In this document: positions 1-64,000 of the stretch, one piece after another
Layout of the letters: each line of letters begins with the position of its first letter
How positions within the stretch are numbered: the stretch's first letter is position 1
From: Minisyncoccota bacterium
Lineage (GTDB): Bacteria > Patescibacteriota > Minisyncoccia > Phycocordibacterales > UBA9973
Direction of reading: 5' to 3'
Assembly (NCBI GenBank): GCA_041663005.1
Contig: JBAZRK010000002.1
Span: forward strand, 64,740-128,739
Length of the DNA stretch: 64,000 nucleotides
Program-made: the position numbers and the translations under genes
The notes under the pieces: generated by a model
Told to the model about the DNA's origin: nothing
Database searches by the model: none
What the model saw: only the letters and a program-made list of their open reading frames with translations

Positions 1-554
1 GCAACTCCGAGTCCGGTGTAATCGGGCGTCGGAATGACACAACCATCAACAGCCGGAAATCCGTGCCCGTTCAGCGCAATCACGGGCTCCGTGTCGAAGT
101 TGCCCTCGACGCAGAGTTGTCCGCCGTCCTTGAAGGTAACCTCGAATGGCGGCGGCGTGCGACCATCGATCGAGGGGAGAGGCCCGGACACAGTGAAATT
201 CAGTGTCCCGGAGAACTCTACCTCGTACGCGGTAACCCCCGGAGGCACGGGCCCGCGGAGAATCTGTGAAGACCATCCGCGACCGGCTTCATCTGGGAGC
301 ACGGTTGCTGAAAGTCCCGGAATCGCGGTCCTTCCCGTTTCCGTGACCCCATACCCGATCATGGTAACCCCGACCGGAACCGGGAACCAGGCGATGAAGT
401 CGATCTTGTAGTTCCCGTTGGCTTCGGGCACTACGGGGACGAGGGTCTTGTACGTGGACGGCGTAGTTACGCGCACTGCGCGTCGCTTCGCCTCTCCCCA
501 AGCGGAGAAAGCGAAGATGGAGCAGAAAAAGAAAACTATGGTTTTTCGGAACAT
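1..554 (-). CDS. Secreted hypothetical protein, C-terminus beyond window edge. Reverse-strand ORF starts with ATG at 554-552 and stays open to position 1
   Basis: Hand translation gives MFRKTIVFFFCSIFAFSAWGEA..., an N-terminal signal-peptide-like hydrophobic stretch. A GAAGGAGGA Shine-Dalgarno sits immediately upstream on the minus strand. It is absent from the ORF track because it runs off the edge. The region is GC-rich, unlike the rest of the window. Confidence 0.45.
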   Translation of the reverse strand, partial: MFRKTIVFFFCSIFAFSAWGEAKRRAVRVTTPSTYKTLVPVVPEANGNYKIDFIAWFPVPVGVTMIGYGVTETGRTAIPGLSATVLPDEAGRGWSSQILRGPVPPGVTAYEVEFSGTLNFTVSGPLPSIDGRTPPPFEVTFKDGGQLCVEGNFDTEPVIALNGHGFPAVDGCVIPTPDYTGLGV

Positions 555-748
555 CGTACTATCCTCCTTCAGGGATTTTAAGCGTTGAACTACGAGAGAG
601 CCTGCAGTGCGTTAGTGGTTGCCCTGGAAACCAGGACACAACAGAAGTCTATTTTGGTGTCAGGGAACAGCGGAACTGGTTAAAAGCGGCTGCTTTTAAC
701 CTTTATTTAATGTTAGCACAAAAATAAAAAAGCAAGTGGAAAAGTTAT

Positions 749-762
749 CCCCCACACCTTTC
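749..762. repeat. Left arm of a perfect 14-bp inverted repeat (CCCCCACACCTTTC) flanking the GIY-YIG gene
   Basis: Its exact reverse complement is at 1064-1077. The adjacent GTTATC/GATAAC motifs are also mutually complementary. Confidence 0.6.
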
Positions 763-802
763 AACATATTGCTTCAGATTGTCAAATTTGTATAATTAAA
801 CT

Positions 803-1057
803 ATGTATTATCTATATATTTTAAAAAGTTTGAAGGACAAAAAGTTATACACAGGTTCGACAGACAATCTGAAGCGGAGACTTTCGGAACACAATAATGG
901 CGTAAATCGCTCGACAAAAGCACGCAGGCCTTTCGAACTACGTTATTATGAAGCTTATTCTAGTGAGCAAGACGCCAGAAAGCGAGAATATTCGCTAAAG
1001 AAAGATGGTAAGGCTCTGGCGCAACTGAAGAGAAGGATTTCCGAAAGTCTAAATTAA
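803..1057 (+). CDS. GIY-YIG nuclease superfamily protein (UPF0213/URI-domain small endonuclease)
   Basis: Motifs YILKS..KKLYTGSTDNLKRRLSEHN.G and Y.E.Y..E..A.KRE..LK match the GIY-YIG family. An extended -10 (TGtATAAT) lies upstream. Confidence 0.85.
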   Translation: MYYLYILKSLKDKKLYTGSTDNLKRRLSEHNNGVNRSTKARRPFELRYYEAYSSEQDARKREYSLKKDGKALAQLKRRISESLN

Positions 1058-1063
1058 TAACCC

Positions 1064-1077
1064 GAAAGGTGTGGGGG
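1064..1077. repeat. Right arm of the inverted repeat (GAAAGGTGTGGGGG), which also forms a local hairpin followed by a T-tract (terminator-like)
   Basis: aggtg...cacct stem followed by gcttttttatt. Confidence 0.55.
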
Positions 1078-1118
1078 TTATCCACCTGCTTTTTTATTGT
1101 TGTGTCAAATTTTCTAAG

Positions 1119-3833
1119 CTAATTTTCCTGGTATGTCGGCTTTTTCTTTATTTCTTGGCAAGGAACTGACGTCCCACCATTCGAGCCCGGACAAGTCCAG
1201 GTCCATTTGTCTGTCTCGTCTGCCCTGATCGTAGCGCTATCTCCTGCCCAGGTACAGAGATAATGTTTTTTGTAACACTGTCCGTTAACTTTTGGCGCAG
1301 GATCGCCACCATTACCACCGCCACAATTATTTGTGACCGTGCATTCACGCTGGAGTCCTTCGGCGTCAAGCTCGGCACAAGGAGGATTGTTGCAGACTCG
1401 TTCCTGTACTCCAACCCCACAAACTGTGTTGGTGCAAGGTCCCCATTCCCAGTCCCCAAGTTGCGGATTTACAGTTCCCTCAGCGCATTTACTACCGTCC
1501 CACTGTGTTCCTCCGACACAATTGGAATATACAGTATTTTGGGTAACCGGCGGCTCCCCATTGTTGTAGAGATAAAATGTTCGATAGTTGTAAGGCACGG
1601 TCACGGACTTAGTACCTGATTGGGAGCTTGGGGTGAGGCTGTTGCTGACAGTAATGTCAGTCATACCAGTGGCAGTGATTTTAGTAGGTATAGCTTGAGG
1701 GTTGGTGATACTCCAAGCAAGATTTACGTTACAACTATTGCCATCTTTTGCAATCGTGCAAGAAGTTGGTGAAGGGGTTAAGGTTCCCGACATAGGATTT
1801 ACCGTTGGCGTGCACTTTGCGCCGTCCCAAACGGTACCACTAACGCAAGTCGCTGGAATGTTGACGCCCGAGCCACTAGGTGAAGTAGGTACAAGAGACT
1901 TAGCATTGTTGTATAGGTAAAATGTTCGAGAGCTGTAAGGTACGGTCACAGACTGAGTACCTGATTGCGAGCTTGGGGTGAGGCTGTTGCTGACGGTAAT
2001 ATCCGGCGTCATACCTGATGCCGTAATCTTGGTTGGGGTAGCTTCGGGGCTGTTGATAGTCCAAGAAAGGTTCGTGGTGCAACTATTTGCATTAACGGCA
2101 ATCTCACACCCTGCCCCAGAAAGTGTTCCATACATCCCAGCCACAGGAGCACATTTAGTATTGTCCCAGGTCGTGCCTGAAACACAAGATGCGGTAGCAG
2201 AGTTACTGCCTAGGACTTTATTGTTGTTATATAAATAAAATATTCGAGAGCTGTAAGGCACGGTCACGGACTTAGTACCTGATTGCGAGCTTGGGGTGAG
2301 GCTGTTGCTGACAGTAATGTCAGTCATACCAGTGGCAGTGATTTTGGTAGGGGTAGCTTCGGGGTTAGTAATGCTCCAGGAAAGGTTAGATGTACAGCTG
2401 CTGCCACCAGAGGCGATGGTGCAGTTTGGCACACTGATTGTCCCTGACATAACCGCGGCACATTTAGTACCATCCCACTCGGTATTCGTATCACAGTAAG
2501 CTTTGGCTGTATCTTGATCAAGAAGGGTTCCGTCATTGTAAAGATAAAATGTTCTCTCGCCGTTGGGTGAGCCACCCTCTACACCATATATTGCGGAACT
2601 GTTGTTGCCCGTACCCACAGTAACATTCGTCGGAGTCGTAACAGCAGAGGTGCCAACAGGATTGGTCGTGGTCCAGTTTAGAGAACTAGTGCAAGTATCA
2701 GCATTGAGGGCAATGGTACAGTCTGTGGCAGTAAGGTTGCCCGACATAGGAGATGGCGGAGGTGGTGGAGGTGGCGATGATGTCTTGTCGATGGCACAGT
2801 TAGCAGTAGTGCCTCCATTAGTGCTTTCGCAATCCCACTTATACTGGGTAGTACTGTCTGCGGTATCCTTAAAGTTTCCCACGTTACAAGTGTTGAGGAC
2901 AAGCGGGTCAGAACACTGACCAGGGGGAGTTACTGCAGGAGCCTTTTGCTCTGAACAAGAAACACTTGTCCCCGCATTACTGCAAGTCCAAGTATACGCC
3001 GCAAGTCCGCTCACATTGTTCGAGCTAACCGCGCTCGCCGGAGAACAGTCGTAGTGGGTGGTAGAACAACTAGGAGGAACTGGAATAGCATTAAATTTAA
3101 AGGTAAAGGCGCAATCTTTCGAAACAGCTCCTGTATTATAGACCGTACTATTCGGAAAAGTAGCACTAGTAGGAGAAAATACACCAGCCGTAGCACAATC
3201 TGAAGGATCCCAAGAAACAAGCGAGGAGGTGGAGTAGCCTGAGGTCGGAGTAACTGTTATCTGAGAAGTGCTTCCGCTTTCAACTTTACTTGGCGAAGGA
3301 GTGCTGACTGATCCCCCCGCATTCGCACTCGCGGTAACGTTGTAAGTAATAGGCGCAGCAGCTATTGTAAGTGTACTAGAAGACCTGATTGCTGTTTTAT
3401 CCAGATTGTCTGTCACTTCAACCTTTACTATGTAGTCTTCAGCTGGAATATTCGAAAAAGTCCTACTGCTCCCTGTAAAATCAGTGCCCAAAGCTGCCGA
3501 CCAACAATCTCCCACAGGTCTAGTATTAGTCTGGTATGTTAATGGAATTGTTTGCCCAACCATTGACGCTGGTCCTGCAGTTATTGTGGCCGTTGCTGAC
3601 ATAGCTGCTATTGTTGGATCAGAATAGGTACCTCCTCCTTCACCGCTCTGTGAGCAAGTTGTCCCAGCTTCAACCGACAGTTGCCCACTAGGAATACTTA
3701 CAGTAATACTATCTCCGCTTACGCTGGCGCTTAAGGTAAACACAAGCGACTTGGCTCCGCCAATTGCACTCGCTTTATAAAAAGGAATAATAACTACTAA
3801 TAATAAGGGAAGGAAAACTAGTAATTTTTTCAT
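1119..3833 (-). CDS. Large secreted, cell-surface repeat protein of 904 aa. It has a signal peptide, four roughly 105-aa Cys-containing tandem repeats, a poly-Pro linker and a Cys-rich C-terminal region
   Basis: N-terminus is MKKLLVFLPLLLVVIIPFYKASA. A repeated unit GMTDITVSNSLTPSSQSGTKSVTVPYSSR.FYLYNN occurs four times, with visible nucleotide-level repeats of about 320 nt. There is a PPPPPPPSP linker. The C-terminus contains W.W..C...CG.G...R.C, a thrombospondin-type-1-like motif. Confidence 0.75.
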   Translation of the reverse strand: MKKLLVFLPLLLVVIIPFYKASAIGGAKSLVFTLSASVSGDSITVSIPSGQLSVEAGTTCSQSGEGGGTYSDPTIAAMSATATITAGPASMVGQTIPLTYQTNTRPVGDCWSAALGTDFTGSSRTFSNIPAEDYIVKVEVTDNLDKTAIRSSSTLTIAAAPITYNVTASANAGGSVSTPSPSKVESGSTSQITVTPTSGYSTSSLVSWDPSDCATAGVFSPTSATFPNSTVYNTGAVSKDCAFTFKFNAIPVPPSCSTTHYDCSPASAVSSNNVSGLAAYTWTCSNAGTSVSCSEQKAPAVTPPGQCSDPLVLNTCNVGNFKDTADSTTQYKWDCESTNGGTTANCAIDKTSSPPPPPPPSPMSGNLTATDCTIALNADTCTSSLNWTTTNPVGTSAVTTPTNVTVGTGNNSSAIYGVEGGSPNGERTFYLYNDGTLLDQDTAKAYCDTNTEWDGTKCAAVMSGTISVPNCTIASGGSSCTSNLSWSITNPEATPTKITATGMTDITVSNSLTPSSQSGTKSVTVPYSSRIFYLYNNNKVLGSNSATASCVSGTTWDNTKCAPVAGMYGTLSGAGCEIAVNANSCTTNLSWTINSPEATPTKITASGMTPDITVSNSLTPSSQSGTQSVTVPYSSRTFYLYNNAKSLVPTSPSGSGVNIPATCVSGTVWDGAKCTPTVNPMSGTLTPSPTSCTIAKDGNSCNVNLAWSITNPQAIPTKITATGMTDITVSNSLTPSSQSGTKSVTVPYNYRTFYLYNNGEPPVTQNTVYSNCVGGTQWDGSKCAEGTVNPQLGDWEWGPCTNTVCGVGVQERVCNNPPCAELDAEGLQRECTVTNNCGGGNGGDPAPKVNGQCYKKHYLCTWAGDSATIRADETDKWTWTCPGSNGGTSVPCQEIKKKPTYQEN

Positions 3834-3970
3834 AGGTTTAATTATACTATATAACCCCCTGCCACTATAAGTATCTCCCCTGTGGATATCTTGCCAAGTT
3901 TACGATGCTGTGATAAGCTTCTATTGTATGAGTCCTGTCCGAAACAGGGCTTTTTTTAATAAAAATTAAA

Positions 3971-4013
3971 CCCCGACGTAAAAAGTCGGAGTCCCGACCT
4001 CAAAGCGTCGGGA
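3971..4013. repeat. Copy A of a roughly 45-nt double-hairpin palindromic repeat (intergenic, upstream of nusA)
   Basis: ccccgacg-taaaaa-gtcggagtcccgacc-tcaaa-gcgtcggga. It shares its architecture with copies at 14453, 24231 and 36464. Confidence 0.65.
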
Positions 4014-4028
4014 TAAAAAAGCAAAATT

Positions 4029-5171
4029 ATGTTAGACCTAAAAACATTCAAATCCGCATTGGAACAGCTAGAAGAAGAGAGAAAAATCCCTCAAGCCAAG
4101 ATACTCGAAGCCATAGAGCAAGCTATGGCCGCCGCTTATAAAAAGGACTACGGCAAGAAGGGCCAAATAATTCGCGCTAAGTTCGACCTTGAAACTGGTA
4201 AAACAGACTTTTACCAGGTAAAAATAGTTGTGGACGACAGCATCGCCATAATGGACCACGACGAAGAAATTCCCGAGGACGACGAAAGAGTGCATTTTAA
4301 TTCCGAACACCACATCCTAATAGATGACGCCAAGAAAATTAAAAAAGGCGCCGAAGTTCACGATGAAATAATTTTCCCGTTGGAAGCCAAGGATGACTAC
4401 GGCCGTATTGCCGCCCAGACTGCCAAGCAGGTTATTGTCCAGAAAATCCGCGAAGCTGAACGCTCCTCCATTATTGACGAATATGGCGGTAAAGAAGGTG
4501 AGGTTGTTTCCGGTGTAGTGCAGAAGGTGGAACGAGGCAACGTATATGTGGACTTCAACAGAGCCACAGGTATTTTGCCTGCCGAAGAACAAATCCCGGG
4601 AGAATACTGGGAACGCGGACGCAGAGTGCGCGCCTATCTCTACAGCGTCGAAGATACTCCAAGAGGCATAAATCTCCGTCTCTCTCGTACACATCCGAAA
4701 TTTTTGGAGCGTTTGTTCGCAATGGAAGCTCCTGAAATAGAGAACGGTATAGTAGAAATTAAGTCCGTGGCCCGCGAAGCCGGCGCCCGTTCTAAAATCG
4801 CCGTCTTCTCGAACGACGAACACATCGACGCCGTCGGTTCTTGTGTGGGGCAGAAAGGTACTCGAGTCAACACCATTACCGCTGAACTGTCTGGAGAAAA
4901 AATTGATATAATCACGTGGTCGGAAGATCCGAAACAGTTAGTTTCGAACGCTCTCTCTCCGGCAAAAGTTATTTCCATAGAAACCAATGACGAAGAACAC
5001 AAGGCTTCGGTAGAAGTGGCAGACGACCAGCTCTCACTCGCGATAGGCAAGGGCGGGCAAAATGTGCGCCTAGCAGCCAAGCTCACCGGCTGGAGAATAG
5101 ACATCAAGGGCGCCGGCGGAGAAGTAGCTTCCACCGATGGTGAGAAAGTTGAGGTAAAAGAAGAAGAATAA
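4029..5171 (+). CDS. nusA: Transcription termination/antitermination factor NusA
   Basis: N-terminal NusA domain, S1 domain and two KH domains (LAIGKGGQNVRLAAKLTGWRIDIK). Short Gram-positive-type form without AR domains. Confidence 0.9.
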   Translation: MLDLKTFKSALEQLEEERKIPQAKILEAIEQAMAAAYKKDYGKKGQIIRAKFDLETGKTDFYQVKIVVDDSIAIMDHDEEIPEDDERVHFNSEHHILIDDAKKIKKGAEVHDEIIFPLEAKDDYGRIAAQTAKQVIVQKIREAERSSIIDEYGGKEGEVVSGVVQKVERGNVYVDFNRATGILPAEEQIPGEYWERGRRVRAYLYSVEDTPRGINLRLSRTHPKFLERLFAMEAPEIENGIVEIKSVAREAGARSKIAVFSNDEHIDAVGSCVGQKGTRVNTITAELSGEKIDIITWSEDPKQLVSNALSPAKVISIETNDEEHKASVEVADDQLSLAIGKGGQNVRLAAKLTGWRIDIKGAGGEVASTDGEKVEVKEEE

Positions 5172-5197
5172 AAAATTATAAATAATAAAATAAAAAT

Positions 5198-7210
5198 ATG
5201 AATCCATTTTTATTGTTTGCATTAGTAAGTTCGGTAGTGGCTATCGTTTATGGATTATTTCTAGCAGCGTCAATATTAAAGAAAAGCCCTGGCAATGCGC
5301 GAATGCAAGAAATTGCAAAAGCAATCCAGGACGGAGCAGGTGCTTACTTAAACAAACAATACAAAACTATCGGTATGATAGCCGTAGTTCTATTCTTCGT
5401 TATCGGCTTCATACAAAAACTCGGATGGACTATGGCCTTCGGATTCTTGGTAGGTGCAGTATTCTCAGCACTTGCCGGATACATAGGTATGAACGTCTCG
5501 GTGCGTGCGAACGTGCGAACAACTGAAGCCGCCAGGAGCGGCTTGGGCTCTGCGCTATCGCTCGCTTTCAAGGGCGGGACAGTAACCGGGCTTCTGGTAG
5601 TAGGCCTTGCACTCCTTGGCGTGACTTTATTTTATGCAATCACCAAAGATGTAACCGCGCTCGTCGGACTCGGATTCGGAGCATCGCTTATTTCTGTTTT
5701 CGCAAGATTGGGCGGCGGAATTTTCACTAAAGCCGCAGACGTCGGCGCCGACTTAGTCGGAAAAATTGAAGCCGGCATTCCTGAAGATGACCCAAGAAAT
5801 CCCGGAGTTATCGCTGACAACGTCGGAGACAACGTCGGAGATTGCGCCGGAATGGCAGCAGACCTTTTCGAAACTTACGCCGTCACATCTGTGGCTACTA
5901 TGCTCCTCGGCTCTCTTCTCTTCATCGATTTTGAAAACGCAATTATTTATCCGCTCGTAATAGGTGGTATGGCAATATTCGCTTCTATCATCGGCACTTG
6001 GTTCGTACGACTGGGAAAGACAAAAAATATAATGGGTGCTTTGTATAAAGGCCTCATTGCGTCGGGAGTTATCGCCGCAGCGACTTTCTACCCTGTTACA
6101 AAAATGTTAATGGCCGACAACGGCACATACTCTGTGATGGATTTATTTATTTGTTCTCTCGTGGGACTTTTCGTGACTGGAGCACTTGTAATAATTACCG
6201 AATATTTCACTTCTACGAAATACGCTCCTGTTAAATCTATCGCCCAAGCTTCTGTATCCGGCCACGGCACAAACGTAATTCAAGGTTTGGCAATCTCTAT
6301 GAAGTCTACAGCTTGGCCACTCATTACCATTGTTGTTGGAATTCTAGTGAGCTACAACTACGGAGGTCTATACGGTATCGCTATCGCAGCAATGTCTATG
6401 CTTTCTATGACTGGTATCATCGTGGCTATTGACGCCTACGGACCAATCACTGATAACGCAGGAGGAATAGCAGAAATGGCAGAACTTCCAAAAGAAGTTC
6501 GTGATGTCACTGACCCCCTCGATGCAGTCGGAAATACGACCAAAGCGGTTACCAAAGGTTATGCCATCGGCTCCGCCGGACTCGCCGCTCTCGTACTATT
6601 CGCTTCTTATACTGAAGAAATTATTAAAGCTGGAAAAACTTTATCCTTTGATTTGAGCAACCCTTATGTCATCGTTGGATTATTTATCGGAGGACTTTTG
6701 CCTTATTACTTCGGCGCGCTCTGCATGGAAGCAGTAGGAAAGACTGCGGGTGAAGTCGTAGAAGAAATCCGCCGACAATTCAGAGAAATTAAAGGCATAA
6801 TGGAAGGCACAGGCAAACCAGATTATGCAAAAGCAGTATCCATCATCACTGGCGCCGCCATCAAGCAAATGGTTCTCCCCGCTCTTATTCCCGTGCTTGC
6901 CCCTATTTTAGTAATTATTATTTTCGGAGTAGAAAATGGATTGATAGTTTTGGGCGGACTTTTGATGGGGTCTATTGTCACAGGACTCTTCGTAGCAATA
7001 TCCATGACTTCCGGTGGTGGAGCTTGGGACAATGCCAAGAAATACATAGAATTAGGTAACTTCGGAGGAAAGGGTAGCGAGGCCCACAAAGCAGCCGTTA
7101 CAGGAGATACTGTCGGCGACCCGTACAAAGACGCAGCCGGCCCAGCTATCAATCCAATGATAAAGATTCTCAATATCGTTGCATTACTTTTGGTGGCTTT
7201 CTTGATATAA
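5198..7210 (+). CDS. hppA: Membrane-bound proton-translocating pyrophosphatase (K+-insensitive/V-type H+-PPase)
   Basis: Signature [19 protein letters not shown]...[31 protein letters not shown]. Polytopic membrane protein. Confidence 0.9.
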
Positions 7211-7251
7211 TAAGATAGTAATATCTTATTATTAATAACTTAATAAATTCT

Positions 7252-8100
7252 ATGAAAAAATACATAGCATTGTTTTTGGTTTTGTTTATGGCGCTGGTCT
7301 TCAATACTAAAGTGATCTTTGCTGAAAGTGGCAAGGGCGGCGATGGGTCAGGTGACCGTACGGAGATAGAAAGTGAAGATGGTGAAGAGGTGGAAGATGA
7401 AGAAAAGGTAGAGGACGAAGATTCGTCTGACAACGGCGATAGTGATTTAGAAGAAGATGCTAATGACGACCTAAACGACGACTCTGATGATGATTCTGCA
7501 TTGAAAACTGAACGAGAAAAAGCTCGGGAAGAATTTAAACTAAGAACAGAAACCTTGAAGAAGGAGATGGAATTAAAACGCGAAACTCTTCGCAAGGAAT
7601 TTGAGGTTCGAAGAGAAGAAGCGAAACAAAAAATGGAAGGGCTGAGGGAGCAGTTAAAAAAAGAGAAAGATGCTGCTAAAGCGAAAATTGGAGGAGAGAG
7701 GGTTCTGGGTCGCGAACAAGCATTAGAAAGGTTTGATGGTGCGGTAGAAAGAATGCTCGGTTTGAAAGAAAAGGTGGACGCCGTAATTGCCAGACTTGAG
7801 GCGAAAGAAGTAAACACAGTCAAGGCAAAAGAATTTTCTACAACTGCTGAAACAAAAATTAAAGCCGCTAAAGAAAAGGTCCTAGAAACCACCACACTAC
7901 TTACGACTTCTCTAGACCAATTAACTGCCGAAAACAAAACACAACTTCGCACATTGGCTCAAGAAACTCAAACCCTCCTAACTGACGCTCGCCTAGCCCT
8001 CCGCGACGCGGTAAAATCTTTAAAGGATGAAGTAAAAGCTAAAATTGAAGCCGAAAAGCCAGCGGAAGCTGACGATGATAGCAACGACACAGAAAACTAG
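7252..8100 (+). CDS. Hypothetical secreted acidic coiled-coil protein
   Basis: Signal peptide MKKYIALFLVLFMALVFNTKVIFA. A D/E-rich low-complexity segment is followed by a K/E-rich coiled-coil. Confidence 0.6.
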   Translation: MKKYIALFLVLFMALVFNTKVIFAESGKGGDGSGDRTEIESEDGEEVEDEEKVEDEDSSDNGDSDLEEDANDDLNDDSDDDSALKTEREKAREEFKLRTETLKKEMELKRETLRKEFEVRREEAKQKMEGLREQLKKEKDAAKAKIGGERVLGREQALERFDGAVERMLGLKEKVDAVIARLEAKEVNTVKAKEFSTTAETKIKAAKEKVLETTTLLTTSLDQLTAENKTQLRTLAQETQTLLTDARLALRDAVKSLKDEVKAKIEAEKPAEADDDSNDTEN

Positions 8101-8134
8101 TTGGCAATAAATTATTAATCTAAATTAACATATT

Positions 8135-8371
8135 ATGGACCCAGAAAAAAAATCAAACGGCGCGCTAATAGGAGCAATAGTAATTATTGTTATTCTGCTT
8201 GCCGGCGGAATATATCTCTGGCAGTCAAACGCAAAATCAGCTCTAGAGAATAAAGAGCTGCAGAATGAAAACGTATCGCCTTCCGACCAAGAGGATTTAG
8301 AGTCTCTCGACCAAGAACTCAATACTACAGAATTAGACATTGAGGCCAACGTCGTAGACAGTGTAGAATAA
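8135..8371 (+). CDS. Small single-TM hypothetical protein
   Basis: TM helix ALIGAIVIIVILLAGGIYLW. Followed by a terminator. Confidence 0.5.
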   Translation: MDPEKKSNGALIGAIVIIVILLAGGIYLWQSNAKSALENKELQNENVSPSDQEDLESLDQELNTTELDIEANVVDSVE

Positions 8372-8384
8372 AACTTTTTAAAAA

Positions 8385-8421
8385 ACCCTGCTCCGGCTGA
8401 AGCCGGGGCGAGGTTTTTTAA
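8385..8421 (+). terminator. Rho-independent terminator
   Basis: GC hairpin ctccggct-ga-agccgggg followed by gaggtttttta. Confidence 0.5.
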
Positions 8422-8423
8422 TT

Positions 8424-8452
8424 TTGACAAAAAGTAGCTATAAATATAGTAT
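8424..8452 (+). promoter_or_regulatory. Sigma70-like promoter for trigger factor
   Basis: TTGACA-17 nt-TAGTAT a few nt upstream of the tig ATG. Confidence 0.4.
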
Positions 8453-8458
8453 AGGTTT

Positions 8459-9565
8459 ATGCCAAATATAAACGTAAGGAAATTACCGAAAAGTGTCGTA
8501 GAGATAGAGGGAGAACTTGAGGCCGAGATATTTGAGTCCTATTTCGATAAAGCACTTAAAAAGTTAAGTGAAAATTTGGAAATTCCCGGCTTCCGTAAAG
8601 GCAAAGTGCCTGAGAATATTTTAAAATCGCAGGTTCCCGAAAGCAAGATTCTCGAAGAAATGGCCGAGTTAGCCTTGGGTGAACATTATCCTAAAATTAT
8701 CGAAGATAATAAAATTGACGCGATAAGCCGGCCGGAAGTCGCCATAACCAAACTCGCTCGTAAAAATCCTCTCGGGTTTAAGATTATAACTTCGGTATTG
8801 CCGGAGGTTAAACTGCCTGACTATAAAAAAATTGCCAAAAAAGTGAAGGAAGCGGTGCCCGAAGCGGATAAAAATATCACCGTATCGGAAGAAGACCTGG
8901 AAAATACAATAATGGATATCCGTAAGTCCCGTGCGCCGAAGGTTCATATGGCGGAAGCGGAACCCCACGAACATAAAGAGGGAGAACCTGCCCGATCTGA
9001 AGATCATTCAGGCGGGGAGCACGCTCACCCGGAGCCAAAGCCGGAGGAATTGCCGGAATTCAATGATGAATTCGTGAAAAACCTCGGACCCTTTAAGGAT
9101 GTTGCAGATTTCAAGGAAAAGTTAAAGGAAAACATAAAGCTCGAGAAGGAAAATATGGCTCGTGAAAAAACGAGACTTAGTATTGTTGAAAAAATAGTGG
9201 ACGAAAGTGAAATAGACTTGCCCGAGATCCTTGTAGAAATAGAACTTGATAAAATTCTCTATCGAATGGAATCCGACATTACCACTATGGGCTTAAGGTT
9301 CGAGGATTATCTGAAGCACTTAAACAAAACCGCAGCAGACTTAAGGAAAGACTTCCGTAAAGACGGTGAAAACAAGGCCAAGCTTGCCCTTATCCTAAAC
9401 GAAATAGCTAAAGCAGAAAAAATAGTTGCCGATCCGGAACAAGTAGCAAACGAAGTGAAAAATATTTTGGAACACTACAAGGAAGCCGACCCGGAACGGG
9501 CCCGTGTCCACGCCGAAAACGTTCTAACTAACGAGAAAATCTTCCAGTTTTTGGAGACTCAATAA
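8459..9565 (+). CDS. tig: Trigger factor (short form)
   Basis: N-terminal ribosome-binding signature GFRKGKVP, plus FKBP-like and C-terminal arm regions. Confidence 0.85.
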   Translation: MPNINVRKLPKSVVEIEGELEAEIFESYFDKALKKLSENLEIPGFRKGKVPENILKSQVPESKILEEMAELALGEHYPKIIEDNKIDAISRPEVAITKLARKNPLGFKIITSVLPEVKLPDYKKIAKKVKEAVPEADKNITVSEEDLENTIMDIRKSRAPKVHMAEAEPHEHKEGEPARSEDHSGGEHAHPEPKPEELPEFNDEFVKNLGPFKDVADFKEKLKENIKLEKENMAREKTRLSIVEKIVDESEIDLPEILVEIELDKILYRMESDITTMGLRFEDYLKHLNKTAADLRKDFRKDGENKAKLALILNEIAKAEKIVADPEQVANEVKNILEHYKEADPERARVHAENVLTNEKIFQFLETQ

Positions 9566-9596
9566 TCCCTAGGGGCTTCCCTAGTGATTTATTGCG

Positions 9597-10317
9597 CCCC
9601 GAGGGTTCCCCTCGGGGGTTTGTGCTATAATGGAGTTATGGAAAGAAAAGCAAAATTTGAACTGGGAGAATTTTACCACGTTTATAATCGCGGTGTAGAG
9701 AAAAGGGTTATATTTAAGGGCAATCGCGACTATGATAGATTTCTGGTTTTACTGTACATTGCGAATAGCAACGAGGCCTTGCACATAAACGACTATGGGC
9801 CACTCCGTTCAATCAAGGATATTTTCCAAAAAGATCGCGGTAAACCTTTGGTGGCGATAGGAGCATATTGTCTAATGCCCAACCATTTTCATCTGCTACT
9901 TACTCCCCTGGTAGAAAATGGCATATCTAAGTTCATGCTCAAGCTTCAAACAGGCTACTCAATGTATTTTAATAAAAAGAATGATCGTGTGGGCGCTCTC
10001 TTTCAAGGAGTTTTTAAATCCCAACACATAGATAACGACAGATTTTTAAGATATATTTACGCTTATTTACATTTAAATCAGGCTAAGTTGAAAAATTCAG
10101 AATGGAAAAAACAACCTAAAAAATTTTTAAAAGAGTTAAAGAAATTCATTTCTGAGTACCCCTACTCAAGTTTACAAGAATATATATCTGGCGATTATAA
10201 AATCATAAATCCCAAACCTTTTCCGGTAAGTAGAAAATATATCCGTGATTATCGAAGTATGGTAGACGACTTTAGCGAAGAACCGCTTTCTCCCCGAGGG
10301 GAACCCTCGGGGGCTAA
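9597..10317 (+). mobile_element. IS200/IS605-like or REP-associated (RayT-like) unit. A Y1-transposase gene is bracketed by near-identical REP-like hairpins
   Basis: Hairpin ccccgagggttcccctcggggg at 9597-9619, and its inverted copy ccccgaggggaaccctcggggg at 10296-10317 inside the C-terminal coding end. A TGcTATAAT promoter and GGAG lie before the ATG at 9638. Confidence 0.5.
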
Positions 10318-10324
10318 GAATTAA
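9638..10324 (+). CDS. Y1 (HUH) tyrosine transposase, IS200-like/RayT-like
   Basis: Motifs YHVYNRG, CLMPNHFHLLL (HuH) and YIYAYLHLNQ (catalytic Tyr region), matching the Transposase_17 pattern. The track start 9584 is a GTG lying inside the hairpin, so the ATG at 9638 is preferred. Confidence 0.75.
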   Translation: MERKAKFELGEFYHVYNRGVEKRVIFKGNRDYDRFLVLLYIANSNEALHINDYGPLRSIKDIFQKDRGKPLVAIGAYCLMPNHFHLLLTPLVENGISKFMLKLQTGYSMYFNKKNDRVGALFQGVFKSQHIDNDRFLRYIYAYLHLNQAKLKNSEWKKQPKKFLKELKKFISEYPYSSLQEYISGDYKIINPKPFPVSRKYIRDYRSMVDDFSEEPLSPRGEPSGAKN

Positions 10325-11238
10325 ACCCCTAGCGCGTAGGCTAGGAGCGCCATGCGGACGTACATGCCATTTTTGGCCTGTCGGAAATAGCCAGCGCGGG
10401 GATCTTGGTCCACTTCGGTAGCTACTTCAAAAATTCTGGGCATGACGTGGAGAATGACCGATTTTTCTTTCATCTTTGCAAGCGTACTTTTGTCTATGTA
10501 AAAAGATTTCTTAAGGCGTTCATATTCCGCTTCATCGGTAAATCTTTCCTTGAAAACTCGGGCCATGTATAGCACGTCTATCTGGGGCAATACACTATCC
10601 ACTTTTTCCAATTCTTCGAATTTTATGCCGGCAGCTATGAGCTGGTCTTTGTAAATTTGCGGCAAAGCCAGTTCTTTGGGGCCAATAAAATAAAGCGTAA
10701 TATTTTTAAAAAGGCAGAATATCGGCACAAGCGAATGCACGTTGCGCTGATAGCGTAAGTCGGACATGAAGGCAATCTTGAGTCCGTCAATTTTGCCTAA
10801 TTCCTTTTCCATGGAGTACAGGTCATATAGCGCCTGCGTCGGATGTTCATTGTAGCCGTCGCCAGCGTTTATGACCGGAATGCCCGCGACAGCAGCCGCG
10901 CGTTCCGCCGCGCCGTTCTCCGGGTGACGCAAAACCAAGGCATCCGAATAACCGGCGATAATTTTTATTGTATCTTCCAGAGATTCCCCTTTGGACGCGG
11001 AAGATGTCTTCGGGTCCGCCATACTTATGACTCCTGCACCGAGTTTCTGCGCTCCGGATTCAAAGGAAAGACGAGTTCGGGTACTCGTTTCGAAAAAAAC
11101 CGTAGCGATTATTTTTCCGCTTAGCAGTTTGGGTACTTTCCCTTGCGCATCCAGGTCTTGCAGTTCCCTCGCCCTCGCAAATATTTTCTCAAGCAAACCT
11201 CTGTCCGCAAACTGCGCCCCTGTTAGAACGTGGTTCAT
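10321..11238 (-). CDS. pyrB: Aspartate carbamoyltransferase catalytic subunit
   Basis: STRTR carbamoyl-phosphate-binding motif and the HPTQ motif of ATCase. Confidence 0.9.
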   Translation of the reverse strand: MNHVLTGAQFADRGLLEKIFARARELQDLDAQGKVPKLLSGKIIATVFFETSTRTRLSFESGAQKLGAGVISMADPKTSSASKGESLEDTIKIIAGYSDALVLRHPENGAAERAAAVAGIPVINAGDGYNEHPTQALYDLYSMEKELGKIDGLKIAFMSDLRYQRNVHSLVPIFCLFKNITLYFIGPKELALPQIYKDQLIAAGIKFEELEKVDSVLPQIDVLYMARVFKERFTDEAEYERLKKSFYIDKSTLAKMKEKSVILHVMPRIFEVATEVDQDPRAGYFRQAKNGMYVRMALLAYALGV

Positions 11239-11247
11239 ATTTTTTAT

Positions 11248-14200
11248 TTATAAATATTCCTTATAAGATTTTATTTCCAAGTCTTCGACTTTATAACGGG
11301 CTAGCGCTTTAATAAAAGCTCTAGCGAGGTGCAGGTCGGTAAAGAGAGGCACTTGGTTGTCCACCGTTGCGCGACGAATATGGAAACCGTCAGTGAGCAT
11401 TCGGCCGGATTCTCCTTTGGCATCCGGATCGGCAACTTCCCTCTTGCTTAAATTTACCACAAAAGAAACTTTCTTGCCTTCAATGATACTTAGAGCGTTC
11501 GGCATTCCTTCAGACGCTTTACGTACCATCTGACATTGAATCTTCTGCTTGTCGAGGAATTCAGCAGTAGTGTCGGTTGCAAAAATATTGTAGCCTAGGT
11601 CGCGGAGGAGCCCTGCCGCTTCTAAGAATTTAGCCTTATTGACTTCTCCGCCGAGCGACAGAAGCACATTTTTATTTTTGAAGTCAAACTTATTGGTACT
11701 CATAATGGATTTTATGAGCGCTTCGTCATAGTCCTTGCCGAAACACGCCGCTTCTCCAGTAGAAGCCATCTCAACCCGAAGTACTGGGTCCGCCCCCAAG
11801 AGCCTAGCGAAGGAAAATTGCGGAGATTTGACTACCACGCTTTTTGGATACTCCACTCTTTGAGGCTTGGCAATTCCTAAGAAACTTTCAACCGAAACTT
11901 CCGGCAAATTAATATCCATTGCTTTAGAGAGTAGTGGAAACGTTCGGCTCGCGCGCGCATTCACTTCTATCACATATGGTCTATTGTCTTTAACTAAAAA
12001 TTGTATATTGAAGGGCCCTGTAATATTTAACCCTTTAGCTATTTTCTTAGAAATTTCGCGAATTTGAAATTCAGTAGAAGCATAAACTCGCTGGGTTGGG
12101 TACACAATCGTAGCATCTCCAGAGTGCACTCCTGCGTTCTCGACGTGTTCCGAAATAGCGTATACCATCACCTCTCCTTTCTGCGCCACAGCGTCAAATT
12201 CGAGCTCCTTGGCGTTCTCGACATATTTGGAGATTGTCACCGGGTGCTCCGGGGAAAGAACTGCCGCGTTGTTGATAAAATCATGCATCTGTCTTTTGGA
12301 ATAACACACTCGCATCGCCGCACCAGAAAGTACATAGGACGGACGCACTAAGACTGGAAAGCCCTCGATCTCTGCGAATTTTTCGGCATCTAGCTTGGAT
12401 ACGAAACTCTGCCATTTCGGTTGGAGTATCCCGAGTTTATCTAGAAGCGCCGAGAAGGCGTTCCTGTCTTCGGCTCGGTCAATGTCTTCAGCTTTCGTTC
12501 CTAAAATGTGAAAGCCGGTACCGGAAAGCTTTTTTGCCAGGTTGTTCGGGCGCTGTCCGCCGACAGAAATGATTGTGCCTTCGGGTTTTTCAAACATACA
12601 TATGTCGGCAACTGTTTCGAAAGACAAGTTTTCGAAATACAGACGGTTAGACATATCGTAATCCGTTGAAACTGTTTCTGGGTTGCAGTTGATGATGATG
12701 GATTTCTTGCCATATTTGCCAAGCGCCAGCGCCGTGTAAACCGAGGACCAGTCGAACTCCACTGAAGACCCGATGTGATACGGACCGGAACCTAGAACGA
12801 TAATCGCGTTCTTGCCCAAAGGCGCTACGTCGTGATGCGCACCGTGATAAGTCAGGTATAGGTAATTCGTTTTCGCGGGAACTTCTCCGGCTAAAGTATC
12901 GATAGCGAAAACAAACGGAGTCACTCCTAACTTTATACGAATCTTGCGAATTTCGAGTTCTTTTTTACCGCAAAGTTTCGCTATTTTCTTGTCAGAAAAT
13001 CCATTTTGCTTTAAGGCTAACAAGTTTTCTCGGTTTAATATTTTTGTTTTAAGAAACTTTTTTTCAACGTTGATGATATTTTGGATACGATACAAAAACC
13101 AAGGATCAATACCAGTAATTTTATAAATTTGTTCCACAGTTTTTCCGGTTTTGAGTGCCTCCGCAACGGCAAAGACTCGACGTGGAGTCGGCGTTTCAAG
13201 GAATTTATCTGCCTCGGCCTTATTTTGAAAACCATTATCGGTCACACTTTCTTCTGCTCCGCGCGCCATCCTGACAGCTTTCTCGAAAGCTTCTTCGAAG
13301 GTTCGCCCGATGGCCATTACTTCTCCGACAGATTTCATCGCGCTACCTATTCGCTCCGCTGCGCCTACGAATTTCGACAAATCCCATCGCGGCATTTTCA
13401 CTACGATGTAGTCGAGGGCCGGCTCGAAAAAGCTCTGGGTAACTTTCGTAATTTTATTTTCCACTCCTAGTAAACTATGTCCCAACGCCAATTTCGCCGC
13501 TACGTAGGCTAGAGGATACCCTGTGGCCTTCGATGCCAGGGCGCTTGAGCGTGAGAGGCGGGCGTTAACTTCAATCACGTAGTAATCCGGGTCGTCGGAC
13601 TTGGGGTTCGGGTTTAAGGCATATTGCACATTGCATTCCCCTACAATTTTTAAACTCTCTACTATTTTAATGCTGGCTTCGCGAAGACGATGATATTCTT
13701 CGTTGTTGAGGGTCTGACTCGGCGCCACAACGATGGAGTCCCCGGTGTGAATACCAAGCGGATCGAGGTTCTCCATATTGCAAACGGTGACAATGTTGCC
13801 GAAGCTATCGCGCACAACTTCATACTCAACTTCTTTAAAGTGGTGGAGATATTTTTCAATCAATACTTGCGGAGACACCGCCAGCGCGCCCTTAACTATT
13901 TCTTCAAGCTCAGTGTTGTTATAAGCGACGCCGGATTTCTGTCCCCCGAGGGCGAAAGCTGCACGCACCATTAACGGGAAGCCGATTCTATCTGCAATCT
14001 CTTTCGCTTGAGTAAAGTTAACAGCCGCCCCGGAGGCCGGTACTGGAATATTGATACCTTTCAAATGGTGAGCAAATTTTTCGCGGTCTTCGGTAAGTTC
14101 AATCGAGGAAATAGGGCTACCTAAAATTTCTGCATTGTATTTTTTGAAAACTCCCTTGTGCGAAAGCGCTACCCCGCAGTTAAGCGCTGTCTGTCCGCCA

Positions 14201-14526
14201 AAAGAAAGCATTATGCCGTCGGGGCGTTCCTTTTTAATGACTTGCTCCACGAAAAAAGGCTCCACCGGCAAGAAATAAACTTCGTCGGCAAAATCTTTCG
14301 AGGTTTGATAAGTGGCGATATTCGGGTTTATCAAAACCACTTTAATCTTTTCTTCTTTCAGGGCTTTAATGGCCTGACTACCGGAATAATCAAATTCCCC
14401 TGCCTCGCCGATTTTGAGCGCCCCCGACCCTAGTATGAGAACTTTTTTAAAAGCCGACGCTTTCGGTCGGCTCCCCGACCTTTGGGAGCGTCGGGGTTTA
14501 TTAGGTTTTTTATTTTCTTTTTGCAT
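11248..14526 (-). CDS. carB: Carbamoyl-phosphate synthase large subunit
   Basis: Duplicated ATP-grasp halves, GEFDYSGSQA near the N-terminus and an MGS-like C-terminus. 1092 aa. The N-terminal extension is encoded by palindromic repeat copy B. Confidence 0.95.
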   Translation of the reverse strand: MQKENKKPNKPRRSQRSGSRPKASAFKKVLILGSGALKIGEAGEFDYSGSQAIKALKEEKIKVVLINPNIATYQTSKDFADEVYFLPVEPFFVEQVIKKERPDGIMLSFGGQTALNCGVALSHKGVFKKYNAEILGSPISSIELTEDREKFAHHLKGINIPVPASGAAVNFTQAKEIADRIGFPLMVRAAFALGGQKSGVAYNNTELEEIVKGALAVSPQVLIEKYLHHFKEVEYEVVRDSFGNIVTVCNMENLDPLGIHTGDSIVVAPSQTLNNEEYHRLREASIKIVESLKIVGECNVQYALNPNPKSDDPDYYVIEVNARLSRSSALASKATGYPLAYVAAKLALGHSLLGVENKITKVTQSFFEPALDYIVVKMPRWDLSKFVGAAERIGSAMKSVGEVMAIGRTFEEAFEKAVRMARGAEESVTDNGFQNKAEADKFLETPTPRRVFAVAEALKTGKTVEQIYKITGIDPWFLYRIQNIINVEKKFLKTKILNRENLLALKQNGFSDKKIAKLCGKKELEIRKIRIKLGVTPFVFAIDTLAGEVPAKTNYLYLTYHGAHHDVAPLGKNAIIVLGSGPYHIGSSVEFDWSSVYTALALGKYGKKSIIINCNPETVSTDYDMSNRLYFENLSFETVADICMFEKPEGTIISVGGQRPNNLAKKLSGTGFHILGTKAEDIDRAEDRNAFSALLDKLGILQPKWQSFVSKLDAEKFAEIEGFPVLVRPSYVLSGAAMRVCYSKRQMHDFINNAAVLSPEHPVTISKYVENAKELEFDAVAQKGEVMVYAISEHVENAGVHSGDATIVYPTQRVYASTEFQIREISKKIAKGLNITGPFNIQFLVKDNRPYVIEVNARASRTFPLLSKAMDINLPEVSVESFLGIAKPQRVEYPKSVVVKSPQFSFARLLGADPVLRVEMASTGEAACFGKDYDEALIKSIMSTNKFDFKNKNVLLSLGGEVNKAKFLEAAGLLRDLGYNIFATDTTAEFLDKQKIQCQMVRKASEGMPNALSIIEGKKVSFVVNLSKREVADPDAKGESGRMLTDGFHIRRATVDNQVPLFTDLHLARAFIKALARYKVEDLEIKSYKEYL
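14453..14496. repeat. Copy B of the double-hairpin palindromic repeat (inside the carB 5' end/N-terminal extension, overlapping the carA-carB junction)
   Basis: gccgacgc-tttc-ggtcggctccccgacc-tttgg-gagcgtcgggg. Confidence 0.6.
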
Positions 14527-15571
14527 ATATTTTGGCTTTTTTTAGAAAATAATCGAATATCCAGTCAGTGTCGAGGGGTCCTGGAGAAGATTCTGGGTGA
14601 AACTGTACTGCCATAAAAGGCAGGCTCGTGTGAATTATCCCTTCGTTCGTGCCATCGTTTCCATTTACGAACCACTCCTTGAAACCTTTTGGGATTTTCT
14701 TTACTGCAAAGCCGTGATTCTGGGTTGAGAGATAACATTTGTTGCTGCCCGCGAGCACCACTGGCTGATTTTGGCTTCTGTGTCCGAATTTCATTTTGTA
14801 GGTAGTACCTCCTAGCGCTAGGGCTAGGATTTGATTGCCTAAGCAAATACCAAGTGTAGGGATTTTCTTGGCGATTATTTTTTTCACATTCTGAATGGTG
14901 GTCTGGGCCATCTTTGGGTCCCCTGGGCCGTTCGAAATTACTACCGCCTTGAATGGAAATTCGAGTCTGGTTACGTCTGTGTCGAGAGGTACCACTGCCA
15001 CCCGGAAACCTCTAGCGGTCAGCCTGCGCACGATGTTCCTTTTCGCCCCACAGTCTATGAGAACGATTGTGTTTTTGCCTTTGCCCTCGAAGCTTACTTT
15101 CTTAACGCTAACTTCTTGCGCCAGATTTCTTAAATTGGGATCTTCGAAAGAGATATTTTTTGTGTTCGTTAAAATTTTTCCTAAAATAGCACCCTCGTCT
15201 CTAATTTTCTGCGTTATCGCCCGCGTATCTTTAATTTCAATAAGAGGCACTCCTTCTTTCTTAAACCACTCCGCTAGGGTTGACTTCATTGCGTAGTGTG
15301 ACGGAGTGTCGACATAGCTCGACACAATGAGCCCAGAGACCTGAATCTTGTCGGACTCCCACAATTCCTTCCTCGGCACGCCGTAGTTACCAACGATCGG
15401 GTAAGTCATAACTAAAATCTGCCCCCGAAAAGAGGGGTCCGTCAGCGCTTCAGGGTAACCTACCATCCCCGTGGCAAAGACCACCTCCCCGGCAATCGAT
15501 TTATCTGCCCCGAAACTCTTACCTTCGAAAGTTGTACCGTCTTTGAGAATAAGTTTTGCTTTTTTGTTCAT
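14510..15571 (-). CDS. carA: Carbamoyl-phosphate synthase small subunit (glutamine amidotransferase)
   Basis: Class I GATase motif GICLGNQILALALGG and a CPSase small-chain N-terminal domain. Confidence 0.9.
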   Translation of the reverse strand: MNKKAKLILKDGTTFEGKSFGADKSIAGEVVFATGMVGYPEALTDPSFRGQILVMTYPIVGNYGVPRKELWESDKIQVSGLIVSSYVDTPSHYAMKSTLAEWFKKEGVPLIEIKDTRAITQKIRDEGAILGKILTNTKNISFEDPNLRNLAQEVSVKKVSFEGKGKNTIVLIDCGAKRNIVRRLTARGFRVAVVPLDTDVTRLEFPFKAVVISNGPGDPKMAQTTIQNVKKIIAKKIPTLGICLGNQILALALGGTTYKMKFGHRSQNQPVVLAGSNKCYLSTQNHGFAVKKIPKGFKEWFVNGNDGTNEGIIHTSLPFMAVQFHPESSPGPLDTDWIFDYFLKKAKIYAKRK

Positions 15572-16825
15572 TTATTTTTTATAAACTTCTTGCCCCTTAC
15601 CGAACTTGTTCTGGTATGGGGTACCTTTAATTATAGTCATCACCACGCTCCCTGGAAAGGTCACTCCTTCGAATGGCGACCAGCCACATTTGGTCTTAAG
15701 CATCTTCTTGTCCACGGTAATACTTTTACTCATATCTAAAATGGTAAGCGACCCCGCATATCCTTCTTCGATTTTGCCAATTTTTTCTCCAGTAAACACA
15801 TCCCAAAACTTGCCCGGGTTTTCTGCACACACTCGCGCTACTTCTTCTCCATTAAAATTATGCTCTTTTATTAGCCAAGTTGCGAAGAGGCCATAAGTAT
15901 CTAGGTGCGGCAATCCTGAAACTCCTTTCGTCTTCTCTTCTCGAGTATGGGGTGCGTGATCTGTGGCGAGGTAGTCGATCTGCCCGCTTTTCAAGGCAGC
16001 AATTAATGCTTTTCTGTTTTCTTCGTCCCGTATTGGTGGGTTTACTTGTAAAATTTTATCTGCATTAGAAAAGTATAAATGGTGCGGGGCAACTTCTACG
16101 GTTACATTTACACCGCGCGCTTTTGCCTCAAGTATTTTTTGCAATCCTTCCCGGGTAGATACGTGGCAAATTTTTCCAAAAATTTTGTATTTTTCAATAA
16201 GTTTAAGCGCGAACTCGATACCTGCCCATTCGGCTTCCGGTGGTCTGCGCAACTCGTGAGTTTTCTCTCCCGTTTTTGCCGCTAGGACTTCCGGGTCTTC
16301 GGCATGAAAGCTCACATATTGGCCTGAATAATTTTTTAGGGTTTCTTCGAGCTCAGTCTTGGTTTCGAAAAACAAATCCCCCACCGACTTACCCATAAAA
16401 ACTTTATACGGTACTTTCCGGGAAAGTGGCTCCGTGCCTCGGCCGATCCCTCCGTACAACAGCACTTCCACCGCGCTTTTTTCTGTAAGTTTCGTTTTGG
16501 CTCCATAGCTTATGTCGTCTTTTGGTGGAATGGGATTATTTGGCATTTCAGCAAAAGCCACTACCCCACCGTTTATTGCCGCCTCGCCTGCGGTTTTGAA
16601 ATCTTCTTTGTAATCTTCGGTATGACTTGCGTCTTCTCGCGCATGAACGTGCAAATCTATGAAACCCGGGAAAATTAATTCCTCGCCAAAAATAAAATCG
16701 GCTTCCCCAGTCGGAGAGCCGATTTTATTTATCATTCCGCTTTGGTCAATTTCTATCCGTCCGCGGAAAACTTTGTTGTTTTTTATAATATTTCCTTCTA
16801 GTGTAAGCATATCTTCATTACGCAC
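15572..16825 (-). CDS. pyrC: Dihydroorotase (multifunctional-type amidohydrolase)
   Basis: Metal-binding DLHVHAREDAS and DHAPH motifs. Sits first in the pyrC-carA-carB-pyrB gene string. Confidence 0.85.
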   Translation of the reverse strand: MRNEDMLTLEGNIIKNNKVFRGRIEIDQSGMINKIGSPTGEADFIFGEELIFPGFIDLHVHAREDASHTEDYKEDFKTAGEAAINGGVVAFAEMPNNPIPPKDDISYGAKTKLTEKSAVEVLLYGGIGRGTEPLSRKVPYKVFMGKSVGDLFFETKTELEETLKNYSGQYVSFHAEDPEVLAAKTGEKTHELRRPPEAEWAGIEFALKLIEKYKIFGKICHVSTREGLQKILEAKARGVNVTVEVAPHHLYFSNADKILQVNPPIRDEENRKALIAALKSGQIDYLATDHAPHTREEKTKGVSGLPHLDTYGLFATWLIKEHNFNGEEVARVCAENPGKFWDVFTGEKIGKIEEGYAGSLTILDMSKSITVDKKMLKTKCGWSPFEGVTFPGSVVMTIIKGTPYQNKFGKGQEVYKK

Positions 16826-16885
16826 ATTGCAGAGTATAGTATCACGTCAAAATTTAAATGCAAGCTTATTAACATACTCCGACAC

Positions 16886-16897
16886 TGAAAATTTTCA
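16886..16897. promoter_or_regulatory. Perfect 12-bp palindrome TGAAAATTTTCA in the divergent pyrC/clpP promoter region
   Basis: Seen directly in the sequence. A TGA-N6-TCA core resembles CRP/FNR-family half-site spacing. Confidence 0.3.
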
Positions 16898-16935
16898 CAC
16901 TTGAAAACGGCTTAGAAAAGAGTATAATTCCATTT

Positions 16936-17541
16936 ATGTTAATACCTACAGTAATAGAGAAAAGTCAGTTTGGCGAAAGGGCTTATGATATTTACTCCCG
17001 ACTCTTGCGCGAACGCATTATATTCCTTGGCGGGCCCATAGACGACCACACTGCCAACATCGTAATAGCCCAGCTTCTCTTCCTCGAATCCGAAGACGCT
17101 AAGAAGGACATTTACCTGTATGTTAACTCTCCGGGCGGTTCTGTAACCTCCACAATGGCTATAGTAGACACGATGAACCACGTCCGCCCTGACGTAGCCA
17201 CTTTCTGCGTAGGTCTCGCTGCTTCCGGCGGAGCTATCATTCTGTCCGCGGGGAAAAAGGGTAAGCGATTTATTCTACCCAACGCTGAAGTTATGATTCA
17301 CCAGCCCCTCGGCGGTGTAGAAGGCCAAGCCTCCGATATTGCCATTACCGCGAAGCACATTTTGAAAACGCGCGACAATTTAAACAAACTCTTAGCGAAA
17401 AATACCGGCAAGTCGCTTGCTCAGATTGAGAAAGACGTAGAGCGCGACTTCTTTATGGATGCCGAAGAAGCGAAAAAATACGGCATCATCGACGAAATAG
17501 TCACCAAGTCCAAGAATCCGGCGAAAAAGCAGGCCGAATAA
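16936..17541 (+). CDS. clpP: ATP-dependent Clp protease proteolytic subunit
   Basis: Typical ClpP sequence ([13 protein letters not shown]...MIHQPLGG). Confidence 0.9.
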
Positions 17542-17762
17542 GCTCATCCATTCTCTCCCCTAGACAGGAAGGCACCTTTCTGTTATATTGAATGTGTTCG
17601 AATTTAAATTTTATTTCATTTAATTTAAGTCGTTTTACAGGAATATCCAATATATTATGAAGTTTTCAAGACAAATTATGGGAAGTCAGTTTGAAATCTT
17701 TAATCTAGGGAGGGAAAAATCGCAAATATAGTGGCTCGTTCTTGTAAGCCGGCACAAGGCTT

Positions 17763-19289
17763 ATGAGCATAATAATAATTTTGATAGGAGTCGGGGTACT
17801 CCTTTTGGGCGTTGTGATAGGTTACTACCTGCGCCTTTTAGTAGCACTCGGTAAGCGACGATCCATCGAGCTTGATATCAAGCAGATGATGGTTGGCGCC
17901 AAGGAAGAAGCGCAGAGAATCACGGATGAGGCCAAGAAAAAGTCCGATGAGCTGCTTTCTAATTTAAAAGAAGAAGAGAAAAAGAAAACCGACGAATGGC
18001 GTGACACTGAGAAACGTCTCGTAAAAAAAGACGAATTTTTGGATGCGCGACAAGTAGAAATCAATAAAGAAGCAGAAGACATAAAGTTCAAGGTTGAAGA
18101 AATCAAAAAAGTTCAGGAGAAGATAAATAAAATCGAAGGAGAAAAGATAGCCGAGCTCGAGAGAGTGGCAAAGTTAACGGAAGCAGAAGCCAAGGAAGAA
18201 CTCATTAAGGACGTTGAGAAGAAATACGAAGAGGATTTGGTTGTGCGTCTGCAGAAACTCGAGAACCAGAGCGACGAGAAGCTGGATCGCCGAGCTAAGG
18301 AAATCCTGGCTACTTCTATCCAGCGCCTGGCAGCTTCCACCGCAGCGGAGCTTATGACTACCGTGGTTTCTATCCCTAACAATGAAATCAAGGGTAAGAT
18401 TATCGGTAAAGAAGGCAGGAACATCCGTGCCTTCGAACGCGCCTCCGGCGTTGAGCTCATTGTGGATGATACTCCAGGCTCTATCGTCATATCTTCTTTC
18501 GACCCTATCAGGAGACAGGTGGCCCGCTTTGCCCTTGAGAACTTAATCCTCGACGGACGCATCCAGCCTGCCAAGATTGAAGAGCTAGTAGACAAGGCAA
18601 AAGAAGAAATAAACAAAATCATAAAAGAAAAAGGTGAACAGGCAGTCTACGAGTGCGGAATATTTAACTTCGACCCTCGCATAGTTGCCATCATCGGCCG
18701 TCTATACTTCCGAACCAGCTACGGACAGAACGTGCTCCAGCACTCTACTGAAATGGCTCACATCGCCGGGATGATTGCAGAGGAGTTAGGTGCTGATGTA
18801 CAGATTGCGAAAGCCGGCGCCTTGGTCCACGACATAGGTAAAGCGCTAGACCACGAAGTACAAGGAACTCACGTAGAGATTGGTATGCGCATACTTCAGA
18901 AATTCGGAGCTGACCCTCGCATTGTAACCGCGATGAAGTCGCACCACGAAGATTATCCTTACGAAACTATCGAGTCCATCATAGTCCAGACAGCCGATGC
19001 CATCTCGGGAGGCCGTCCTGGAGCCCGCCGTGACTCTGTAGAGAACTATCTTAAGAGATTGCAGGAGCTTGAAGCTCTGGTAAACACCTTCCCTTCTGTC
19101 GAGAAGTCGTACGCCCTACAGGCTGGGCGTGAAATCCGAATATTCGTTACTCCAGAGAAAATTACCGACGCTGAAGCCAAGCTTATGGCGCGAGATATCG
19201 CAATAAAAATTGAACAAGAATTGAAATATCCAGGTGAAATCAAAGTCACCCTCATCCGCGAAACCAGAATTGTAGAATACGCGAGATAA
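17763..19289 (+). CDS. rny: Ribonuclease Y
   Basis: N-terminal TM and coiled-coil, a KH domain (IGKEGRNIRAFE) and an HD domain (HSTEMAHIAGMIAEELG...VHDIGK). Confidence 0.9.
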   Translation: MSIIIILIGVGVLLLGVVIGYYLRLLVALGKRRSIELDIKQMMVGAKEEAQRITDEAKKKSDELLSNLKEEEKKKTDEWRDTEKRLVKKDEFLDARQVEINKEAEDIKFKVEEIKKVQEKINKIEGEKIAELERVAKLTEAEAKEELIKDVEKKYEEDLVVRLQKLENQSDEKLDRRAKEILATSIQRLAASTAAELMTTVVSIPNNEIKGKIIGKEGRNIRAFERASGVELIVDDTPGSIVISSFDPIRRQVARFALENLILDGRIQPAKIEELVDKAKEEINKIIKEKGEQAVYECGIFNFDPRIVAIIGRLYFRTSYGQNVLQHSTEMAHIAGMIAEELGADVQIAKAGALVHDIGKALDHEVQGTHVEIGMRILQKFGADPRIVTAMKSHHEDYPYETIESIIVQTADAISGGRPGARRDSVENYLKRLQELEALVNTFPSVEKSYALQAGREIRIFVTPEKITDAEAKLMARDIAIKIEQELKYPGEIKVTLIRETRIVEYAR

Positions 19290-19420
19290 AAATCCTTAAC
19301 TTTGAGTTGCTTGCCTTAAAAAACCCTTGATATATAATGTATAGGTAGTAATTATAAGGTTTAAAGGCCGCCGCTAAGCGGGGCGAAGGTCGAGGAAATT
19401 ATTAAATAACTAAACAATAT

Positions 19421-19693
19421 ATGAATAAACAAGCATTAGCAGAATGGGTACATGGAAAGCTGGGCGGCACGAAAGTGCAGGCAGAGGAAGTTGTAGATGG
19501 AATGTTTGACGCTATCATCCAGACCTTGAAAAAGGGTGGTGAAGTATCTATTGCAGGCTTCGGAATCTTTTCCGTTAAGCAACGAGCCGCAAGAATGGCT
19601 CGCAATCCTAAGACTGGCGAGCAAGTTAAGGTTGCTGCGAAGAAAGTTCCTAAATTCCGACCAGCAAAAGGCCTCAAGGACGCTATCAGCTAA
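19421..19693 (+). CDS. hup: DNA-binding protein HU
   Basis: 90 aa. GFGIFSVKQRAARMARNPKTGEQVKVAAKKVPKFRPAKGLKDA is the HU arm signature. Confidence 0.9.
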   Translation: MNKQALAEWVHGKLGGTKVQAEEVVDGMFDAIIQTLKKGGEVSIAGFGIFSVKQRAARMARNPKTGEQVKVAAKKVPKFRPAKGLKDAIS

Positions 19694-19713
19694 ATTTTTA
19701 TCTCGAGATAAAA

Positions 19714-19743
19714 CTAAAAAATCCCCGCTTGGGGATTTTTTGT
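19714..19743. terminator. Bidirectional rho-independent terminator between hup (+) and lexA (-)
   Basis: aaaaaatcccc-gctt-ggggattttttg. The hairpin has A/T tracts on both sides. Confidence 0.6.
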
Positions 19744-19746
19744 TGA

Positions 19747-20313
19747 TTAGTATTTCCTAATGACCGCTTTGACGACAGCGGTAATATTTAAAGAGTGCTC
19801 GGGATATATCGGCTTGTAGTTTTTGTTCGCTGGTTCGAGCCAGGCTTTCTCTCCTTTTTTTCTCAAATATTTCATTGTGAACTCGCCATCGACTTCCGCA
19901 ATGACGATGTCGCCATCTTTAGCAGAACTACACTTCTCGACGAGCACCATATCCCCTTTCTCGATGTGGGCGTCTATCATCGAGTCGCCGTCTACTTCAA
20001 GCATATAGGTAAGCGGTTTGTTTTTTATTAAAAGGTCGTCCAAGTTCACAGTATCGGCAAGTTCTTCTTCCACGGTTGCAGGAAAACCGGCGGTTACAAA
20101 TCCAAGCATCGGGACTTCGCCAAATGTTTGAGAAGGCACGAGCCTGCCCAGGTGGTCCTTGGCAACTATACCTGTCTCTATGAGCTTCTCGACAACTTTG
20201 AAAACGGCGTTCTTGGATTTGAAACCGAAAAGTCGGAGCATCTCGGAGTACGTAGGCATCCGTTTATTTTCGCCGTAAAAAGTTTCTAGTTTTACCTGGT
20301 AGGTGTTCTTCAT
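19747..20313 (-). CDS. lexA: LexA repressor
   Basis: N-terminal winged HTH, S24 peptidase domain (GDSMIDAHIEKGDMVLV) and a catalytic Ser/Lys region. Confidence 0.9.
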   Translation of the reverse strand: MKNTYQVKLETFYGENKRMPTYSEMLRLFGFKSKNAVFKVVEKLIETGIVAKDHLGRLVPSQTFGEVPMLGFVTAGFPATVEEELADTVNLDDLLIKNKPLTYMLEVDGDSMIDAHIEKGDMVLVEKCSSAKDGDIVIAEVDGEFTMKYLRKKGEKAWLEPANKNYKPIYPEHSLNITAVVKAVIRKY

Positions 20314-20514
20314 TTAGAAAGAAAATTGAGCCAACGTTGGAAAAAATTTCCGTAAAAAGTTGCTTCGGCTATGGTAGCGAACCTTCTTGAGCAAGAGCTT
20401 ATGCTCACGAGCTTCCTTGGCATAGTTTCTGCCCTCCATTATTTTGAGGTCAATTCTTTTATTGATTCTTTGAATTTCCCTCTCTAACATTTTTAAATAT
20501 TGCGCCTGACTCAT
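20314..20514 (-). CDS. Small hypothetical protein of 66 aa, first gene of the lexA operon
   Basis: ORF lies immediately upstream of and abutting lexA, and downstream of the SOS-box promoter. Basic and charged, with no recognised motif. Confidence 0.45.
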   Translation of the reverse strand: MSQAQYLKMLEREIQRINKRIDLKIMEGRNYAKEAREHKLLLKKVRYHSRSNFLRKFFPTLAQFSF

Positions 20515-20582
20515 ACTATTTAGACTCTAGGGTATTAGGCTTTCGCCTAGTTGCCTAGCGCCTGGCTACTTATAACATTATT

Positions 20583-20611
20583 AGTATAAGTGAACGAGCG
20601 TTCACTGTCAA
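20583..20611 (-). promoter_or_regulatory. SOS-regulated promoter. On the minus strand it reads TTGACA-17-TATACT, with a LexA (Cheo-type) box TGAACGAGCGTTCA (20591-20604) in the spacer
   Basis: GAAC-N4-GTTC palindrome seen directly. It is positioned between the -35 and -10 elements. Confidence 0.7.
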
Positions 20612-20629
20612 TCAGTCCCCTGTGGATAA

Positions 20630-22201
20630 CTAGCTATTCACCTTTGGCCTATATTGTATTGCTTCTAGGATGTGGTTCGCTTCTACGTTTGGGGAATTTT
20701 CGAGGTCAGCGATAGTGCGAGCAATTTTAAGCACGCGGTGATACGCCCTGGCAGAGAGCCCTAAGCGCTCAGCACTGTCGTCTAGGAGCTCTCGCACTTC
20801 TTTGGTAAGTTTAACCAAATTTCCCAAGTCCTTCACACTCATTTCGCTGTTGGTGGAGAGCTTTTTCCCAGACTGGAGAGACACCGCGCCTTCCCTAAAC
20901 CTATCTTCTTGAATTTTTCTGGCTCTTGCCACTCTTTCTTTGATGCGCTCGCTCCGTTCGCCTGTCCCCTCGCCTCCCAGCTTTTTATAATCCACGTTCC
21001 CGACAGAAACCCATAAATCAATACGGTCGATAATGGGACCCGATAGTTTTCTTTTGTATCTGTCTAAGTCGGACGGTTTACAAATACAGGCTTTTTGTTT
21101 GTTTCCAGAATTTCCGCACGGGCACGGGTTCATCGCCGCGATTAAAATAAAATTTGAAGGGAAAATTGCGGTACCTTTCGCCCGCGAAATGGAAACAATG
21201 TTGTCCTCGAGTGGCTGACGGAGGGATTCAATAACTCTTTTCTCAAATTCAGGAAATTCGTCCAGGAAAAGCACCCCGCGGTGCGCTAGCGTCACTTCTC
21301 CCGGCTTGGGATAAGTTCCGCCACCTATTATCGACACATATGAAGATGTATGGTGTGGCGCCCGGAAGGGCGGTGCGGAAACGAGTGCGCCTTGCGCGAC
21401 ACCCGCGACAGAGTGAATTCCTGTAATTTCTAAAATTTCATCCAGCGCGAGGTCAGGTAGAATTTGTGAAAAGGCCCGAGCAAGCATTGTCTTGCCTGTG
21501 CCCGGCGGTCCGTACATAGCTATGTTGTGGCCGCCCGCAGCGGCAATTTCAAGCCCGCGCTTGGCTCCCTCCTGCCCGCGAATGTCCGAGAAGTCGGCGC
21601 CTTTGATTTCTTTTTTATAATGTATCTTCGTTTGTGGGTGAGCTAGAATTTTTTTCGCCTGCTTGTCTTTTTCTGGCTTTTTAATTTGGTCTAAATGCTC
21701 CACCACTTCAGTCAAACTCCTGGCGGGAAAAATTTTTATCCCTTCTACGAGCGCCGCTTCCTCAGCATTTTCTTCCGGCAAATATATTTCTTCGAAGCCC
21801 ATTCTCTTCGCCTCTTGCGCTAGGGGTAACGCCCCGCGAATGCGCCGCAAGGTGCCGTCGAGGCCAAGCTCACCTAAGAAAATCTTTTTCTCAGAATCAA
21901 ATTTAATATCTCCGGCCGCCTTCATATAAGCAAGCGCTATGGAGAGATCAAAAAACGGCCCCTCCTTTTTAAGGTCGGCCGGCGACAAAGAAACTATTAT
22001 TTTTTGATTACTGGCTTTCGGTGATTTAAATCCGGAATTTTTAATTGCGCCACTCACGCGATCCTTAGATTCATCCACCGCCTTGTCAGGCAAACCAACA
22101 ACAGAAAAAGTATGCAACCCCCGAGAAAGGTCGACTTCAATGGTAACAATAGCTCCTGAGAGAAGATTTACTTGCGCTGAATATACTTTAGCAAAAGACA
22201 T
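20630..22201 (-). CDS. comM: Mg-chelatase-like AAA+ ATPase ComM/YifB family
   Basis: N-terminal Lon-like domain and AAA+ core (GPPGTGKT). 523 aa, typical YifB architecture. Confidence 0.9.
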   Translation of the reverse strand: MSFAKVYSAQVNLLSGAIVTIEVDLSRGLHTFSVVGLPDKAVDESKDRVSGAIKNSGFKSPKASNQKIIVSLSPADLKKEGPFFDLSIALAYMKAAGDIKFDSEKKIFLGELGLDGTLRRIRGALPLAQEAKRMGFEEIYLPEENAEEAALVEGIKIFPARSLTEVVEHLDQIKKPEKDKQAKKILAHPQTKIHYKKEIKGADFSDIRGQEGAKRGLEIAAAGGHNIAMYGPPGTGKTMLARAFSQILPDLALDEILEITGIHSVAGVAQGALVSAPPFRAPHHTSSYVSIIGGGTYPKPGEVTLAHRGVLFLDEFPEFEKRVIESLRQPLEDNIVSISRAKGTAIFPSNFILIAAMNPCPCGNSGNKQKACICKPSDLDRYKRKLSGPIIDRIDLWVSVGNVDYKKLGGEGTGERSERIKERVARARKIQEDRFREGAVSLQSGKKLSTNSEMSVKDLGNLVKLTKEVRELLDDSAERLGLSARAYHRVLKIARTIADLENSPNVEANHILEAIQYRPKVNS

Positions 22202-22222
22202 AAATAATTTAAGTTTTTAAAT

Positions 22223-23167
22223 CTAAGTAATTTTTTCTAGTTCTTCTCTGTTCCTAGGAAAATTTATCCCTTTTTCTTCCAAAACAGCGTACAGGGCGTC
22301 TACCGTTCCTCCGCTAGCCCCAAAAGCTTTACTTAAATCTTCGATATCTTTTAGGTTGAATTTATCTAAAATTCGACGCATAAGTCGGGCTAGCTCTTGC
22401 CCATCGTCCAACATCCAGGTGGGCAATAATTCTGAAAGCTCATTTTCTAAAATAGCTTTGGCTAACAATTCATCTTCTATTTCTTTGCCAAGTTGAGCTG
22501 TTCTTATGACTTCGTCTGCGTTACTAAATATCTCGAGGTTTGCGTTGTATTCCCGAGAAACTTCAAGACCATCTTTCTGCATATTTTGGAAAAGAGTCGA
22601 GTGCCCCGCACCCATAGTCATCAATACTTTCAGTTTCTTTTCTTTAAGTTTGGGATTTCCCCGTAGAAGTTCTGTTAATTTCTTTTCTAGATTGCTTCTT
22701 ATAAAACCCTCCCGCTTGTTTTGTATTTGGCCAATTTTCTCTACTGCTTTTCTGGCAATATTTAAAGCACTTTTAAAGTCCCCTCTCAAAAATGCATTAG
22801 TTGCAAGATACATACCGAGGAAACCCCCCCTTTCTTCTACTTCCCCTTTTTGCACATCTGCCAGAATCACTATCTTGTGGCTATTTTGTAAAACCCTAAG
22901 TTTTTCCCTAAAGCTGGGCGGTACCCGATTCATGTATGCTTCATCATCTGGGGTAATTTCTCCATTAGAAACCCTCTGCAGAAATTCTTGCATGCCCGGT
23001 TTATACTCAGCCCACTCCGGGACATAAACATCACAATCATCTAATAGTAATCTTAGTTTTCTGGAATCGGCAACAAAATAGTGAGATGCAAAATAAATAT
23101 TAAAAGACACATCGGGAAATTTTTCTTTTTTCTTGCTATCTACCCGCTCAATGGGAAAATTATTCAC
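22223..23167 (-). CDS. Hypothetical protein
   Basis: 314-aa ORF with coding-like composition. No recognised motif. Confidence 0.55.
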   Translation of the reverse strand: MNNFPIERVDSKKKEKFPDVSFNIYFASHYFVADSRKLRLLLDDCDVYVPEWAEYKPGMQEFLQRVSNGEITPDDEAYMNRVPPSFREKLRVLQNSHKIVILADVQKGEVEERGGFLGMYLATNAFLRGDFKSALNIARKAVEKIGQIQNKREGFIRSNLEKKLTELLRGNPKLKEKKLKVLMTMGAGHSTLFQNMQKDGLEVSREYNANLEIFSNADEVIRTAQLGKEIEDELLAKAILENELSELLPTWMLDDGQELARLMRRILDKFNLKDIEDLSKAFGASGGTVDALYAVLEEKGINFPRNREELEKIT

Positions 23168-23243
23168 AATATCTAATTGTATCGCAGGAAAATGATAACC
23201 TCAACCATCCCCTAACGACGTTAGAGTACAACCTTTTGGGGCA

Positions 23244-23606
23244 TTACTCTTCTAAATGTTTCTTGCAGGTCCTAGCGGCCGGATTGGCTTCCAGGCGCGC
23301 TGCCTCGATATCTTTTTTGCAAATTTTGCATTTTCCGAATGTGTCCTTATTTACAGCTTTGAGAGCTTTGAGAATATCGCGGAGTCGTGGCTCAAGGGTG
23401 CGCATCATAGAACTCCTGGCTTCGAAATCTTCGAAGCGGTCCGCCATATCATTCTGGTCTGTTTCGGGAAAATCGAGCGCCTCGGGCGTAGTTTCCCAAT
23501 CCCCCGTCTCTGGGTTTAGCTTCCCCATATCTTTCATCTGCTCCAAGAGCTTCTCTTTTTCTTTTTCAAGATTTTCTTTTATTTTTTTCTTATCCATTAT
23601 GCCCAA
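23244..23606 (-). CDS. DksA/TraR-family C4-type zinc-finger protein
   Basis: Coiled-coil N-terminus followed by CKICKKDIEAARLEANPAARTCKKH. Confidence 0.55.
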   Translation of the reverse strand: MGIMDKKKIKENLEKEKEKLLEQMKDMGKLNPETGDWETTPEALDFPETDQNDMADRFEDFEARSSMMRTLEPRLRDILKALKAVNKDTFGKCKICKKDIEAARLEANPAARTCKKHLEE

Positions 23607-23635
23607 ATGATACCATTTTAATTATCCATAGCAAG

Positions 23636-23669
23636 CCCCCACACCTACTTTTTTAAGTAGGTGTGGGGG
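23636..23669. repeat. Perfect 34-bp palindrome (15-bp arms CCCCCACACCTACTT, TTTT loop) flanked by GCAAG/CAAG direct repeats
   Basis: Seen directly. It shares the CCCCCACACCT core with the inverted repeats flanking the GIY-YIG gene. It lies in a divergent promoter region, not a terminator position. Confidence 0.6.
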
Positions 23670-23695
23670 CAAGTATCGTATGATATACTGGTCCT

Positions 23696-24790
23696 ATGTT
23701 TTACAAGCACAACGATACTTATACCGTAGAGAGCGTTACTTCTGGGCACCCGGACAAAATCTGTGACCAGGTCTCGGACGCTATTTTAGATGCCTATTTA
23801 ACCGTAGATTCTAAGGCTCGCGTCGCTGTTGAGACCTTCGGCGGCCACGGCAAGCTCACCATCGGCGGCGAAATCACGTCCACTGGCAAGGTTGACTACG
23901 TGCAGATTGCACGGGACGTTTACAAGAAAATAGGATACGAAGATAACCTAGAAATCTCTGCCCACCTGGTAACACAATCCCCTGACATTGCGATGGGTGT
24001 CGACAGTGGCGGCGCCGGTGACCAAGGCATAATGTACGGCTTTGCCACTGATGAAACTCCGGAATTTTTGCCAAAGGGCGTTGTCCTCGTGCACAAACTT
24101 GCAAAACGTTTAGAAGAAGCGCGAAAATCTGGAGAAATTAAATGGCTACGCCCAGACGGCAAGACTCAAGCAACATATGCAGACGGGAAATTGCATACAG
24201 TATTAGTAAGCACTCAGCATGCCTTAGAAACCCCGACGCCAGAAGGGGTCGGGGTCCCGACCACAAGCGTCGGGATTAAAAAAGAAATCACCGAGAAAGT
24301 TATTTATCCGTTACTTTCTGAAACAGAAAAACAAACTGTGAAAATACTTGTAAACCCCACAGGTCAATTTATCCAAGGCGGATTCGAAGCCGACACAGGA
24401 TTAACGGGTAGAAAAATAATGGTAGACACTTACGGCGGAATAATTCCCCACGGCGGCGGATGTTTCTCAGGAAAGGACGCCACGAAGGTTGACCGCTCTG
24501 GCGCGTATATGGCGCGATTCGTAGCCAAGAACTTGGTTGCTAATGGCTACGGCAAGGACGTTCTCGTCTCCGTAGCGTACGCAATTGGTATGGCAGAGCC
24601 TTTGATGGTTGAAGCCATTAATGAAAAGGGCGAGGACCTTTCAGAAATTGTAAAAAGGAATTTCGATTTCCGCCCGCAGGCCATAATAGAGCGCCTAGGT
24701 TTACGCGCTCCAATTTTCAGCCAGACTGCCGCCTACGGCCACTTCGGTAAAGTTGATTTGCCTTGGGAAAAAATAGAAAAAATTGTGTAA
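23696..24790 (+). CDS. metK: S-adenosylmethionine synthetase
   Basis: GHPDKICDQVSDAILD and GGGAFSGKD-type motifs. Contains an in-frame roughly 15-aa insertion encoded by repeat copy C. Confidence 0.95.
   Translation: MFYKHNDTYTVESVTSGHPDKICDQVSDAILDAYLTVDSKARVAVETFGGHGKLTIGGEITSTGKVDYVQIARDVYKKIGYEDNLEISAHLVTQSPDIAMGVDSGGAGDQGIMYGFATDETPEFLPKGVVLVHKLAKRLEEARKSGEIKWLRPDGKTQATYADGKLHTVLVSTQHALETPTPEGVGVPTTSVGIKKEITEKVIYPLLSETEKQTVKILVNPTGQFIQGGFEADTGLTGRKIMVDTYGGIIPHGGGCFSGKDATKVDRSGAYMARFVAKNLVANGYGKDVLVSVAYAIGMAEPLMVEAINEKGEDLSEIVKRNFDFRPQAIIERLGLRAPIFSQTAAYGHFGKVDLPWEKIEKIV
24231..24275. repeat. Copy C of the double-hairpin palindromic repeat, inside metK and read in frame
   Basis: ccccgacgc-cagaag-gggtcggggtcccgacc-acaa-gcgtcggga encodes TPTPEGVGVPTTSVG between conserved MetK blocks. 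Confidence 0.65.
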
Positions 24791-24798
24791 GCACGTAT

Positions 24799-24832
24799 GT
24801 ACGTAATAGATTACGTAATTCATTACGTAATG
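24799..24832. promoter_or_regulatory. Three tandem ATTACGTAAT-type palindromes spaced 12-13 bp apart, upstream of the EamA transporter gene
   Basis: gtacgtaat / attacgtaat / attacgtaat seen directly. They overlap the probable -10 region (tgatatact). Confidence 0.4.
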
Positions 24833-24845
24833 ATATACTAGCTTT

Positions 24846-25760
24846 ATGACCTGGTTTTTTATTGCCCTAGGTTCGGTATTTCTTTGGAGCATCGTAACTT
24901 ATCTCGATAAGTTTATTATCGAGCGTTTTATAAAAAACAGAGGGGTGGGATCTCTGATTTTATTTTCTGCCTTATTTGCAGGAGTTGTCATCCCAATAAT
25001 AGCTGTGATAAATCCGCGGGTTTTACTTATATCCTCTATGGATATTTGTTTGTTAGGCTTAAGCGGAATTTTAGGGTCTCTGGCAATAATTTTCTATCTG
25101 CATGCTCTGGAATACGAAGATACTTCTTTGGTAATTCCTTTATTTCAGTTAATACCCGTCTTTTCTTACGTTTTAGCCTACATTTTTCTCCGGGAAACCT
25201 TGTCGGGTAAGCAAATAGTCGCAGGCCTTATTGTGGTCATCGGAGCAATAATACTTACTTTGGACATAGAAGAAGACAAGAAAATCAAAGTAAAAATGAA
25301 ACCTTTGCTTCTGATGGGTTTTTCCAGTTTGGCTTTTTCTCTTATGGATGTACTTTATAAGTTCGTATCCGTAGACCAGGACTTTTGGCTAACCCAGTTT
25401 TGGCATTATGTAGGCCTTTTTATCTTTGGCATAATACTGTATTTGTGTGTTAAAAATTACCGTCAAGAGTTTCATAGAGTAATCAAATCTTCTCCCCTGT
25501 CTGTGGTCGGTGCAAATGTAGGGGGAGAAATTTTACAGGTTGCTGCAAATATGATGAATAACTTTGCGCTACTTTTAGCGCCAGTGGTGCTGGTTACCCT
25601 CGTTAGTAGTTATATGCCCTTGATAGTGTTCGTGATGGGGCTGATTTTTACTCTAACAATTCCGAGATTTATTACCGAAAAAGTTTCCAGGAAACATATT
25701 CTACATAAATCCTTAGCAATCAGTATCGTTGTCATAGGCAGTATTTTATTGTATACTTAG
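24846..25760 (+). CDS. EamA/DMT-superfamily transporter
   Basis: About 10 predicted TM helices in two halves, typical of the drug/metabolite transporter fold. Confidence 0.55.
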   Translation: MTWFFIALGSVFLWSIVTYLDKFIIERFIKNRGVGSLILFSALFAGVVIPIIAVINPRVLLISSMDICLLGLSGILGSLAIIFYLHALEYEDTSLVIPLFQLIPVFSYVLAYIFLRETLSGKQIVAGLIVVIGAIILTLDIEEDKKIKVKMKPLLLMGFSSLAFSLMDVLYKFVSVDQDFWLTQFWHYVGLFIFGIILYLCVKNYRQEFHRVIKSSPLSVVGANVGGEILQVAANMMNNFALLLAPVVLVTLVSSYMPLIVFVMGLIFTLTIPRFITEKVSRKHILHKSLAISIVVIGSILLYT

Positions 25761-25780
25761 AAAGTTGTGCCAACGATAAT

Positions 25781-26827
25781 ATGATAAATAAATTTTTTCG
25801 TAAGAAGGTTGAAAATATTGAAGTTAAAGAAAGGAAGCTCGCGGAGTTGGTTGATTTGATGGCAGAAACAGGATTTCAGGGGAAAAAACTTGGTGAAGTT
25901 GCAAAAATTTGGCTGAAAATGATCGAAGACCCGGAAGTAACAATCATTATGGGCTTCGCAGGATCAATGAGCACAACTGGTCAGTCAAATATTATTAACT
26001 GGCTGATTGAAAATAGATACATTGATATTTTAGTGTCTACTGGGGCCAACATCGCCGAAGATATAATTCTGGGAATGGGCTACAGTTATTGGCAGGGTTC
26101 CGCTACTGCAAACGACATGGACCTGCTCAAAAACAACATAAACAGATATTACGATGTTTACGGTGAGGATGCCGAATATTCCGAAATGATAAAGCTCATT
26201 GCGGAATTTTACAAGGAATGTGACTCGTCTAAAAACTTTTCATCTAGATCTCTCTTGAAAGATTTCGGCGATTGGCTGAATAAAAAGGATATAAAGTGCA
26301 TTGTGTCGACGGCTGCTAAAAATGGTGTCCCGATATTTTGTCCAGCCATTGTGGACAGCCCTTATGGTGACGCGGCACTCTTGGCGCAGAGAGAAGGCAA
26401 AAAAATTGTCATAGACCAAGTGCTAGACTTTACAGAATGGATAAAGATGGGTGAAGATTTCAAAAAAAGTGGAGTTATTTACATTGGTGGCGGAGTCCCT
26501 AAAGATTTTATACAAATCTCTGCAGTATCTTCTGCCTTACTTTACGAGGAGAATAAACAAGGAAAGAGGGGTGGCGCTCAATACCGAGAACAAAGTGGAG
26601 AATATTTTTATCCCCATAATTATGCAATTCAAATAACTACTGACTCTCCGCAATGGGGTGGTCTTTCGGGTTGCACATTTGAAGAGGCAAGCAGCTGGGG
26701 CAAGGAAACAGTGGATGGAGACAATGCGATTTGCTACTGCGATGCCACCATCGCGCTGCCCTTAGTAAGCCATTACCTTAAAGACAAAGCTTCAAAAAGG
26801 AAAAATGCCCCTGAGTTCCCTTTTTAA
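25781..26827 (+). CDS. Deoxyhypusine synthase-like protein (DHS/homospermidine synthase family)
   Basis: GFAGSMSTTG...VSTGANIAEDI and NAD-binding motifs characteristic of the DHS fold. Confidence 0.7.
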   Translation: MINKFFRKKVENIEVKERKLAELVDLMAETGFQGKKLGEVAKIWLKMIEDPEVTIIMGFAGSMSTTGQSNIINWLIENRYIDILVSTGANIAEDIILGMGYSYWQGSATANDMDLLKNNINRYYDVYGEDAEYSEMIKLIAEFYKECDSSKNFSSRSLLKDFGDWLNKKDIKCIVSTAAKNGVPIFCPAIVDSPYGDAALLAQREGKKIVIDQVLDFTEWIKMGEDFKKSGVIYIGGGVPKDFIQISAVSSALLYEENKQGKRGGAQYREQSGEYFYPHNYAIQITTDSPQWGGLSGCTFEEASSWGKETVDGDNAICYCDATIALPLVSHYLKDKASKRKNAPEFPF

Positions 26828-26842
26828 AAATCGAAAATATTC

Positions 26843-28603
26843 ATGAATAAAAAAATTGTGTCGCGAGCAAGAATAATAAATTATTTATTTTTAGTAGCAA
26901 TACTTTCCATCTCGGTATTTTTTTACAGAATTCATATCGCCAAAGATTTTTCCCTAGAAAATAACCCTTACACCGAGACTGAAACACCTTATTGTGATGT
27001 TGCCGATTCTACGTTGCTAATTTTTTCCCCCGATGTGCCAAGTTTGTACTATTATTCTCACGGTTTAGCCTTTATTTTATCGTTAGTGGTAGGGTTTTTG
27101 TTACTAAGAGCTCAAAAAGGCTCCAATAGGTCCAGGCTATTTTTGGCAATGATGATTCTGTTTTGCCTTTGGTTAGTGCTGGACTTAATCCAGTGGGCAA
27201 CAGCCGATCCAGTTTTAATGCTTTATCTCTGGGGAGTCGCTGTCGTGCTTGAAGTATTGTTTTTTGGCATAGCTTTGTTCATAGCCAAACAATCTAGCGA
27301 GGCTTCGGAGATACCTTCTTGGATGATACGTTCTGTGTCATTTTTAGCTGGCGCCGTGATGTTATTTATCCCTTCAACCTTCGGCCTAATTGGCGTAGAT
27401 ATGGAAACCTGTGAGGTGATAGAAGGCGTAATGTCAAAATATCTCGTATATATCTATGAATTTTTGTGCCTTCTCTTTATAATTCACCTGGCTTTCAAGA
27501 GTAGGAAGAATGCTCCACCCAAAGAAGGGAGTGGAAACACTTTATTCTTATTAAGTATTGTATTGTTCCTGGTATTGTTTTTTGCGGGCAATTTATATGG
27601 CAGTCTTTCGGAAAATTGGATTCCTTCTCAGTATGGACTTATTGGGATGCCTATTTTTGTCCTCGTCTTGAGTTATTTGATACAAAAATATGATTTTTCC
27701 TCAGCTAAAGTTCTCTTAGCTCAGTTTTTAGTGTTGGCACTTCTCTGTTTTACCGTAGCAACTCTATTCGTACGTAAAATTGAAAATGTAAGAATTGTGG
27801 TTATTTTTACCGCGTTGTTTGTTGTTGTCCTAGGATATTCTCTTATTAAATCAGTAAAAAAAGAAATTGCGCAAAGGGAACAACTAACGAAACTCAATCA
27901 AGACTTGCAGGAATCTATCAAGCAGCGCGAGAGCCTCGTGCACTTGGTAACACATAAGGTTAAGGGCTCCTTCACCCGCACGAAATTTATTTTCGCGGGA
28001 ATACTTGATGGTACCTTCGGAAAGATTACTCCCGAAATTAAAAAAATTGCTGAACAAGGTATGGAGTTCGACCAAGGAGGTCTTGAGACTGTGGACCTGG
28101 TGCTTAATGTTGCCAACCTAGAAAAAGGTATCATTAAGTACGATATGAAAGTCGTAAACTTCCGTGAACTTTTGGAAAAAACTTTATCAGAAAAGCGCGG
28201 TGCTATTGAAGCAAAGGGCTTGAAACTCGAAGCCAATATCGCAGACGGCAAATATGATGTCACCGGGGACGCTATCTGGCTCAAGGAAGTAATCCATAAT
28301 CTTTTAGAAAACTCTACTAAGTACACCCGCCAAGGCGCCATCTCCGTAAACTTGGAAAACAAAGGGGAGAAGCTGCTTCTCACTGTTAAAGACACCGGGG
28401 TGGGTATCAGCGCCGAAGATGAGAAAAACCTGTTCACTGAAGGCGGCCGCGGTAAGGAATCCATCAAAATCAATGTCGATTCTACGGGATACGGACTTTA
28501 CTCTGTTAAGTTAATTATAGACGCACACAAAGGCCGAGTCTGGGAACACTCTGAAGGAATAAATAAAGGCTCTCAATTCTACGTCGAGCTTCCTGTTGTC
28601 TAA
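26843..28603 (+). CDS. Sensor histidine kinase with a polytopic N-terminal membrane domain
   Basis: About 8 TM helices, an HisKA-like H-box (LVHLVTHKVKGSF) and an HATPase_c domain (N, G1, G2 boxes: NLLENSTKYT, DTGVGIS, GYGLYSVKLII). No adjacent response regulator. Confidence 0.8.
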   Translation: MNKKIVSRARIINYLFLVAILSISVFFYRIHIAKDFSLENNPYTETETPYCDVADSTLLIFSPDVPSLYYYSHGLAFILSLVVGFLLLRAQKGSNRSRLFLAMMILFCLWLVLDLIQWATADPVLMLYLWGVAVVLEVLFFGIALFIAKQSSEASEIPSWMIRSVSFLAGAVMLFIPSTFGLIGVDMETCEVIEGVMSKYLVYIYEFLCLLFIIHLAFKSRKNAPPKEGSGNTLFLLSIVLFLVLFFAGNLYGSLSENWIPSQYGLIGMPIFVLVLSYLIQKYDFSSAKVLLAQFLVLALLCFTVATLFVRKIENVRIVVIFTALFVVVLGYSLIKSVKKEIAQREQLTKLNQDLQESIKQRESLVHLVTHKVKGSFTRTKFIFAGILDGTFGKITPEIKKIAEQGMEFDQGGLETVDLVLNVANLEKGIIKYDMKVVNFRELLEKTLSEKRGAIEAKGLKLEANIADGKYDVTGDAIWLKEVIHNLLENSTKYTRQGAISVNLENKGEKLLLTVKDTGVGISAEDEKNLFTEGGRGKESIKINVDSTGYGLYSVKLIIDAHKGRVWEHSEGINKGSQFYVELPVV

Positions 28604-28715
28604 AAAACAAAGAGTTTAACATTTTAAGGGGTTTTGAGGCTGACGAGCCGAAAACTTCAGGATTTTTTAGACTTCAAAAAATCCGTACCTAAAAATATTA
28701 AACTCTTTGTTTCCC

Positions 28716-29588
28716 TTACTCCTTGGTCTGCTTGGAGGCTAAGCGGAGAATAATTTCTCGCGCTGCTTGGCGCGAGTCGGTGATTACCACAGAGTTGTTA
28801 TCAGCATAGACATACATCATAACTAGATTGCCCTCGCTGTCAGTAAGGATGCGAGCATTTTTATTTTCGACTATACCGTCTTCGAAATTTTTAGTTAAAA
28901 GATATTTATTTTCTTCGCTTATACTTCTTCCATATAACTGATAGATGTCCGCAAACATTTTCTCCTCCCAGTTTTTGAGAGGGGTGAATATATCTTCAGC
29001 ACTCCTCGCTTTAAGGAGAATGAAAAAGCCATTACTCTGATCCGCCTCTGAAGCTACCGAATTCTTAACCACGCCCAAAAGAAAATTGTCGCTAACGAAA
29101 ACTTCATTATCTCCTGGTATGAAATTGCTCCCGACTAACGCCACGAATTTTCTTAGCCCTACTACCTGCTTGTCTTGTGTCAAATACATCCCTTCAATCC
29201 CGCCGGGCTTAACCGTAGAATTTTTAACTTGATTCACAATACTATGAACCACGTCAATGCTCTTGAGTCCTGCCGTTTCAATAAAAGAGCTTTTGTCGGT
29301 AAATACTAACGGCACGAATTCAGGCCCGAGCTCGATGGCCTGCGGGCCCCTTCTCGCTATGAAGAACGCGAGAATACCTACGCCTAAAACTAGAAGCAGT
29401 ACACTCACGATAATTAACATCTTGTTTTTCCTAGATTCCGGAGATAGATTCTTCTTTTCGTTCTCACGCTGCTCTTCAGCTGTGATTATTTTCTTGACTA
29501 GACCTTCTCGGTCATTCTCAATAACCTCAGCAATGTCGCTAGAATAAGTTTCTACGATTACTTTTTTATTTTTATTGTCCGACTCCAT
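28716..29588 (-). CDS. Hypothetical membrane-anchored protein
   Basis: ORF with one N-terminal TM helix (MLIIVSVLLLVLGVGILAFFIA). An ATG at 29588 is preferred over the longer track start, which would overlap pnp by about 100 nt. Confidence 0.5.
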   Translation of the reverse strand: MESDNKNKKVIVETYSSDIAEVIENDREGLVKKIITAEEQRENEKKNLSPESRKNKMLIIVSVLLLVLGVGILAFFIARRGPQAIELGPEFVPLVFTDKSSFIETAGLKSIDVVHSIVNQVKNSTVKPGGIEGMYLTQDKQVVGLRKFVALVGSNFIPGDNEVFVSDNFLLGVVKNSVASEADQSNGFFILLKARSAEDIFTPLKNWEEKMFADIYQLYGRSISEENKYLLTKNFEDGIVENKNARILTDSEGNLVMMYVYADNNSVVITDSRQAAREIILRLASKQTKE

Positions 29589-31773
29589 TCTGCTTGAAAA
29601 AGTTTGGGTCTGCTGCTCGGATTGAAAGTCCGATTTTACCTCGCTCAGAATCAATGTTAATAACCTTAACCGGCACAATCATCCCTTCCTTTATTATACT
29701 ACCTACGCGCTCAACGCGGAACGGTGCTATTTCGGATATGTGGACCATCCCGTCAGTGAAATGATTAAGGCGCACGAAAGCTCCGAAATCGGCAATCTTT
29801 ACCACTTCCCCTTTAAGCATCTCTCCCACCTTAAATTCATGAGTCATCTCTTCGATAACGGCCTTCGCCTTGTCGGCTGCACCGGCTTTACCGGTCAAGA
29901 AAATAGTTCCATCGTCTTCAATAGTAATTTCAGCACCGCTTTTTTCCATTATTTCCTTGATAGTCTTTCCGCCGCCACCGATTACCATCCCTATCTTATC
30001 GGGGTTTATTTTAATTATGAGTATTTCCGGTGCATTTGGAGAGATCGTCGCACGTGGCGCAGAAATTTCTTTCTCGATTGTGTCGAGAATAGTAACTCGT
30101 GCAGCTTTCGCTTGAACCATCGCTTCACCTAATATTTTTATCGGCACTCCTTCCACCTTTACGTCTAGCTGGATAGCGGTCACACCTTCGCGAGTACCCG
30201 CAATTTTGAAATCCATATCACCGTGGTGATCTTCTGGCCCTTGGATATCGGTAAGAATTTTATACTTAGAATCATTCTCATACATTAGCCCCATCGCAAT
30301 CCCGGCCACCGGTGCTTTAATAGGCACACCGCCGTCCATAAGCGCGAGAGTCATCGCACAGATAGATGCTTGAGAAGTTGAACCGTTGGAAGCCATAGAC
30401 TCCGACACCACCCGAATCGTGTATGGGAATTTTTCTGCTGAAGGCAGTACCATCGCAAGCGCTTTCTCAGCGAGAGCACCGTGTCCCACTTCTCGACGAT
30501 TAGTAAATCCGGACCTGCCAACTTCGCCCGCAGAGTATGGCGGAAAGTTGTAGTGGTGCATAAATCTTTTTTCTTCGTTTAGTTGTAGTCCGTCCACAGT
30601 ATTGCGCGCATCGGGTCCGCCTAAAGTTAGAACCGAGAGCACGTGAGTGCCTCCGCGATAGAAAATTCCGGAACCATGAAGCTTGCTCGACAGTCCCCCC
30701 GCTTGCGCATACAGTTCGCGCACTTGGTCCATTGCTCTGCCGTCTGCACGTTTGTTGTCTTCGACAGCTTTCTTGTGGAGAATTTCGTTTTCGGTATCGT
30801 CGAAAATATCATCCTCCGTGGCGAAGTCTTCTTGGTCGGGGAATTTTTCTCGGACAAGATTGTTCCAGGTGGTGTGTAGGGCATCTATCTTTTGTTTTCC
30901 TGCGCCCGCGAAAATAGCTTCTTCCATTTTCGGAAGAATTTCCGACTTAAAGAGCGCCAAAGAAGCTTCGCTGATTTTTTCTTTCTCAATGATTCGCTTC
31001 TCTTTGCCAAGCTCAGCTACTATTTTCTTTTGGAAATCTTCGAGTTTGGTTATTTCTTCACTAGCCCGCTTGAGGGCTTCTTCGAGCTCCGCCTCGCCCG
31101 TTTCGCGAGCAGAAGCTTCAATCATATTCACATTGCCACCCTTGCCGCAGACCGTCAGGTCAAACTTATAAATAGCGGCATCGGGCAACCTTAATTCTTG
31201 GGCTGGATTTATTTTCAAAACATCGTCATTATATTTACCTATGCGAACACAACCAACTGGGCCTGCCCAGGGAATTTCAGAAACAGCGAGCGCGAGCGAT
31301 GCCGCGTTGACTGCTAGAATTGTCGGGTCATTCTCGTCCACTGAAAGCACGGTCACAATAACCTGCACCGCGTGGCGCATTGACTGGTCGAAGAGTGGGC
31401 GAAGCGTGCGGTCGATAACTCGGCTCGCAAGTACAGCTGTTTCGGAAGGCTTGCCTTCCCTTCGTACAAAACGCGAACCTAGAATTTTCCCCGCAGCATA
31501 AAATTTCTCCGCATAGTCTACGGTCAAATTAAAAAATCCGAGCCCCTGCTGCTTGTCGCGAGACATACACGCCGTCGCGAGAACTATTGTTTCTCCGTAT
31601 TTTAAAATCACGGAACCTCCGGCTTGTTCCGCCAAGTCGGTAAACATTGCGGTCATTGTCTTACCGCCTATCTCCACGCTATATTCTTTTTTTTGCATAG
31701 TCTTGCCCATAAGGGCGAGTTCCCCTCCAGAATAAAGTACTGTTTCACCGTATCTTTCTCCTCGGTGAGACAC
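29572..31773 (-). CDS. pnp: Polyribonucleotide nucleotidyltransferase (PNPase)
   Basis: Two RNase PH domains, a KH domain and an S1 domain. 733 aa. Confidence 0.95.
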   Translation of the reverse strand: MSHRGERYGETVLYSGGELALMGKTMQKKEYSVEIGGKTMTAMFTDLAEQAGGSVILKYGETIVLATACMSRDKQQGLGFFNLTVDYAEKFYAAGKILGSRFVRREGKPSETAVLASRVIDRTLRPLFDQSMRHAVQVIVTVLSVDENDPTILAVNAASLALAVSEIPWAGPVGCVRIGKYNDDVLKINPAQELRLPDAAIYKFDLTVCGKGGNVNMIEASARETGEAELEEALKRASEEITKLEDFQKKIVAELGKEKRIIEKEKISEASLALFKSEILPKMEEAIFAGAGKQKIDALHTTWNNLVREKFPDQEDFATEDDIFDDTENEILHKKAVEDNKRADGRAMDQVRELYAQAGGLSSKLHGSGIFYRGGTHVLSVLTLGGPDARNTVDGLQLNEEKRFMHHYNFPPYSAGEVGRSGFTNRREVGHGALAEKALAMVLPSAEKFPYTIRVVSESMASNGSTSQASICAMTLALMDGGVPIKAPVAGIAMGLMYENDSKYKILTDIQGPEDHHGDMDFKIAGTREGVTAIQLDVKVEGVPIKILGEAMVQAKAARVTILDTIEKEISAPRATISPNAPEILIIKINPDKIGMVIGGGGKTIKEIMEKSGAEITIEDDGTIFLTGKAGAADKAKAVIEEMTHEFKVGEMLKGEVVKIADFGAFVRLNHFTDGMVHISEIAPFRVERVGSIIKEGMIVPVKVINIDSERGKIGLSIRAADPNFFKQNGVGQ

Positions 31774-31860
31774 TATCTCTATCTGAAGGCGAACAAATAA
31801 GTTAACTGATAAACAAAGCCATAACGGCTCAGATAATGGTTATACTAGCACTTTGAGTTC

Positions 31861-31895
31861 AAAAAGCAAAAGCGCGAGAGGGGTCTCTCGCGCTT
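31861..31895 (-). terminator. Rho-independent terminator after the NYN gene
   Basis: On the minus strand: gcgcgagag-accc-ctctcgcgc followed by ttttgcttttt. Confidence 0.5.
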
Positions 31896-31903
31896 TCTCC
31901 GAA

Positions 31904-32413
31904 CTATCTTATCCCAATCAAATATTTTTTCGGATCTTCGGACAAATCTACGAAATCATCTACCGCTTCGCGAAGTTTGCCTGACGTTGATTTGCCGAAA
32001 GAAACCACCTCCACCTGCACACCTATAGTCTGTAAATACTCCACTAGTGGAATAAAATCTCCGTCACCAGAAACAATGACCACCGAGTCTAAGCGAGGAG
32101 CCATTTTAATAGCGTCGACAGCAAGACCGACGTCCCAGTCGGCCTTCTTGGCACCGCCAGCAAATATTTGCAGGTCTTTTGTTTTCGTTTCAATTCCAAT
32201 TTTTTCTAGTGCTTCAAAAAAATTCTTCTCATCTCCGGCTTCCGTCGTAATGACATAAGCCACCGCGCGCACGAGTTTCCTCCCAGATACGGCTTCTTTT
32301 AAAACCGCCGCGAAGTTAACTCGCGCTTGATAAAGATTACGCGCTGAATGATAGACGTTCTGCGTATCTATAAAAACTCCAACTCTTTGTTCCTTGTGTT
32401 TTATAACTGTCAT
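31904..32413 (-). CDS. NYN-domain (LabA-like, PIN-like) protein
   Basis: VGVFIDTQNV...VIVSGDGDF pattern typical of NYN/LabA nucleases. Confidence 0.65.
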   Translation of the reverse strand: MTVIKHKEQRVGVFIDTQNVYHSARNLYQARVNFAAVLKEAVSGRKLVRAVAYVITTEAGDEKNFFEALEKIGIETKTKDLQIFAGGAKKADWDVGLAVDAIKMAPRLDSVVIVSGDGDFIPLVEYLQTIGVQVEVVSFGKSTSGKLREAVDDFVDLSEDPKKYLIGIR

Positions 32414-32489
32414 TTATGAAAATTATTAAAAATACTAGCTTATTAAAATTATAGCACTAAATTATAAAAGGGCTTTCGCTCTTTTTATG

Positions 32490-32753
32490 TTATGCGAGGT
32501 CCATTTTCTTCACTAGCGCTGCATAGCGAGTTTTGTCCTTGCGTTCGAGATACTTCAAATGAGTTCGTCGGTCCGCCACCATCTTGATGAGGCCTCGGCG
32601 AGAGTGATTATCCTTCTTGTGTTTCTTTAAATGTTTAGCGAGCGCGTCAATCTGCGTAGACAAAACAGCCACCTGCACTTCCGGGGAGCCTGTGTCCTTG
32701 TCGTGAATCTGATTTTTCTTTATAACTGCTTGCTTTTTCTTGGTTGCTAACAT
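32490..32753 (-). CDS. rpsO: 30S ribosomal protein S15
   Basis: DTGSPEVQVAVLSTQI...HKKDNHSRRGLIKMVADRR matches S15. The track start is an upstream TTG, so the internal ATG at 32753 is preferred. Confidence 0.85.
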   Translation of the reverse strand: MLATKKKQAVIKKNQIHDKDTGSPEVQVAVLSTQIDALAKHLKKHKKDNHSRRGLIKMVADRRTHLKYLERKDKTRYAALVKKMDLA

Positions 32754-32796
32754 AAACGCTATAGTAGCATAAAGTAAGGGGTTTTGCAAGCCTGGC

Positions 32797-33523
32797 TTAC
32801 TTTTTACCCTTCTTCTGAGCTTTTACATACTTTAGATACTTGTCGGAAAAAACTGCCACGTGGTAATGCGGAGGATGATGTTCGCGGGTGGCTTCGAGAA
32901 ATCCCGCTTTCTCCATTAGTAAAAGATTCCGCTCTAAGTACTGCCTACTCTTAGCACTTTCTGGAACCTTAAGATCGAGCGCCATACCTGTGGGATGCAC
33001 CGAATTCGGAGAAGCATTTTTGGGTTGCTTGTCGAGTGTACGCAGTAAACTTGTCACCACTAACTTCTCGCCACAAGCATTTAGAAATTGCCTGGAAAAT
33101 CTCTGCAACCAAAGCTTCGTGGCTGGCCGTGCATATGGGAAACTTACCTCCCCGTCTAAAATAAAACTTTCTGCATTTGAAAGGTGCACAAGATAACCCG
33201 CTTTCACATACCGACTGACCATGTATGAGTCGCGCATTTTGTCGAATTTATTGCGCACTGCCTCTTTTACCATTCTTCTGATGGAAGCTCTAGATCCTTT
33301 CAAGCTTGGTTCTCGTGTTTTCGCTTCCGCGTCTTCAGGTAAAATTAAACTCTCTATTGATGCTACCGAGGCCCCCGCTAAACCTGCCCCCATTTTATGT
33401 AAAAATTCTCGACGAGAAATTTCAATATTTTCTTCAAGGTTTGGCTCTTCGGGTGGGGTCGCAGGTGGGACCTTAGGTGCTTTGTTGTTATTGCCAAAAG
33501 GATTTTCTATCATTATTTGATTA
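32797..33523 (-). CDS. Tat-signal peptidase M15A/DUF882 (YcbK/MepK-like murein peptidase)
   Basis: Twin-arginine motif SRREFLHKMGAGLAGAS. DUF882-like block NASPNSVHPTGMALDL. A strong Shine-Dalgarno (GAGGAGG) lies before the ATG at 33523. Confidence 0.55.
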
Positions 33524-33540
33524 TAGTCCTCCTCACAAAT

Positions 33541-33600
33541 AAAAAGAAGAGGCCTCGCAAGAAGTCGTTCTGGGCGAGGCCTTGAACCTCGCGGTTCATT
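33541..33600 (-). promoter_or_regulatory. Leader with mutually exclusive hairpins. A terminator (aggcctcgc...gcgaggcct followed by ttcttttt) competes with an upstream stem (gcgagg...cctcgc), giving a candidate attenuator
   Basis: Seen by folding the minus-strand sequence by eye. It sits between the STAS gene stop and the peptidase Shine-Dalgarno. A further GC palindrome ccgggcggcgtacgccgcccgg lies at 33645-33666. Confidence 0.35.
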
Positions 33601-33671
33601 GATTCTGATTGATTTTTGTTTTAAAGAACAGTGGTCTCCGTTGCCGGGCGGCGTACGCCGCCCGGCAGAGA

Positions 33672-34025
33672 TCACAACGCTCGACAGCTCAACACAGCTT
33701 CGTGTTCATTATCGAACGTATGGAAAACTGAATTAAGCCCGGTCTTTTGAAACAGGTCCACTAAGTTGTGGGGTACGCGAAGGAATCGCAAATCACGTCC
33801 TTTGTGGGTAAGCGTGGTGTAGCAATTAACCAGCATTCCCACACCAGCAGGATCGACCACAAGAATTCCCCCAAAATCAAGAATTATGTGGTGGTTCCGC
33901 TGACCAAACACCATCTGCCCGAGGGTACTTATCGCGTCATTGCTCAGAATGATTTTCCCCTCCATGTGGAAAATAATCACGTTGTGGGTTTCGAGATACC
34001 TCTCGTCTGTTGTGATTTTAAACAT
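33672..34025 (-). CDS. STAS-domain anti-sigma-factor antagonist (SpoIIAA-like)
   Basis: MFKITTDE...ILDFGG....D.AG...L pattern of anti-anti-sigma factors. The track's TTG start at 34055 lies inside a hairpin, so the ATG at 34025 is preferred. Confidence 0.6.
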   Translation of the reverse strand: MFKITTDERYLETHNVIIFHMEGKIILSNDAISTLGQMVFGQRNHHIILDFGGILVVDPAGVGMLVNCYTTLTHKGRDLRFLRVPHNLVDLFQKTGLNSVFHTFDNEHEAVLSCRAL

Positions 34026-34213
34026 TTCCCCTCCCCGTAAGAACGTTAGGGGCAATAAATAAAAGAGCGCCCGCTCTCTTGTTTATTGCCCTGTTTTTGT
34101 GTCTGTGCCCATACTATATTAAAAAACAAAAAAAATAAACTTTTACTAGTGTCGCGAAACCCCGCACTAGAGCAAGCTCAGTACGGGGCAAGTATTTATG
34201 CTAAAATGTCTTT

Positions 34214-35149
34214 ATGGCCTCTCTCAAACTTCTGAAAACCAGATTCCTGGAATACATAGAAATAGAACGCGGGCGGTCGCTTAAAACCGTAGAAAATTAC
34301 GATCATTACCTAGTGCGTTTTTTGGACTTTATTAAAACTGACAATCCGAGCAATATCACCGCAGACAACGTTCGCGAATTCAGACTATGGCTCAATCGCC
34401 AGCCAGCAGGTAATAAAAAGGCTGGGCAGACTCTTAACAAGAAAACACAAAATTACTACCTCATAGCCATCCGCGCTTTCCTGAAATATTTGGCGAGGCA
34501 AGACATCAAGACCCTCTCCCCTGAGAGGATAGAACTCGCCAAGGTTACCGAGCGCTCACTCGACCTCATTACTCACAGCGAGCTTGCGCGCCTATTGGGC
34601 TCCCCTAGTGGTAACGACCTTAAAGATTTGCGCGACAAAGCAATTCTTGAACTCCTCTTCTCTACCGGTCTCCGTGTTTCCGAACTCTGTTCGCTAACTT
34701 CAGATATCAATTTAGAATCCGACCAGCTTTCTGTCCGCGGTAAGGGTGGCAAAGTTCGCGTTATTTTCATTTCTCCTCTGGCTAAACAAAGCGTCGAGAA
34801 ATATCTAGCCGCCAGGAAAGATATGTCGCCTGCACTTTTTGTGCAAGTAAACCCTGCGTCCGGTGCTGGGAAAAATGCAAAGAAGGAAGCCTTCGACGCC
34901 AAGCCACTTACCAAAAGGTCAGTTGAGAGAATAGTGAAACAACACGCCATCAAGGCCGGCATCTCGAAAAAAGTTACTCCGCACGTAATTCGCCATATGT
35001 TCGCCACCGACCTCTTGGGGAACGGCGCCGACATAAGGTCTGTGCAGATGATGCTCGGGCATTCGAGTATTTCCACCACCCAAATTTATACTCACGTCAC
35101 CGACAAGCACTTGCTTGAGGTTCATAAGAAATTTCACAATAAAAGATAA
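34214..35149 (+). CDS. Tyrosine recombinase XerC/XerD family
   Basis: C-terminal catalytic motifs R..HVIRHMFAT.LL..G.D...VQ..LGH.SI.TTQIYTHV. Confidence 0.85.
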   Translation: MASLKLLKTRFLEYIEIERGRSLKTVENYDHYLVRFLDFIKTDNPSNITADNVREFRLWLNRQPAGNKKAGQTLNKKTQNYYLIAIRAFLKYLARQDIKTLSPERIELAKVTERSLDLITHSELARLLGSPSGNDLKDLRDKAILELLFSTGLRVSELCSLTSDINLESDQLSVRGKGGKVRVIFISPLAKQSVEKYLAARKDMSPALFVQVNPASGAGKNAKKEAFDAKPLTKRSVERIVKQHAIKAGISKKVTPHVIRHMFATDLLGNGADIRSVQMMLGHSSISTTQIYTHVTDKHLLEVHKKFHNKR

Positions 35150-35967
35150 TGAAAATAATAAGCTGGAACGTCAACGGAATACGGGCAGTGCACAAGAAAG
35201 GACTTTTTGTACCTTTTGTGAAAAAATACCAACCTGATATTTTATGCCTGCAGGAAACCAAGGCTGAACAACACCAGAGCCAAGTTGACCTCGACGAATA
35301 TGAAGAATATTGGCATTCTGCGGAACGGAAGGGCTACAGCGGTACAGCAATTTTCACCCGGATAGAGGTTAAACCTCTATCTGTGGTTTTTGGTTTGCCG
35401 AAAAGTATCGAAAAAAAATATAATTTGAAAGATAAATATGGTGACCCGAACACCGAGGGCAGAATAATTTGCGCAGAATTTAAAGATTTCTTTGTAGTGA
35501 CTGTTTACACCCCAAACGCTAAGGATGACCTCTCTCGCCTCCCCCTCCGCCACAAGCATTGGGATCCAGCATTTCTGGAATATATGAAAAGTTTAGAAAA
35601 TCCTTCGGCAAGCTCAGGACGTACCGGAAAACCAGTAATTTTTTGCGGAGATTTAAATGTGGCCCACACGCCGGACGACCTCGCTCGTCCGAAAGAAAAT
35701 GTCGGCAACAAAGGCTTCACTGACGAAGAGCGTGAAGGAATTCAAAATATAATTGATGCAGGCTTCGTAGACACTTTCCGAATATTCACTAAAGGCAACG
35801 GGCACTACTCCTGGTGGAGCCACTTTGCCAACGCTCGCGCACGGAACGTCGGCTGGCGCATCGACTATATTTTCGTCTCACAAAAATTAGCAAAGAAGGT
35901 TAAAAAGGCTGAAATTTTACCTGAAGTCCTAGGCTCAGATCATTGCCCCGTCTCTATAGAGCTATAA
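35149..35967 (+). CDS. xth: Exodeoxyribonuclease III (AP endonuclease)
   Basis: MKIISWNVNGIRA, CLQETK, GDLNVAH, SDHCPV motifs. Confidence 0.9.
   Translation: MKIISWNVNGIRAVHKKGLFVPFVKKYQPDILCLQETKAEQHQSQVDLDEYEEYWHSAERKGYSGTAIFTRIEVKPLSVVFGLPKSIEKKYNLKDKYGDPNTEGRIICAEFKDFFVVTVYTPNAKDDLSRLPLRHKHWDPAFLEYMKSLENPSASSGRTGKPVIFCGDLNVAHTPDDLARPKENVGNKGFTDEEREGIQNIIDAGFVDTFRIFTKGNGHYSWWSHFANARARNVGWRIDYIFVSQKLAKKVKKAEILPEVLGSDHCPVSIEL
35361..35381. repeat. 21-nt perfect palindrome GATAGAGGTTAAACCTCTATC inside xth. An identical copy is at 43195-43219
   Basis: Exact 23-nt identity between the two loci, seen directly. Confidence 0.6.
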
Positions 35968-36808
35968 GCTTTGGTTTTACATTCCCGAACCATTTCCGGG
36001 TTAGCGCATCTATGGTCTGAGTTTCGTCGGTGATTAAAATTTTTGCGGTTTTGCCACGAGAAAGCTTTTTTGATATCTCTTCGTGCCTTGTGAGATAATT
36101 TTTTAGTTTTATCGGAACAATTTCATCTTGAGAAATTATTTTCACTTTAGTTCCAACTATTTTCTTTATCTCCTTCTTGTATATAGGATAATGGGTACAA
36201 CCCAAGACTAGCGCATCAATCTTTTTGCCCACAAAGGGCTGTAAATATTTTTTTATAAACGGCAGCGCGCTCGCTTTCTCCCCCGCTTCCGCTAGTGGCA
36301 CGAGCATCGGTGCCGAATTCTGGAATACTTTTGTTTTTTTATTTAACTTTTGAATTTCTTCTGGGAAAGCCCTCGACGCTACCGTGCCCGCCGTCCCAAG
36401 CACACCAACATTTTTAAACTTCGCGGCTTCTTCTGCCGCCGGAATTAAAACTCCAAGAACTTTCCCCGACGCTTTCGGTCGGGGTCCCGACCCCTTACGG
36501 CGTCGGGATTGATTTTTAAAATATTTCTGGAGGGGCTTCAGTGCCCGAGCAGAGGAAGTATTGCAGGCAATTATAACTATCGCGCAATTTTCTTTCTGGA
36601 AAAGATGGTTCACCGCTTCCTTGGTGAATTCGAACACCGCTTGGTGCGAGCGATTACCATAGGGCACCCTCTTGGTATCCCCTAAATACACATAGTCATA
36701 TTGAGGCATTGCTCTCCGTATTGCCTTCGCCACAATAAGCCCGCCCAACCCTGAATCAAAAATTCCTATTTTCTTCCCGTTAGAAATTTTATTATTTTTT
36801 CTTAGCAT
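35954..36808 (-). CDS. murI: Glutamate racemase
   Basis: GIFDSGLGGL, CNT, GCTHYP motifs. Contains an in-frame roughly 16-aa insertion (SRRRKGSGPRPKAS) encoded by repeat copy D. Confidence 0.9.
   Translation of the reverse strand: MLRKNNKISNGKKIGIFDSGLGGLIVAKAIRRAMPQYDYVYLGDTKRVPYGNRSHQAVFEFTKEAVNHLFQKENCAIVIIACNTSSARALKPLQKYFKNQSRRRKGSGPRPKASGKVLGVLIPAAEEAAKFKNVGVLGTAGTVASRAFPEEIQKLNKKTKVFQNSAPMLVPLAEAGEKASALPFIKKYLQPFVGKKIDALVLGCTHYPIYKKEIKKIVGTKVKIISQDEIVPIKLKNYLTRHEEISKKLSRGKTAKILITDETQTIDALTRKWFGNVKPKLIAL
36464..36508. repeat. Copy D of the double-hairpin palindromic repeat, inside murI and read in frame
   Basis: ccccgacgc-tttc-ggtcggggtcccgacc-cctta-cggcgtcggga. Confidence 0.65.
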
Positions 36809-36907
36809 ATAATATTTTATTCTGAATCTCAGTTAGTATGATTTCTAACGGGATTCATAATTACAATATAGCACACCCACAAAACCCACAAGTCGGACTT
36901 GTGGAAA

Positions 36908-37693
36908 TTATTTGCCAGATGCTTGATCGAGCTTCTTCGCCTCCGCCCAAGCGAGCTCATAAATCTTTTTCATCGCATCAGCAATCTCAGAACTCTCGAT
37001 AATAATCCCGAGCTTTTCTCTCCAAGAAGCAATCATAACTTTATCATCATAGATATTTATTTCTGGTGAAAAAATAAAATTCTCTTTCGGTACTAAAGCC
37101 GTTTCTCGCATTTCCTCTTTATCAAATTTTTTCCGCTCACAACCCTCTTCTGTATTCGGTACAATCGCTCGAATGCTTATGCCCGCGCTTGCCCGTCGCT
37201 CATAGTATTTCGGGAAGTAGCCGGGGAGTCCTCGATGCATATCTCCCACGCTGGCATACGCCCGAATGGGCTCGTTCGAAGTGAGGGTATCTTCATAAAC
37301 TTTCTCCATCCCCTCTTCGCCTTCATAAAACATCACCTTCGGTCGATTGCCAAAATTGTGAATTGCTTTGAGCTGGGGAATTAAAATTGTTTCTGCTTCT
37401 CTTAGTTCCTGGTTTTTCTTTTTTATTTGCCCAACCAGGAGAACTTTTAAATTATCGGGCGACTCCGCCACGTATTCTTGTTTCGGTTCCTTGCCGGAGA
37501 GGGTCACCAGCCCCTTGTCGAAGAGTACGCCTAAGATTTCATACACAGTTGTCCTGTGGATATGCGCCGCCCGAGCTATTTTCGAGGCGGTACCCCGCCC
37601 CAAAGCAAGCGTTGCTAGATACACACTGGCCTCTTTGTCGGAAAAACCCATTGCTCGAAGTACCTGCTTGAGCTCAGTTGATTTCTCACTCAT
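36908..37693 (-). CDS. TrmB-family transcriptional regulator
   Basis: N-terminal wHTH (KEASVYLATLALGRGTASKIARAAHIHRTTVYEILGVLFDKGLV) plus a C-terminal TrmB-like domain. Confidence 0.55.
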   Translation of the reverse strand: MSEKSTELKQVLRAMGFSDKEASVYLATLALGRGTASKIARAAHIHRTTVYEILGVLFDKGLVTLSGKEPKQEYVAESPDNLKVLLVGQIKKKNQELREAETILIPQLKAIHNFGNRPKVMFYEGEEGMEKVYEDTLTSNEPIRAYASVGDMHRGLPGYFPKYYERRASAGISIRAIVPNTEEGCERKKFDKEEMRETALVPKENFIFSPEINIYDDKVMIASWREKLGIIIESSEIADAMKKIYELAWAEAKKLDQASGK

Positions 37694-37833
37694 ATTTATA
37701 TTATATATTGAAAATAAATTGTGTCAATATTTTTAGACAAAAATACGTTATTTTTAGAATATATATTATATATACTGCATTATTTGTGACGAAAATTATT
37801 GACAATTTTGCTTTTTATTGTTAAGCTTAGTAT

Positions 37834-39573
37834 ATGAAAAAGATCTGCCAAAACTGTGAAGCAGGTTTTGAAATAGATTCTGAAGATCTGAAATTTTACG
37901 CGCGAATTAGTGTCCCGCCTCCGACTTTCTGCCCACAGTGCCGGTTGGCTCGCAAGCTTATCTGGCGCAACGAGCGCTCGCTCTATAAAAGAAAGTGTGA
38001 CTTGTGTAAGAATGACGTCATCTCGATGTACAAAGCGGATGCCCCCTTCCCCGTCTACTGCCACGACTGCTGGTGGAGCGATGAGTGGAGCCCGCTAGAA
38101 TACGGGCAAGACTACGATTTCAATCTTCCTTTTTTTGAACAATTTAAGAGCTTACTCGAGAAAGTCCCACGCGCAGCTTCGTATGTCACCAAAAATTTGC
38201 AAAACGAGTATGTAAACTACACCACCCACACCAAAAATAGTTACTTGTTGTTCGGTAGCTGGTTTAATGAAAATTGTGGATACGGACAAACAGTTATGGA
38301 GAGCAAGGAATGCTGGGATTGTCTTTTTATGAGGAAGGGCGAACTTTGTTTTTCCTCAATGGATTGTCAGCAGTGTAGTAATCTGCTTTTTAGCCGAAAT
38401 TGCCAGGGCTGTATCGACTCCGCATTTTTATATGACTGCAGAAATTGCCAAAACTGTCTTTTCAGCTGGAACTTGCGAAATAAAAATTATCATGTCTTCA
38501 ATCAACCTGTTTCTAAAGAAGAATTTGCCCGCCTCAAGGAAGAGATGCTCAATTCGGCAGAAGCCTTAGAAAAAAACTGGGCAAATTTCAAAAAAGCTGT
38601 GCAGGAAGAAGCCATTCATAAATATATGACAGGCGAGCATAATCACAATGTCTCGGGTGAATTTATTTCGAACTGCAAAAACGTTCACTCTTCTTTCTTT
38701 ATAGATAAAGGCGAAAATGAAAAGTACGCTGTGCGCGGTGGAGTAGGACAAAAAGATTCAATGGACGTATTCGGAGTACACGCGGGAGAGCTCGCTTATG
38801 AATGCAACAATATCGACTTCTCTTCACGTTGCTTCTTCGGCCTAAATGGGGAAAACAATCTGGATTCTAGATACATCATAGATTGCGACAGCCTAAATAA
38901 TTCTTTTGGTTGTGTTTCACTCCGAAAAAATGAGTATTGTCTGCTAAATAAACAATACAGTAAGGAAGAGTATGAAAAAATTTTACCCCAAGTCGTGGAA
39001 CATATGAAAAATATGCCGTATGTTGATAAAAATAATAAAACTTACGGATATGGTGAATTTTTCCCCGCAGATCTTTGTCCTCACGCTTACAACGAAAGCA
39101 TCGCCCAAGAATGGATACCTCTTTCTGGGGACAAAGCTGTAACACTCGGCTATGGCTGGGATGATTCCCAAGACAAAAATTACGTCCCTACAAAAAGTTG
39201 GAAAGATCTTCCTGGAACCTTGGCGGAAACAAGCGATTCTATAACACAAGAAATTATTTTGTGTCAGGCGTGGGATGAAGACAAGGTAGCTGCCCAAAAT
39301 CACAAGTGCACCAAAGCTTTCAGAATCATCCAAGATGAACTTATTATGTATAAAAAGTGGGGGTTGCCTTTGCCTAGAAAATGCCCCAATACTAGAAATT
39401 TTGAAATGTTGCAGCTTCGCAACAAGCCTAATTTTTTCCATCGTGTATGCATGTGTGAGAATACGAATCACGAACATAGTGGCAAATGCCCGAATGAATT
39501 CGAAACCAGCTACGCTCCGGACCGCAAAGAATTAGTTTATTGTGAAAGTTGCTATAATAAAGAGGTCTACTAA
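37834..39573 (+). CDS. Cysteine-rich protein of 579 aa with zinc-ribbon-like N- and C-terminal modules and internally duplicated Cys-repeat core (paralog 1)
   Basis: C..C...F......L.FY....VP.P.FCP.CR...R...RNER.LYKR.CDLC...PFPVYC..CWW.D.W motif at N-terminus, with a related module at C-terminus. The middle has C..C repeats every 13-15 residues, and NxQYSKEEYEK occurs twice. Confidence 0.7.
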   Translation: MKKICQNCEAGFEIDSEDLKFYARISVPPPTFCPQCRLARKLIWRNERSLYKRKCDLCKNDVISMYKADAPFPVYCHDCWWSDEWSPLEYGQDYDFNLPFFEQFKSLLEKVPRAASYVTKNLQNEYVNYTTHTKNSYLLFGSWFNENCGYGQTVMESKECWDCLFMRKGELCFSSMDCQQCSNLLFSRNCQGCIDSAFLYDCRNCQNCLFSWNLRNKNYHVFNQPVSKEEFARLKEEMLNSAEALEKNWANFKKAVQEEAIHKYMTGEHNHNVSGEFISNCKNVHSSFFIDKGENEKYAVRGGVGQKDSMDVFGVHAGELAYECNNIDFSSRCFFGLNGENNLDSRYIIDCDSLNNSFGCVSLRKNEYCLLNKQYSKEEYEKILPQVVEHMKNMPYVDKNNKTYGYGEFFPADLCPHAYNESIAQEWIPLSGDKAVTLGYGWDDSQDKNYVPTKSWKDLPGTLAETSDSITQEIILCQAWDEDKVAAQNHKCTKAFRIIQDELIMYKKWGLPLPRKCPNTRNFEMLQLRNKPNFFHRVCMCENTNHEHSGKCPNEFETSYAPDRKELVYCESCYNKEVY

Positions 39574-39574
39574 C

Positions 39575-41254
39575 ATGGAAAAGCCCTGTCAAAGCTGCAA
39601 GAAAGAATTTGGGGTTCGCAAAGAGGACCTCGTTTTCTACGAGCAGATAAAGGTTCCGCCGCCCAATTTCTGCCCCGATTGCCGGATGATGCGGCGGCTC
39701 GCATTCCGAAACGAGCGAACTCTATATAAACGCCCTTGCGACTTGTGCAAGCAAGACGGCGTCTCACTCTACCCTGCCGGCACGCCCTTCCCTGTCTATT
39801 GTCAGAAATGCTGGTGGGGAGACGGCTGGGATCCAACAGCTTACGCTATGGACTGGGACAAGTCGCGTCCTTTTTACGACCAATTCCGAGAACTAAAAAA
39901 TAAAATCCCGCGCATCGGCCTTTTGGTTATCGACTGCGTCAACTGCGATTACACTAACAATACAGGTGAGTGTAAAAATTGCTACCTGATTTTTGCGGCG
40001 GAAACGAATGAGGACTGTATGTACGGTAGATTGATACAGCGCTGTAAAAATTCTATGGATTGCGCCTTCCTGTATGATTCCGAGCTTTGCTACGAGTGCG
40101 TAGACACCAGAAAATCATTCAAATGTATGTATAGTGAGCGTTTGCTGGAGTGCGTGGATGTAATGTTCTCTTTCGATATGCGCAATTCGCAAAACTGCAT
40201 CTTCTGCGTAAACGGACGTAACTTAAATTATTGTATTGAGAACGTACAGTATAGTAAGGAAGAATATGAAAAGAAGAAAGCTGAAATTTTATCCTCTTAC
40301 GAGTCCATCGAGGAGGCTAAGAGAAAATATAACGATTTGCGGTCAAAAGCTTTAGTAAAATACGCGGTCGCTACGAAGTGCAACGACGCCACCGGTGACT
40401 ATATGTACAATTGCCACGAAGGCGTAAACATCTTCGACGCATCCAATACCAAAAACTCTTCCTATGTTGCGGACGCAGAAGACGCGCTCGACTGCCAAGA
40501 TTGCAACAACTTATATTTCAAACCAGAACGCCTCTACAACATAATGGGCACACTTCAGAGTACCAACTGCATCGCGGGGGTATACATTATGTATGGCAAT
40601 GAAGTGCATTACTCCGACAGTTGCTACAACTGTGTTAGCTGTTTTGGGTGCGTTGGTTTGAATAAAAAGAATTATCACATCCTGAACAAAGAATATTCCA
40701 AGGAAGAATACCAGAAAATTAAATCCGAAATCGTGGAACAATTAAAAAAAGACGGCCTGTACGGTGACTTCTTTCCTCCGGAACTCTCCCCTTTCGGATA
40801 CAATGAAAGCTTGGCTCAAGAATATTATCCATTGTCGGAAAAAGAAGCCGGAGAAAGAGGATTTAACTGGCAAAAGCAAACTTCCGGCACTTATGGCAAA
40901 GAAACCTTAAAAGAAAACGAAATCCCCGCCACTTTAGGCGAAGCCACAGAAGATATTTTAAACCAAATACTTGTCTGCAAGGATTGCAAAAAGAATTTCC
41001 GTATCACTCGCGGTGAATTGGATTTCTACAAGCGCATGAATCTCCCCCTACCGCACAAAGATTTCGAATGTCGACATCAAGACCGAATGAAAAAGAGAAA
41101 TCCTCGCCAACTCTGGCCACGTAGCTGTATGTGTACGCTCAAAAACCATCAACATAAAGACAAAAACTGCGAAAATATTTTTGAAACAAGCTACTCCCCC
41201 AACCGCCCCGAGACAGTCTATTGCGAACCTTGCTACCAACAAGAAGTTTCTTAG
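39575..41254 (+). CDS. Cysteine-rich protein (paralog 2), tandem duplicate of the upstream gene
   Basis: Same architecture, about 40 percent identical by eye. AAGAGG Shine-Dalgarno lies before the ATG at 39575, directly after the paralog 1 stop. Confidence 0.7.
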   Translation: MEKPCQSCKKEFGVRKEDLVFYEQIKVPPPNFCPDCRMMRRLAFRNERTLYKRPCDLCKQDGVSLYPAGTPFPVYCQKCWWGDGWDPTAYAMDWDKSRPFYDQFRELKNKIPRIGLLVIDCVNCDYTNNTGECKNCYLIFAAETNEDCMYGRLIQRCKNSMDCAFLYDSELCYECVDTRKSFKCMYSERLLECVDVMFSFDMRNSQNCIFCVNGRNLNYCIENVQYSKEEYEKKKAEILSSYESIEEAKRKYNDLRSKALVKYAVATKCNDATGDYMYNCHEGVNIFDASNTKNSSYVADAEDALDCQDCNNLYFKPERLYNIMGTLQSTNCIAGVYIMYGNEVHYSDSCYNCVSCFGCVGLNKKNYHILNKEYSKEEYQKIKSEIVEQLKKDGLYGDFFPPELSPFGYNESLAQEYYPLSEKEAGERGFNWQKQTSGTYGKETLKENEIPATLGEATEDILNQILVCKDCKKNFRITRGELDFYKRMNLPLPHKDFECRHQDRMKKRNPRQLWPRSCMCTLKNHQHKDKNCENIFETSYSPNRPETVYCEPCYQQEVS

Positions 41255-41367
41255 TTCGGACGTCCAACGTCCGAATAATATCGCATTGAAGTTAATGAAC
41301 ATTAACCTTATTTTCAGTTAATAATCGATAACTTTACATTAACCTCCTTTCTTGTTATAAATAAAGG

Positions 41368-42636
41368 GTGATATACAAAAGTAAATTATTCTATACCACT
41401 CGAGAAGTGGCCGAAATTCTAAAAGTTTCTTCCGTCACCATTTTCAAAAGAATTAAGGGTGGCAAAATTAATGCCGAAAAAATCGGCAAGAATTACCTCA
41501 TCCCCCGAAGTGAGCTCGCTCGTTTTGGAATAAAAACCGAAAATAGCTCAATGGAAATCTCAGAAGTACCTGAGGCAAAAACACTGGCTAAAGAAATATC
41601 TGATGATTTGAGAGGCACTACTTTTATACGTGATGGGAAAACAGTAGTCATCAAGCATGAAGATCTTTTCAAAACTCGATTTGACATAGAAGGCCGAGAT
41701 TTAATTGTGGGCTTCAACGAACCTGCTTTCAAAAAATCAAAAGATGATTTGACGCTCGGAGATCTCGATTCCCCTCTGAATGCCAGGCTTATCACGTATT
41801 TTTTGCCAGCAATACAAATCGCTCTTATGCAAAAGAAAAAACCTCGTCTGATTGTAGTAACTGGTATTAATGCTGCTCTAAAATATAATGCACAAAACGA
41901 AGAGCAAAGGAAAATAATGTACCGTAATAATATGCTGAAACTTAAGTTTATCGAAGAAACATTAAATAAATTCTTTCCTAATGCTTTTTCTATTATTGAA
42001 ACTCGTCTGGCATACGATTTTATGAAAATTTCTGAAGATAAACTGGATAAACTGTGGCAAGTTTTCATAAAGCGGTTCCCAGAAAGAATTGCGCCCCTGT
42101 CGGAAAGCCTGAAACTATTCAGCTCGAGCGGTAACACAAATTATTCTAATGAAAATAAACTTCGCGAGTCATTTCGTTACGCAGTACTTCACTTGTTTGC
42201 ATTGGGAGATGTTAATTTGGATTACGATTTCGTTCATAATGAAAAGGGTTATTGTTCCATTGGGGAGCACCAAGAGCTTATTTTCAATATAGTCCGCGAA
42301 GTTGGCTATGAGATTTTAAAGGATGTCGGTGAAGTAGTATTTGAGCGTGAAGTACACTGTTTTAAAAATCCAAAAATTGTAATTGAAGACAAGGGCCACG
42401 TACCGCCACCATATAACGGCTCTTTTAGAAGTAACGGGAACAGAACTTCTATTGATGAGGTAACTTACAAAAATAGCCGTGAATTGTCGTATTATGACAC
42501 CCGCCCCAGGCTCAAGCCACATATGGATTATCTATATAAAATCATTCCTAGGGAAACTTTTGAAAAATACTGGAAGGAATACAAACCTCGCTATTTAGAA
42601 TTAGAAAAAAGATACAACGAGGCTTATGGAATATAA
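41368..42636 (+). CDS. Hypothetical protein with an N-terminal excisionase/MerR-like HTH (HTH_17-type)
   Basis: TTREVAEILKVSSVTIFKRIKGGKINAEKIGKNYLIPRSEL resembles a DNA-binding excisionase-family HTH. The remaining roughly 370 aa are unrecognised. Confidence 0.55.
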   Translation: MIYKSKLFYTTREVAEILKVSSVTIFKRIKGGKINAEKIGKNYLIPRSELARFGIKTENSSMEISEVPEAKTLAKEISDDLRGTTFIRDGKTVVIKHEDLFKTRFDIEGRDLIVGFNEPAFKKSKDDLTLGDLDSPLNARLITYFLPAIQIALMQKKKPRLIVVTGINAALKYNAQNEEQRKIMYRNNMLKLKFIEETLNKFFPNAFSIIETRLAYDFMKISEDKLDKLWQVFIKRFPERIAPLSESLKLFSSSGNTNYSNENKLRESFRYAVLHLFALGDVNLDYDFVHNEKGYCSIGEHQELIFNIVREVGYEILKDVGEVVFEREVHCFKNPKIVIEDKGHVPPPYNGSFRSNGNRTSIDEVTYKNSRELSYYDTRPRLKPHMDYLYKIIPRETFEKYWKEYKPRYLELEKRYNEAYGI

Positions 42637-43201
42637 ACTCCTTCTCGGCACAACGGCGGTAGTAATAGAATTGGCGAGCTATGCCATTTATTTTTTCGGC
42701 ATCTGGAAAGGCAAAACCAAACCACATGCTTTCACTTGGCTGGTGTGGGGAATTTTGAATGTTGTGGCTTTTGCTGCTGTCTTAATATCCGGCGGTGAAG
42801 CTGGGTCTTGGGTTCTTGGAGTAAATGCACTTGCTTGCCTTATTATTTCCGGCATCGGTTTCTACCAAAAACACGTAGTGTACGATACACATGATTGGCT
42901 AGCACTTTTAGGCGCCTTGGTTGGAGTATTCTTGTGGTGGCTAACTTCTAATCCCCTATACGCGGTGATACTAGTATGCCTGTCCGACGGTATCGGATCT
43001 GTGCCTATATTTAGGAAAGCCTACCGCGCGCCCTTCGAAGAAAACGTGCCGGCGTTTGCGGTTGGAATATTATATTACCCTCTGGCAATTTTAGCGCTCG
43101 AGTCACTTTCTCTCACCACTTGGCTTTATCCTGCGTTTGTAATACTGCTTGATGGTGCTCTCGTAATCTTAATTCTCGCCCGCCGAAAACAATCCAGATA
43201 G
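42626..43201 (+). CDS. Hypothetical polytopic membrane protein
   Basis: Five to six predicted TM helices. Its stop codon is embedded in the 43195-43219 palindrome. Confidence 0.5.
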   Translation: MEYKLLLGTTAVVIELASYAIYFFGIWKGKTKPHAFTWLVWGILNVVAFAAVLISGGEAGSWVLGVNALACLIISGIGFYQKHVVYDTHDWLALLGALVGVFLWWLTSNPLYAVILVCLSDGIGSVPIFRKAYRAPFEENVPAFAVGILYYPLAILALESLSLTTWLYPAFVILLDGALVILILARRKQSR

Positions 43202-43219
43202 AGGTTAAACCTCTATCTG
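43195..43219. repeat. Palindrome CAGATAGAGGTTAAACCTCTATCTG, second copy. Acts as a bidirectional terminator-like hairpin between convergent genes
   Basis: Identical core to 35361-35381. Followed by gtgtttttggtg. Confidence 0.6.
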
Positions 43220-43221
43220 GG

Positions 43222-44799
43222 TTACTTCCTAACCCCGTGTTTTTGGTGCAATTTTCCCACTTCAGCTTCTTCAAGTTCTTCTTTTTTCTCTTTGCCGCGC
43301 TCGCCGAGCGTGCGAAGTTCATCATCGCCAAGCATATTTAGAGATTTTACTAGTTCGGATAGGTGCTCCACGGTGTTTTTCTCCGGCGCATCAAGCACCT
43401 CCTCGAGAAGTGCGTGGAGAATCCACCCCATTCGAGGTCCAGGCTTAATGCCTAGCTCTTTTTGCAAGAATCCCCCGTCAATTTTAAGCTGTGAAACAGA
43501 AATGGGGTCGCGGAGAGCTTCTTCCACCATTGCGAAATACTTCCTGAGGCGATAAGGCGCTTCCTTCTTCTTCATTCCCACCCTGTCGCACTCACGGACA
43601 TCCATCAAAAGCCAAATATCATCTTTCCCAACTTTCGCAATTATTCGACGCACGGCGGAGAGAGTAATTTTTTCAGTATCAGAAAAAAACATATGGTTCC
43701 GCACCATCTTTTCCACAAGTTCAATTTCATCTCGCGAAAATTTCAAACGCTCCATAATCTTTTTCGCCATTCGCGCGCCCACAACTTCGTGGCCGTAAAA
43801 TGTGTACATTTTCTTGGCCGAGCCACGAGGCTTCTGCGAATGGTTGACGTTGCTCTGCAGGAAATCCTTCGCAGAAGCATCTGGCGAGGCAACAGACAAA
43901 CGCCTCGTTCGCGGTTTGCCCACGTCGTGGAACAGTGCCGAAAGCCTTATGCCTAAAGGCCAATTCTTGTCTGCCGCATGCTGAGCTGCAAGTAGCAAAT
44001 GATTCCAAACATCATAAATATGTTCCCCGGATTGATCGCAACCTATTCCCTCTTCTAACTCCGGAATTATGTATTTGAGAATTCCTAATTTCTGTAGCAT
44101 CACAATTCCGCTTGCAGGATTTTCCGACATAATTATTTTCACAAACTCGTCGCGAATTCTTTCAGCGGAAATTTTTTTTATTAACTCCGCATTTTTCACA
44201 ATACTTTGCGTTGCTTCTTCGGACACAGAAAAATCGAGTTGGCAAGAGAAGCGAATTGCTCGGAGCATTCTGAGTGCATCTTCAGAAAATCTATCGTCGG
44301 GGTTTCCTACTGCACGAATAGTTTTGTCCTTTATGTCCTTTATGCCGTCGAACAAGTCTACGAGCTGTCCGTTAGAGTTTAAAGCTATCGCATTAATGGT
44401 AAAGTCACGTCTCTTAAGGTCGTCTTCTAGCTTGTCGCTAAATTTTACCTCATCTGGGCGCCTAAAATCGCTGTATTTTGCCTCAATTCTGTAAGGAGTT
44501 ACCTCAATTATATTATAGGTGAGTGTTTCAGGTGAAACATCGGACTTCCCTGTTTCTCGTGAAACGCACACCCCGACTGTGCCAAAACTATTTTCATACA
44601 CTGTTTTCTCAAACAGAGCCATTATTTGCTCTGGCGTCGCGTTCGTAGTTACATCCCAGTCTTTGGGCGTTCTGCCAATCAAAAGGTCTCGAACACACCC
44701 TCCTACCAGGTACGCTTCAAAATCCGCTTTTTCCAGAGCAGTTGTTACATATGAAACATCGGCAGGTACTTTCGATATTAAATTTTTATAGGAGTCCAT
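43222..44799 (-). CDS. cca: CCA-adding enzyme / tRNA nucleotidyltransferase with HD domain
   Basis: Pol-beta NTase motif GGCVRDLLIGRTPKDWDVTT, and an HD domain (HD...DVGK). Confidence 0.85.
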   Translation of the reverse strand: MDSYKNLISKVPADVSYVTTALEKADFEAYLVGGCVRDLLIGRTPKDWDVTTNATPEQIMALFEKTVYENSFGTVGVCVSRETGKSDVSPETLTYNIIEVTPYRIEAKYSDFRRPDEVKFSDKLEDDLKRRDFTINAIALNSNGQLVDLFDGIKDIKDKTIRAVGNPDDRFSEDALRMLRAIRFSCQLDFSVSEEATQSIVKNAELIKKISAERIRDEFVKIIMSENPASGIVMLQKLGILKYIIPELEEGIGCDQSGEHIYDVWNHLLLAAQHAADKNWPLGIRLSALFHDVGKPRTRRLSVASPDASAKDFLQSNVNHSQKPRGSAKKMYTFYGHEVVGARMAKKIMERLKFSRDEIELVEKMVRNHMFFSDTEKITLSAVRRIIAKVGKDDIWLLMDVRECDRVGMKKKEAPYRLRKYFAMVEEALRDPISVSQLKIDGGFLQKELGIKPGPRMGWILHALLEEVLDAPEKNTVEHLSELVKSLNMLGDDELRTLGERGKEKKEELEEAEVGKLHQKHGVRK

Positions 44800-44808
44800 T
44801 TACCTTTG

Positions 44809-44880
44809 TGCACCCGGAGGGATTCGAACCCCCAACGACAGTTCCGAAGACTGTTGTGATATCCATTTCACTACGGGTGC
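44809..44880 (-). tRNA. tRNA-Arg (anticodon TCG)
   Basis: Cloverleaf with acceptor gcacccg/cgggtgc, anticodon loop cTTCGga and T-loop ttcgaat. CCA is not encoded. Confidence 0.7.
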
Positions 44881-45013
44881 AGGATTATTTAATAATACTT
44901 CATTATTTTACACTATTTAAAAAATATTGGCAAATCATGCTTATTTTACAAGGTGAATTGATAATTGCATTAACCCTATATTAATTATATAATACAACAG
45001 TATTTTTTTAACT

Positions 45014-45084
45014 GCGGTCATGGTTTAGTGGTAGAACACGTCCTTGCCAAGGATGAGACGGGAGTTCGATTCTCCCTGGCCGCA
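45014..45084 (+). tRNA. tRNA-Gly (anticodon GCC)
   Basis: Acceptor gcggtca/tggccgc, D-loop with GG, anticodon loop ttGCCaa, T-loop ttcgatt. No encoded CCA. Confidence 0.75.
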
Positions 45085-45322
45085 CTTCGACAGACTCAGC
45101 ACAAGCACCTCAGGTGTCCTTTACTTTCTTCCCATAATATAAGGATTTTGTGGAAAACTGGGGATAACTATGTGAGTAATGGGTATAAAGGACAGTGAAA
45201 AGTGCTGTCTTTGAAGAGGGATTTTAGAGAATTTAGCTTGTTAAATAAGGATATTATAGTAAAAGACATCGAAAATTGCTATTTTGTTTCACGTGAAACG
45301 TGTTTCTTATGAAACAACACTA

Positions 45323-45733
45323 ATGCCTAAGGTTTTTACCTCAAAAAGCCAAAAAACTGGAGAAATCGGTGAAAATATAGCCGTAAAGTTTCTCATGAAA
45401 CAAGGATTTTCCATAATTGAGCGTAATTACACTAAAAAGTGGGGTGAGATAGATATCATAGCAGAACGTACTGGTAAACTGCATTTTGTGGAAGTTAAGT
45501 CAGTGTCAAAGCCTAACCTCGAGGGTGTTACACGGGAAACACTTGATCAGTACCACCCTGAAGACAATATGCATCCGTGGAAACTTAAGCGGTTGTCTCG
45601 GACAATTCAGACATACCTAGTGTCGCAAAAAGTGCCAGACGATACAGAATGGCAGGTGGACTTACTAGTAGTATTTCTAAACCTTACGGACAAGAAAGCC
45701 CGCGTAAAAGTAGTCAGCGATATAATTTTATGA
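45323..45733 (+). CDS. YraN-family (UPF0102) predicted endonuclease
   Basis: GEIGENIAVKFLMKQGFSIIERNY...GEIDIIA pattern of UPF0102. The ATG at 45323 is preferred. Confidence 0.7.
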   Translation: MPKVFTSKSQKTGEIGENIAVKFLMKQGFSIIERNYTKKWGEIDIIAERTGKLHFVEVKSVSKPNLEGVTRETLDQYHPEDNMHPWKLKRLSRTIQTYLVSQKVPDDTEWQVDLLVVFLNLTDKKARVKVVSDIIL

Positions 45734-45789
45734 TATATTCAAATAGCTATAAGTGTAAACGGGCTTGCCCGACAAAGCTTTAGCATCGG

Positions 45790-45860
45790 CGGGCCGTAGT
45801 ATACCGGTAGTACAAGCGCTTTGGGAGCGTTTAGACTGGGTTCGATTCCCAGCGGCCCGA
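45790..45860 (+). tRNA. tRNA-Pro (anticodon TGG)
   Basis: Acceptor cgggccg/cggcccg, anticodon loop ttTGGga, T-arm ctgggttcgattcccag. Confidence 0.7.
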
Positions 45861-45905
45861 CAAGTTGAGGTTTTTGCGGGCTTGCCCGCCGAAGCCTTGG
45901 CGCAG

Positions 45906-45976
45906 GCGGGATTAGTTTAATGGTAAAATAACAGTTTTCCAAACTGTGGTTAGGAGTTCGATTCTCCTATCCCGCA
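45906..45976 (+). tRNA. tRNA-Gly (anticodon TCC)
   Basis: Acceptor gcgggat/atcccgc, anticodon stem acagt/actgt with loop ttTCCaa, T-loop ttcgatt. Confidence 0.65.
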
Positions 45977-46047
45977 CAAAAAATTTCTCTTTTAATTTTG
46001 CCACTTTTTGCAAATAATTTTATTTAATATACTATTAATCCATAATT

Positions 46048-46791
46048 ATGACGTACATATATGCCTTCGGTAGCGTTATAGTGGTGAGCCTGGTCTCAAT
46101 GATCGGAGTTTTCACTTTGTCTATAAAAGAAGCCGCTCTTAAAAAATATATTTTTATTTTTATTTCTCTCGCCGTCGGCGCGCTCCTGGGTGATTCATTT
46201 ATTCACCTGATTCCGGAAGCATTCGAGAGTGGTGTTGGTAATGTGTTGGTAAGCATTTTAATTATCGTCGGAATTCTAATCTTTTTTATTCTGGAAAAAT
46301 TCTTGCACTGGCACCACCACGGTGAAGACGAAAGCGAGGACTCTATTCATCCAGCAGGGAAGCTAATTCTCCTCTCCGATGGCGTCCACAACTTCATCGA
46401 CGGCATCATCATAGGCGTGAGCTTCCTTGTAGGACCCCACGTAGGGATTGCCACGACTATTGCGGTCATATTGCACGAAATACCCCAAGAAATAGGGGAT
46501 TTCGCCGTTTTGCTTCATTCCGGCTATACCAAATCGAGAGCCCTCTGGCTTAACTTCTTGTCCGCTCTTGCGGCAGTGTTCGGCGTTGTTATAGCCTTTC
46601 TTTTAGGTGAGGCTGGAGAAATTTTTACGCTCTGGATTCTGCCAATTGCCGCGGGGGGGTTCATATACGTCGCCGTCGCTGACCTCATCCCGGAGCTCCA
46701 TAAAACAAAAGAAGCAAAACATTCTTTGCTTCAAATTATCGCCGTTGTAGTGGGCGTCTTGTCTATGGTTGCCTTAGTGGCGCTTGAATAA
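46048..46791 (+). CDS. zupT: ZIP-family zinc transporter
   Basis: Eight TM segments with His-rich loop HWHHHGEDE and the HEIPQEIGDFAVLL ZIP signature. Confidence 0.8.
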   Translation: MTYIYAFGSVIVVSLVSMIGVFTLSIKEAALKKYIFIFISLAVGALLGDSFIHLIPEAFESGVGNVLVSILIIVGILIFFILEKFLHWHHHGEDESEDSIHPAGKLILLSDGVHNFIDGIIIGVSFLVGPHVGIATTIAVILHEIPQEIGDFAVLLHSGYTKSRALWLNFLSALAAVFGVVIAFLLGEAGEIFTLWILPIAAGGFIYVAVADLIPELHKTKEAKHSLLQIIAVVVGVLSMVALVALE

Positions 46792-46806
46792 AAAATTTAA
46801 AATATT

Positions 46807-47871
46807 TTAGAAAGGATTTTTCGCACCCTGAACTTCGAAGTGGAGGTGTGGTCCGGTAGAGCGTCCGGTAGAACCCACGGCGCCTATTTGTCCTCCTTGC
46901 TTCACGTGTGCGCCGGTCGTAGTGTCTATCCTCGACATATGTCCGTAGAGAGTTTTTGTGCCGTTGGGATGCTGGATGATAACCATATTTCCATAGCCTC
47001 CGTTATATCCAGTACGAGCAAGCAAAACTGTTCCTTCTGCCGCCGCAAGAATGCGAGTGCCTGTTGGTGCTGCCATATCCACACCACGATTGCCCGGGCC
47101 GTGTAGACCTTGACTGCGACGTTTCATTTCTGGAACTGGATGAATAAAGTAGCCGGTAGCATCCTTTAGCGGAGCATTGGTTAAGTAGCTACCACCGCCG
47201 GAAGATTTCTTTTTAGGGGCTGCGCTTGGCGAACTATCATTCGGCATTTCCGCGTCAGGGATAACAAGTTCATCGCCGATAGCTAGCACTGCACCCTTCT
47301 CTAGGCCGTTGAAGCTTGTGATAGTTTCCATATCAACCTTGTATTTCTTGGCAATATTGGCAAGTGTCTCACCTTTGGCAACGGTGTGCTGAACACCGGA
47401 AACAGGCAGAATAAAAAGGGTGTCGCCCTCTTTTAGCTTTTCACCCTTTTTTAAATCGTTGGCCCATAGAATTGTATTGGAAGAAACATCGAACATTTCG
47501 GCTATCTGGGCAATGGTGTCACCCTTGTGAACCACATACACACTTATGTCGTCTGGGTTCAGCCCTGAACTATCGACATCCACCCCACCGATTGAACTAA
47601 TAGACGATGGACTGACGGACGGAAGCAGGGCGCTGTCGGCAACAATACTGCCGCTTAGGCTACCGCTCACTTCTTGGACCGCCTTGTCTTTGGAATTGCG
47701 AGGGGAATTTGAAGACACCTCTGCTCCGAGGAGAGAGATGGTTTGAGAATTATCTACTGATTGGCCAGACCTAGTATTGGCGTAAGCATCGCTTCCTAAA
47801 AGGGAAGAGAGTAGGCTCGCTCCAGCGACAACGGGCATAAAAAGCGCCCCGGGTAGGAACGAAAAGGCCAA
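46807..47871 (-). CDS. LysM-domain M23 family metallopeptidase
   Basis: Two LysM repeats (YVVHKGDTIAQIA..., HTVAKGETLANIA...) and an M23 core (H.G.D...G, GYGNMVIIQH, TGRSTGPHLHFEV). Confidence 0.85.
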   Translation of the reverse strand: MAFSFLPGALFMPVVAGASLLSSLLGSDAYANTRSGQSVDNSQTISLLGAEVSSNSPRNSKDKAVQEVSGSLSGSIVADSALLPSVSPSSISSIGGVDVDSSGLNPDDISVYVVHKGDTIAQIAEMFDVSSNTILWANDLKKGEKLKEGDTLFILPVSGVQHTVAKGETLANIAKKYKVDMETITSFNGLEKGAVLAIGDELVIPDAEMPNDSSPSAAPKKKSSGGGSYLTNAPLKDATGYFIHPVPEMKRRSQGLHGPGNRGVDMAAPTGTRILAAAEGTVLLARTGYNGGYGNMVIIQHPNGTKTLYGHMSRIDTTTGAHVKQGGQIGAVGSTGRSTGPHLHFEVQGAKNPF

Positions 47872-48289
47872 AATCAGTCTGAATATTTTAAAGCTAGTTT
47901 TTATAAAACAAACTTATTGCCGCGAGAGTGCCTTTTCCAGCCCAAATTATATAAAGAAAACAGGGTTGGAATATACAGGACGACCCAAATAGTACTGTAA
48001 AACAAAGGTTCTCACGATGGTTACCCACATTTCTGTCATTCGGCCGTCGACGTCGTACTTCTAGTTCCGGGGACCCCTTAATATAGAGGTATGTATTTAG
48101 GGTAACTTAAAAGGACACCCCCGTCAATCAATCTGTGGAAAGCAAATTTAATGTCCTTTTAATATTGGGATATCGGACGCTGAGAACTATAACTTGACTA
48201 TACTTATATTTTTGTGGTATAATAATAATTACTATAGGGAGATTTAATTTCTTTAGCTCGGGGTTAGTGTTAAAATACAAACTAAGAAA

Positions 48290-50704
48290 ATGGACAACAG
48301 AGTTCCCAGAAATGTTGTGGATATGGTAGAAATCAACTGCAAAAACTGTGGTTATTCGGCCCATATCGTTGCAGCCCCTAAATGTCCGAATTGCGGCTGG
48401 CCGTTTAGTAAGCCTATCCCCAAAAAAACTCCGCCCGCAGAGAAAAAACCTAAGCCTCAAAAGCTGTTGGGTACTTCCTTGAAGGAAAAGCCTCAGGAAT
48501 CTCGCGCTTCCTTGGAAGAGCGATTAACATACCTAAAAAGACTGGGAAGAAAAAATAAAAGAAATAAGAAAAAAGAGGAAGACCCGAAGAAACAAGAGGA
48601 GATAAAAAGAATCGAAGCAGCCATTGCAAAACTGGATGTGGAAACAGGAGCAGGCGCTCGTGCTGAGGCTGTTGCTCCAACACAAGAAACACAAACCGAA
48701 AACCCGGAACTACCTTCGACACCTGCTCCCGAAACCGCCACGCAAATAGATGAAGCTAGAAAAGAAAGAGAAGAAGCTTTGGCACAACTTAGAAAAACTA
48801 TTGACGATGCGAATCAGATAATTATAGGAAATAAGAATAGGGAACAAGAAATATTGGCGCGCCTTAGAGAAATAGAAACGGGAAGGGCGAGAGCTCCATT
48901 AGTTACAGCAGAAACAGAAAATTTTTCCACTGATTTTATTCAAGATAGAATTCTAAAGTTATTCGCGTCTTTTGAGAAAGTTGAGAAAGTTAAAAAAGTT
49001 GAAGTGAGAGGTGAAGGGAATAGGGTCTCTTTGGATATAATTGTTACTGCGAAAGGAGAAGATATTGGAATAAAGGCAGATGTTGAAAATGCTCGTGGCA
49101 CACTCATAGCTGAAAATTTAAAAATTGAAGCAGGGATACTCACGAGAAATTATTTAAAACTAAAGATTAAACCGAAGCTTGAAAAAATAGAAAGTTTGCT
49201 TAGGGAAGAGGTAGAAAAGCAGACGGGTAAAAAGGTTGCGGGGATAAAGATAGAAAACGGTCAGCTCAACGTAAATTTTGAGGCGCAACCCTTGACGGTG
49301 GAAGGATTGGAAACAAAAGGTGAAAGTGGTGAAGAAAAACAATTGCGGGAAGAGTTAGCGGTAATCGAAAAAGATACGGCTCAGGCAAAAAAGGACTATC
49401 AACGAGCACTTGATGCCCTTGCTGCGACCACCGAGGCTGCGACCCCAGAGACACAACAAGATACAGAAAAGGAAGAAATCGAAAAACAAGAAGAGATTTT
49501 AGAAAAAGCTGTGGAGGAAGTGAAGGATTTGCAAGAACTTTTAAGTGCGCTAAGGTCTGTGGATTTTGTATACAACCGATCAGGCGAAAAATCCAGCACC
49601 GAAGATATGGCTCGCGGAATAGAAAAATGCTTGGAGGTTATAACTGACCCCTCTGCAAAATCCCCGCTTCCGGCAGAAGGAATAGATTATTATCTCTCTC
49701 ATTCAAATGTGACCCGAAGATTTGAGATACGCGATAAAGCAAAAACGTTTCTGCTAGAAATACAGGAGTCCGTATTCGCAGAAAAAGAGAATAAGGCAAA
49801 AGCTGAAGAGCGGGAAAAATCTCTGGCGCAACTCAATGAAACTATCGCTACAATAAATGAAAGGGTAATGCGGAGAAATGAAGACCGGCAGGCAGACGAT
49901 GAGCTGATTGTGCGACTAGAAAAAGAACTCGCAGAGCTCGAGGGTGGAAGTACGGGGCTCCTGCCTTCGGCGGAAGTTGAAAAAAGGGCAAATGAAATTG
50001 ATGGTGAAGTAGAAACCTTGTGGGAGACATTGAACAAAAAAATTGCAGAGTATAACGCTCTGGGAGCTTTTCAGATTTTTGCAAAATTAAGACTGCGTGA
50101 CGAAATAGATAGAATTCGGGAGCAGCAAAGAGAAAAAAGGTGGGCACAGCATCAAGCGTGGAATGAATTTCATGAACGGAGAGGGGTAGAACAAATGGAA
50201 CAGGAAGAAGCCGAAAAAGAAAGGCAAAAAAAAGAAGAGGAAAATGGGCAAGAACGTATACAGAAAATTGAGGAGGATAAAGAAATAAATCCGTTTAAAT
50301 ATTTCGCGCTAGACAAAATGTCCCCTGAGGTGTTCGATATAATTTTTGGAGAGCAAAAAGAAGCCGCAAGCCTAGAAATTTTGAATAAATTTGGTGAGAC
50401 GGGAAAAGAATTACAGTTTTGGCAGTTTAATTCTTTCTCTCCTATGCAGGGATATTTTGTAAAATTCAGCTCAAATGGTTTCTTGACCCAGTTGCAAAAC
50501 CCAAACGAAGTCACGGGAGAAGAAGAAGGAAAAAGTGTTTTATACACAGAAAGTCCAAAGGCAAAATATAAAGTCATCACCCCGGGGTGGAAATTTATAA
50601 AAGATAATCTTAGTTATAAAGAGGCACAAGAATTAATGATGCGATCTGCTCAAGAATACCAAGAAAAACTGCTCGCCGAATTTGAGGCTGAAAACAAACA
50701 ATAA
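48290..50704 (+). CDS. Hypothetical large coiled-coil protein with an N-terminal zinc ribbon
   Basis: CKNCGYS...CPNCGW ribbon followed by a K-rich basic segment and a long E/K-rich coiled-coil. 804 aa. A TGgTATAAT promoter lies upstream. Confidence 0.6.
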   Translation: MDNRVPRNVVDMVEINCKNCGYSAHIVAAPKCPNCGWPFSKPIPKKTPPAEKKPKPQKLLGTSLKEKPQESRASLEERLTYLKRLGRKNKRNKKKEEDPKKQEEIKRIEAAIAKLDVETGAGARAEAVAPTQETQTENPELPSTPAPETATQIDEARKEREEALAQLRKTIDDANQIIIGNKNREQEILARLREIETGRARAPLVTAETENFSTDFIQDRILKLFASFEKVEKVKKVEVRGEGNRVSLDIIVTAKGEDIGIKADVENARGTLIAENLKIEAGILTRNYLKLKIKPKLEKIESLLREEVEKQTGKKVAGIKIENGQLNVNFEAQPLTVEGLETKGESGEEKQLREELAVIEKDTAQAKKDYQRALDALAATTEAATPETQQDTEKEEIEKQEEILEKAVEEVKDLQELLSALRSVDFVYNRSGEKSSTEDMARGIEKCLEVITDPSAKSPLPAEGIDYYLSHSNVTRRFEIRDKAKTFLLEIQESVFAEKENKAKAEEREKSLAQLNETIATINERVMRRNEDRQADDELIVRLEKELAELEGGSTGLLPSAEVEKRANEIDGEVETLWETLNKKIAEYNALGAFQIFAKLRLRDEIDRIREQQREKRWAQHQAWNEFHERRGVEQMEQEEAEKERQKKEEENGQERIQKIEEDKEINPFKYFALDKMSPEVFDIIFGEQKEAASLEILNKFGETGKELQFWQFNSFSPMQGYFVKFSSNGFLTQLQNPNEVTGEEEGKSVLYTESPKAKYKVITPGWKFIKDNLSYKEAQELMMRSAQEYQEKLLAEFEAENKQ

Positions 50705-50708
50705 ATTT

Positions 50709-53030
50709 ATGGATCAAGAACCACCTAAAGATATAAACAAGGAGGAGCGAAAAAGAGAGCTGCAAAAACAACTTGCGGAAGCCAGAGACCGGCAGAGACA
50801 ACGCGATGACGCAGATCGAGATGACAGCAGAGAGCTTCATAAAGCTGAGCAAGAGCGAGCTGCGTTAATGGGTACCGGGAACCCTTCAGGATATCCTGTG
50901 GATAATAATTTTAGCCCCCGAGAAGAAAATGAGTGGTACAAAGATACGCCTACGCGTCAGGGTATGGACTTAGAGGCCCTAGCCCAGAGAATACAAAGTG
51001 AAATCACTGGCCTGCCAGAAGAAGAAAGGCAGCAACGCGCTATTGAGTTGTTGCTGGCTGAAAAGGAAGCCTGGAACGAGGAACAGGGAGGCGCAAAAGA
51101 AGGTCTGCGCAAATTTGATAAATGGTGGGATGGATTAGAAAAAACAAAAGGCGGCGTGGCTCTAAAAGCGCTAATAGGCGGAGCGCTAATAACCGCAACG
51201 ACCGTGGGGCTCGGCGTAGCGCCTGTATCCCTTTTGGGTGTGGGTTTTAGGCTCACGAGTCGTGTAGCTGCTGCAACGGGGTTAAACATGGCCCTCACTT
51301 CCGAGCGTGTGCGCAAATGGCTCACTCCCAAAGAGGACACTGGCAGTCCCAAAACTCTTAAGGAAAAAGTGTTGACTGTGCAAAATTTAAAATACGCGGC
51401 AATGATCGGCGGTGCTGGTCTTATATTTATGATGGGCGGTGCCCAAGTAGCTGTAGTAGGTGCAACCGGTATGGCCCTTCGATTCGGAGTCAACCAGATA
51501 ATCGAAAAGCGAACTAAAGCACTGGAAGAAAAGAGGAAAAATCTTTCTATTCGTGCGGAAAGTTTGCAAGACAATTTCGACATCAATGCTCTAGCAGCAC
51601 ACCTAGAAGTTTTTGAGGAAGAATATGGAAAATTATCGGCCTCTCTCACTCGCAATAAGTGGGCTAAAAATTTAGTAAATGGAGCAATAACCGTCGGGGT
51701 CGGCCTGGGCACTATGGCCGTAGCACATCATGGCGCAGATACTACACATGCACCTAAAGAGGTTCCGGATAAGCCGGCGGCAACTGTCACGCACCCACAC
51801 CAGCCGGAAGTCACCACCAGGCCTACGGCCGAACCCGTAGTGCAACCAAAGGAAGAGGTAGATACGTCCAAAGTCACGGATTGGAAAAAAGTTTATCCTC
51901 CAGGGCAACCAACCCATCCGATTACACCAGAAGTTACATTAAACCCGGATGCGATTATCAAGCCAGGTGATGGCATAGAAAGCGCATTTATAAGACAAAT
52001 TGAACACAATGACGCTCTGGCCACGAAACTCGGCTGGGACGGTGAAAGTGATTTGCATAAATTCGCGCAAGGCGAGGCACATCGCATGGCACGCGACTAC
52101 GGATACATAGACAAAACTACGGGAGAAGAAGTCCGGGTTGAGTCTGCGGGAAAGATAGCATATGAAATAAGAACGGAGGGGGATAAAATTGAAGTGATAG
52201 AGAAAAGTATCAAAGGAGATATTCTAGATACCCACGAGAAAGGCAACGCGTTTGAAAAAGAAACTGATAAATATGAAAAGTTGTGGACTAAACCAGAAGA
52301 AACCGCTAATAACATCCTCAAACCTACAAACACCTACGGAGACATGGCGAAGGATGCTCCTGGAGCCTTGCCAGAATCCGCTGACACCACCCCAGCAGAA
52401 GAAGTAACGTATCAAAAGAGCGAAATTTATAAGGATGACGCGTGGCGAAATAGACAAGCAAGCGAAGAAGAGCTTGAACGCACGCGAAGAGAACTCCTTG
52501 AAAAAATGGGAACGAAAACAGAACAGCCGCACACAGAAACATCTATGAATGGACACACGGAACCATCCCCTGGACCTGAAGCACAAGTGGGCGGGCATCT
52601 ACAACCTAAGGGAGATTATTCTGGAGACCTTGCTCCACGCCAGGTGGAAGCGTTACGTCTTCATTCCGAATTCATACAGAACAATAACACTTATCTTTTA
52701 TCTGATTCCGAATTGTGGGAAACCTATGAAGCTAGTAGGTCAGATTTACGTTTTCTGTTCAGTAGTGAAAATTCCATTGCTTGGCACGAACTCGATGACA
52801 TGAATGCAAGTGCATTATTAACCCAGGTAGACTCTGGCACGGATTCAGCGCAGGATCACTTAGTGAGATATTTACATGTACTCCAGAATTTCACTGAGCC
52901 TAAGCTTGAACCAAGGCGCGGAATCTTAGGCATCGGGGCTGAACACGTTAAAGATTTCATGGCCCGGGCAATGATCCAACTAAAACATAATGGAAACCTG
53001 GAAGTTTTCCAAGAATCCATTAGGAAATAA
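50709..53030 (+). CDS. Hypothetical large charged protein with two central TM segments
   Basis: Charged coiled-coil N-terminus and hydrophobic stretches (ALIGGALITATTVGLGVAPVSLLGVGF, AAMIGGAGLIFMMGGAQVAVVGATGMAL). The ATG at 50709 is preferred. Confidence 0.55.
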   Translation: MDQEPPKDINKEERKRELQKQLAEARDRQRQRDDADRDDSRELHKAEQERAALMGTGNPSGYPVDNNFSPREENEWYKDTPTRQGMDLEALAQRIQSEITGLPEEERQQRAIELLLAEKEAWNEEQGGAKEGLRKFDKWWDGLEKTKGGVALKALIGGALITATTVGLGVAPVSLLGVGFRLTSRVAAATGLNMALTSERVRKWLTPKEDTGSPKTLKEKVLTVQNLKYAAMIGGAGLIFMMGGAQVAVVGATGMALRFGVNQIIEKRTKALEEKRKNLSIRAESLQDNFDINALAAHLEVFEEEYGKLSASLTRNKWAKNLVNGAITVGVGLGTMAVAHHGADTTHAPKEVPDKPAATVTHPHQPEVTTRPTAEPVVQPKEEVDTSKVTDWKKVYPPGQPTHPITPEVTLNPDAIIKPGDGIESAFIRQIEHNDALATKLGWDGESDLHKFAQGEAHRMARDYGYIDKTTGEEVRVESAGKIAYEIRTEGDKIEVIEKSIKGDILDTHEKGNAFEKETDKYEKLWTKPEETANNILKPTNTYGDMAKDAPGALPESADTTPAEEVTYQKSEIYKDDAWRNRQASEEELERTRRELLEKMGTKTEQPHTETSMNGHTEPSPGPEAQVGGHLQPKGDYSGDLAPRQVEALRLHSEFIQNNNTYLLSDSELWETYEASRSDLRFLFSSENSIAWHELDDMNASALLTQVDSGTDSAQDHLVRYLHVLQNFTEPKLEPRRGILGIGAEHVKDFMARAMIQLKHNGNLEVFQESIRK

Positions 53031-53054
53031 CTTTATCATTAATAATCAGCAAAA

Positions 53055-53381
53055 ATGAGTACAAATAAACAAAAAGCGCAGGAGGAGGTTCGCAAGAATA
53101 TAATAAACCTTTTCGAAATAGACAAGCTCCCAGAAGAAAAACGGGAAGAAACGATAGCGAGAATAGGGAAAATAATTTTCCAGACAGTGCTCGTGAGGGT
53201 TCTGCCCTTGCTTGAAGAAAAGGACTTGGCTGAATACAACAAACTTATGACTGATGGTGCCGCCCCTGATGCTGTGCTGGATTTCTTTTTTGAAAAGGTT
53301 CCACTTTTCTTGGAAATCGTGGCAGAAGAAACCGAAAATTTCCGTCGAGAATCCGCAGAAATTTTACGCCGCATAAATTAA
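53055..53381 (+). CDS. Small hypothetical protein
   Basis: 108-aa ORF with coding-like composition. Confidence 0.45.
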   Translation: MSTNKQKAQEEVRKNIINLFEIDKLPEEKREETIARIGKIIFQTVLVRVLPLLEEKDLAEYNKLMTDGAAPDAVLDFFFEKVPLFLEIVAEETENFRRESAEILRRIN

Positions 53382-53406
53382 TATCAGTTTGTGTTATATT
53401 GAGTTA

Positions 53407-55341
53407 GTGAACACAGACGACCACTTGAAGGGACTAAATTCTCCACAGAGAGAAGCGGCGCTACACATTAAAGGGCCGCTTTTAATCGTGGCGGGTGCGG
53501 GCGCGGGGAAGACGAAAACTATAACGCACAGAATACTAAATTTGGTGAAAGAAGGAATTGCGCCGGAGAAAATCTTGGCAGTGACCTTCACCAACAAGGC
53601 GGCGAAAGAAATGCGCGAACGAGTACAGAAACTCCTGCCACAAGGCACACCCTTTATTTCCACGTTTCACTCTCTTGGAGTACACATCATTAAAGAAAAC
53701 GCCCGGCTTCTCGGCCACACGAAGTACTTCACCATTCTCGATGAAGGCGACGCCACAAGCATCATCAAAGATGCGATGAAGGAGCTCGGCCTTGATCCGA
53801 AACAGTACGACCCGAAGAAGATAAAAGGGGTTATCTCGCGCGAAAAGGGAAAATTCGTCCACCCAGAAGAATTCGTCGTTGAAGGCTCGTTCGGACAAAT
53901 TGTCGCTCACGTCTGGCGCTTGTATGAACAGCGAAAAATGAAAGAAAATTCTCTCGACTTTGATGACTTGCTACTGAAGGCGGTGAAACTCCTCAAGGAA
54001 AACGAGCAAGTTAGGAAAAGTTACCAAGAGCGATGGGAATACATACATATCGACGAATACCAAGACACTAACGAAGTGCAATACTTGATGTCGAAGCTTC
54101 TGTGTGGAGATAAGAAAAATATTTGCGCTGTGGGGGATGCCGACCAGAACATCTATTCTTGGCGTGGAGCAAATTTGAAGAACATCTTGAGCTTTGAGAA
54201 GGACTATCCGGATGCGACCATCATTATGCTAGAAGAAAATTATCGCTCGACCCAGAACATCCTCGAGGCCGCCAATGAGATAATAAAGAAAAATAAAATG
54301 CGTCCGGATAGAAATCTCTTTACGAAGAACGAAGCAGGAGGGAAAATAGGCCTCTATGAAGCAATCGACGAAATGGATGAGGCTGATTTCGTGTCCACAA
54401 AAATCCTAGAGATAATGGATAGTTCGGCAGCTGGAGAAATCGCTGTTCTGTACAGAGCCAACTTTCAATCACGAGCCCTTGAAGAAGCGATGCTCCGCTA
54501 CAACATTCCTTATCAGGTCCTCGGGGTGAAATTTTTCGAGAGAAAAGAAATTAAAGACACGCTGGCGTATCTCCGCGCAGCCTTAAACCCTGACAGCTTG
54601 TCAGATATCAAAAGAATAATAAACTTCCCCGCTCGAGGAATAGGGAAGGCGACGCTGGCAAAAATTTTTGCGGGGCAAAAAGATACTTTGCCAATCAAAA
54701 CCTTAATAAAAGTTAATAATTTCTATGAACTCTTGGAGGAAATAAGTGAGAAAATAAAATCAGCAAAGGCAAGCGAAATAATAAAGTATGTGGTGAAAAA
54801 GTCTGGCATCGAGAACGAACTCTTATCAGGCGGAGACGAAGACATTGAGCGCTTAGAGAACATAAAAGAGCTTGCAACCCTTGCGCTAAAGTACGACCCT
54901 CCTTCGCACGAGGCTACGGAAGGGCAAGCAGGACGAGGCATAGAAAAGCTTCTTGAAGATGCTTCACTCGCGAGCGACCAAGACAGTTTGATGATAACTT
55001 CCGAGAAGAAGGTTGAAACAAATGCTGTGAAACTTATGACTGTGCACGCTTCAAAGGGCTTGGAATTCAAATATGTTTTCATCACTGGGCTTGAAGACGG
55101 ACTTTTCCCGCACGAGAGGCGCGACGCAAGGCAGGGAAGCGAAGACTCCGAGGAAGAGAGGAGGCTCTTCTACGTGGCGCTTACTCGCGCGAAAGAAAAA
55201 CTGTTTCTCTCTTTTGCTAATTTCCGAACAATTTTCGGTTCGCGCTCCATAAATACACCGTCAGAATTCCTCGCTGACATCCCTGTCGACCTATTAGAGA
55301 GAGAGGGCGAAAATGGTAAGATAAAAACAATTTATATATGA
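53407..55341 (+). CDS. pcrA: ATP-dependent DNA helicase PcrA/UvrD family
   Basis: LNSPQREAA, a Walker A motif (GAGAGKTKTITHR) and UvrD motifs through motif VI. The start is uncertain (track TTG at 53389, GTG at 53407). Confidence 0.9.
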   Translation: MNTDDHLKGLNSPQREAALHIKGPLLIVAGAGAGKTKTITHRILNLVKEGIAPEKILAVTFTNKAAKEMRERVQKLLPQGTPFISTFHSLGVHIIKENARLLGHTKYFTILDEGDATSIIKDAMKELGLDPKQYDPKKIKGVISREKGKFVHPEEFVVEGSFGQIVAHVWRLYEQRKMKENSLDFDDLLLKAVKLLKENEQVRKSYQERWEYIHIDEYQDTNEVQYLMSKLLCGDKKNICAVGDADQNIYSWRGANLKNILSFEKDYPDATIIMLEENYRSTQNILEAANEIIKKNKMRPDRNLFTKNEAGGKIGLYEAIDEMDEADFVSTKILEIMDSSAAGEIAVLYRANFQSRALEEAMLRYNIPYQVLGVKFFERKEIKDTLAYLRAALNPDSLSDIKRIINFPARGIGKATLAKIFAGQKDTLPIKTLIKVNNFYELLEEISEKIKSAKASEIIKYVVKKSGIENELLSGGDEDIERLENIKELATLALKYDPPSHEATEGQAGRGIEKLLEDASLASDQDSLMITSEKKVETNAVKLMTVHASKGLEFKYVFITGLEDGLFPHERRDARQGSEDSEEERRLFYVALTRAKEKLFLSFANFRTIFGSRSINTPSEFLADIPVDLLEREGENGKIKTIYI

Positions 55342-56165
55342 CCCATTCAAAAAAACATCTGGGGCAAAATTTTCTAAAGTCGGAAGCGGCGCTACGAAAA
55401 ATAGTCGAAGTTGGGGAAGTAGGTAGTAGCGACGTGGTTTTAGAAATAGGCCCGGGCAGGGGAGCGCTGACTGCGAGACTACTTGAGAAAGCGGGTGTGG
55501 TTGTTGCGGTTGAAAAAGATGACGAGCTTATAGAATTTTTGAATGAGAAATTTGAGACAGAAATAAAAAATAAAAAATTAATTTTAATTAATGCAGATGT
55601 TTTAGAATTTAATATAAATGGAGCAATTTTAACTTTTGGGGATGGTCTGGGGATTGTTTCCGAGGACCTGAGCAAAAGTTTAAAATTGCGAAGTTACAAA
55701 ATTATCGCCAATATCCCTTACAACATTACCGGGGCTATTTTGAAAAAATTTTTAACCGAAGAAAAGCAACCTGAGCGGATGATATTGATGCTTCAGCAGG
55801 AAGTGGCGCAGAGAATAGTCGCTCGCGATAACAAAGAAAGCATTTTGTCTATCTCAGTGAAGGCTTATGGTACACCGAAAATGGAAATGAAGGTGCCAGC
55901 ACGATACTTTTCCCCAGCCCCGAAGGTGGATTCGGCGGTTATTTCTATAAAAAACATTTCTCGTGGCGTATTTAGGAAAAGCGGTATACAAGAAGAACTT
56001 TTTTGGCAAATTGTTAAAAAAGGCTTCGCTCATAAGCGTAAAAAGCTATCTTCCAACATAAAAAGCATGTTAAAAAATGCAGATAATTCTGTTCTGGCAA
56101 ATTTAGGCAACAAGAGGGCAGAAGATTTAACCCTCGCCGAGTGGATTCTACTCGCAAAAGCTTGA
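55338..56165 (+). CDS. rsmA: 16S rRNA (adenine1518/1519-N6)-dimethyltransferase
   Basis: HLGQNFL, a SAM motif (VLEIGPGRGALT), NIPYNIT. Confidence 0.9.
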   Translation: MTHSKKHLGQNFLKSEAALRKIVEVGEVGSSDVVLEIGPGRGALTARLLEKAGVVVAVEKDDELIEFLNEKFETEIKNKKLILINADVLEFNINGAILTFGDGLGIVSEDLSKSLKLRSYKIIANIPYNITGAILKKFLTEEKQPERMILMLQQEVAQRIVARDNKESILSISVKAYGTPKMEMKVPARYFSPAPKVDSAVISIKNISRGVFRKSGIQEELFWQIVKKGFAHKRKKLSSNIKSMLKNADNSVLANLGNKRAEDLTLAEWILLAKA

Positions 56166-56242
56166 AAACTCCTCCAGGGGGACGGACAAGTAGTGCCTAG
56201 TTTTCAAATTAGTGATACAATTAAAACATAACTAAATTATTT

Positions 56243-57154
56243 TTGGCAAAATACAAAAGAGTGCTTCTGATTCTAGTCGCAGTAATTTTTCTGATGGCGC
56301 TTTTCTGGATGAAAACCGGAATGCCGTGGAACAATAAAGCAATCTACCAGGGCTCAGATGGCCTTTCGTACGAGAACGCACTTGTGGAAGATTTAATCAA
56401 GCGAGATGGAGATGGAGACGGAGTCTTGGATTGGGAAGAAAGTCTGCTCGGGCTTGATCCGACAAAAAGTGAAACGACTCCCGGCACCCCTGACTTGACC
56501 ACTGCCAACAAACTGCGCGCCGAAAGTTATGCTGGTGCGTCCACGGAAGGGGGTGAACTCGGCGCAGAAGAGAATTTAACCGAAACTGACAAGTTCGCTC
56601 GAGAACTTTTCGCCACAGCCACTGCCCTCGAACAGAGCGGCTCCCTCGACCAGGCCACAGCAGATAAAATGGCAGCCTCCTTGGCAGAACATATCACAAA
56701 TTCTCCACAAGGGAAAGTTTACACACTCACAGATTTAAGGATAACGAATGACAACAGTCTGGTCGCGATAAAAAAATACAATGATTCGCTTAACCTAGCT
56801 TTCAAAGATTACACTGTGGGGTATTCCGCCGCTGAAGTTTTCGAAAAATTTCTAGGAGACGGCACTGATATGGATGTAAGTGTGCTAAACGAACTTGATC
56901 CCATCATAAAGGAATTTAACAGTAAAATAAGTAGTATGGTAAAAATGGAAGTACCTAAATTCATTTCTGTGTATCACCTTAATATGATAAATGAACTCTC
57001 TGGGGTGGCTGGAAACTTGGAAAACATAAAGATGTATGAGAAGGATAGTATCGTGGCGCTAAGCGGTATCACTCAGTATGCCGAGAACACGACGAAACTT
57101 GAAACAGCAGTCACAGAGTTAATGACGGTTTTGCTACAGAAATTGAACAATTAA
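56243..57154 (+). CDS. Hypothetical bitopic membrane protein (N-terminal TM, DGDGDG motif), possibly the first gene of the T4SS-like cluster
   Basis: TM RVLLILVAVIFLMALFWM followed by about 280 aa extracytoplasmic. VirB8-like topology but no sequence evidence. Confidence 0.45.
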   Translation: MAKYKRVLLILVAVIFLMALFWMKTGMPWNNKAIYQGSDGLSYENALVEDLIKRDGDGDGVLDWEESLLGLDPTKSETTPGTPDLTTANKLRAESYAGASTEGGELGAEENLTETDKFARELFATATALEQSGSLDQATADKMAASLAEHITNSPQGKVYTLTDLRITNDNSLVAIKKYNDSLNLAFKDYTVGYSAAEVFEKFLGDGTDMDVSVLNELDPIIKEFNSKISSMVKMEVPKFISVYHLNMINELSGVAGNLENIKMYEKDSIVALSGITQYAENTTKLETAVTELMTVLLQKLNN

Positions 57155-57185
57155 AGCGCGAGAGGTATAATATAAAGAAATTACA

Positions 57186-59381
57186 ATGGCTGGAAATAAA
57201 AAATTCATTAAACTTATCTCCGTTATTTTAATCATCGCGGTTTTTATGCCTTCGGTGGCAATACTTTCGACACCAAAGAGGGCAGAGGCGCAAGCGGCCG
57301 TTGCAGAAGTGGGCCCCTGGGCGTGGATAAGTAAAGCTTTGATGAGTATGGGAATTTCCCAAGAAACAATTACAGCGCTCATTAAAGGAAAGGAGTGGGC
57401 CTGGAAAATCACCGAGGAACTAGCAAAGGCTGCGGCAATGAAAGCCCTGCAGGAAATGACTAAAAGCACCATAACTTGGATTAACCAGGGTTACCACGGA
57501 ACTCCGCTTTTCTTAGAAAATCCACAGTCGTTCTTTCAAGATATTGTTAAATATGAGGTGAAAACAGCAGTAGATGCGTACGGATATAATGAACTTATGT
57601 ATCCTTTCGGTCGTGACTTCGCTTTAAATACCATCAACGCCTACAAAAGCCAAATTGCCGAGAACAATGCTTACACTTTAAGTTCGGTAATAAATGACCC
57701 TATCCTCTTAAAAAACTACCAAACCGACTTCAATGTTGGTGGCTGGACAGGATTCTTAATTAATACTCAATATCCACAAAATAACTATATCGGTTTCCAA
57801 ATGACGGCAACTGAAGACCTCGCCAGAAAGATACAAACTCCGGTTAATAATAAATTGGCCGAAGTGCAAAACACAGTAAGCCAGGGAATGGGCTTTCTGT
57901 CTCCACAGATGTGTCAAACAAATCCTAGCTATAATAATGATTTTTATAATCAGTTTAACGCGCCAAAGTACAACGAATCAAAATTTGATAAGACATACCT
58001 AGAAACTCACCCTTACCCTGAAACAGGAGGAGTTCCAACTCCCGAAGACGAAAATGCTGTGAAAACTTGGGAGCTAAATAGAGATCTGGCTATGGCAGAA
58101 GATAGGGGGGAGTGGGGAAAAACCAATGAATGTCCTCCGAACGGAGACGGCTCAAGTGGCCTGGTCAATACCACCCCGGGCGCAGTTGTGGCCAACCAAA
58201 TTTTCCAGTCTGTGCAAACCCCTACTACACTGAAACAAATGGCAGTTAATTCTGGTACTCAAATTTTGTCTGCTGTTTTCGATCAGTTAATAGGAAAGTT
58301 AGTTGATGCGGGTTTGAATGCTTTGGCAAGTAAGACAAACCCTCCTCCACCCCAAGGAGAGGAGTGGAGTTATAACGGCATAAAATTGGGAGGTTCAGCA
58401 ACCGTAAGTGGCTATAATAATGGGGATGATATTTGGTCTACCCCGGACGAAATTGTTACTGTCGCTGACTTTAAAACAAAAGTAGAGGCGGAAATAAAAA
58501 AGACTGAAACAGAGATAAAATATATGTCGAATAATGTGCCGGACAGCTTCGGCCCTGGAACAATGCAAGTCCTAGCACAACTCTGGCCGAAGGCTCAAAC
58601 CCTCGACATCTGCCAGCCTGGCCCGGACATTAATTGGGGAAATAGATTTGATTCGGAAATGACTATCAACCAAACAAAATTTTCTGGTGACAGCCCTGAA
58701 GCGGCTTCAAATTCAAAGGAGCTTGAATATGCCGCCAGCATATTCAAGGATTGGGTAAGCACACAGACTAAGTATGCCCTACCCTCTTCAGCTAGTTACT
58801 TAGGAGCAATCGATGATTTGCCTGACTTGGACCAACAAGCAACTCAAGTCCAGAACAAATTAGACGAGAAATCAGATGTACTGACTCAATTAAAACTGAT
58901 GAAGACAAAACTCGAAACTATGACCGGTGAACCCGCAGCTGGCTCTGAAGAAGAGCGCACACTTTTGTCTCTCTGGTCCCAACGTAAGGCAATCTTAGGA
59001 CAGATAAGTAACGACATAAGTCTGGGTGAAACTAGTAGCGAGCGAGACATTGTTTTATCTAAGAGCCAAAACCTTGACCAGCTCTTGATACGATGCAAGG
59101 AGGAGCGTGTAGCTAAAGGTTGGGACGCACAAGGGGGCCCAGGAAGCAAGCAGTCGGCGGGTGCTGTAACTGAGCAAGTTTACTTCTGCGAGGCGCCCAT
59201 TGTCGGAGGGTTCTCCCACAAGACATTTATAAATACTGGGACCATTGCTTATCCGCAAATTCCGTTAGTTAATGCCTCAAATGTAGCAAATGGTGGGTCT
59301 TCGGTTGACGTAACTATGAATTGTGGAAATATTTTCAGCGCTAGTATTTTGGATTATAAAGGAAATTTGCCAAGTTTCTAG
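57186..59381 (+). CDS. Large secreted hypothetical protein of 731 aa in the T4SS-like cluster
   Basis: Signal peptide MAGNKKFIKLISVILIIAVFMPSVAILSTPKRAEA, with no further TM segments. Confidence 0.55.
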   Translation: MAGNKKFIKLISVILIIAVFMPSVAILSTPKRAEAQAAVAEVGPWAWISKALMSMGISQETITALIKGKEWAWKITEELAKAAAMKALQEMTKSTITWINQGYHGTPLFLENPQSFFQDIVKYEVKTAVDAYGYNELMYPFGRDFALNTINAYKSQIAENNAYTLSSVINDPILLKNYQTDFNVGGWTGFLINTQYPQNNYIGFQMTATEDLARKIQTPVNNKLAEVQNTVSQGMGFLSPQMCQTNPSYNNDFYNQFNAPKYNESKFDKTYLETHPYPETGGVPTPEDENAVKTWELNRDLAMAEDRGEWGKTNECPPNGDGSSGLVNTTPGAVVANQIFQSVQTPTTLKQMAVNSGTQILSAVFDQLIGKLVDAGLNALASKTNPPPPQGEEWSYNGIKLGGSATVSGYNNGDDIWSTPDEIVTVADFKTKVEAEIKKTETEIKYMSNNVPDSFGPGTMQVLAQLWPKAQTLDICQPGPDINWGNRFDSEMTINQTKFSGDSPEAASNSKELEYAASIFKDWVSTQTKYALPSSASYLGAIDDLPDLDQQATQVQNKLDEKSDVLTQLKLMKTKLETMTGEPAAGSEEERTLLSLWSQRKAILGQISNDISLGETSSERDIVLSKSQNLDQLLIRCKEERVAKGWDAQGGPGSKQSAGAVTEQVYFCEAPIVGGFSHKTFINTGTIAYPQIPLVNASNVANGGSSVDVTMNCGNIFSASILDYKGNLPSF

Positions 59382-59390
59382 AGACCGAGA

Positions 59391-61817
59391 ATGAATATGC
59401 TAGTTAAAAAAATAATTCCGTATTTTCTGATAACTATCATTATCTCTGGGATAGGATTTTTCAGTGGTGCAGAAAAGGCAAGTGCGGCTGATGGGCTGTG
59501 TAGTGTTGACATAACGACGATCAGAGTAAGAATGGTCGGGGGGACAGAAGAGGTAACTGAGACAACCTCACAAATACAAAGAACACTTGCCGATACTGTA
59601 TGTAAGCTAGCAAATCCTGATTTAAGAAAAGTATTAGGCTTAGACGGCGATCAGAGCATCACCAATGTAGAGTGGCAGCCACTCTCAGTTGCCGACAAAA
59701 AAATGTGGTGCATTGTACGCGATACCACGAGAAGTGTCCAAGACGGACAGGTTGTAAAACAACTAAAAGACGTAGAAGAAAGAAACTGTAATTATGAACG
59801 CCTGAAAGGCTTATATCCTGATCTTAAGCCGGAGCCAACTTTCAGGTATACGCCTGCCTCCACTCTATCTCCAGATTTAATAAAGACGGGAGGCGGAGTA
59901 GCCGTAGCGGAAGATATATTTGAGAACATAGTTAAGGGAAAGGCATGTATAGATTTATCTGAAGGCTTTGATATGATGGGGTGTGCTCTGAAATTCACCT
60001 ACTTCGTACTTTATATGCCCATGGCCGGCGTTCTCTGGCTATCGGCAAAATTCTTCGACTATTTAATATTTGTTACGTTGTCAAGCACATTGTTTAGGGA
60101 AGGGTTTGTTAGGGAAGCATGGGCAATTGTTAGAGACCTTTCCAACCTTTTCTTTATCTTGATTCTCTTATATGTGGCTATTGAGATAATTTTAGGTCTG
60201 GCTCACGACGCAAAAAAGGCAATTGTCAGAGTTATCGTTGCGGCGTTGCTTATTAATTTCTCTATGTTTTTCACTGGCATTGCCATAGATTCTTCAAATA
60301 TTTTAGCCTTAGTTTTTTATAATAAACTGCAAACAACATACAAAGATAAGAACGGGGAGCCAGTGGAACGCTCCGGCGACACTCCTGTGGGTGCAGCTAG
60401 AGATGTTTCCGGGAGTCTTGCAGACTCATTTAATCTAACGAAAATGGTTACCCCCAAGATTATCAAGGCAACTTCTGTTCCTCTCCCTGGGGGACTCAAA
60501 TCGTCTGATCCTTCTAGCAGTTTGATGTTGGTAATTCTTCTGGTCGCCATCGCAGTAATGGGGCTTGCGTCGTACGCTTTCCTTGTTGCTGGCTTTTCTT
60601 TCGTGGGTCGTTTGGTAGAACTTTGGGTTCTGATTATTGCCTCTCCGTTCGCTTTTATGTCTTCAACCATACACGAGCTAGAGGGGATTAAGGATTGGGG
60701 ATGGCATAGCTGGCTACATCGCCTGCTCACAGCCTCATTTATGGCCCCGGCATTTATGTTTTTCTTGTATTTTATTTTCAAGTTGAGTGAAGCTGGGGTA
60801 AAAGATATGTTACAACCAACAAAAGATAGCGGCGAGTCGCTGATTTTACTTTTGCTGAGTTTCGTCTTGCCCGCACTTTTAATTATGATTCTTCTCTTGA
60901 AATCTGTGAGTCTTGCGAAGGCTAGTGCCGGTCAAATGGGTGAAACGGTTGCTAAGTGGGGAGAAAAATTAGGAGGGATGGCTGGCGGACTAGCGCTCGG
61001 AGCAGCGACAGGTGGCGCCGGGTTAGCATTAGGAGGTGCAGCAGCGCTGGGAAGAAACACTGCTGGAAGAACGGCAGCTGCCTTGGCAGAAAGTAATAAA
61101 TTTAAAACTTGGGCCGCAGACAGCAAGTTGGGTAAGCGCGCCATGAATCTCACGAGTGGTTTAGCCTCTAGCAGTTTTGATCTCCGGGGGGTTAAACTAG
61201 GAGGTAAGGGTTTATCATCGGTTTCGGGACTTAAGGGCATAGGCAAAGGGCAAGAAGGTGGGTTTGTAAAAGCTAGAGCGGAGGCGGTTAAGAAAGAGGA
61301 AGAATTCGCAAATAAAGTATTAGACACTGGAGATTATGCAAAAGCAGAAATGTCGCGAGGGGGTATGTCGCAAGCTAAGGCAGATAAATTAATTAAAACA
61401 ATGATTGATGGAGGGATGACTGACCTAGGAGATGTAAATAAATATCGAACCGCTCTTATGGGCAACGGTGTACGAAAGGAGAACCTAGGGGAGGTTTCTA
61501 GATACTTGAACACTTCTCGCCGAAACACCTACGCAGACAGACTCGAAAAACGTGCAAAAAATTGGCAGAGCAAAGCCGGCACATGGTTTGCTTCTAAAAA
61601 TATTGCTGCAAACAAAATACGCAAGGACTCACATCAGCAAAAAGAAGAAGAGGAGTTGGCTCATGTAATACATAAAGTGGTGGAAGAAGCGGAAAAAGGC
61701 CACGGCAAGGGACATGGAAAAAAGCATGATGCGGAGGAAGAGACTACGGAACCAGCACATCCAACACCACCTCAAGATGGAGGTGGCTCTGCGCCAACGC
61801 CTCATCCTCATGCATAA
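59391..61817 (+). CDS. TrbL/VirB6-like polytopic membrane protein with a Gly/Ala-rich C-terminal extension
   Basis: Signal/TM at N-terminus, at least 5 central TM helices, a Gly-Ala-rich tract (GGMAGGLALGAATGGAGLALGGAAALG) and a charged tail. The topology resembles type IV secretion VirB6/TrbL proteins. Confidence 0.5.
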   Translation: MNMLVKKIIPYFLITIIISGIGFFSGAEKASAADGLCSVDITTIRVRMVGGTEEVTETTSQIQRTLADTVCKLANPDLRKVLGLDGDQSITNVEWQPLSVADKKMWCIVRDTTRSVQDGQVVKQLKDVEERNCNYERLKGLYPDLKPEPTFRYTPASTLSPDLIKTGGGVAVAEDIFENIVKGKACIDLSEGFDMMGCALKFTYFVLYMPMAGVLWLSAKFFDYLIFVTLSSTLFREGFVREAWAIVRDLSNLFFILILLYVAIEIILGLAHDAKKAIVRVIVAALLINFSMFFTGIAIDSSNILALVFYNKLQTTYKDKNGEPVERSGDTPVGAARDVSGSLADSFNLTKMVTPKIIKATSVPLPGGLKSSDPSSSLMLVILLVAIAVMGLASYAFLVAGFSFVGRLVELWVLIIASPFAFMSSTIHELEGIKDWGWHSWLHRLLTASFMAPAFMFFLYFIFKLSEAGVKDMLQPTKDSGESLILLLLSFVLPALLIMILLLKSVSLAKASAGQMGETVAKWGEKLGGMAGGLALGAATGGAGLALGGAAALGRNTAGRTAAALAESNKFKTWAADSKLGKRAMNLTSGLASSSFDLRGVKLGGKGLSSVSGLKGIGKGQEGGFVKARAEAVKKEEEFANKVLDTGDYAKAEMSRGGMSQAKADKLIKTMIDGGMTDLGDVNKYRTALMGNGVRKENLGEVSRYLNTSRRNTYADRLEKRAKNWQSKAGTWFASKNIAANKIRKDSHQQKEEEELAHVIHKVVEEAEKGHGKGHGKKHDAEEETTEPAHPTPPQDGGGSAPTPHPHA

Positions 61818-61821
61818 AAAT

Positions 61822-62271
61822 ATGACTTCCGAAATAGAACAAATAATTAAAAATCAGTGGAATCAATTACCGGAAGGGGTAAGGTCTATTCTAGCAAACC
61901 CTGAGCTTAGCCTTAAAATTAGAACTCTTGGAAAAAATATCGGGCTGACAGACGAACAATTACCAACACTAGAAACTGAAACTTTTTTGGTTTTGTTGGG
62001 ACTATCTAATCCTAGAAATTTTAAACAGGAACTGCAGCGTCGCTTGGGTTTACCGGGAGAATCCGCTAATGTTGTGTCGGCAGAAATAGTAAGAAATATA
62101 TTAAGTGGATTGGAAATCGAGCTCGAACACATTTTCCGCAGCGTTAATGTAAGCGGGGAAAACGAAAATTCTATGATTGTTTCTGATCAACTACCTGAGA
62201 ATTCTTCTTGGTATGAAAATATTGTTTTTATTTTATCAGGTGGGGATTTTAATGCTTTTGATGAGGTATAA
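61822..62271 (+). CDS. Small hypothetical protein (paralogous domain shared with the next gene)
   Basis: ATG at 61822 immediately after the upstream stop. Shares an L..E....LGL....F...L...LG......A..V motif with the 62289 gene. Confidence 0.45.
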   Translation: MTSEIEQIIKNQWNQLPEGVRSILANPELSLKIRTLGKNIGLTDEQLPTLETETFLVLLGLSNPRNFKQELQRRLGLPGESANVVSAEIVRNILSGLEIELEHIFRSVNVSGENENSMIVSDQLPENSSWYENIVFILSGGDFNAFDEV

Positions 62272-62288
62272 AATGATATAATTAAAAT

Positions 62289-62981
62289 ATGCAAGAAGAA
62301 CGAGATCGGTTACAAGTTAAAATAGATGAAGCTAGAAAGAAATTGCCAGAAATTACTCGGCAGGCTATAGACGCAGTAGACGTTAAAGAAGTAATTTGGG
62401 AAATTCATAAGGAAAATAAGTACGACCTTACACAACTCGGGGACCTGGAACTAGAAACAACACTACTTCTATGTGGTCTTATTGAGCCTGATGATTATCC
62501 TAAGGACATACAAGAAAGGCTTGGAATAAGCGAAAACGAAGCAGGCGACTTAGTAAAATTAATGAATGAAAAAGTTTTCAAAAAAATTCGTAACAAACTC
62601 ATTGAAAACACCAAACAGAAACCCGATTCCCGAGAAAAAGCCCCTGCAGTACCCGCCTCAGAAATAAGCAATCAGGAGCTTAAGAAGGCGGGAATAGAGG
62701 TTATGCCAAGCGCTTCACCTGTGCCAAGCAATGAAGTAAAGCCAGAAACCCGCGAAGAAATTTTAAAAAGGTTGGAACAACCTGAAATTGCAGCCCCTGC
62801 TGGCGGGTCCCATCCAATTCTAGCTGAAAAGCTTTCCGGTCCTATGCAAATTCCATCTTCTGCGACAGTACACTCACTGGACAACCTTACTAAACCAGCG
62901 GCAACACCCGCCGCCACTTCGACGAAAGCTCCCGCTCCTCAAAAATACGACGTGGACCCTTATCGGGAACTCCCAGAATAG
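62289..62981 (+). CDS. Small hypothetical protein with a Pro/Ala-rich C-terminus
   Basis: N-terminal domain paralogous to the preceding ORF. Confidence 0.45.
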   Translation: MQEERDRLQVKIDEARKKLPEITRQAIDAVDVKEVIWEIHKENKYDLTQLGDLELETTLLLCGLIEPDDYPKDIQERLGISENEAGDLVKLMNEKVFKKIRNKLIENTKQKPDSREKAPAVPASEISNQELKKAGIEVMPSASPVPSNEVKPETREEILKRLEQPEIAAPAGGSHPILAEKLSGPMQIPSSATVHSLDNLTKPAATPAATSTKAPAPQKYDVDPYRELPE

Positions 62982-63038
62982 GTTCTGTTTGTTACTAAAA
63001 ATAAAATTTTCAGGTATAATTGAATTAGCTCGCTAGCT

Positions 63039-63488
63039 TTGAGCTACCCAATGCAATTCAAGGTCCCTCAATTTTTAGACATAGAAGATAAAATTTTCGG
63101 CCCTTTCACTTTTCGGCAGTTCGTTTATCTTGCCGGAGGGGCGGGGTTGTGCTTTGTGTTATACAGACTCCTGGGATTACTCTGGAGCTCGCTGCCAATA
63201 TTGTTCGTCGGCGGGTTTGCTGGAGCTCTAACTTTCTACCGTCCGAACAATAAACCGTTTATCAATATGCTTGAAGCGGGAATAAAATATTTATTTCAAA
63301 GCAAGCTGTATATTTGGGAAAGACGGATGGGGCAAGCCGGCCAGGCCCGAGATTCAAAACAAGAAGCACTCACTGCGGCTCAGACATCTAGCGCCACTCA
63401 GGTTGGAGCTCGCCTAACAGGGGAAAAGCTTCGAGACCTTGCTTGGAGCTTGGATGTATTGGATTTAAGTAGGGAAAAGAAAAACTAA
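63039..63488 (+). CDS. PrgI/VirB3-like small membrane protein
   Basis: Short N-terminus then FGPFTFRQFVYLAGGAGLCFVLYRLLG and a second TM segment. Size, topology and position immediately upstream of a VirB4-like gene match PrgI/TcpE/VirB3-type proteins. Confidence 0.5.
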   Translation: MSYPMQFKVPQFLDIEDKIFGPFTFRQFVYLAGGAGLCFVLYRLLGLLWSSLPILFVGGFAGALTFYRPNNKPFINMLEAGIKYLFQSKLYIWERRMGQAGQARDSKQEALTAAQTSSATQVGARLTGEKLRDLAWSLDVLDLSREKKN

Positions 63489-63489
63489 T

Positions 63490-64000
63490 ATGGCACTTAG
63501 CGCAAAAGCAACCCAAGATTTCGTTCCGATAAGAGAAATACGCGATGGCGTTATCATTTTGAAGGACGGCGGGCTACGAGCGATAGTTCTTGCCAATTCC
63601 GTTAACCTGTCTCTCAAATCAGAGGATGAACAAAAGGCAACTATCGCGCAATTTCAAAACTTTCTGAATACCTTAGACTTCTCGGTACAGATATCCGTTC
63701 AATCTCGCCGACTCGACATCCGCCCATATCTGCTGCTTTTAGAAAACAGGATGAAAGTACAAAATGAACCTTTGCTTAAATTGCAGACTAAAGAATACAT
63801 AGAGTTCATTCGCAATTTCACCGAGTCGGTAAGTATAATGACGAAAAGCTTCTTCGTAGTCGTGCCATACACCCCCACAACCCTACAGTCAGATGCGAGC
63901 TTTTTAGATAAATTACTTTCCAGGAAGAACGCTGCTCAGCAACAAGCTGCCCAACAGATAGCGTTTGAGGAAAAGAAGTCCCAGCTTGAAGAAAGGGTGG
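63490..64000 (+). CDS. VirB4/TrbE/CagE-like type IV secretion ATPase, N-terminal fragment (continues past window)
   Basis: ORF open from ATG 63490 to window end: MALSAKATQDFVPIREIRDGVIILKDGGLRAIVLANSVNLSLKSEDEQKATIAQFQNFLNTLDFSVQISVQSRRLDIRPYL. This is the pattern of VirB4 N-terminal domains in Gram-positive-type conjugation systems. Not in the ORF track because no stop lies in the window. Confidence 0.55.
   Translation, partial: MALSAKATQDFVPIREIRDGVIILKDGGLRAIVLANSVNLSLKSEDEQKATIAQFQNFLNTLDFSVQISVQSRRLDIRPYLLLLENRMKVQNEPLLKLQTKEYIEFIRNFTESVSIMTKSFFVVVPYTPTTLQSDASFLDKLLSRKNAAQQQAAQQIAFEEKKSQLEERV

Follow-up and report, generated by a model that had tools for sequence, protein, structure and literature searches.

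The window, i.e. the whole 64-kb stretch of DNA that was analysed, contains at positions 803-1057 of the plus strand an ORF for a single-domain GIY-YIG nuclease of 84 amino acids. The Pfam GIY-YIG domain (PF01541) covers residues 1-71 of this protein (E = 4e-19), leaving no space for a second domain. Pfam detected domains of the GIY-YIG type only, with no match resembling an HUH/Y1 transposase, and searches of NCBIfam, PHROG, and PADLOC returned weak GIY-YIG matches and assigned the protein to no family. In IMG/VR, searched for phage carriage, no close relative was found, the best match being 35% identical. The gene lies, as the initial annotation had described, between the arms of a perfect 14-nt inverted repeat on the plus strand: the left arm (749-762, CCCCCACACCTTTC) consists of the conserved 10-nt core CCCCCACACC (749-758) followed by TTTC, and the right arm (1064-1077), its exact reverse complement, consists of GAAA followed by the core in the form GGTGTGGGGG (1068-1077). 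In most relatives, the right arm is ~21 nt long and begins at the stop codon; in the window element, 6 nt intervene. The hexamer GTTATC, which overlaps the first C of the left core (744-749), is present in the same orientation at the right end (1077-1082) and is therefore a direct repeat, not the extension of the inverted repeat for which GTTATC/GATAAC had been taken. The right copy runs on as TTATCCACC (1078-1086), which agrees with the DnaA-box consensus at 8 of 9 positions, and at least 17 related loci have TGTGGATAA(C), or the complement of it, next to the core. Measured between the direct repeats and including them (744-1082), the unit is ~335 bp long, close to the compact size of ~340 bp proposed initially. 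The nuclease gene is the sole ORF of the unit, in which no recognised transposase class (DDE, HUH/Y1, tyrosine, serine, or Cas1) is encoded.

A putative internal promoter was read from the sequence at 769-796 of the plus strand (TTGCTT at 769-774, a spacer of 16 nt, and TATAAT at 791-796), and the start ATG lies 6 nt 3' of this putative -10 box. A TATAAT-like box is located 5-9 nt 5' of the start codon in 56 of 79 loci, and its position directly before the ATG implies a leaderless or near-leaderless mRNA. The sigma-70 scan of the window did not call this promoter because its -35 hexamer matches at only 3 of 6 positions. A stem at the RNA level between the 5' end of the mRNA and its 3' end is unlikely, since the conserved -10 box puts the transcription start at the ATG, i.e. 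downstream of the left arm.

Outside the direct repeat, a further inverted repeat of 27 nt (89%) is formed by positions 717-743 and 1078-1104. It includes the two halves of a terminator-like palindrome of the host, with the left half (717-739, CACAAAAATAAAAAAGCAAGTGG) pairing with the right half (1082-1104, CCACCTGCTTTTTTATTGTTGTG). When joined, the flanks read AAAAAAGCAAGTGG-loop-CCACCTGCTTTTTT and thereby restore a strong hairpin that includes A and T tracts; for the reconstructed pre-insertion site (predicted empty junction, AAAAAAGCAAGTGGAAAAGTTATCCACCTGCTTTTTT), the fold has -19.1 kcal/mol (z = -5.2) and carries the direct repeat in its loop. The split palindrome is located just downstream of a minus-strand ORF of 904 amino acids, whose stop is at 1119. 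Judging from this arrangement, the outer inverted repeat looks like a host terminator hairpin that was split by an insertion, and the element may have been placed in the loop of a former bidirectional terminator downstream of the 904-aa gene. The long inverted repeat of the window (~35-46 nt), which was initially described as an imperfect repeat of about 35 bp, is a composite of the element arms and the split host hairpin. A terminator scan identified a terminator-like hairpin, GTGGGGGTTATCCAC then CTGCTTTTTT (1071-1094, plus strand), and a mirror site on the minus strand (755-736). The proposal that the right arm doubles as a terminator thus holds as far as the hairpin and T run at 1071-1085 are concerned, but the stem is formed by the G run of the arm together with the flanking CCAC. 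A general insertion preference for hairpin loops was rejected because reconstructed targets have a median z of -0.15 and only 18% of them, including that of the window, are below -2.

As single-stranded DNA, the region 712-1108 folds with both stem layers closing the gene (-72.3 kcal/mol, compared with -36.6 kcal/mol for shuffled sequences; z = -8.9), and the folds of the units strongly favour paired arms (z from -5.5 to -9). Rfam identified four tRNAs only in the window and nothing at the element. The 11-mer core occurs four times in the window, against an expectation of 0.35 copies and with none of 100 shuffles reaching four; two copies are the arms around the gene, and the other two are the arms of a hairpin at 23635-23670. 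The window contains only two family members. The second is gene-less (23632-23673, CAAG-[CCCCCACACCTACTT-TTTT-AAGTAGGTGTGGGGG]-CAAG) and lies between divergent genes, namely a minus-strand ORF and metK at 23696. Its hairpin is perfect (16+4+16, i.e. a 16-bp stem; -20.5 kcal/mol, z = -9.0) and is flanked by a direct repeat of 4-5 nt; the palindrome had been recognised in the initial annotation, at 23636-23669 instead of 23635-23670.

The same organization was found in many metagenome-assembled genomes (MAGs) of Paceibacterota. Of 74 non-redundant loci, 66 have the gene enclosed by an inverted repeat of at least 14 nt (median 21 nt), whereas the corresponding repeats in shuffled controls have a median length of 8 nt and a maximum of 11 nt. 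The core CCCCCACACC, which forms the outer 10 nt, is conserved throughout these 66 loci. The geometry is fixed, with ~313 bp between the outer core boundaries in dozens of genomes. The right arm includes the stop codon, and the spacing between the left arm and the -10 box is constant. Where the inner arm varies, at positions 2, 4, 5, and 7, the arms belonging to the same element agree in 68-94% of cases and arms of different elements in 28-48%, and between-arm agreement collapses past inner position 11. All but one of 79 relatives have an intact ORF. With a median dN/dS of 0.12 (399 pairs with dS below 2), the GIY-YIG protein is under strong purifying selection; its catalytic residues are kept, and Y5, Y16, G18, R26, H30, N31, and E62 are conserved in the family.

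Among 60 elements, 83% have direct repeats of 4 nt or more immediately next to the core, compared with 11% of mismatched-pair controls. Their sequences are diverse (e.g. TCAAA, TATGA, TTGAC, GTTTT, CAAG, and TTTA), and their length, 4-7 nt, is ambiguous because the core ends in C and G. Only 92 of 3,321 locus pairs have any flanking ORF in common, indicating that the gene contexts are not syntenic, and no second consistent gene was found within 3 kb of the nuclease gene. Thus, the repeat is not confined to the window locus, nor is the gene syntenically conserved without repeats in relatives. Several MAGs carry two or three copies of the element; these are only 79-89% identical at the DNA level, so that nothing points to recent transposition. 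In related DNA totalling 661 kb, which had not been chosen for the presence of the gene, the core 8-mer is not enriched (14 matches versus ~20 expected), by which a generic genomic signal, such as an uptake-like sequence or a general terminator, was rejected; paired cores within these 661 kb were found only at locus L131, on a contig equal in length to that of the L056 element. Type IV pilus or pilin genes are located near the elements in the window, L077, and L131. Many flanks contain a partial third core or the DnaA-box-like TGTGGATAA, which a mobile-element model explains only loosely.

Gene-less units with the same ends, 27-135 bp in length, were identified at loci L003, L035, L056, L070, L075, L079, and L131, in addition to the hairpin at 23635-23670 of the window. 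Two or three nested insertions into promoters of other copies were found in total. At L005 and L011, a core-to-core hairpin of 27-28 bp interrupts the conserved CAGATCATATAAT of the promoter and TCATA is duplicated; at L003, a degenerate unit lies 2 nt away from this position and TATA is duplicated. The CAGATCATATAAT site is uninterrupted in about 60 other copies. Taken together, the flanking duplications, nested insertions, and non-syntenic positions indicate that the units did move. The 80 closest pilB-orthologous loci in metagenomes, which reach at most 86% in PilB, all lack both the gene and the 217-aa neighbour at the corresponding place, and no clean empty site for the window locus was obtained from them; as regards contigs encoding the 904-aa neighbour, this protein is not on record. 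No empty-site allele of any gene-carrying unit was found.

These data make it reasonably likely that the window region represents one copy of a very small element, composed of a nuclease gene and its own palindromic repeat, that is widespread in Candidatus Paceibacterota (CPR). This reading draws on what was directly seen, i.e. the anatomy, the conservation, the arm covariation, the flanking duplications, the non-synteny, the nested insertions, and the purifying selection. The core of the initial proposal, in which a small nuclease goes with a compact mobile cassette or with a repeat family, is upheld by the bracketed loci (66 of 74), the lack of synteny, the frequency of direct repeats (83% versus 11%), and the gene-less and nested units. 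The unit is probably a minimal IS-like element: it has terminal inverted repeats (~21 nt, with the 10-nt terminal core) and a target-site duplication (4-7 nt, of ambiguous length), as IS elements and transposons do. It lacks a recognised transposase class, and neither presence/absence polymorphism nor near-identical copies were found.

For the action of the nuclease on the arms and for the chemistry of movement, we infer the following scheme. The arms would pair with each other, either within single-stranded DNA or after extrusion as a cruciform, and the nuclease would recognise the conserved base of the stem and cut at its foot, as the related Ssn nucleases cut beside hairpin repeats. Such cuts, together with staggered breaks at new sites, could allow gene-carrying and gene-less units to be excised, inserted, or copied, often beside core-like sequences, with each insertion leaving a duplication of 4-7 nt. 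SLX1, a related GIY-YIG protein, cuts branched or cruciform-like DNA, which fits this model of cleavage at the stem foot. Hairpin-directed transposition of single-stranded DNA of the IS200/IS605 kind generates no target duplication, whereas duplications are present at the Paceibacterota units, a point against the scheme. We know of no GIY-YIG enzyme that acts as a transposase. The 84-aa protein has no obvious strand-transfer activity, which counts against transposition driven by the nuclease. We put forward only tentatively, as a possibility that we consider less than even, that the nuclease is the mobilising enzyme of a new minimal IS class (~320-335 bp, with a 21-nt stem-forming inverted repeat, a 4-7-bp target duplication, and MITE-like derivatives) restricted to or centred on CPR bacteria. 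If this were the case, no smaller autonomous transposable element would be known, and the unit would be the first to use a GIY-YIG enzyme as its transposase.

Several other explanations were weighed. In the closest known system, SsnA of Neisseria meningitidis (NMV_0044/NMB0047) is a site-specific ssDNA nuclease that cuts beside the hairpin repeats located around the ssnA gene itself (Chenal et al., Nat Commun 2025, PMC11893778), and the Paceibacterota unit might likewise be a domesticated host system and not an active transposon. The nuclease would then cut ssDNA at the hairpin, e.g. in transforming DNA or at replication forks, and the repeats would be old recognition sites kept for host function. 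SsnA has exactly such a role, with repeats on both sides of its gene; moreover, the strong purifying selection, the old and diverged paralogous copies, and the vicinity of some elements to type IV pilus or pilin genes (Neisseria ssnA adjoins pilC) agree with this explanation. We nevertheless regard it as rather unlikely, because copies of the motif are very few (2 units in 64 kb) and not enriched in related DNA, whereas the copies of the Neisseria repeat (NTS) number in the hundreds, and because the duplications, nested insertions, and non-synteny indicate movement. It concerns the present function of the units and is compatible with a mobile origin.

It is improbable that the units are MITE-like and are moved by an unlinked transposase, with the GIY-YIG gene as a captured passenger. 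DDE transposons and their MITEs are classically recognised by terminal inverted repeats combined with short target duplications, and at some loci (L056 and L070) gene-less units are at least as numerous as gene-carrying ones. However, only one gene is ever found between these ends, its geometry is the same across the family, with the stop codon inside one arm and the -10 box set relative to the other, no other gene consistently accompanies it, and all paired cores that were seen go together with the gene.

The designation of the protein as a 'homing-type' nuclease was not borne out, as it lacks a DNA-binding domain and lies in neither an intron nor an intein. Homing endonuclease genes combine a catalytic with a DNA-binding domain and reside in an intron, an intein, or a conserved array; here, a single domain and variable neighbourhoods were found. 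We accordingly give very little credence to a free-standing homing endonuclease gene inserted in the centre of its own palindromic site, with bare hairpins such as that at 23635-23670 as unoccupied targets. GIY-YIG is the classical homing-endonuclease fold, a gene placed in the middle of a palindrome would produce inverted half-sites on either side, and the core is common to the bare hairpins. Against this, the 84 residues are almost all catalytic domain, the bare hairpins look like insertions in their own right and have target duplications, the inner arms differ (ACTT in the bare hairpin of the window and TTC in its gene-carrying unit), and non-coding cargos of 60-130 nt occupy the same position as the gene.

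That an ordinary conserved gene simply has the repeats as its promoter-proximal operator and its terminator hairpin, as the overlap of the left arm with the -35 region and the contribution of the right arm to the hairpin at 1071-1085 might suggest, is hardly tenable and is already contradicted by the gene-less units and bare hairpins bounded by the same repeat pair, the covariation of both arms over 21 nt, the flanking direct repeats, and the non-synteny of the gene. If the mRNA starts at the ATG, the left arm would also remain untranscribed from the promoter of the element, and an RNA stem could not form. An integron cassette with an attC site was also rejected: the integron core-site consensus is GTTRRRY, which GTTATC misfits, the palindrome is split around the ORF and not located 3' of it, and no integrase was seen.

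The interpretation as a minimal IS-like element can be compared with several known systems. Bacterial MITEs, e.g. the Correia elements of Neisseria, are similar in size (~30-150 bp), in their terminal inverted repeats and short flanking duplications, and in being intergenic, sometimes nested or in tandem, and sometimes a source of promoter or terminator signals; however, they are by definition non-coding and require a DDE transposase with matching ends, whereas the Paceibacterota family has a member carrying a GIY-YIG gene. The RAYT/REP-REPIN systems (IS200/IS605-like Y1) share with it one small nuclease gene surrounded by inverted copies of a short palindromic repeat, the dispersal of this repeat as gene-less singlets and doublets, and stems that vary yet stay complementary. 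They differ in that their enzyme is of the HUH/Y1 type, REP and IS200/IS605 insert without target duplication, and each REP is a hairpin with a conserved GTAG foot, usually present in hundreds of copies per genome. The free-standing GIY-YIG homing endonucleases (I-TevI and the Seg proteins) have the catalytic fold and the life of selfish genes between host genes in common with the unit, but they are proteins of 200-250 amino acids with a long linker and a DNA-binding domain, without terminal inverted repeats, target duplications, or gene-less derivatives. By sequence, the closest solved structures are those of UPF0213 proteins (YhbQ / BH0048 / EF2693; 1zg2, E = 1e-9; 1ywl, 9e-8) and SLX1 (6e-4). 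UPF0213 genes are single-copy and of the housekeeping type, with no flanking repeats reported, and SLX1 requires a RING domain and SLX4.

Literature searches on GIY-YIG proteins in connection with inverted repeats, target duplication, MITEs, or CPR names yielded the Ssn paper alone as relevant, and it makes no mention of CPR hosts (PMC11893778). Ssn with its repeat (SRM) is the closest known system, which the Paceibacterota family resembles and from which it appears distinct. Both consist of small single-domain GIY-YIG proteins (84 amino acids, and 94 in SsnA) with their own palindromic repeat on either side of the gene and elsewhere in the genome, and homology to SsnA is detectable (BLASTP, 32% identity, E = 6e-9; HHalign, 97% probability, E = 7e-11). 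In HMM cross-scores, which range overall from 20 to 45 bits, the Paceibacterota profile scores a median of 34 bits on Ssn members and 36-42 on UPF0213, and the Ssn profile scores a median of 27 on the Paceibacterota family; with regard to cd10448, the clade in which SsnA is placed, these similar values put the family equally far from Ssn and UPF0213. The W-rich C-terminal segment of Ssn, KKWNRxWK..NPxWxDLW, is absent from the Paceibacterota protein, and the SRM consensus, HGTCWYN(0-2)YYVSBRHN(0-5)WNVSBRGN(0-2)RNCYNB, is not matched by its repeat: scanning yielded no match in the 64-kb window or in the 74 related loci, and 8 in the Neisseria ssnA control locus (L083). Furthermore, Neisseria has arrays of complete hairpins on each side of the gene (13 in 3.3 kb), whereas in Paceibacterota a single long-range stem is divided between the two sides; the repeats at the 66 of 74 loci are such single-stem arms, and hairpins that are complete were seen only in gene-less units separate from the gene. 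Paceibacterota show target-like duplications as well as gene-less units sharing the same ends, both unreported for Ssn, and the hosts are CPR bacteria.

The authors of the Ssn study showed small GIY-YIG nucleases to travel together with hairpin repeats and noted that NTS-ssnA-NTS resembles an insertion sequence (PMC11893778), but did not settle whether a gene and its repeats form, or once formed, a transposon. The Paceibacterota family has a much cleaner anatomy, with one gene, one pair of arms, a sharp 10-nt core, duplications, gene-less derivatives, and nested insertions, and makes this question directly testable with a substrate of ~335 bp and a protein of 84 residues. If the nuclease moves the unit, it would represent a new transposase class, and the lower limit for the size of autonomous mobile DNA would have to be set anew; otherwise, it would still form a new pair of nuclease and recognition hairpin, with the core CCCCCACACC, in a protein family that is under development for site-specific ssDNA-cutting tools. 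The units would also be among the few recognisable mobile-element families in the streamlined CPR genomes, and they explain many of the 'perfect palindromes' and terminator-like hairpins in intergenic regions of Paceibacterota.

The window's GIY-YIG nuclease gene (803-1057, plus strand, 84 codons; Pfam PF01541, E=4e-19, residues 1-71) is bracketed, as the initial annotation stated, by a perfect 14-bp inverted repeat, consisting of the left arm CCCCCACACCTTTC (749-762) and its exact reverse complement, the right arm (1064-1077). The motif GTTATC, which had been read as an extension of this inverted repeat, occurs in the same orientation at 744-749 and 1077-1082 and is thus a direct repeat outside it, and an outer inverted repeat (717-743 and 1078-1104; 27 nt, 89%) forms a second layer. 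When 712-1108 is folded as single-stranded DNA, the whole gene is closed within both stem layers (-72.3 vs -36.6 ± 4 kcal/mol, z = -8.9). The right arm had also been proposed to serve as a terminator hairpin; its G run does form a terminator-like hairpin (1071-1085, followed by CTGCTTTTTT), but the other side is supplied by the flank.

Joining the flanks with a single GTTATC restores AAAAAAGCAAGTGG-AAAAGTTAT-CCACCTGCTTTTTT, which folds into a strong hairpin (-19.1 kcal/mol, z = -5.2) bearing one A and one T tract and lies just past the stop codon of a 904-aa minus-strand ORF (1119-3833) that adjoins the element. Because the joined flanks fold in this way, the insertion site looks like the loop of a bidirectional terminator. 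Several long DNA repeats of ~340 nt (e.g. recurring TTGTTGTAGAGATAAAATGTTCGA..GGCACGGTCACGGACTTAGTACCTGATTG) lie within this Cys-rich ORF, whose product is probably a repeat-domain surface protein. The 11-mer CCCCCACACCT is present in four copies in the 64 kb (0.35 expected; four were reached by no shuffle), two of which are the arms of a bare hairpin with a perfect 16-bp stem (23635-23670, between a minus-strand ORF and metK), the separate palindrome with the same core already recognized in the initial annotation. Another inverted repeat (28605-28712; 25 nt, 92% complementary, 58-nt spacer), located between two convergent ORFs, shares no sequence relationship with the CCCCCACACC family.

Public data contain the exact window protein, annotated as a GIY-YIG nuclease family protein and assigned to a Candidatus Paceibacterota MAG. 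In total, 347 clusters match it at E ≤ 1e-5, and the first 120 share 71-87% identity; among these 120 listed matches, nearly all are 84 aa long, and they carry the names Nomurabacteria, Yonathbacteria, Vogelbacteria, and other Patescibacteria. No close relative was found in the viral contigs searched. Scanning one genome per species yielded 413 coding stretches, and 80 loci (designated by L numbers) were kept. Some MAGs contain two or three copies of the gene, and same-genome copies are only 79-89% identical in DNA, giving no sign of a recent burst. The ORF is intact in 78 of 79 loci (exactly 84 aa in 70), the median dN/dS is 0.12 (399 pairs, dS below 2), and residues Y5, Y16, G18, R26, H30, N31, and E62 are essentially invariant among the family proteins. 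The nuclease gene is under selection and, as read from these sequences, catalytically intact.

An inverted repeat (ungapped, at least 14 matching nt, at most two mismatches) surrounds the gene in 66 of the 74 usable non-redundant loci, with a median of 21 nt, compared with a median of 8 nt and a maximum of 11 nt in the control with shuffled upstream sequence. Copies vary little in layout. The left end consists of a short direct repeat, (A/T)CCCCCACACC, and ~11 variable nt ending in TAT; on the promoter side, ..CTTCAGATCA, TATAAT, and ~7 nt precede the ATG; and the right end has the stop codon within its arm, then GGTGTGGGGG and a second copy of the direct repeat. Measured between the outer core boundaries, most copies span 307-316 bp. 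In 56 of 79 loci, the start codon is preceded at 5-9 nt by a TATAAT-like box, which implies that the predicted message is leaderless and excludes the left arm. The window copy is slightly atypical: its arm-to-ATG distance is 40 nt instead of the usual ~28, creating TTGCTT-16-TATAAT, 6 nt separate the stop codon from the right arm, and arm complementarity is down to 14 nt. At 775-790, ~12 extra nt lie between CAGAT and TATAAT compared with most family members (..CTTCAGATCATATAAT), so that TTGCTT and the -10 box are 16 nt apart.

The outer 10 nt of the arms, the core, are conserved at the sequence level. When both arms were anchored on the core, the left arm of each element agreed with its own right arm, reverse-complemented, at the variable inner positions 2, 4, 5, and 7 in 94, 68, 91, and 91% of cases, respectively, whereas arms from different elements agreed in 41, 31, 28, and 48%; past inner position 11, same-element agreement falls to or below the between-element level. 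Proteins just 70-75% identical are enclosed by arms as different as TATATTTTTAT, TTTCATCTCAT, TGTTTTCTTAT, and AATCCCTTTAT, each retaining complementarity. Since divergent arms are still complementary, we take this as evidence that arm pairing, and not sequence alone, is under selection. In the loci compared, the gene is enclosed by an inverted repeat that conserves structure and ends in a core that conserves sequence.

Of the 60 innermost core pairs, 83% have direct repeats of 4 nt or more immediately next to the core, compared with 11% when left flanks were paired with the right flanks of other elements. These repeats vary by site (TCAAA, TATGA, TTGAC, GTTTT, CAAG, TTTA, TAGAC, and others), and since the core begins with C and ends with G, their length can be given only as 4-7 nt. 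The family also provides a filled-versus-empty comparison: the conserved promoter sequence CAGATCATATAAT of the element itself is split in L005 and L011 by a hairpin unit of 27-28 bp (core to core) flanked by two copies of TCATA, and L003 has a degenerate hairpin, flanked by two copies of TATA, two bases further along, whereas ~60 other copies are uninterrupted at this site. The same ends bound non-coding stretches of 60-135 nt in L003 (2160-2289), L035 (573-672), L075, and L079, three consecutive units 3' of the gene in L056, a tandem array of 138-bp period in L069/L070, and bare hairpins in the window, L038, and L131. In L056, the gene-less units and the gene-carrying unit of the same genome have a common inner arm sequence. 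The array lies directly upstream of the nuclease element, and its head-to-tail units number two in L069 (2819-3270) and three in the orthologous L070 (1523-2112). Insertion signatures and gene-less derivatives, as identified in these loci, together with the family-wide inverted repeat support the earlier reading of a compact mobile cassette or repeat family.

A homologous ORF within 3 kb is common to only 92 of 3321 locus pairs across related genomes, and very few pairs match on both sides; no consistently linked second gene was seen in this comparison. The sole recurrent neighbour seen, on either side within ~3 kb in six loci, is the ORF at window 4029-5171 (plus strand), which may be a translation-factor-type housekeeping gene; its N-terminus is 72-91% identical in four of the five other loci (L003, L006, L009, and L016) and 53% in L034. 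The nuclease gene is absent near pilB in the 80 closest PilB-orthologous metagenome loci (62-86% identity, 661 kb). The core 8-mer occurs 14 times there, compared with ~20 expected by chance, indicating that it is not a general feature of these genomes; in the sequences compared, the core motif goes with the nuclease gene. The sole correctly oriented close core pairs in the 661 kb are the two bare hairpins of L131, whose contig equals in length (211,995 nt) the MAG contig bearing the L056 element. Both hairpins are 45-nt CCCCCACACC units with TTTA direct repeats (10729-10771 and 11252-11294) and lie in-frame where type IV pilin-like genes encode their leader peptide; the second gives MKTQNKKGF-TPTPNFIKKRNLVWGF-SIIEIM. 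As the Gly-Phe motif for prepilin cleavage is duplicated by either insertion, no change in the mature pilin would be expected. The window copy, too, has type IV pilus genes beside it (T2SSE/PilB and T2SSF; window 1-1100 with L001), and two nuclease elements in L077 (365-619 and 2739-2993) bracket three pilin-like genes; a link to pili or DNA uptake is possible.

In eight loci (L029, L036, L041, L047, L049, L050, L065, and L067; junctions near 2950-2960 or 3270-3290), the element directly borders a tRNA gene at the 3' end of the latter, mostly with the core variant CACCCACACC; the tRNA end (..GGCACCC) is similar to the arm start. In many elements a direct repeat and a partial third core follow the end (e.g. 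GTAAGCC-CCCAC; 17 repeated nt in L068). Beyond the right end, the direct repeat often leads into a third core, partial or complete, in left-arm orientation (L068:2535-2560, L064, L065, L061, L048:3263-3320, L017:3270-3410); the resulting 'inside-out' palindrome, GGTGTGGGGG-N4-CCCCCACACC, looks like tandem copies meeting end to end or like a circle junction. The DnaA-box consensus, TGTGGATAA(C) / (G)TTATCCACA, immediately borders the core on its outer side in at least 17 loci (L002, L003, L005-L008, L010-L013, L019, L021, L022, L032, L039, L040, and L046), to the left or the right of the gene; the window has TTATCCACC at 1078-1086. This flank may be a preferred target or a direct repeat plus partial core. 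Insertion beside core-like sequences would explain the third cores and these flanks only in part. General insertion into hairpin loops was rejected (median z of the reconstructed targets, -0.15), and the window case is not typical.

We propose that the arms pair in single-stranded DNA or a cruciform, that the nuclease would recognize the conserved stem foot and cut there, and that this cutting would drive excision, insertion, or copying of the unit, a 4-7-nt stagger being filled by host repair. A serious alternative is that the nuclease today has a domesticated, Ssn-like role, e.g. acting on single-stranded DNA entering the cell; type IV pilus genes stand out beside the elements in the window, L077, and L131. 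Such a role would not conflict with a mobile origin. Single-strand 'peel and paste' of the pure IS200/IS605 style fits poorly with the target duplications. For the proposed nuclease-driven mobility, the element's anatomy makes the question of whether a lone GIY-YIG nuclease can be a transposase directly testable.

SsnA of Neisseria meningitidis is a 94-aa single-domain GIY-YIG protein (cd10448) that binds its NTS hairpin repeat only when this is single-stranded and cleaves immediately upstream of the repeat; by the degenerate SRM motif, 71% of homologues have a repeat nearby and 42% have one on either side of the gene (Chenal et al. 2025, PMC11893778). The same authors likened NTS-ssnA-NTS to an insertion sequence and drew the RAYT/REP parallel; CPR bacteria are not mentioned (PMC11893778). 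Our reference sequence P0125 was confirmed as SsnA (94 aa, N. meningitidis; 13 NTS copies in 3.3 kb of its locus), and the Neisseria ssnA gene adjoins pilC (PilY1 domain; L083). The window protein shares 32% identity with SsnA (E=6e-9; profile-profile 97% probability, E=7e-11). The family profile scores 27-45 bits against Ssn members and 36-42 bits against the UPF0213 structures BH0048 and EF2693, whereas the Ssn profile scores 20-37 bits against our family and 7-12 bits against UPF0213, placing the family about midway between the two. The conserved tryptophan-rich C-terminal segment of Ssn is absent from our family, and the published SRM consensus has eight matches in the Neisseria locus but none in the window or the 74 related loci. 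Arrays of complete hairpins flank the gene in Neisseria, whereas one long-range stem surrounds it in the Paceibacterota element. Without claiming membership of Ssn as defined, we file the element by analogy as one that would work like an Ssn/SRM or RAYT/REP module.

What the first reader, a model, noticed from the sequence alone, without database searches (positions are those of the whole stretch)
3971..4013. Family of roughly 45-nt double-hairpin palindromic repeats (4 copies in 64 kb)
Four copies share the architecture CCCCGACGC-loop-GGTCGGGGTCCCGACC-loop-GCGTCGGGA. That is two tandem hairpins built from CCGAC/GTCGG arms. They sit at 3971-4013, 14453-14496, 24231-24275 and 36464-36508, all in the same orientation. 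One copy is intergenic, upstream of nusA. The other three lie inside protein-coding sequence and are read through in frame. This pattern matches Rickettsia palindromic elements, where a selfish palindromic repeat inserts into genes and creates new peptide segments. An additional half-copy-like fragment (gcgcccccgaccc) sits at 14419-14433.
Basis: partly seen in the sequence, partly recalled or inferred. Interest (0 to 1): 0.75.

Follow-up and report, generated by a model that had tools for sequence, protein, structure and literature searches.

The report
Mobile double-hairpin DNA repeat in genes
Four copies of a 43-45-base GC-rich double-hairpin DNA element sit in this window, three of them inserted in frame into housekeeping genes; the element belongs to a family found across ultra-small Patescibacteria (CPR) bacteria, behaves like selfish mobile DNA, and elsewhere sits directly in front of a small nuclease gene beside tRNA genes.

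Summary
A covariance model built only from copies in other genomes finds exactly four copies, at 3971-4013, 14452-14496, 24231-24275 and 36464-36508 (E about 1e-9); the next hit has E 0.5. Each copy is two adjacent hairpins: NN-CCGAC, a bulged G, a variable upper stem and loop, then GTCGG-NN. Covariation supports every variable pair. The element is dyad-symmetric, so "same orientation" has no meaning. The "half-copy" at 14419-14433 is simply the codons of CarB's conserved LGSGA motif. The metK, murI and carB copies are exact 45-nt in-frame insertions. The metK insert is absent from 118 of 120 MetK orthologs, and the murI insert is absent from the closest MurI relatives, with no target-site duplication. 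The family is widespread: more than 119 loci, 98 of them labelled Patescibacteria. One genome carries a recent burst of copies. Intragenic copies are enriched for lengths that are multiples of three. In 61 of 80 independently retrieved loci, the element sits 6-44 nt upstream of a stand-alone GIY-YIG nuclease gene that abuts a tRNA gene. My best reading is a non-autonomous mobile element that works like Rickettsia palindromic elements, possibly mobilised by that nuclease. I found no prior description.

The parts
3971..4013 (.). Copy 1 of the double-hairpin element (43 nt). It is intergenic, between a terminator-like hairpin (3930-3952) and the nusA start codon at 4029. Hairpin 1 has one C.A mismatch.
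   Evidence: An orthologous copy, 44/45 nt identical, sits at the same place in a related Paceibacterota MAG (L004).
14452..14496 (.). Copy 2 (45 nt), in frame after codon 6 of carB on the minus strand, encoding PRRSQRSGSRPKASA.
   Evidence: There is no alternative start codon downstream of the copy. E. coli CarB residue 2 aligns to residue 21 of this protein. Deleting the 45 nt gives MQKENKFKKVLILG.
24231..24275 (.). Copy 3 (45 nt), in frame inside metK on the plus strand, encoding TPTPEGVGVPTTSVG.
   Evidence: It is absent from 118 of 120 orthologs. It is shared with Nomurabacteria RIFOXYD2_FULL_35_12 at 43/45 nt identity, while third codon positions of the rest of the gene are 39% identical.
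36464..36508 (.). Copy 4 (45 nt), in frame inside murI (glutamate racemase) on the minus strand, encoding SRRRKGSGPRPKASG.
   Evidence: It is an insertion relative to solved racemase structures and to the closest orthologs. The empty site in the syntenic relative L125 reads 'aaa cat aaa|aag atc', against 'aaa aat caa[45 nt]aaa gtt' in the window, with no target duplication.
4029..5171 (+). nusA, the gene whose 5' leader carries copy 1.
   Evidence: translation. The syntenic relative has NusA Pfam domains.
11248..14526 (-). carB, the host gene of copy 2. Its ATG overlaps the end of carA (14510-15571) by 17 nt.
23696..24790 (+). metK, the host gene of copy 3.
35954..36808 (-). murI, the host gene of copy 4.
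803..1054 (+). Stand-alone 84-aa GIY-YIG nuclease ORF. It belongs to the same superfamily as the element-linked nucleases seen in other genomes but to a different subfamily. It is not adjacent to any copy, so it is only a candidate trans-acting factor. It is flanked by roughly 46-nt inverted repeats at 717-762 and 1064-1104.
   Evidence: Its link to the element is inference only.

Best explanation
The four loci are copies of a dispersed, GC-rich DNA element made of two adjacent hairpins. Each hairpin has a 7-bp stem (NN-CCGAC / GTCGG-NN), one bulged G, and then a variable upper stem and loop. The two hairpins are inverted copies of each other, so the whole element is dyad-symmetric. It is a selfish, non-autonomous mobile element of Patescibacteria (CPR) genomes. 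It inserts precisely, without target-site duplication, into AT-rich intergenic DNA and into genes. Selection then removes intragenic copies unless they keep the reading frame and fall in tolerant loops or termini, where they are translated as about 15 extra residues. Shown here: the structure, the insertion polymorphism, the in-frame filter, the spread across genomes, and a within-genome burst. Inferred: the mechanism of movement. My preferred mechanism is that the element is recognised as extruded or single-stranded hairpin DNA by a small stand-alone GIY-YIG nuclease. That nuclease is most similar to UPF0213 proteins, and more weakly to SLX1 and I-TevI. In other CPR genomes its gene is immediately preceded by a copy of this element, inside cassettes built into the 5' side of tRNA genes. 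[quoted passage not shown]
For: Structure: 99.1% of cells pair, all 6 variable pairs covary, and there are 160 double-sided changes against 38 +/- 5 in shuffles. The tandem fold beats the nested fold. Identity of the copies: a model built from other genomes finds exactly these four. Insertion: MetK, 118 of 120 orthologs lack it. MurI, a clean 45-nt insertion with no duplication, absent from the closest and syntenic relatives. CarB, a 45-nt insertion after codon 6. In tRNA-fragment contexts, deleting the element restores the exact tRNA sequence. Selection filter: 38 of 50 intragenic copies have lengths divisible by 3, against 31 of 82 outside genes. Amplification: at least 11 near-identical copies sit in different contexts in one Taylorbacteria MAG. 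Nuclease link: 5 of 132 copies lie 12-31 nt upstream of an 86-90-aa GIY-YIG ORF. In the reverse test, 61 of 80 metagenomic loci retrieved by the protein alone have the element ending 6-44 nt upstream of the ORF. 52 of 60 have a same-strand tRNA downstream, 47 of them starting within -11 to +36 nt of the ORF end. 31 of 45 show the tRNA's own 5' acceptor strand duplicated just upstream of the element. The nuclease is a bare catalytic domain whose best solved matches are UPF0213 proteins (E 5e-10 and 4e-8); SLX1, I-TevI and UvrC match only weakly (E 0.002-0.01).
Against: No transposition event or enzyme activity is shown, and the GIY-YIG link is correlative. The window's own GIY-YIG ORF belongs to another subfamily and lies 2.9 kb from the nearest copy. 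Whether the source genome has an element-nuclease-tRNA cassette is unknown. The metK copy is far more conserved between two lineages than synonymous sites of the same gene (14/15 against 135/350 third positions, P = 2e-5). Pure junk DNA would not predict this; it points to nucleotide-level constraint or repeated homing. The metK site shows a net gain of 30 nt and not 45 nt relative to most orthologs. Loops differ among the window's copies, so none of the four is a recent duplicate of another.
Confidence: 0.7

Rival explanations
1. The element is a functional nucleic-acid structure, not selfish DNA. It could be a protein-binding hairpin pair, a 5'-leader stabiliser, or a processing signal in RNA, recruited at many loci because it does something for the cell.
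For: Covariation preserves the fold. The metK copy is conserved at 43/45 nt while synonymous sites are saturated. Many intergenic copies lie 9-50 nt upstream of start codons, including nusA here and the GIY-YIG genes elsewhere.
Against: Copies occur inside unrelated housekeeping ORFs at poorly conserved loops and are missing from close orthologs. They occur in all intergenic contexts, including convergent ones. Dyad symmetry makes both strands equivalent, which is unusual for an RNA signal. One genome shows a burst of identical copies. No Rfam family matches.
Confidence: 0.15
2. The element is a REP/REPIN- or IS200/IS605-type palindrome moved by an HUH tyrosine (Y1) transposase such as RAYT or TnpA, and the GIY-YIG association is incidental.
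For: It is an inverted dimer of a short imperfect hairpin with an extrahelical base and inserts without target duplication. A CGTC tetranucleotide lies at the stem-loop junction, recalling CGTC-tagged REPs (PMC3733652).
Against: None appears among the most frequent Pfam families of the 95 flanking ORFs. 38% of copies are intragenic, unlike REPs. There is no conserved target tetranucleotide. The GIY-YIG linkage at 61 of 80 loci is too strong to be incidental.
Confidence: 0.1
3. The intragenic copies are removed after transcription, like an intron, or skipped by the ribosome, like the GC-rich bypass elements of Magnusiomyces mitochondria. On this view the proteins never carry the extra peptide.
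For: In other genomes the element also sits inside tRNA-like sequences, for example a tRNA-Arg-like gene in L029 with an intact acceptor stem. GC-rich mitochondrial hairpin elements are known to be bypassed (my own knowledge; Lang et al. 2014, cited in PMC4478555).
Against: Removal would not need frame preservation. Yet 38 of 50 intragenic copies are multiples of three, against 31 of 82 outside genes. All three window copies are exactly 45 nt and free of stop codons. Deleting the element did not restore any intact tRNA in 132 cases, because the tRNA-like hosts are truncated duplicates next to an intact tRNA.
Confidence: 0.04
4. The repeats are not a real family but a chance or codon-level by-product of protein motifs.
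For: The 14419-14433 fragment is exactly such a by-product: it encodes the LGSGA motif of CarB.
Against: There are four matches against 0 in shuffles. Model E-values are about 1e-9. One copy is non-coding. The three host proteins are unrelated and their orthologs lack the segment.
Confidence: 0.01

Closest known systems
Rickettsia palindromic elements (RPEs)
   Same: Both are selfish palindromic repeats in a reduced genome. Both insert in frame into housekeeping genes and add peptide segments, as well as landing in intergenic DNA.
   Different: RPEs are roughly 100-150 bp and restricted to Rickettsia (my own knowledge; RPE-4 and RPE-6 are classed as CGTC REPs in PMC3733652). This element is 39-60 bp, consists of two short hairpins with a CCGAC core, occurs in Patescibacteria, and is linked to a GIY-YIG gene.
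REP / REPIN elements with RAYT transposases
   Same: Both are short imperfect hairpins arranged as inverted dimers, with many copies per genome, vertical persistence and occasional bursts. In both, a single-copy enzyme gene is flanked by the repeat.
   Different: REPs are essentially extragenic, carry unpaired GTAG or CGTC heads, and associate with HUH/Y1 transposases (PMC3733652, PMC3116915). Here 38% of copies are intragenic, no Y1 gene was seen, and the associated gene encodes a GIY-YIG nuclease.
Mitochondrial double-hairpin elements (Allomyces DHEs) and yeast mitochondrial GC clusters
   Same: Both are GC-rich elements of 26-79 bp in an AT-rich compact genome. Both fold into two stem-loops, with changes concentrated in the loops. 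Both are mobile, and endonucleases are suspected of moving them (PMC4478555; Paquin et al. 2000 as cited there).
   Different: Those elements are organellar, have different sequences, and GC clusters show putative target-site duplications. The CPR element shows none, and it has a specific neighbouring nuclease gene.
Free-standing GIY-YIG homing endonuclease genes in tRNA regions (for example phage T4 SegB)
   Same: A GIY-YIG gene sits among or against tRNA genes, and the invaded gene is kept functional by carrying a replacement segment (PMC2330249).
   Different: SegB-type enzymes have a DNA-binding domain and no hairpin repeat. The CPR proteins are bare 86-90-aa catalytic domains preceded by the double hairpin, and the repeat also spreads on its own.

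Membership tests
Rickettsia palindromic elements | In-frame insertion into protein-coding genes with orthologs lacking the segment | tested here: met
Rickettsia palindromic elements | Element length of about 100-150 bp forming one long palindrome, with occurrence in Rickettsia | tested here: not met
   The element is 43-45 nt and forms two tandem hairpins. The host is a Paceibacterota MAG.
Rickettsia palindromic elements | Sequence similarity to RPE-1 to RPE-10 consensus sequences | not tested
   No RPE consensus was available in the tools.
REP / REPIN-RAYT | Inverted dimer of a short imperfect hairpin | tested here: met
REP / REPIN-RAYT | Unpaired GTAG or CGTC head at one end of each unit | tested here: not met
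   CGTC is present only as the bulged or loop C plus the first three stem bases. The stems end flush with no tail (definition from PMC3733652).
REP / REPIN-RAYT | Extragenic location | tested here: not met
   50-53 of 132 copies lie inside long ORFs, as do 3 of the 4 window copies.
REP / REPIN-RAYT | Associated Y1 (HUH) transposase gene flanked by the repeat | tested here: inconclusive
   None was found in 1.08 Mb of fetched DNA or among the 25 most frequent Pfam families shown for 95 flanking ORFs. Whole genomes were not searched.
IS200/IS605-derived palindrome-associated elements | Insertion without target duplication | tested here: met
IS200/IS605-derived palindrome-associated elements | Insertion 3' of a fixed tetra- or pentanucleotide target | tested here: not met
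   The empty sites differ: caa|aaa in murI, and TAG|CTCAG, TAGCT|CAG and TAGCTCAG|TTGG in tRNA fragments.
Mitochondrial double-hairpin elements / GC clusters | GC-rich 26-79-bp unit folding into two stem-loops, dispersed in an AT-richer compact genome | tested here: met
   The copies are 0.60-0.73 GC in a window of about 0.44 GC. The fold is supported.
Mitochondrial double-hairpin elements / GC clusters | Common descent or sequence similarity with the organellar elements | not testable with these tools
   No organellar element sequences were available. The resemblance is architectural only.
GIY-YIG homing-endonuclease cassette | GIY-YIG ORF physically attached to the repeat | tested here: not met
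   This is not met for the four window copies; the nearest GIY-YIG ORF is 2.9 kb away. It is met for the family elsewhere: 61 of 80 loci.

The most novel reading that the evidence does not exclude
The double hairpin is the DNA substrate of a new nuclease-repeat partnership. A bare 86-90-aa GIY-YIG domain recognises the extruded hairpins by structure and copies them around the genome. Its gene uses a tRNA promoter and, in several loci, the tRNA's own U8-A9-G10 as its stop codon. This would be a GIY-YIG counterpart of the REPIN-RAYT system. It would remodel proteins across the whole Patescibacteria radiation by in-frame insertion.
Probability: 0.35. Interest if true: 0.85.

Novelty: new variant of a known kind. 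Interest (0 to 1): 0.7.

Why it matters
Patescibacteria have tiny, streamlined genomes, yet this element shows they tolerate a mobile repeat that writes about 15 extra residues into core enzymes such as MetK, MurI and CarB. It offers a marker for insertion and loss events in lineages known almost only from metagenomes. It also explains some odd lineage-specific loops in CPR proteins. And it ties a short palindromic repeat to a GIY-YIG nuclease gene wedged against tRNA genes. If that enzyme moves the repeat, it is a new kind of transposition or homing system, and a possible function for the widespread UPF0213 small nucleases, whose role is unknown.

Tried and rejected
- **Element as a tRNA intron.** Deleting it with 36 boundary variants at 132 sites restored no tRNA. 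The tRNA-like flanks are truncated duplicates lying next to an intact tRNA.
- **Nested single long hairpin.** Rejected by pair statistics: 59-72% paired, against 96-99% for the tandem fold.
- **Extra single-hairpin sites at 5748 and 32127.** Their outer pairs do not fit, and the model scores them at 13 bits or less, so I treat them as chance.
- **Known RNA family.** The Rfam gathering scan found only four tRNAs in the window.
- **Phage origin.** There was one match in 2.9 million viral contigs.
- **Terminator role.** The coding copies and strand context do not fit.
- **Literature.** Seven searches found no description of this element or of the nuclease-tRNA cassette in Patescibacteria. A preprint on tRNA group I introns in Patescibacteria does not mention hairpins or GIY-YIG.
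- **A closer syntenic relative.** DNA for P0005's contig could not be fetched.

Full report
**What is in the window.** The generic pattern CCGAC-loop-GTCGG-NNNN-CCGAC-loop-GTCGG occurs four times and never in 100 shuffles. I later built covariance model R1 from 100 copies taken only from other genomes. It recovers exactly these four sites: 3971-4013, 14452-14496, 24231-24275 and 36464-36508. Scores are 51-57 bits with E 1e-8 to 8e-10, almost equal on both strands. The next hit scores 13 bits with E 0.5. The equal scores show that the element is dyad-symmetric, so "same orientation" has no meaning. The proposed half-copy at 14419-14433 is the minus-strand coding sequence for LGSGA in the conserved N-terminal motif of CarB. 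No Rfam family covers the element.

**Anatomy.** Single sequences fold either as two tandem hairpins or as one nested hairpin, because all four arms are the same pentamer or its complement. Comparative data settle this. In 128 copies, the two positions outside each CCGAC/GTCGG box pair within a hairpin in 96-99% of cases, with CG, UA, GC and AU exchanges. Across the element they pair in only 59-72% of cases, and the third outer position is random. On a 100-sequence alignment, 99.1% of cells pair and all six variable pairs covary. There are 160 double-sided changes, against 38 +/- 5 in shuffles, and sliding the partners by one column drops pairing to 39-56%. Each unit is therefore a 7-bp stem, a bulged G (a bulged C in the mirror unit), at least one further covarying pair, and a loop of very variable length. 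The element is two such units in inverted order with no spacer. The invariance of CCGAC, of the G or C next to it, and of parts of the centre was imposed by my search pattern, so I do not count it as evidence of conservation.

**Are the coding copies insertions?**
- **MetK.** Of the 120 closest proteins, 118 lack the segment. The exceptions are the window's own protein (a Paceibacterota MAG, 307-kb contig) and that of Nomurabacteria RIFOXYD2_FULL_35_12. Codon alignments show empty sites such as 'gaa ata acc caa gaa gaa gtt aaa', against 'gaa a[45 nt]tt aaa' in the window. That is a net gain of 30 nt, which I cannot fully explain.
- **MurI.** The closest relatives lack 15 residues. These include a syntenic genome with about 72% nucleotide identity. 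At the DNA level the insertion is exactly 45 nt between 'caa' and 'aaa', with no duplication or loss. Solved racemase structures also lack the segment.
- **CarB.** The copy follows codon 6, and no other start codon lies downstream of it. Removing the 45 nt gives MQKENKFKKVLILG, which matches the E. coli N-terminus in length.
- **Overall.** All three intragenic copies are 45 nt and the intergenic copy is 43 nt. The syntenic relative also has a 354-aa MetK without the insert, but it keeps the nusA-leader copy at 44/45 identity. So occupancy differs between related genomes.

**The family outside the window.** By record title, 98 are Patescibacteria lineages: Saccharibacteria, Nomura-, Kaiser-, Taylor-, Doudna-, Uhr- and Zambryskibacteria, Paceibacterota and others. 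Six are unnamed, and 15 carry other labels. Four of those 15 are high-GC genomes that look like chance matches. Only one of 2.9 million viral contigs matched.

Of 132 copies, 50 lie in frames open for at least 40 codons on both sides. Of those 50, 38 have a length divisible by three, against 31 of 82 elsewhere. That is the signature of translated insertions filtered by selection, not of removal from RNA. Intergenic copies occur in every arrangement of neighbouring genes. One Taylorbacteria MAG holds at least 11 near-identical copies with extended conserved flanks in unrelated contexts, which indicates a recent burst.

**A constraint I did not expect.** Between the window and the Nomurabacteria metK genes, the element is 43/45 identical. 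The rest of the gene is 72.7% identical, and third codon positions are only 38.6% identical. Within the element 14 of 15 third positions match (Fisher P = 2e-5). Either the nucleotide sequence is under selection, or the same variant reached the same site more recently than the species split.

**A link to a nuclease and to tRNA genes.** Many copies in other genomes sit within a truncated duplicate of the 5' end of a tRNA, interrupting its D arm, 15-57 nt upstream of the intact tRNA. A Pfam scan of 95 ORFs flanking copies gave GIY-YIG as the only family present more than twice. Five copies lie 12-31 nt upstream of an 86-90-aa GIY-YIG ORF. In four of these five, the ORF runs into the intact tRNA and uses the tRNA's T8-A9-G10 as its stop codon.

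I then ran the reverse test and retrieved 80 metagenomic loci using the protein alone.
- In 61 of them, model R1 finds the element ending 6-44 nt upstream of the ORF.
- In 52 of 60 scanned loci, a same-strand tRNA lies downstream; in 47 of these it starts within -11 to +36 nt of the ORF end.
- In 31 of 45, the tRNA's own acceptor strand is duplicated just upstream of the element.

The protein is a bare catalytic domain. Its best solved matches are UPF0213 proteins (E 5e-10 and 4e-8); I-TevI, SLX1 and UvrC match only weakly, at E 0.002-0.01. No HUH/Y1 transposase-like sequence was found in 1.08 Mb of fetched DNA. The window has its own 84-aa GIY-YIG ORF at 803-1054. It belongs to another subfamily, is not adjacent to any copy, and is flanked by roughly 46-nt inverted repeats.

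**Interpretation.** Several things are shown: a structured, dyad-symmetric double hairpin; precise insertion without target duplication; patchy occupancy among relatives; an in-frame filter; wide distribution across Patescibacteria; and a within-genome burst. How it moves is inferred. The tight and reciprocal association with a stand-alone GIY-YIG nuclease gene makes that enzyme my preferred candidate. It might recognise extruded or single-stranded hairpins with an extrahelical base. No activity is shown, and the source genome's own cassette status is unknown.

The rival explanations are weighed in their own section:
- a functional RNA or DNA signal;
- an HUH-transposase system of the REP/IS200 type;
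- post-transcriptional removal or ribosomal bypass;
- chance.

**Comparison and novelty.** The element works like RPEs and resembles REPIN dimers and mitochondrial double-hairpin elements or GC clusters (PMC3733652, PMC3116915, PMC4478555). It fails defining features of each. Its size and host differ from RPEs. It lacks the unpaired GTAG/CGTC head, the extragenic location and the Y1 partner of REPs. It is not organellar, and its sequence differs from the mitochondrial elements. The tRNA-linked GIY-YIG cassette recalls T4 SegB (PMC2330249), but it lacks a DNA-binding domain and carries the repeat. Seven literature searches and one relevant preprint gave no prior description in Patescibacteria. 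The searchable library is incomplete, so I rate the finding as a new variant of a known kind.

Noticed in passing
window 717-1104: An 84-aa stand-alone GIY-YIG ORF (803-1054, Pfam PF01541, E 4e-19) is bracketed by roughly 46-nt imperfect inverted repeats at 717-762 and 1064-1104. The 14-nt core CCCCCACACCTTTC occurs only at these two places in the window. It may be a small inverted-repeat-bounded mobile unit.
   Followed up: partly
L072 4317-4740; L110 2480-2905; L046 6186-6600; L075 1140-1565; L126-L205: There is a composite cassette in other CPR genomes. It consists of a truncated 5' tRNA duplicate interrupted by the double hairpin, then an 86-90-aa GIY-YIG ORF, then the intact tRNA. In several loci the ORF's stop codon is the tRNA's T8-A9-G10. 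The arrangement was found in 61 of 80 loci retrieved by the protein alone.
   Followed up: yes
L029 6110-6310 (minus strand): A tRNA-Arg(TCT)-like gene carries the element in its D arm and a second insert of about 70-90 nt in the T loop, while its acceptor stem still pairs. It could be a pseudogene or an unusually interrupted tRNA.
   Followed up: no
MurI orthologs P0129-P0227 and MetK ortholog P0101 (protein level): The same MurI loop, and the MetK site, carry other lineage-specific in-frame inserts in other Patescibacteria: PSLILPLTKGE..PKAEGV, SPFAGGE, YNxTRRLMGES and PARNASHSDAGG. These read like translations of other GC-rich palindromes, suggesting that several such repeat families exist in this phylum.
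   Followed up: no
L054, L066, L070, L094, L097, L102, L107, L109 (Taylorbacteria RIFCSPLOWO2_12_FULL_43_20): At least 11 near-identical copies of a perfectly symmetric variant (loops gcttcg/cgaagc) share extended flanks, ATTCGTATyCAT on one side and TCGTATATTCGTAT on the other. This is a longer subfamily that amplified recently in one genome.
   Followed up: partly
window 24231-24275 versus L120 3536-3580: The metK copy is 43/45 identical between two lineages whose metK third codon positions are only 39% identical. The single stem change in L120 (CCGAC to ACGAC) breaks hairpin 2.
   Followed up: partly
window, whole: The pentamer CCGAC and its complement occur 125 times against 76 +/- 8 expected. 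Only 16 of these lie in the four copies, so a smaller excess remains unexplained.
   Followed up: no

Follow-up and report, generated by a model that had tools for sequence, protein, structure and literature searches.

A REP-like double-hairpin element of Patescibacteria lies in frame within metK and other core genes

A 45-nt double hairpin lies in frame within metK

The window, the whole 64-kb stretch of DNA analyzed here, carries metK, the essential gene for S-adenosylmethionine synthetase. Its product has all three S-AdoMet synthetase domains (Pfam PF00438/PF02772/PF02773) and is a 100% match to an NCBI "methionine adenosyltransferase" from a Candidatus Paceibacterota MAG. Relative to the ortholog at locus L001, metK shows 184 synonymous and 55 non-synonymous codon differences, indicating that the gene is under purifying selection. 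Within it lies a 45-nt element of 73% G+C (copy C in Table 1), whose nucleotides 24231-24275 are CCCCGACGCCAGAAGGGGTCGGGGTCCCGACCACAAGCGTCGGGA. The layout is CCCCGAC-loop-GTCGGGG, a single T, CCCGAC-loop-GTCGGG and a final A, and the copy folds into two tandem hairpins (-31.2 kcal/mol, z = -4.7). Codons 24230-24274 read as TPTPEGVGVPTTSVG, corresponding to MetK residues 179-193, with ...VLVSTQHALE before the insert and IKKEITEKVIYPLL after it; HALETPTPEGVGVPTTSVGIKK is the predicted MetK stretch that spans it. The initial annotation had described this segment as a repeat copy in frame inside metK, and both parts of that description hold: the pattern CCCGAC-N4-14-GTCGGG occurs six times in the window against 0 expected, and the frame is maintained without a stop codon, leaving the open reading frame (ORF) intact at full length.

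TABLE 1 Copies of the double-hairpin element in the 64-kb window, with the metK host gene and the two hairpins of copy C
Feature	Position	Strand	Description
Copy A	3971..4012	+	Intergenic, 16 nt upstream of the nusA start (nusA 4029..5171, plus); co-oriented with nusA
Copy B	14453..14496	-	5' end of carB (11248..14526, minus); residues 11-25 (PRRSQRSGSRPKASA) of an N-terminal extension
metK	23696..24790	+	S-adenosylmethionine synthetase, host gene; intact ORF, 364 aa
Copy C	24231..24275	+	45-nt double-hairpin element, in frame in metK; identified by hairpin pattern, fold and ortholog comparison
Long hairpin of copy C	24230..24255	+	ACCCCGAC-G-CC-AGAA-GG-G-GUCGGGGU; inner 2-bp stem and bulge; minimum-free-energy and centroid structure
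Short hairpin of copy C	24256..24274	+	CCCGAC-C-ACAA-G-C-GUCGGG; minimum-free-energy and centroid structure
Copy D	36464..36508	-	In frame in murI (35954..36808, minus); read as SRRRKGSGPRPKASG; host with Asp_Glu_race domain

The indel in MetK is lineage specific. The segment is absent from 118 of the 120 nearest MetK clusters, in which alignments show a sharp indel exactly at the repeat: the linker reads H-ALE-(element)-IKKE here and H-xxxxxxEE-IKKE in relatives. The protein has 364 aa against a modal 354 aa in the 120 nearest MetKs. Because five neighboring codons have been lost beside the 45-nt element, the net gain is 10 aa rather than 15. The expectation that an ortholog alignment would reveal a precise indel of roughly 15 aa therefore proved right in position and wrong in size, and the initial annotation's figure of about 10 fewer residues in typical MetKs agrees with both the modal length and a 10-residue gap relative to PDB 3iml. 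Relatives with the peptide but without the nucleotide repeat, which would have made the segment an ancestral feature, were not found among the 120 nearest clusters. The only other insert-bearing MetK among them, cluster P0002 (loci L001-L004, L134 and L135; six contigs from different samples), also has the nucleotide element, positioned at the identical codon. Assemblies from NCBI, JGI, ENA and Logan contain the same proteins, on contigs of 307 kb and 226 kb among others, and the recurrence of the sequence in independent assemblies and samples indicates that the insert is not an assembly artifact.

In alignments to 3iml and to human MAT2A, the insert coincides with a gap that separates the strand ending in ...STQH from the helix after it. 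An AlphaFold model, for which the input alignment held 64 sequences that are 81-87% identical, renders it as coil with pLDDT <50 between E165-175 and H191-206. The mean pLDDT of this low-confidence model is only 59, so surface exposure is argued mainly from the alignment gaps and from textbook MetK architecture. The solvent-exposed loop anticipated in the initial annotation fits this position between a beta-strand and a helix, a gap relative to solved MetKs and coil in the low-confidence model, suggesting that the site is probably surface exposed; it is presumed to be neutral for the enzyme.

Related copies occur near nusA and within carB and murI

Four doublets are present in the window (Table 1), and the central 14-mer of the element occurs six times against 0.19 expected. 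Three of the four copies lie inside ORFs, all four are co-oriented with their gene, and the copies fold with z-scores of -4.3 to -5.2. A search of the window for copies within three mismatches of the metK copy found none, indicating that the four are related rather than identical; between the copies in murI and metK, complementarity is 85%. The in-frame copies in carB and murI had been overlooked in the earlier reading of the sequence.

Relative to its gene, copy D is oriented like copy C, but it is read in a different frame. The nearest MurI homologs are short by exactly 15 aa at this point. At the DNA level, empty sites read TTT AAG AAT AAA AAA ATC, and the filled site reads AAT CAA (45 nt) AAA GTT. 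In murI, 45 nt have been inserted cleanly into an A-run, without target duplication. In CarB, the CPSase_L_D1 domain begins at residue 27. Nearly all matches to the 150 best representatives begin at query residue 21-27 and subject residue 2-8, and the N-terminal extension is missing from nearly all of them; no in-frame start codon was found in the carB sequence downstream of copy B. Copy A has an ortholog at the same place in locus L008 that is 39/40 identical, and the same variant precedes a different gene in L124.

The doublet belongs to a dispersed family characteristic of Patescibacteria

At least 119 genome stretches match the doublet, of which 93 are labeled as Patescibacteria lineages of many classes. 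The metK segment is a copy of this dispersed REP/REPIN-like family, which is characteristic of Patescibacteria (CPR), phylum-wide and often intragenic. No earlier description for Patescibacteria was found in the literature searched. Members are about 45 nt long and run from CCCGACGC to GCGTCGGG, with ends of the form A-R-C-C-CCGAC and GTCGG-G-R, and both hairpins use the stem CCCGAC/GTCGGG. The units measure 19-26 nt and are separated by a spacer of 1-4 nt; their stems are 6-7 bp with G/C first, and their loops are 4-14 nt with inner stems. The stem sequence is identical across distant classes, for example Saccharibacteria and Paceibacterota. Non-orthologous copies at loci L128 and L129 belong to the same subfamily as the window's metK copy and differ from it by 1 nt. 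Copy number and location differ between genomes.

Across the family, the long hairpin keeps a bulged G and an inner stem of 2-5 bp that has many different sequences. The energy of this inner stem differs only modestly from that of shuffled loops (-8.9 versus -7.8 kcal/mol), and the argument for covariation is made because complementary sequences vary, not because of energy. The short hairpin often has GNRA-like loops (CGAAAGC, CGCAAGC) on the sense strand.

Intragenic copies are biased in frame and orientation and are strongly conserved

Further copies were gathered by a metagenome DNA scan. They lie in frame in SecA (two insertions), RpoD (two), Pol III delta', an exonuclease, L3, TrmD, NusA and L7/L12, and likewise in another SecA, HisRS, DnaG, an RNase J-like nuclease, PIF1 helicases (two), a class I aaRS, an SMC/RecN-type ATPase, GatB and a sigma factor. 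Deep within ORFs of at least 180 codons lie 46 of the approximately 130 copies sampled. Intragenic copies are biased in frame, orientation and frame usage: a frame-preserving core length is seen at 36 of 42 distinct intragenic sites versus 36 of 84 other copies (p = 3e-6), the long hairpin comes first on the sense strand at 31 sites versus 6 (p = 4e-5), and of the three sense frames, two occur 16 and 13 times and the third only twice. Because the copies are filtered both for in-frame length and for reading frame, we infer that the element is most likely translated.

Orthologous copies are far better conserved than the genes that contain them. They retain 43-45 of 45 nt in host genes that are saturated at silent sites: 44/45 in trmD (58.7% for the gene), 45/45 in rplL (64% for the gene) and 43/45 between metK and L001 (73.6% gene-wide). 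At third codon positions in the latter comparison, 14 of 15 are identical within the element versus 135 of 350 for the gene (p = 2e-5). A purely neutral passenger does not explain this nucleotide conservation of the metK, trmD and rplL copies.

The element resembles several known systems and fits neither published REP superfamily

REP, BIME and REPIN sequences with RAYT are known from Enterobacteria and Pseudomonas (PMC3337134, PMC3733652). The element shares with them GC-rich imperfect hairpins of about 20 nt, inverted pairs able to form one longer hairpin, the absence of target duplication and a consensus kept over long evolutionary spans, and it satisfies the generic description of a REP as a short GC-rich imperfect palindrome in many dispersed copies. 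REPs are, however, by definition mainly extragenic, typically downstream of genes, whereas many copies here are intragenic; the units are only 1-4 nt apart, and the flanking ORFs and ORF segments searched (below) yielded no RAYT. Assignment to the GTAG-REPs was rejected, as the unpaired GTAG end is absent.

The CGTC-tagged superfamily takes in Rickettsia RPE-4/RPE-6, Neisseria dRS3 and Wolbachia CGTC-4, and its members have an unpaired CGTC followed by an 8-9 bp stem beginning with A-T, a 4-5 nt loop and a CCA tail (PMC3733652). Like these, the present element has CGTC at the outer unit end (within GCGTCGGG), head-to-head dimers (some with 1-2 bp spacers), intragenic units and no known dedicated transposase. 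Here, however, the GTC pairs with the GAC of the 6-7 bp CCCGAC/GTCGGG stem, which begins with G/C rather than A-T, the loops span 4-14 nt, and there is no CCA tail. The element fits neither published REP superfamily.

MITEs combine terminal inverted repeats with a target-site duplication and usually measure 70-300 bp. The element has inverted ends, but it is only 45 nt long, its murI site is clean, and a search for target-site duplications at all offsets (k = 3-5, against shuffled pairs) found none that was consistent, with the best offset present in 3-6 of 129 copies. The absence of such a duplication makes a classical MITE mechanism unlikely. Flanks of the form AAAG...AAAG were rejected as a duplication and reflect A-rich composition. 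A DNA uptake sequence was also rejected: of the 11 occurrences of CCGACGC/GCGTCGG in the window, eight fall within the four doublets, so single sites are not in excess. As for known structured RNAs or self-splicing elements, the best permissive Rfam match to the element reaches 18 bits against a cut-off of 60, and the only gathering-score matches in the window are four tRNAs.

Palindrome-associated elements derived from IS200/IS605 have two subterminal imperfect hairpins on one strand and insert strand-specifically beside a short target, without target duplication. The present element resembles them in all of these respects, but no TnpA/TnpB was found, 45 nt is below known sizes, and orientation within the window goes with the strand of the gene and not with one direction of replication (minus at 14.4 kb, plus at 24.2 kb and minus at 36.5 kb). 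Among 131 element-flanking ORFs, Pfam searches identified no recurring transposase family, and phmmer with a putative E. coli YafM sequence as probe found no RAYT-like ORF among 4070 ORF segments. A crude HUH+Y motif screen for a RAYT/Y1 transposase was likewise negative, and a search within 10 kb of metK or murI for a mobilizing enzyme found nothing except an Xer-type recombinase.

The closest parallel in behavior is provided by the Rickettsia palindromic elements (RPEs), which were described by Ogata et al. in 2000. RPEs are inserted without loss of frame in a range of unrelated housekeeping genes that stay functional, their translation adds surface peptides to the proteins, and no transposase accompanies them (PMC3733652, PMC10969869). 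In both cases, palindromes sit in frame in functional ORFs of housekeeping genes, compatibly with the fold, in a host-dependent bacterium with a small genome; the likeness drawn here is one of behavior. Classical RPE-1 is about 100-150 bp (PMC3733652, PMC10969869), whereas the element here is 45 nt, consists of two short hairpins and belongs to another phylum, and its orthologous copies are far better conserved than the host genes. Within the literature searched, Rickettsia is still cited as the extreme of palindromes translated in working genes (PMC10969869). To call such insertions unusual outside Rickettsia, as the initial annotation did, is nevertheless too strong: intragenic REPs and MITEs are on record in Opitutus terrae, Thauera, enterics, Coxiella and others (PMC3733652, PMC10969869).

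Probable insertion and possible maintenance of the metK copy

We consider it likely that a REP/REPIN-like element of Patescibacteria was inserted in frame in metK, is translated and is tolerated there, and that this was one of many such events. A copy would have inserted where the coding strand of metK is rich in A and, its length being a multiple of three and its codons free of stops, would stay in the mRNA and be translated. The product would be a 15-residue loop rich in Pro, Gly, Thr, Ser and Val that lies on the exterior of MetK, after a beta-strand and before a helix. Loss of a neighboring 15 nt would have cut the net gain to 10 residues, and the enzyme would remain functional. Insertions into core genes would be filtered by selection for frame, for orientation and for a tolerable peptide. 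As to how the family spreads, we can only guess at a mechanism that acts on single-strand DNA and recognizes hairpins, as in the IS200/IS605-RAYT type, or at another trans-acting factor conserved in the phylum.

It is possible, if on balance improbable, that the doublet is a functional nucleic-acid signal that is recognized sequence-specifically and held under purifying selection even within ORFs, a proposal compatible with a mobile origin. An mRNA structure is one form that such a signal might take; another is a site bound or processed by a protein that Patescibacteria have conserved. It would account for orthologous copies that are near-identical, loops included, in silent-site-saturated metK, trmD and rplL, for the 39/40 identity of the copy upstream of nusA in L008 and for the stem shared by Saccharibacteria and Paceibacterota, as well as for the strong sense-strand orientation bias, the frequency of GNRA-like loops in the short hairpin on that strand and the compensatory variation of the inner stem. 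The orientation bias, however, could also arise if the element favors A-runs, since these are more frequent on coding strands. The host genes and loop sites are unrelated, which argues against a gene-specific role, and at each site most close relatives manage without the element. Its variable number and location between genomes and a stem-breaking CCG>ACG change in one metK lineage also speak against a signal.

The distribution of the insert among MetKs raises a further alternative, in which an element was inserted recurrently and site-specifically, or transferred in a homing-like manner, into the same codon in separate lineages. In a single-gene neighbor-joining tree, which covers proteins 80-87% identical and may not mirror genome phylogeny, the two insert-bearing clades, P0001 and P0002, are sisters in 0 of 200 bootstraps, and each clusters with insert-free MetKs (193/200 and 197/200, respectively). 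As the clades are never sisters, one old vertical insertion is insufficient to explain the distribution. Between them the element is 43-44/45 nt identical, against flanks at the background of about 72-74%; trmD, rplL and the C-terminal part of SecA show the same-site pattern as well; and the L128 and L129 copies, although non-orthologous, are equally similar. Nevertheless, both MetK lineages have the five-codon loss, the preceding Leu-Glu and the rarer CACAAGC loop, which suggests that the segment arose once. Apart from A-richness, no target motif was seen to be shared, co-converted flanks of the kind left by homing are absent, and a wider recombination tract around the metK insert was looked for and not seen. 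We regard recurrent insertion as doubtful.

Orthologous copies are far more conserved than their host genes and copies are sense-biased, with no transposase evident; some factor must recognize and preserve the 45-nt hairpin pair across an ancient radiation. One reading, which we put forward tentatively and think unlikely, is that the CCCGAC double hairpin is a phylum-wide, sequence-specifically recognized element that is actively maintained at the nucleotide level in essential ORFs, either through a conserved protein or RNA process or through re-homing into the same codons of orthologous genes in different lineages. If this were true, the near-identical orthologous copies and the non-sister distribution in MetK would be signatures of a new maintenance or homing mechanism and not of neutral hitchhiking.

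It is very improbable that the element never reaches the protein, whether through programmed bypass by ribosomes or through removal from the RNA. Yeast mitochondrial GC clusters and byp elements are short GC-rich palindromes in AT-richer genomes, found also within protein-coding genes; byps are bypassed by the ribosome, and preservation of the frame is not needed. Precedents for bypass are the GC-rich "byp" inserts of Magnusiomyces mitochondria and the T4 gene 60 gap. The metK insert is byp-like in being a very stable GC-rich hairpin in an AT-richer gene. Unlike byps, however, the copies show strong filtering in favor of lengths that preserve the frame and against one of the reading frames, which would be needless under either bypass or excision. 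Matching take-off and landing codons are absent from the metK borders (GAA and ATT), no Rfam match to a ribozyme, intron or other family was obtained, and 45 nt is far below the size of an intron or intein. That the peptide is ancestral or convergent in the MetK lineage, or the product of an assembly chimera, with an incidental likeness to the repeat, is refuted: its sole point is the presence of the peptide in P0002, which has the same nucleotide element, whereas 118 of the 120 nearest MetKs lack the peptide, the family is expected 0 times by chance, and the sequence recurs in several independent assemblies and samples.

Implications for CPR proteins

The presence of the repeat in frame in metK and in two neighboring genes indicates that Patescibacteria, like Rickettsia, carry selfish-looking palindromes in working genes. 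A Rickettsia-like habit would extend to a second, very different group with reduced genomes, with an element that is much smaller and common to whole classes. Insertions of this kind may explain many small lineage-specific "loops" of CPR proteins, with a bearing on annotation, alignment-based phylogeny and structure prediction. The doublet also provides a simple DNA signature for Patescibacteria.

A palindromic repeat within metK

The initial annotation described an in-frame palindromic element inside metK at 24231 to 24275, and this description was accurate; the repeat within the gene is confirmed. The reading frame is intact, and its product is identical to a "methionine adenosyltransferase" from a Candidatus Paceibacterota MAG and retains all three S-AdoMet synthetase domains. 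The element (CCCCGACGCCAGAAGGGGTCGGGGTCCCGACCACAAGCGTCGGGA) has a G+C content of 73% (counted), against 40 to 48% for the window. Its codon-aligned form, 24230 to 24274, is translated as TPTPEGVGVPTTSVG (MetK residues 179 to 193), flanked by ...VLVSTQHALE and IKKEITEKVIYPLL. As RNA or single-stranded DNA, it folds into two adjoining hairpins with an energy of -31.2 kcal/mol (z = -4.7 against dinucleotide shuffles).

The 120 most similar MetK clusters (74 to 100% identity) have a modal length of 354 aa, and the segment is present in just two of them: the window's own cluster, P0001, and P0002, an 85% identical MetK from Nomurabacteria RIFOXYD2_FULL_35_12. The annotation had predicted an indel of about 15 residues; the boundary with relatives is indeed sharp, but the net gain is 10 residues, which matches its figure of about 10 fewer residues here in typical MetK proteins. 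Between ...STQH and IKKE, relatives carry 8 residues (e.g., SPDVSQEE) and the window protein carries ALE plus 15 element-encoded residues. Without the 45 nt this linker is 5 codons shorter than that of any relative, indicating that 15 nt were lost along with the insertion or after it. We looked for the MetK peptide without the nucleotide repeat and did not find it in this comparison, as P0002 carries the DNA element too, at the same metK codon and with 43/45 nucleotides identical. A third metK variant (locus L134) has the element with its stem intact, so the CCG>ACG change in the P0002-type loci L001 and L135 is derived.

When the protein is aligned with solved MetK structures (3iml and human MAT2A), the insert shows up as a gap that separates the strand with ...STQH at its end from the next helix. 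An AlphaFold model, poor overall (pLDDT 59, shallow input alignment), gives residues 176 to 190 as coil (pLDDT <50) between strand 165-175 and helix 191-206. In the MetK architecture, the helices face the solvent, away from the dimer interface that holds the active site. From this arrangement, the insert likely occupies a solvent-exposed loop, as the annotation had expected.

Additional copies in murI, carB, and upstream of nusA

The pattern CCCGAC-N4-14-GTCGGG occurs 6 times in the window against none expected, and the central 14-mer GTCGGGGTCCCGAC, allowing up to 2 mismatches, occurs 6 times against 0.19 expected. There are four doublets of tandem hairpins (copies A to D), which have stems and outer ends (CCCGACGC...GCGTCGGG) in common and differ in their loops; no other copy in the window lies within 3 mismatches of copy C. 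Orientation relative to the host or downstream gene is identical in 4/4 copies, and metK reads the element in a different frame from murI and carB.

Features of the window discussed in the text (window positions)
Feature	Position	Location or strand	Description
Copy A	3971-4012	intergenic	16 nt upstream of nusA start codon
Copy B	14453-14496	in carB (11248..14526, minus strand)	10 codons in; read as PRRSQRSGSRPKASA
metK	23696..24790	plus strand	364 aa
Copy C	24231-24275	in metK	hairpins at 24230-24255 and 24256-24274
Copy D	36464-36508	in murI (35954..36808, minus strand)	read as SRRRKGSGPRPKASG
Second palindrome family	23634-23670	between divergent dksA-like gene and metK	perfect 13-bp hairpin CCCCCACACCTAC-TTTTTTAA-GTAGGTGTGGGGG
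Second palindrome family	746-783, 1043-1080		within ~65-nt inverted repeats
Segment bounded by inverted repeats	717-1104		~390 bp
Cys-rich protein gene	1119-3833	minus strand	904 aa, secreted-looking
Tandem repeat units	1559-2423	in Cys-rich protein gene	three of ~330 nt, 84-91% identical
Palindromic 28-mer	35356-35383, 43195-43222		ACCCGGATAGAGGTTAAACCTCTATCTG; 93% complementary between loci
tRNA gene cluster	44809-45976		four tRNA genes

In the closest MurI homologs (72 to 74% identity), exactly 15 residues are missing at the element. Empty sites in the DNA of homologs read TTT AAG AAT AAA AAA ATC or AAT AGG AAA ATA, and the filled site reads AAT CAA [TCCCGAC...GTCGGGG, 45 nt] AAA GTT; the 45 nt of the murI element were inserted cleanly into an A-run, without duplication. 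The conserved domain of CarB begins at residue 27. In nearly all of the best 150 representatives out of 1.84 billion proteins, CarB matches start at query residue 21 to 27 and subject residue 2 to 8, and the N-terminal extension with the element peptide is therefore lineage-specific. Reading carB downstream of the element, we found no in-frame start codon.

The variant to which copy A belongs, along with a similar 3' leader (GGGAyAAAwAA..TTATG), is also found ahead of a different gene in a further MAG (L124, 1653), a hint that it acts in a 5' leader or moves together with one.

A Patescibacteria-wide family within core genes

The element belongs to a 45-nt double-hairpin, REP-like family that is Patescibacteria-wide and frequently found inside core genes. 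A pattern fitting all four window copies, run against one genome per species, matched at least 119 stretches. Of the matches listed, 93 are labelled as Patescibacteria lineages (among them Saccharibacteria, Nomura-, Paceibacterota, Doudna-, Berkel-, Kaiser-, Zambryski-, Wolfe-, Adler-, Yanofsky-, Taylor-, Vogel-, and Gottesmanbacteria), 8 are labelled merely "bacterium," and 18 are from other taxa. A stricter pattern for the metK subfamily identified 15 metagenome contigs, on which host proteins were confirmed by Pfam. There, in-frame elements occur in SecA as two separate insertions (about aa 174 and aa 700; L126), twice in the basic N-terminal region of RpoD, 10 residues apart (L127), and in Pol III delta', an RNase T/ExoX-type exonuclease, ribosomal protein L3, the L7/L12 hinge of several species, TrmD of two species at the same site, the NusA tail, and P0002-type metK. 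Species-representative genomes add SecA again, at the same C-terminal site, as well as HisRS, DnaG, an RNase J-like nuclease, two PIF1-like helicases, a class I aaRS, an SMC/RecN-type ATPase, GatB, and a sigma factor.

One Taylorbacteria genome (RIFCSPLOWO2_12_FULL_43_20) carries an identical, perfectly palindromic homodimer, CCGACGCTTCGGTCGGAGCCCCGACCGAAGCGTCGGG, at three different loci (L082, L109, and L114), which suggests recent within-genome amplification or homogenisation. Chitinophagaceae/Bacteroidota genomes (L037, L065, L080, and L110) contain doublets with CCGAC/GTCGG stems and a characteristic GCATC spacer, twice in one MAG; these may belong to a related family that exists beyond Patescibacteria, or the contigs may be mis-binned.

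Frame and orientation of intragenic copies

Intragenic sites were taken as those flanked by 15 or more codons on either side within ORFs of 180 codons or longer; after collapsing duplicates and orthologous sites, 42 were distinct. The core has a frame-preserving length in 36/42 of these versus 36/84 other copies (Fisher p = 3e-6). The long hairpin comes first on the sense strand at 31 intragenic sites, compared with 6 in the opposite orientation (p = 4e-5), and frame usage is likewise uneven (PTPEGVG-type, 16; SRRPxGSGxRP-type, 13; third frame, 2). Such filters on frame, orientation, and frame usage are what translation through the element predicts, which disfavors ribosomal bypass or RNA excision; intragenic elements are predicted to be translated.

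Intragenic copies have A-rich flanks (A-A-R / CC-CCGAC ... GTCGG-G / R-A-A-A), and in many intergenic copies the outer ends are complementary (agccCCGAC...GTCGGggct). A-runs are commoner on coding strands; if the element prefers them, this may account for part of the orientation bias.

Conservation of orthologous copies and history of the metK insert

Orthologous element copies are conserved far beyond neutral expectation. Between the window and L001, the metK element is identical at 43/45 nt and the rest of the gene at 73.6%, with third positions matching at 14/15 versus 135/350 (p = 2e-5). Similarly, the trmD elements of L133 and L137 share 44/45 nt and 15/15 third positions, compared with 58.7% and 34% elsewhere in the gene, and the rplL elements of L125 and L138 share 45/45 nt, compared with 64% (third positions, 35%). 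In a related Paceibacterota genome (L008, 7709, reverse strand), the ortholog of copy A, likewise upstream of nusA, is identical at 39/40 nt.

In a neighbor-joining tree, the insert-bearing MetK clades are sisters in 0/200 bootstraps, each joining insert-free MetKs (193/200 and 197/200), and no wider recombination tract was found around the insert. The metK insert may be an old insertion under nucleotide-level constraint whose history the gene tree misrepresents, or the segment may have spread laterally or been re-inserted in a site-directed way. Independent insertion in the two clades is at odds with the 5-codon loss, the preceding Leu-Glu, and the rarer loop variant, all common to both.

Spread of the element and relation to known repeats

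No consistent target-site duplication was found across copies, the murI site being clean, and the 131 ORFs next to elements contain no recurring transposase family. These ORFs are housekeeping genes, with ribosomal L10 counted seven times, the L7/L12 hinge being a recurrent site. An approximate RAYT probe sequence found no similar ORF in about 1 Mb of element-bearing loci, and a Xer-type recombinase is the only mobility candidate within 10 kb of metK or murI. The absence of target duplication and the length of just 45 nt rule out a MITE, and single half-sites show no excess, ruling out a DNA-uptake-type signal. The long hairpin retains a bulged G and a 2- to 5-bp inner stem across the family, and inner-stem sequences vary widely (CC/GG, CAC/GTG, CGC/GCG, CTC/GAG, CTCGC/GCGAG, TTCTC/GAGAA, and others). 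So many different complementary stems indicate that the hairpin is conserved by compensatory change; the energy advantage of the inner stem over shuffled loops is modest. With two same-strand imperfect hairpins, bulges, no duplication, and strand-specific placement, the anatomy appears most similar to that of elements processed as single-stranded hairpins (REP/RAYT, IS200/IS605).

The classic in-frame palindromic inserts are those of Rickettsia, the Rickettsia palindromic elements (RPEs). A 2024 review still gives RPEs as the extreme case (PMC10969869). GTAG- and CGTC-superfamily REPs were shown by Di Nocera et al. to be intragenic as well in Opitutus terrae, Thauera, R. conorii, and others (PMC3733652), so the phenomenon is not confined to Rickettsia, and the annotation's "unusual outside Rickettsia" was too strong. 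With this correction and that of the net gain to 10 aa, its interpretation of the metK insert is supported. The present element lacks the GTAG tag of the first superfamily. CGTC REPs, which are without a known transposase, have an unpaired CGTC tag before an 8- to 9-bp stem beginning with A-T pairs (PMC3733652), whereas here CGTC is base-paired inside the 6- to 7-bp CCCGAC/GTCGGG stem and the CCA tail is absent. Tag, stem, and tail thus depart from the published definitions, and we reject membership in either superfamily. Rfam has no match for the element, and a full-text literature search returned no prior description in CPR, Patescibacteria, Saccharibacteria, or Parcubacteria, which is not proof of its being unpublished.

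Other repeats and genes

A second, unrelated palindrome family is built on CCCCCACACCT (4 sites versus 0.35 expected), and the segment bounded by inverted repeats could be a MITE-like unit. In other Patescibacteria orthologs of MetK and MurI (P0101, P0120, P0105, P0066/P0077, P0164, P0178, P0174, P0199, P0222, and others) there are small, lineage-specific insert peptides of other kinds, and these turn up again in unrelated proteins. One, PARNASHSDAGG, lies at almost the same MetK site as the element; further ones are LGHSPTGEA / GRSPTGEPY, LARRSFSEGG, LPLRRGRRKEGVL, YNATRRLMGES, and one 37- to 41-aa insert. They look like translations of further repeat families.

The P0002 genome (L001), a relative of the window genome, is otherwise syntenic from HU to metK and has two restriction-modification modules there (491-2898 and 6137-8287), one comprising a HinfI-like endonuclease and an N6/N4 methyltransferase, the other Bsp6I and a DNA methylase that is fused to a LexA/S24 domain. 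The syntenic counterpart of the Cys-rich protein gene in a relative has CARDB/TSP_1 Pfam matches. The tRNA cluster gives the window's only Rfam matches at gathering score.
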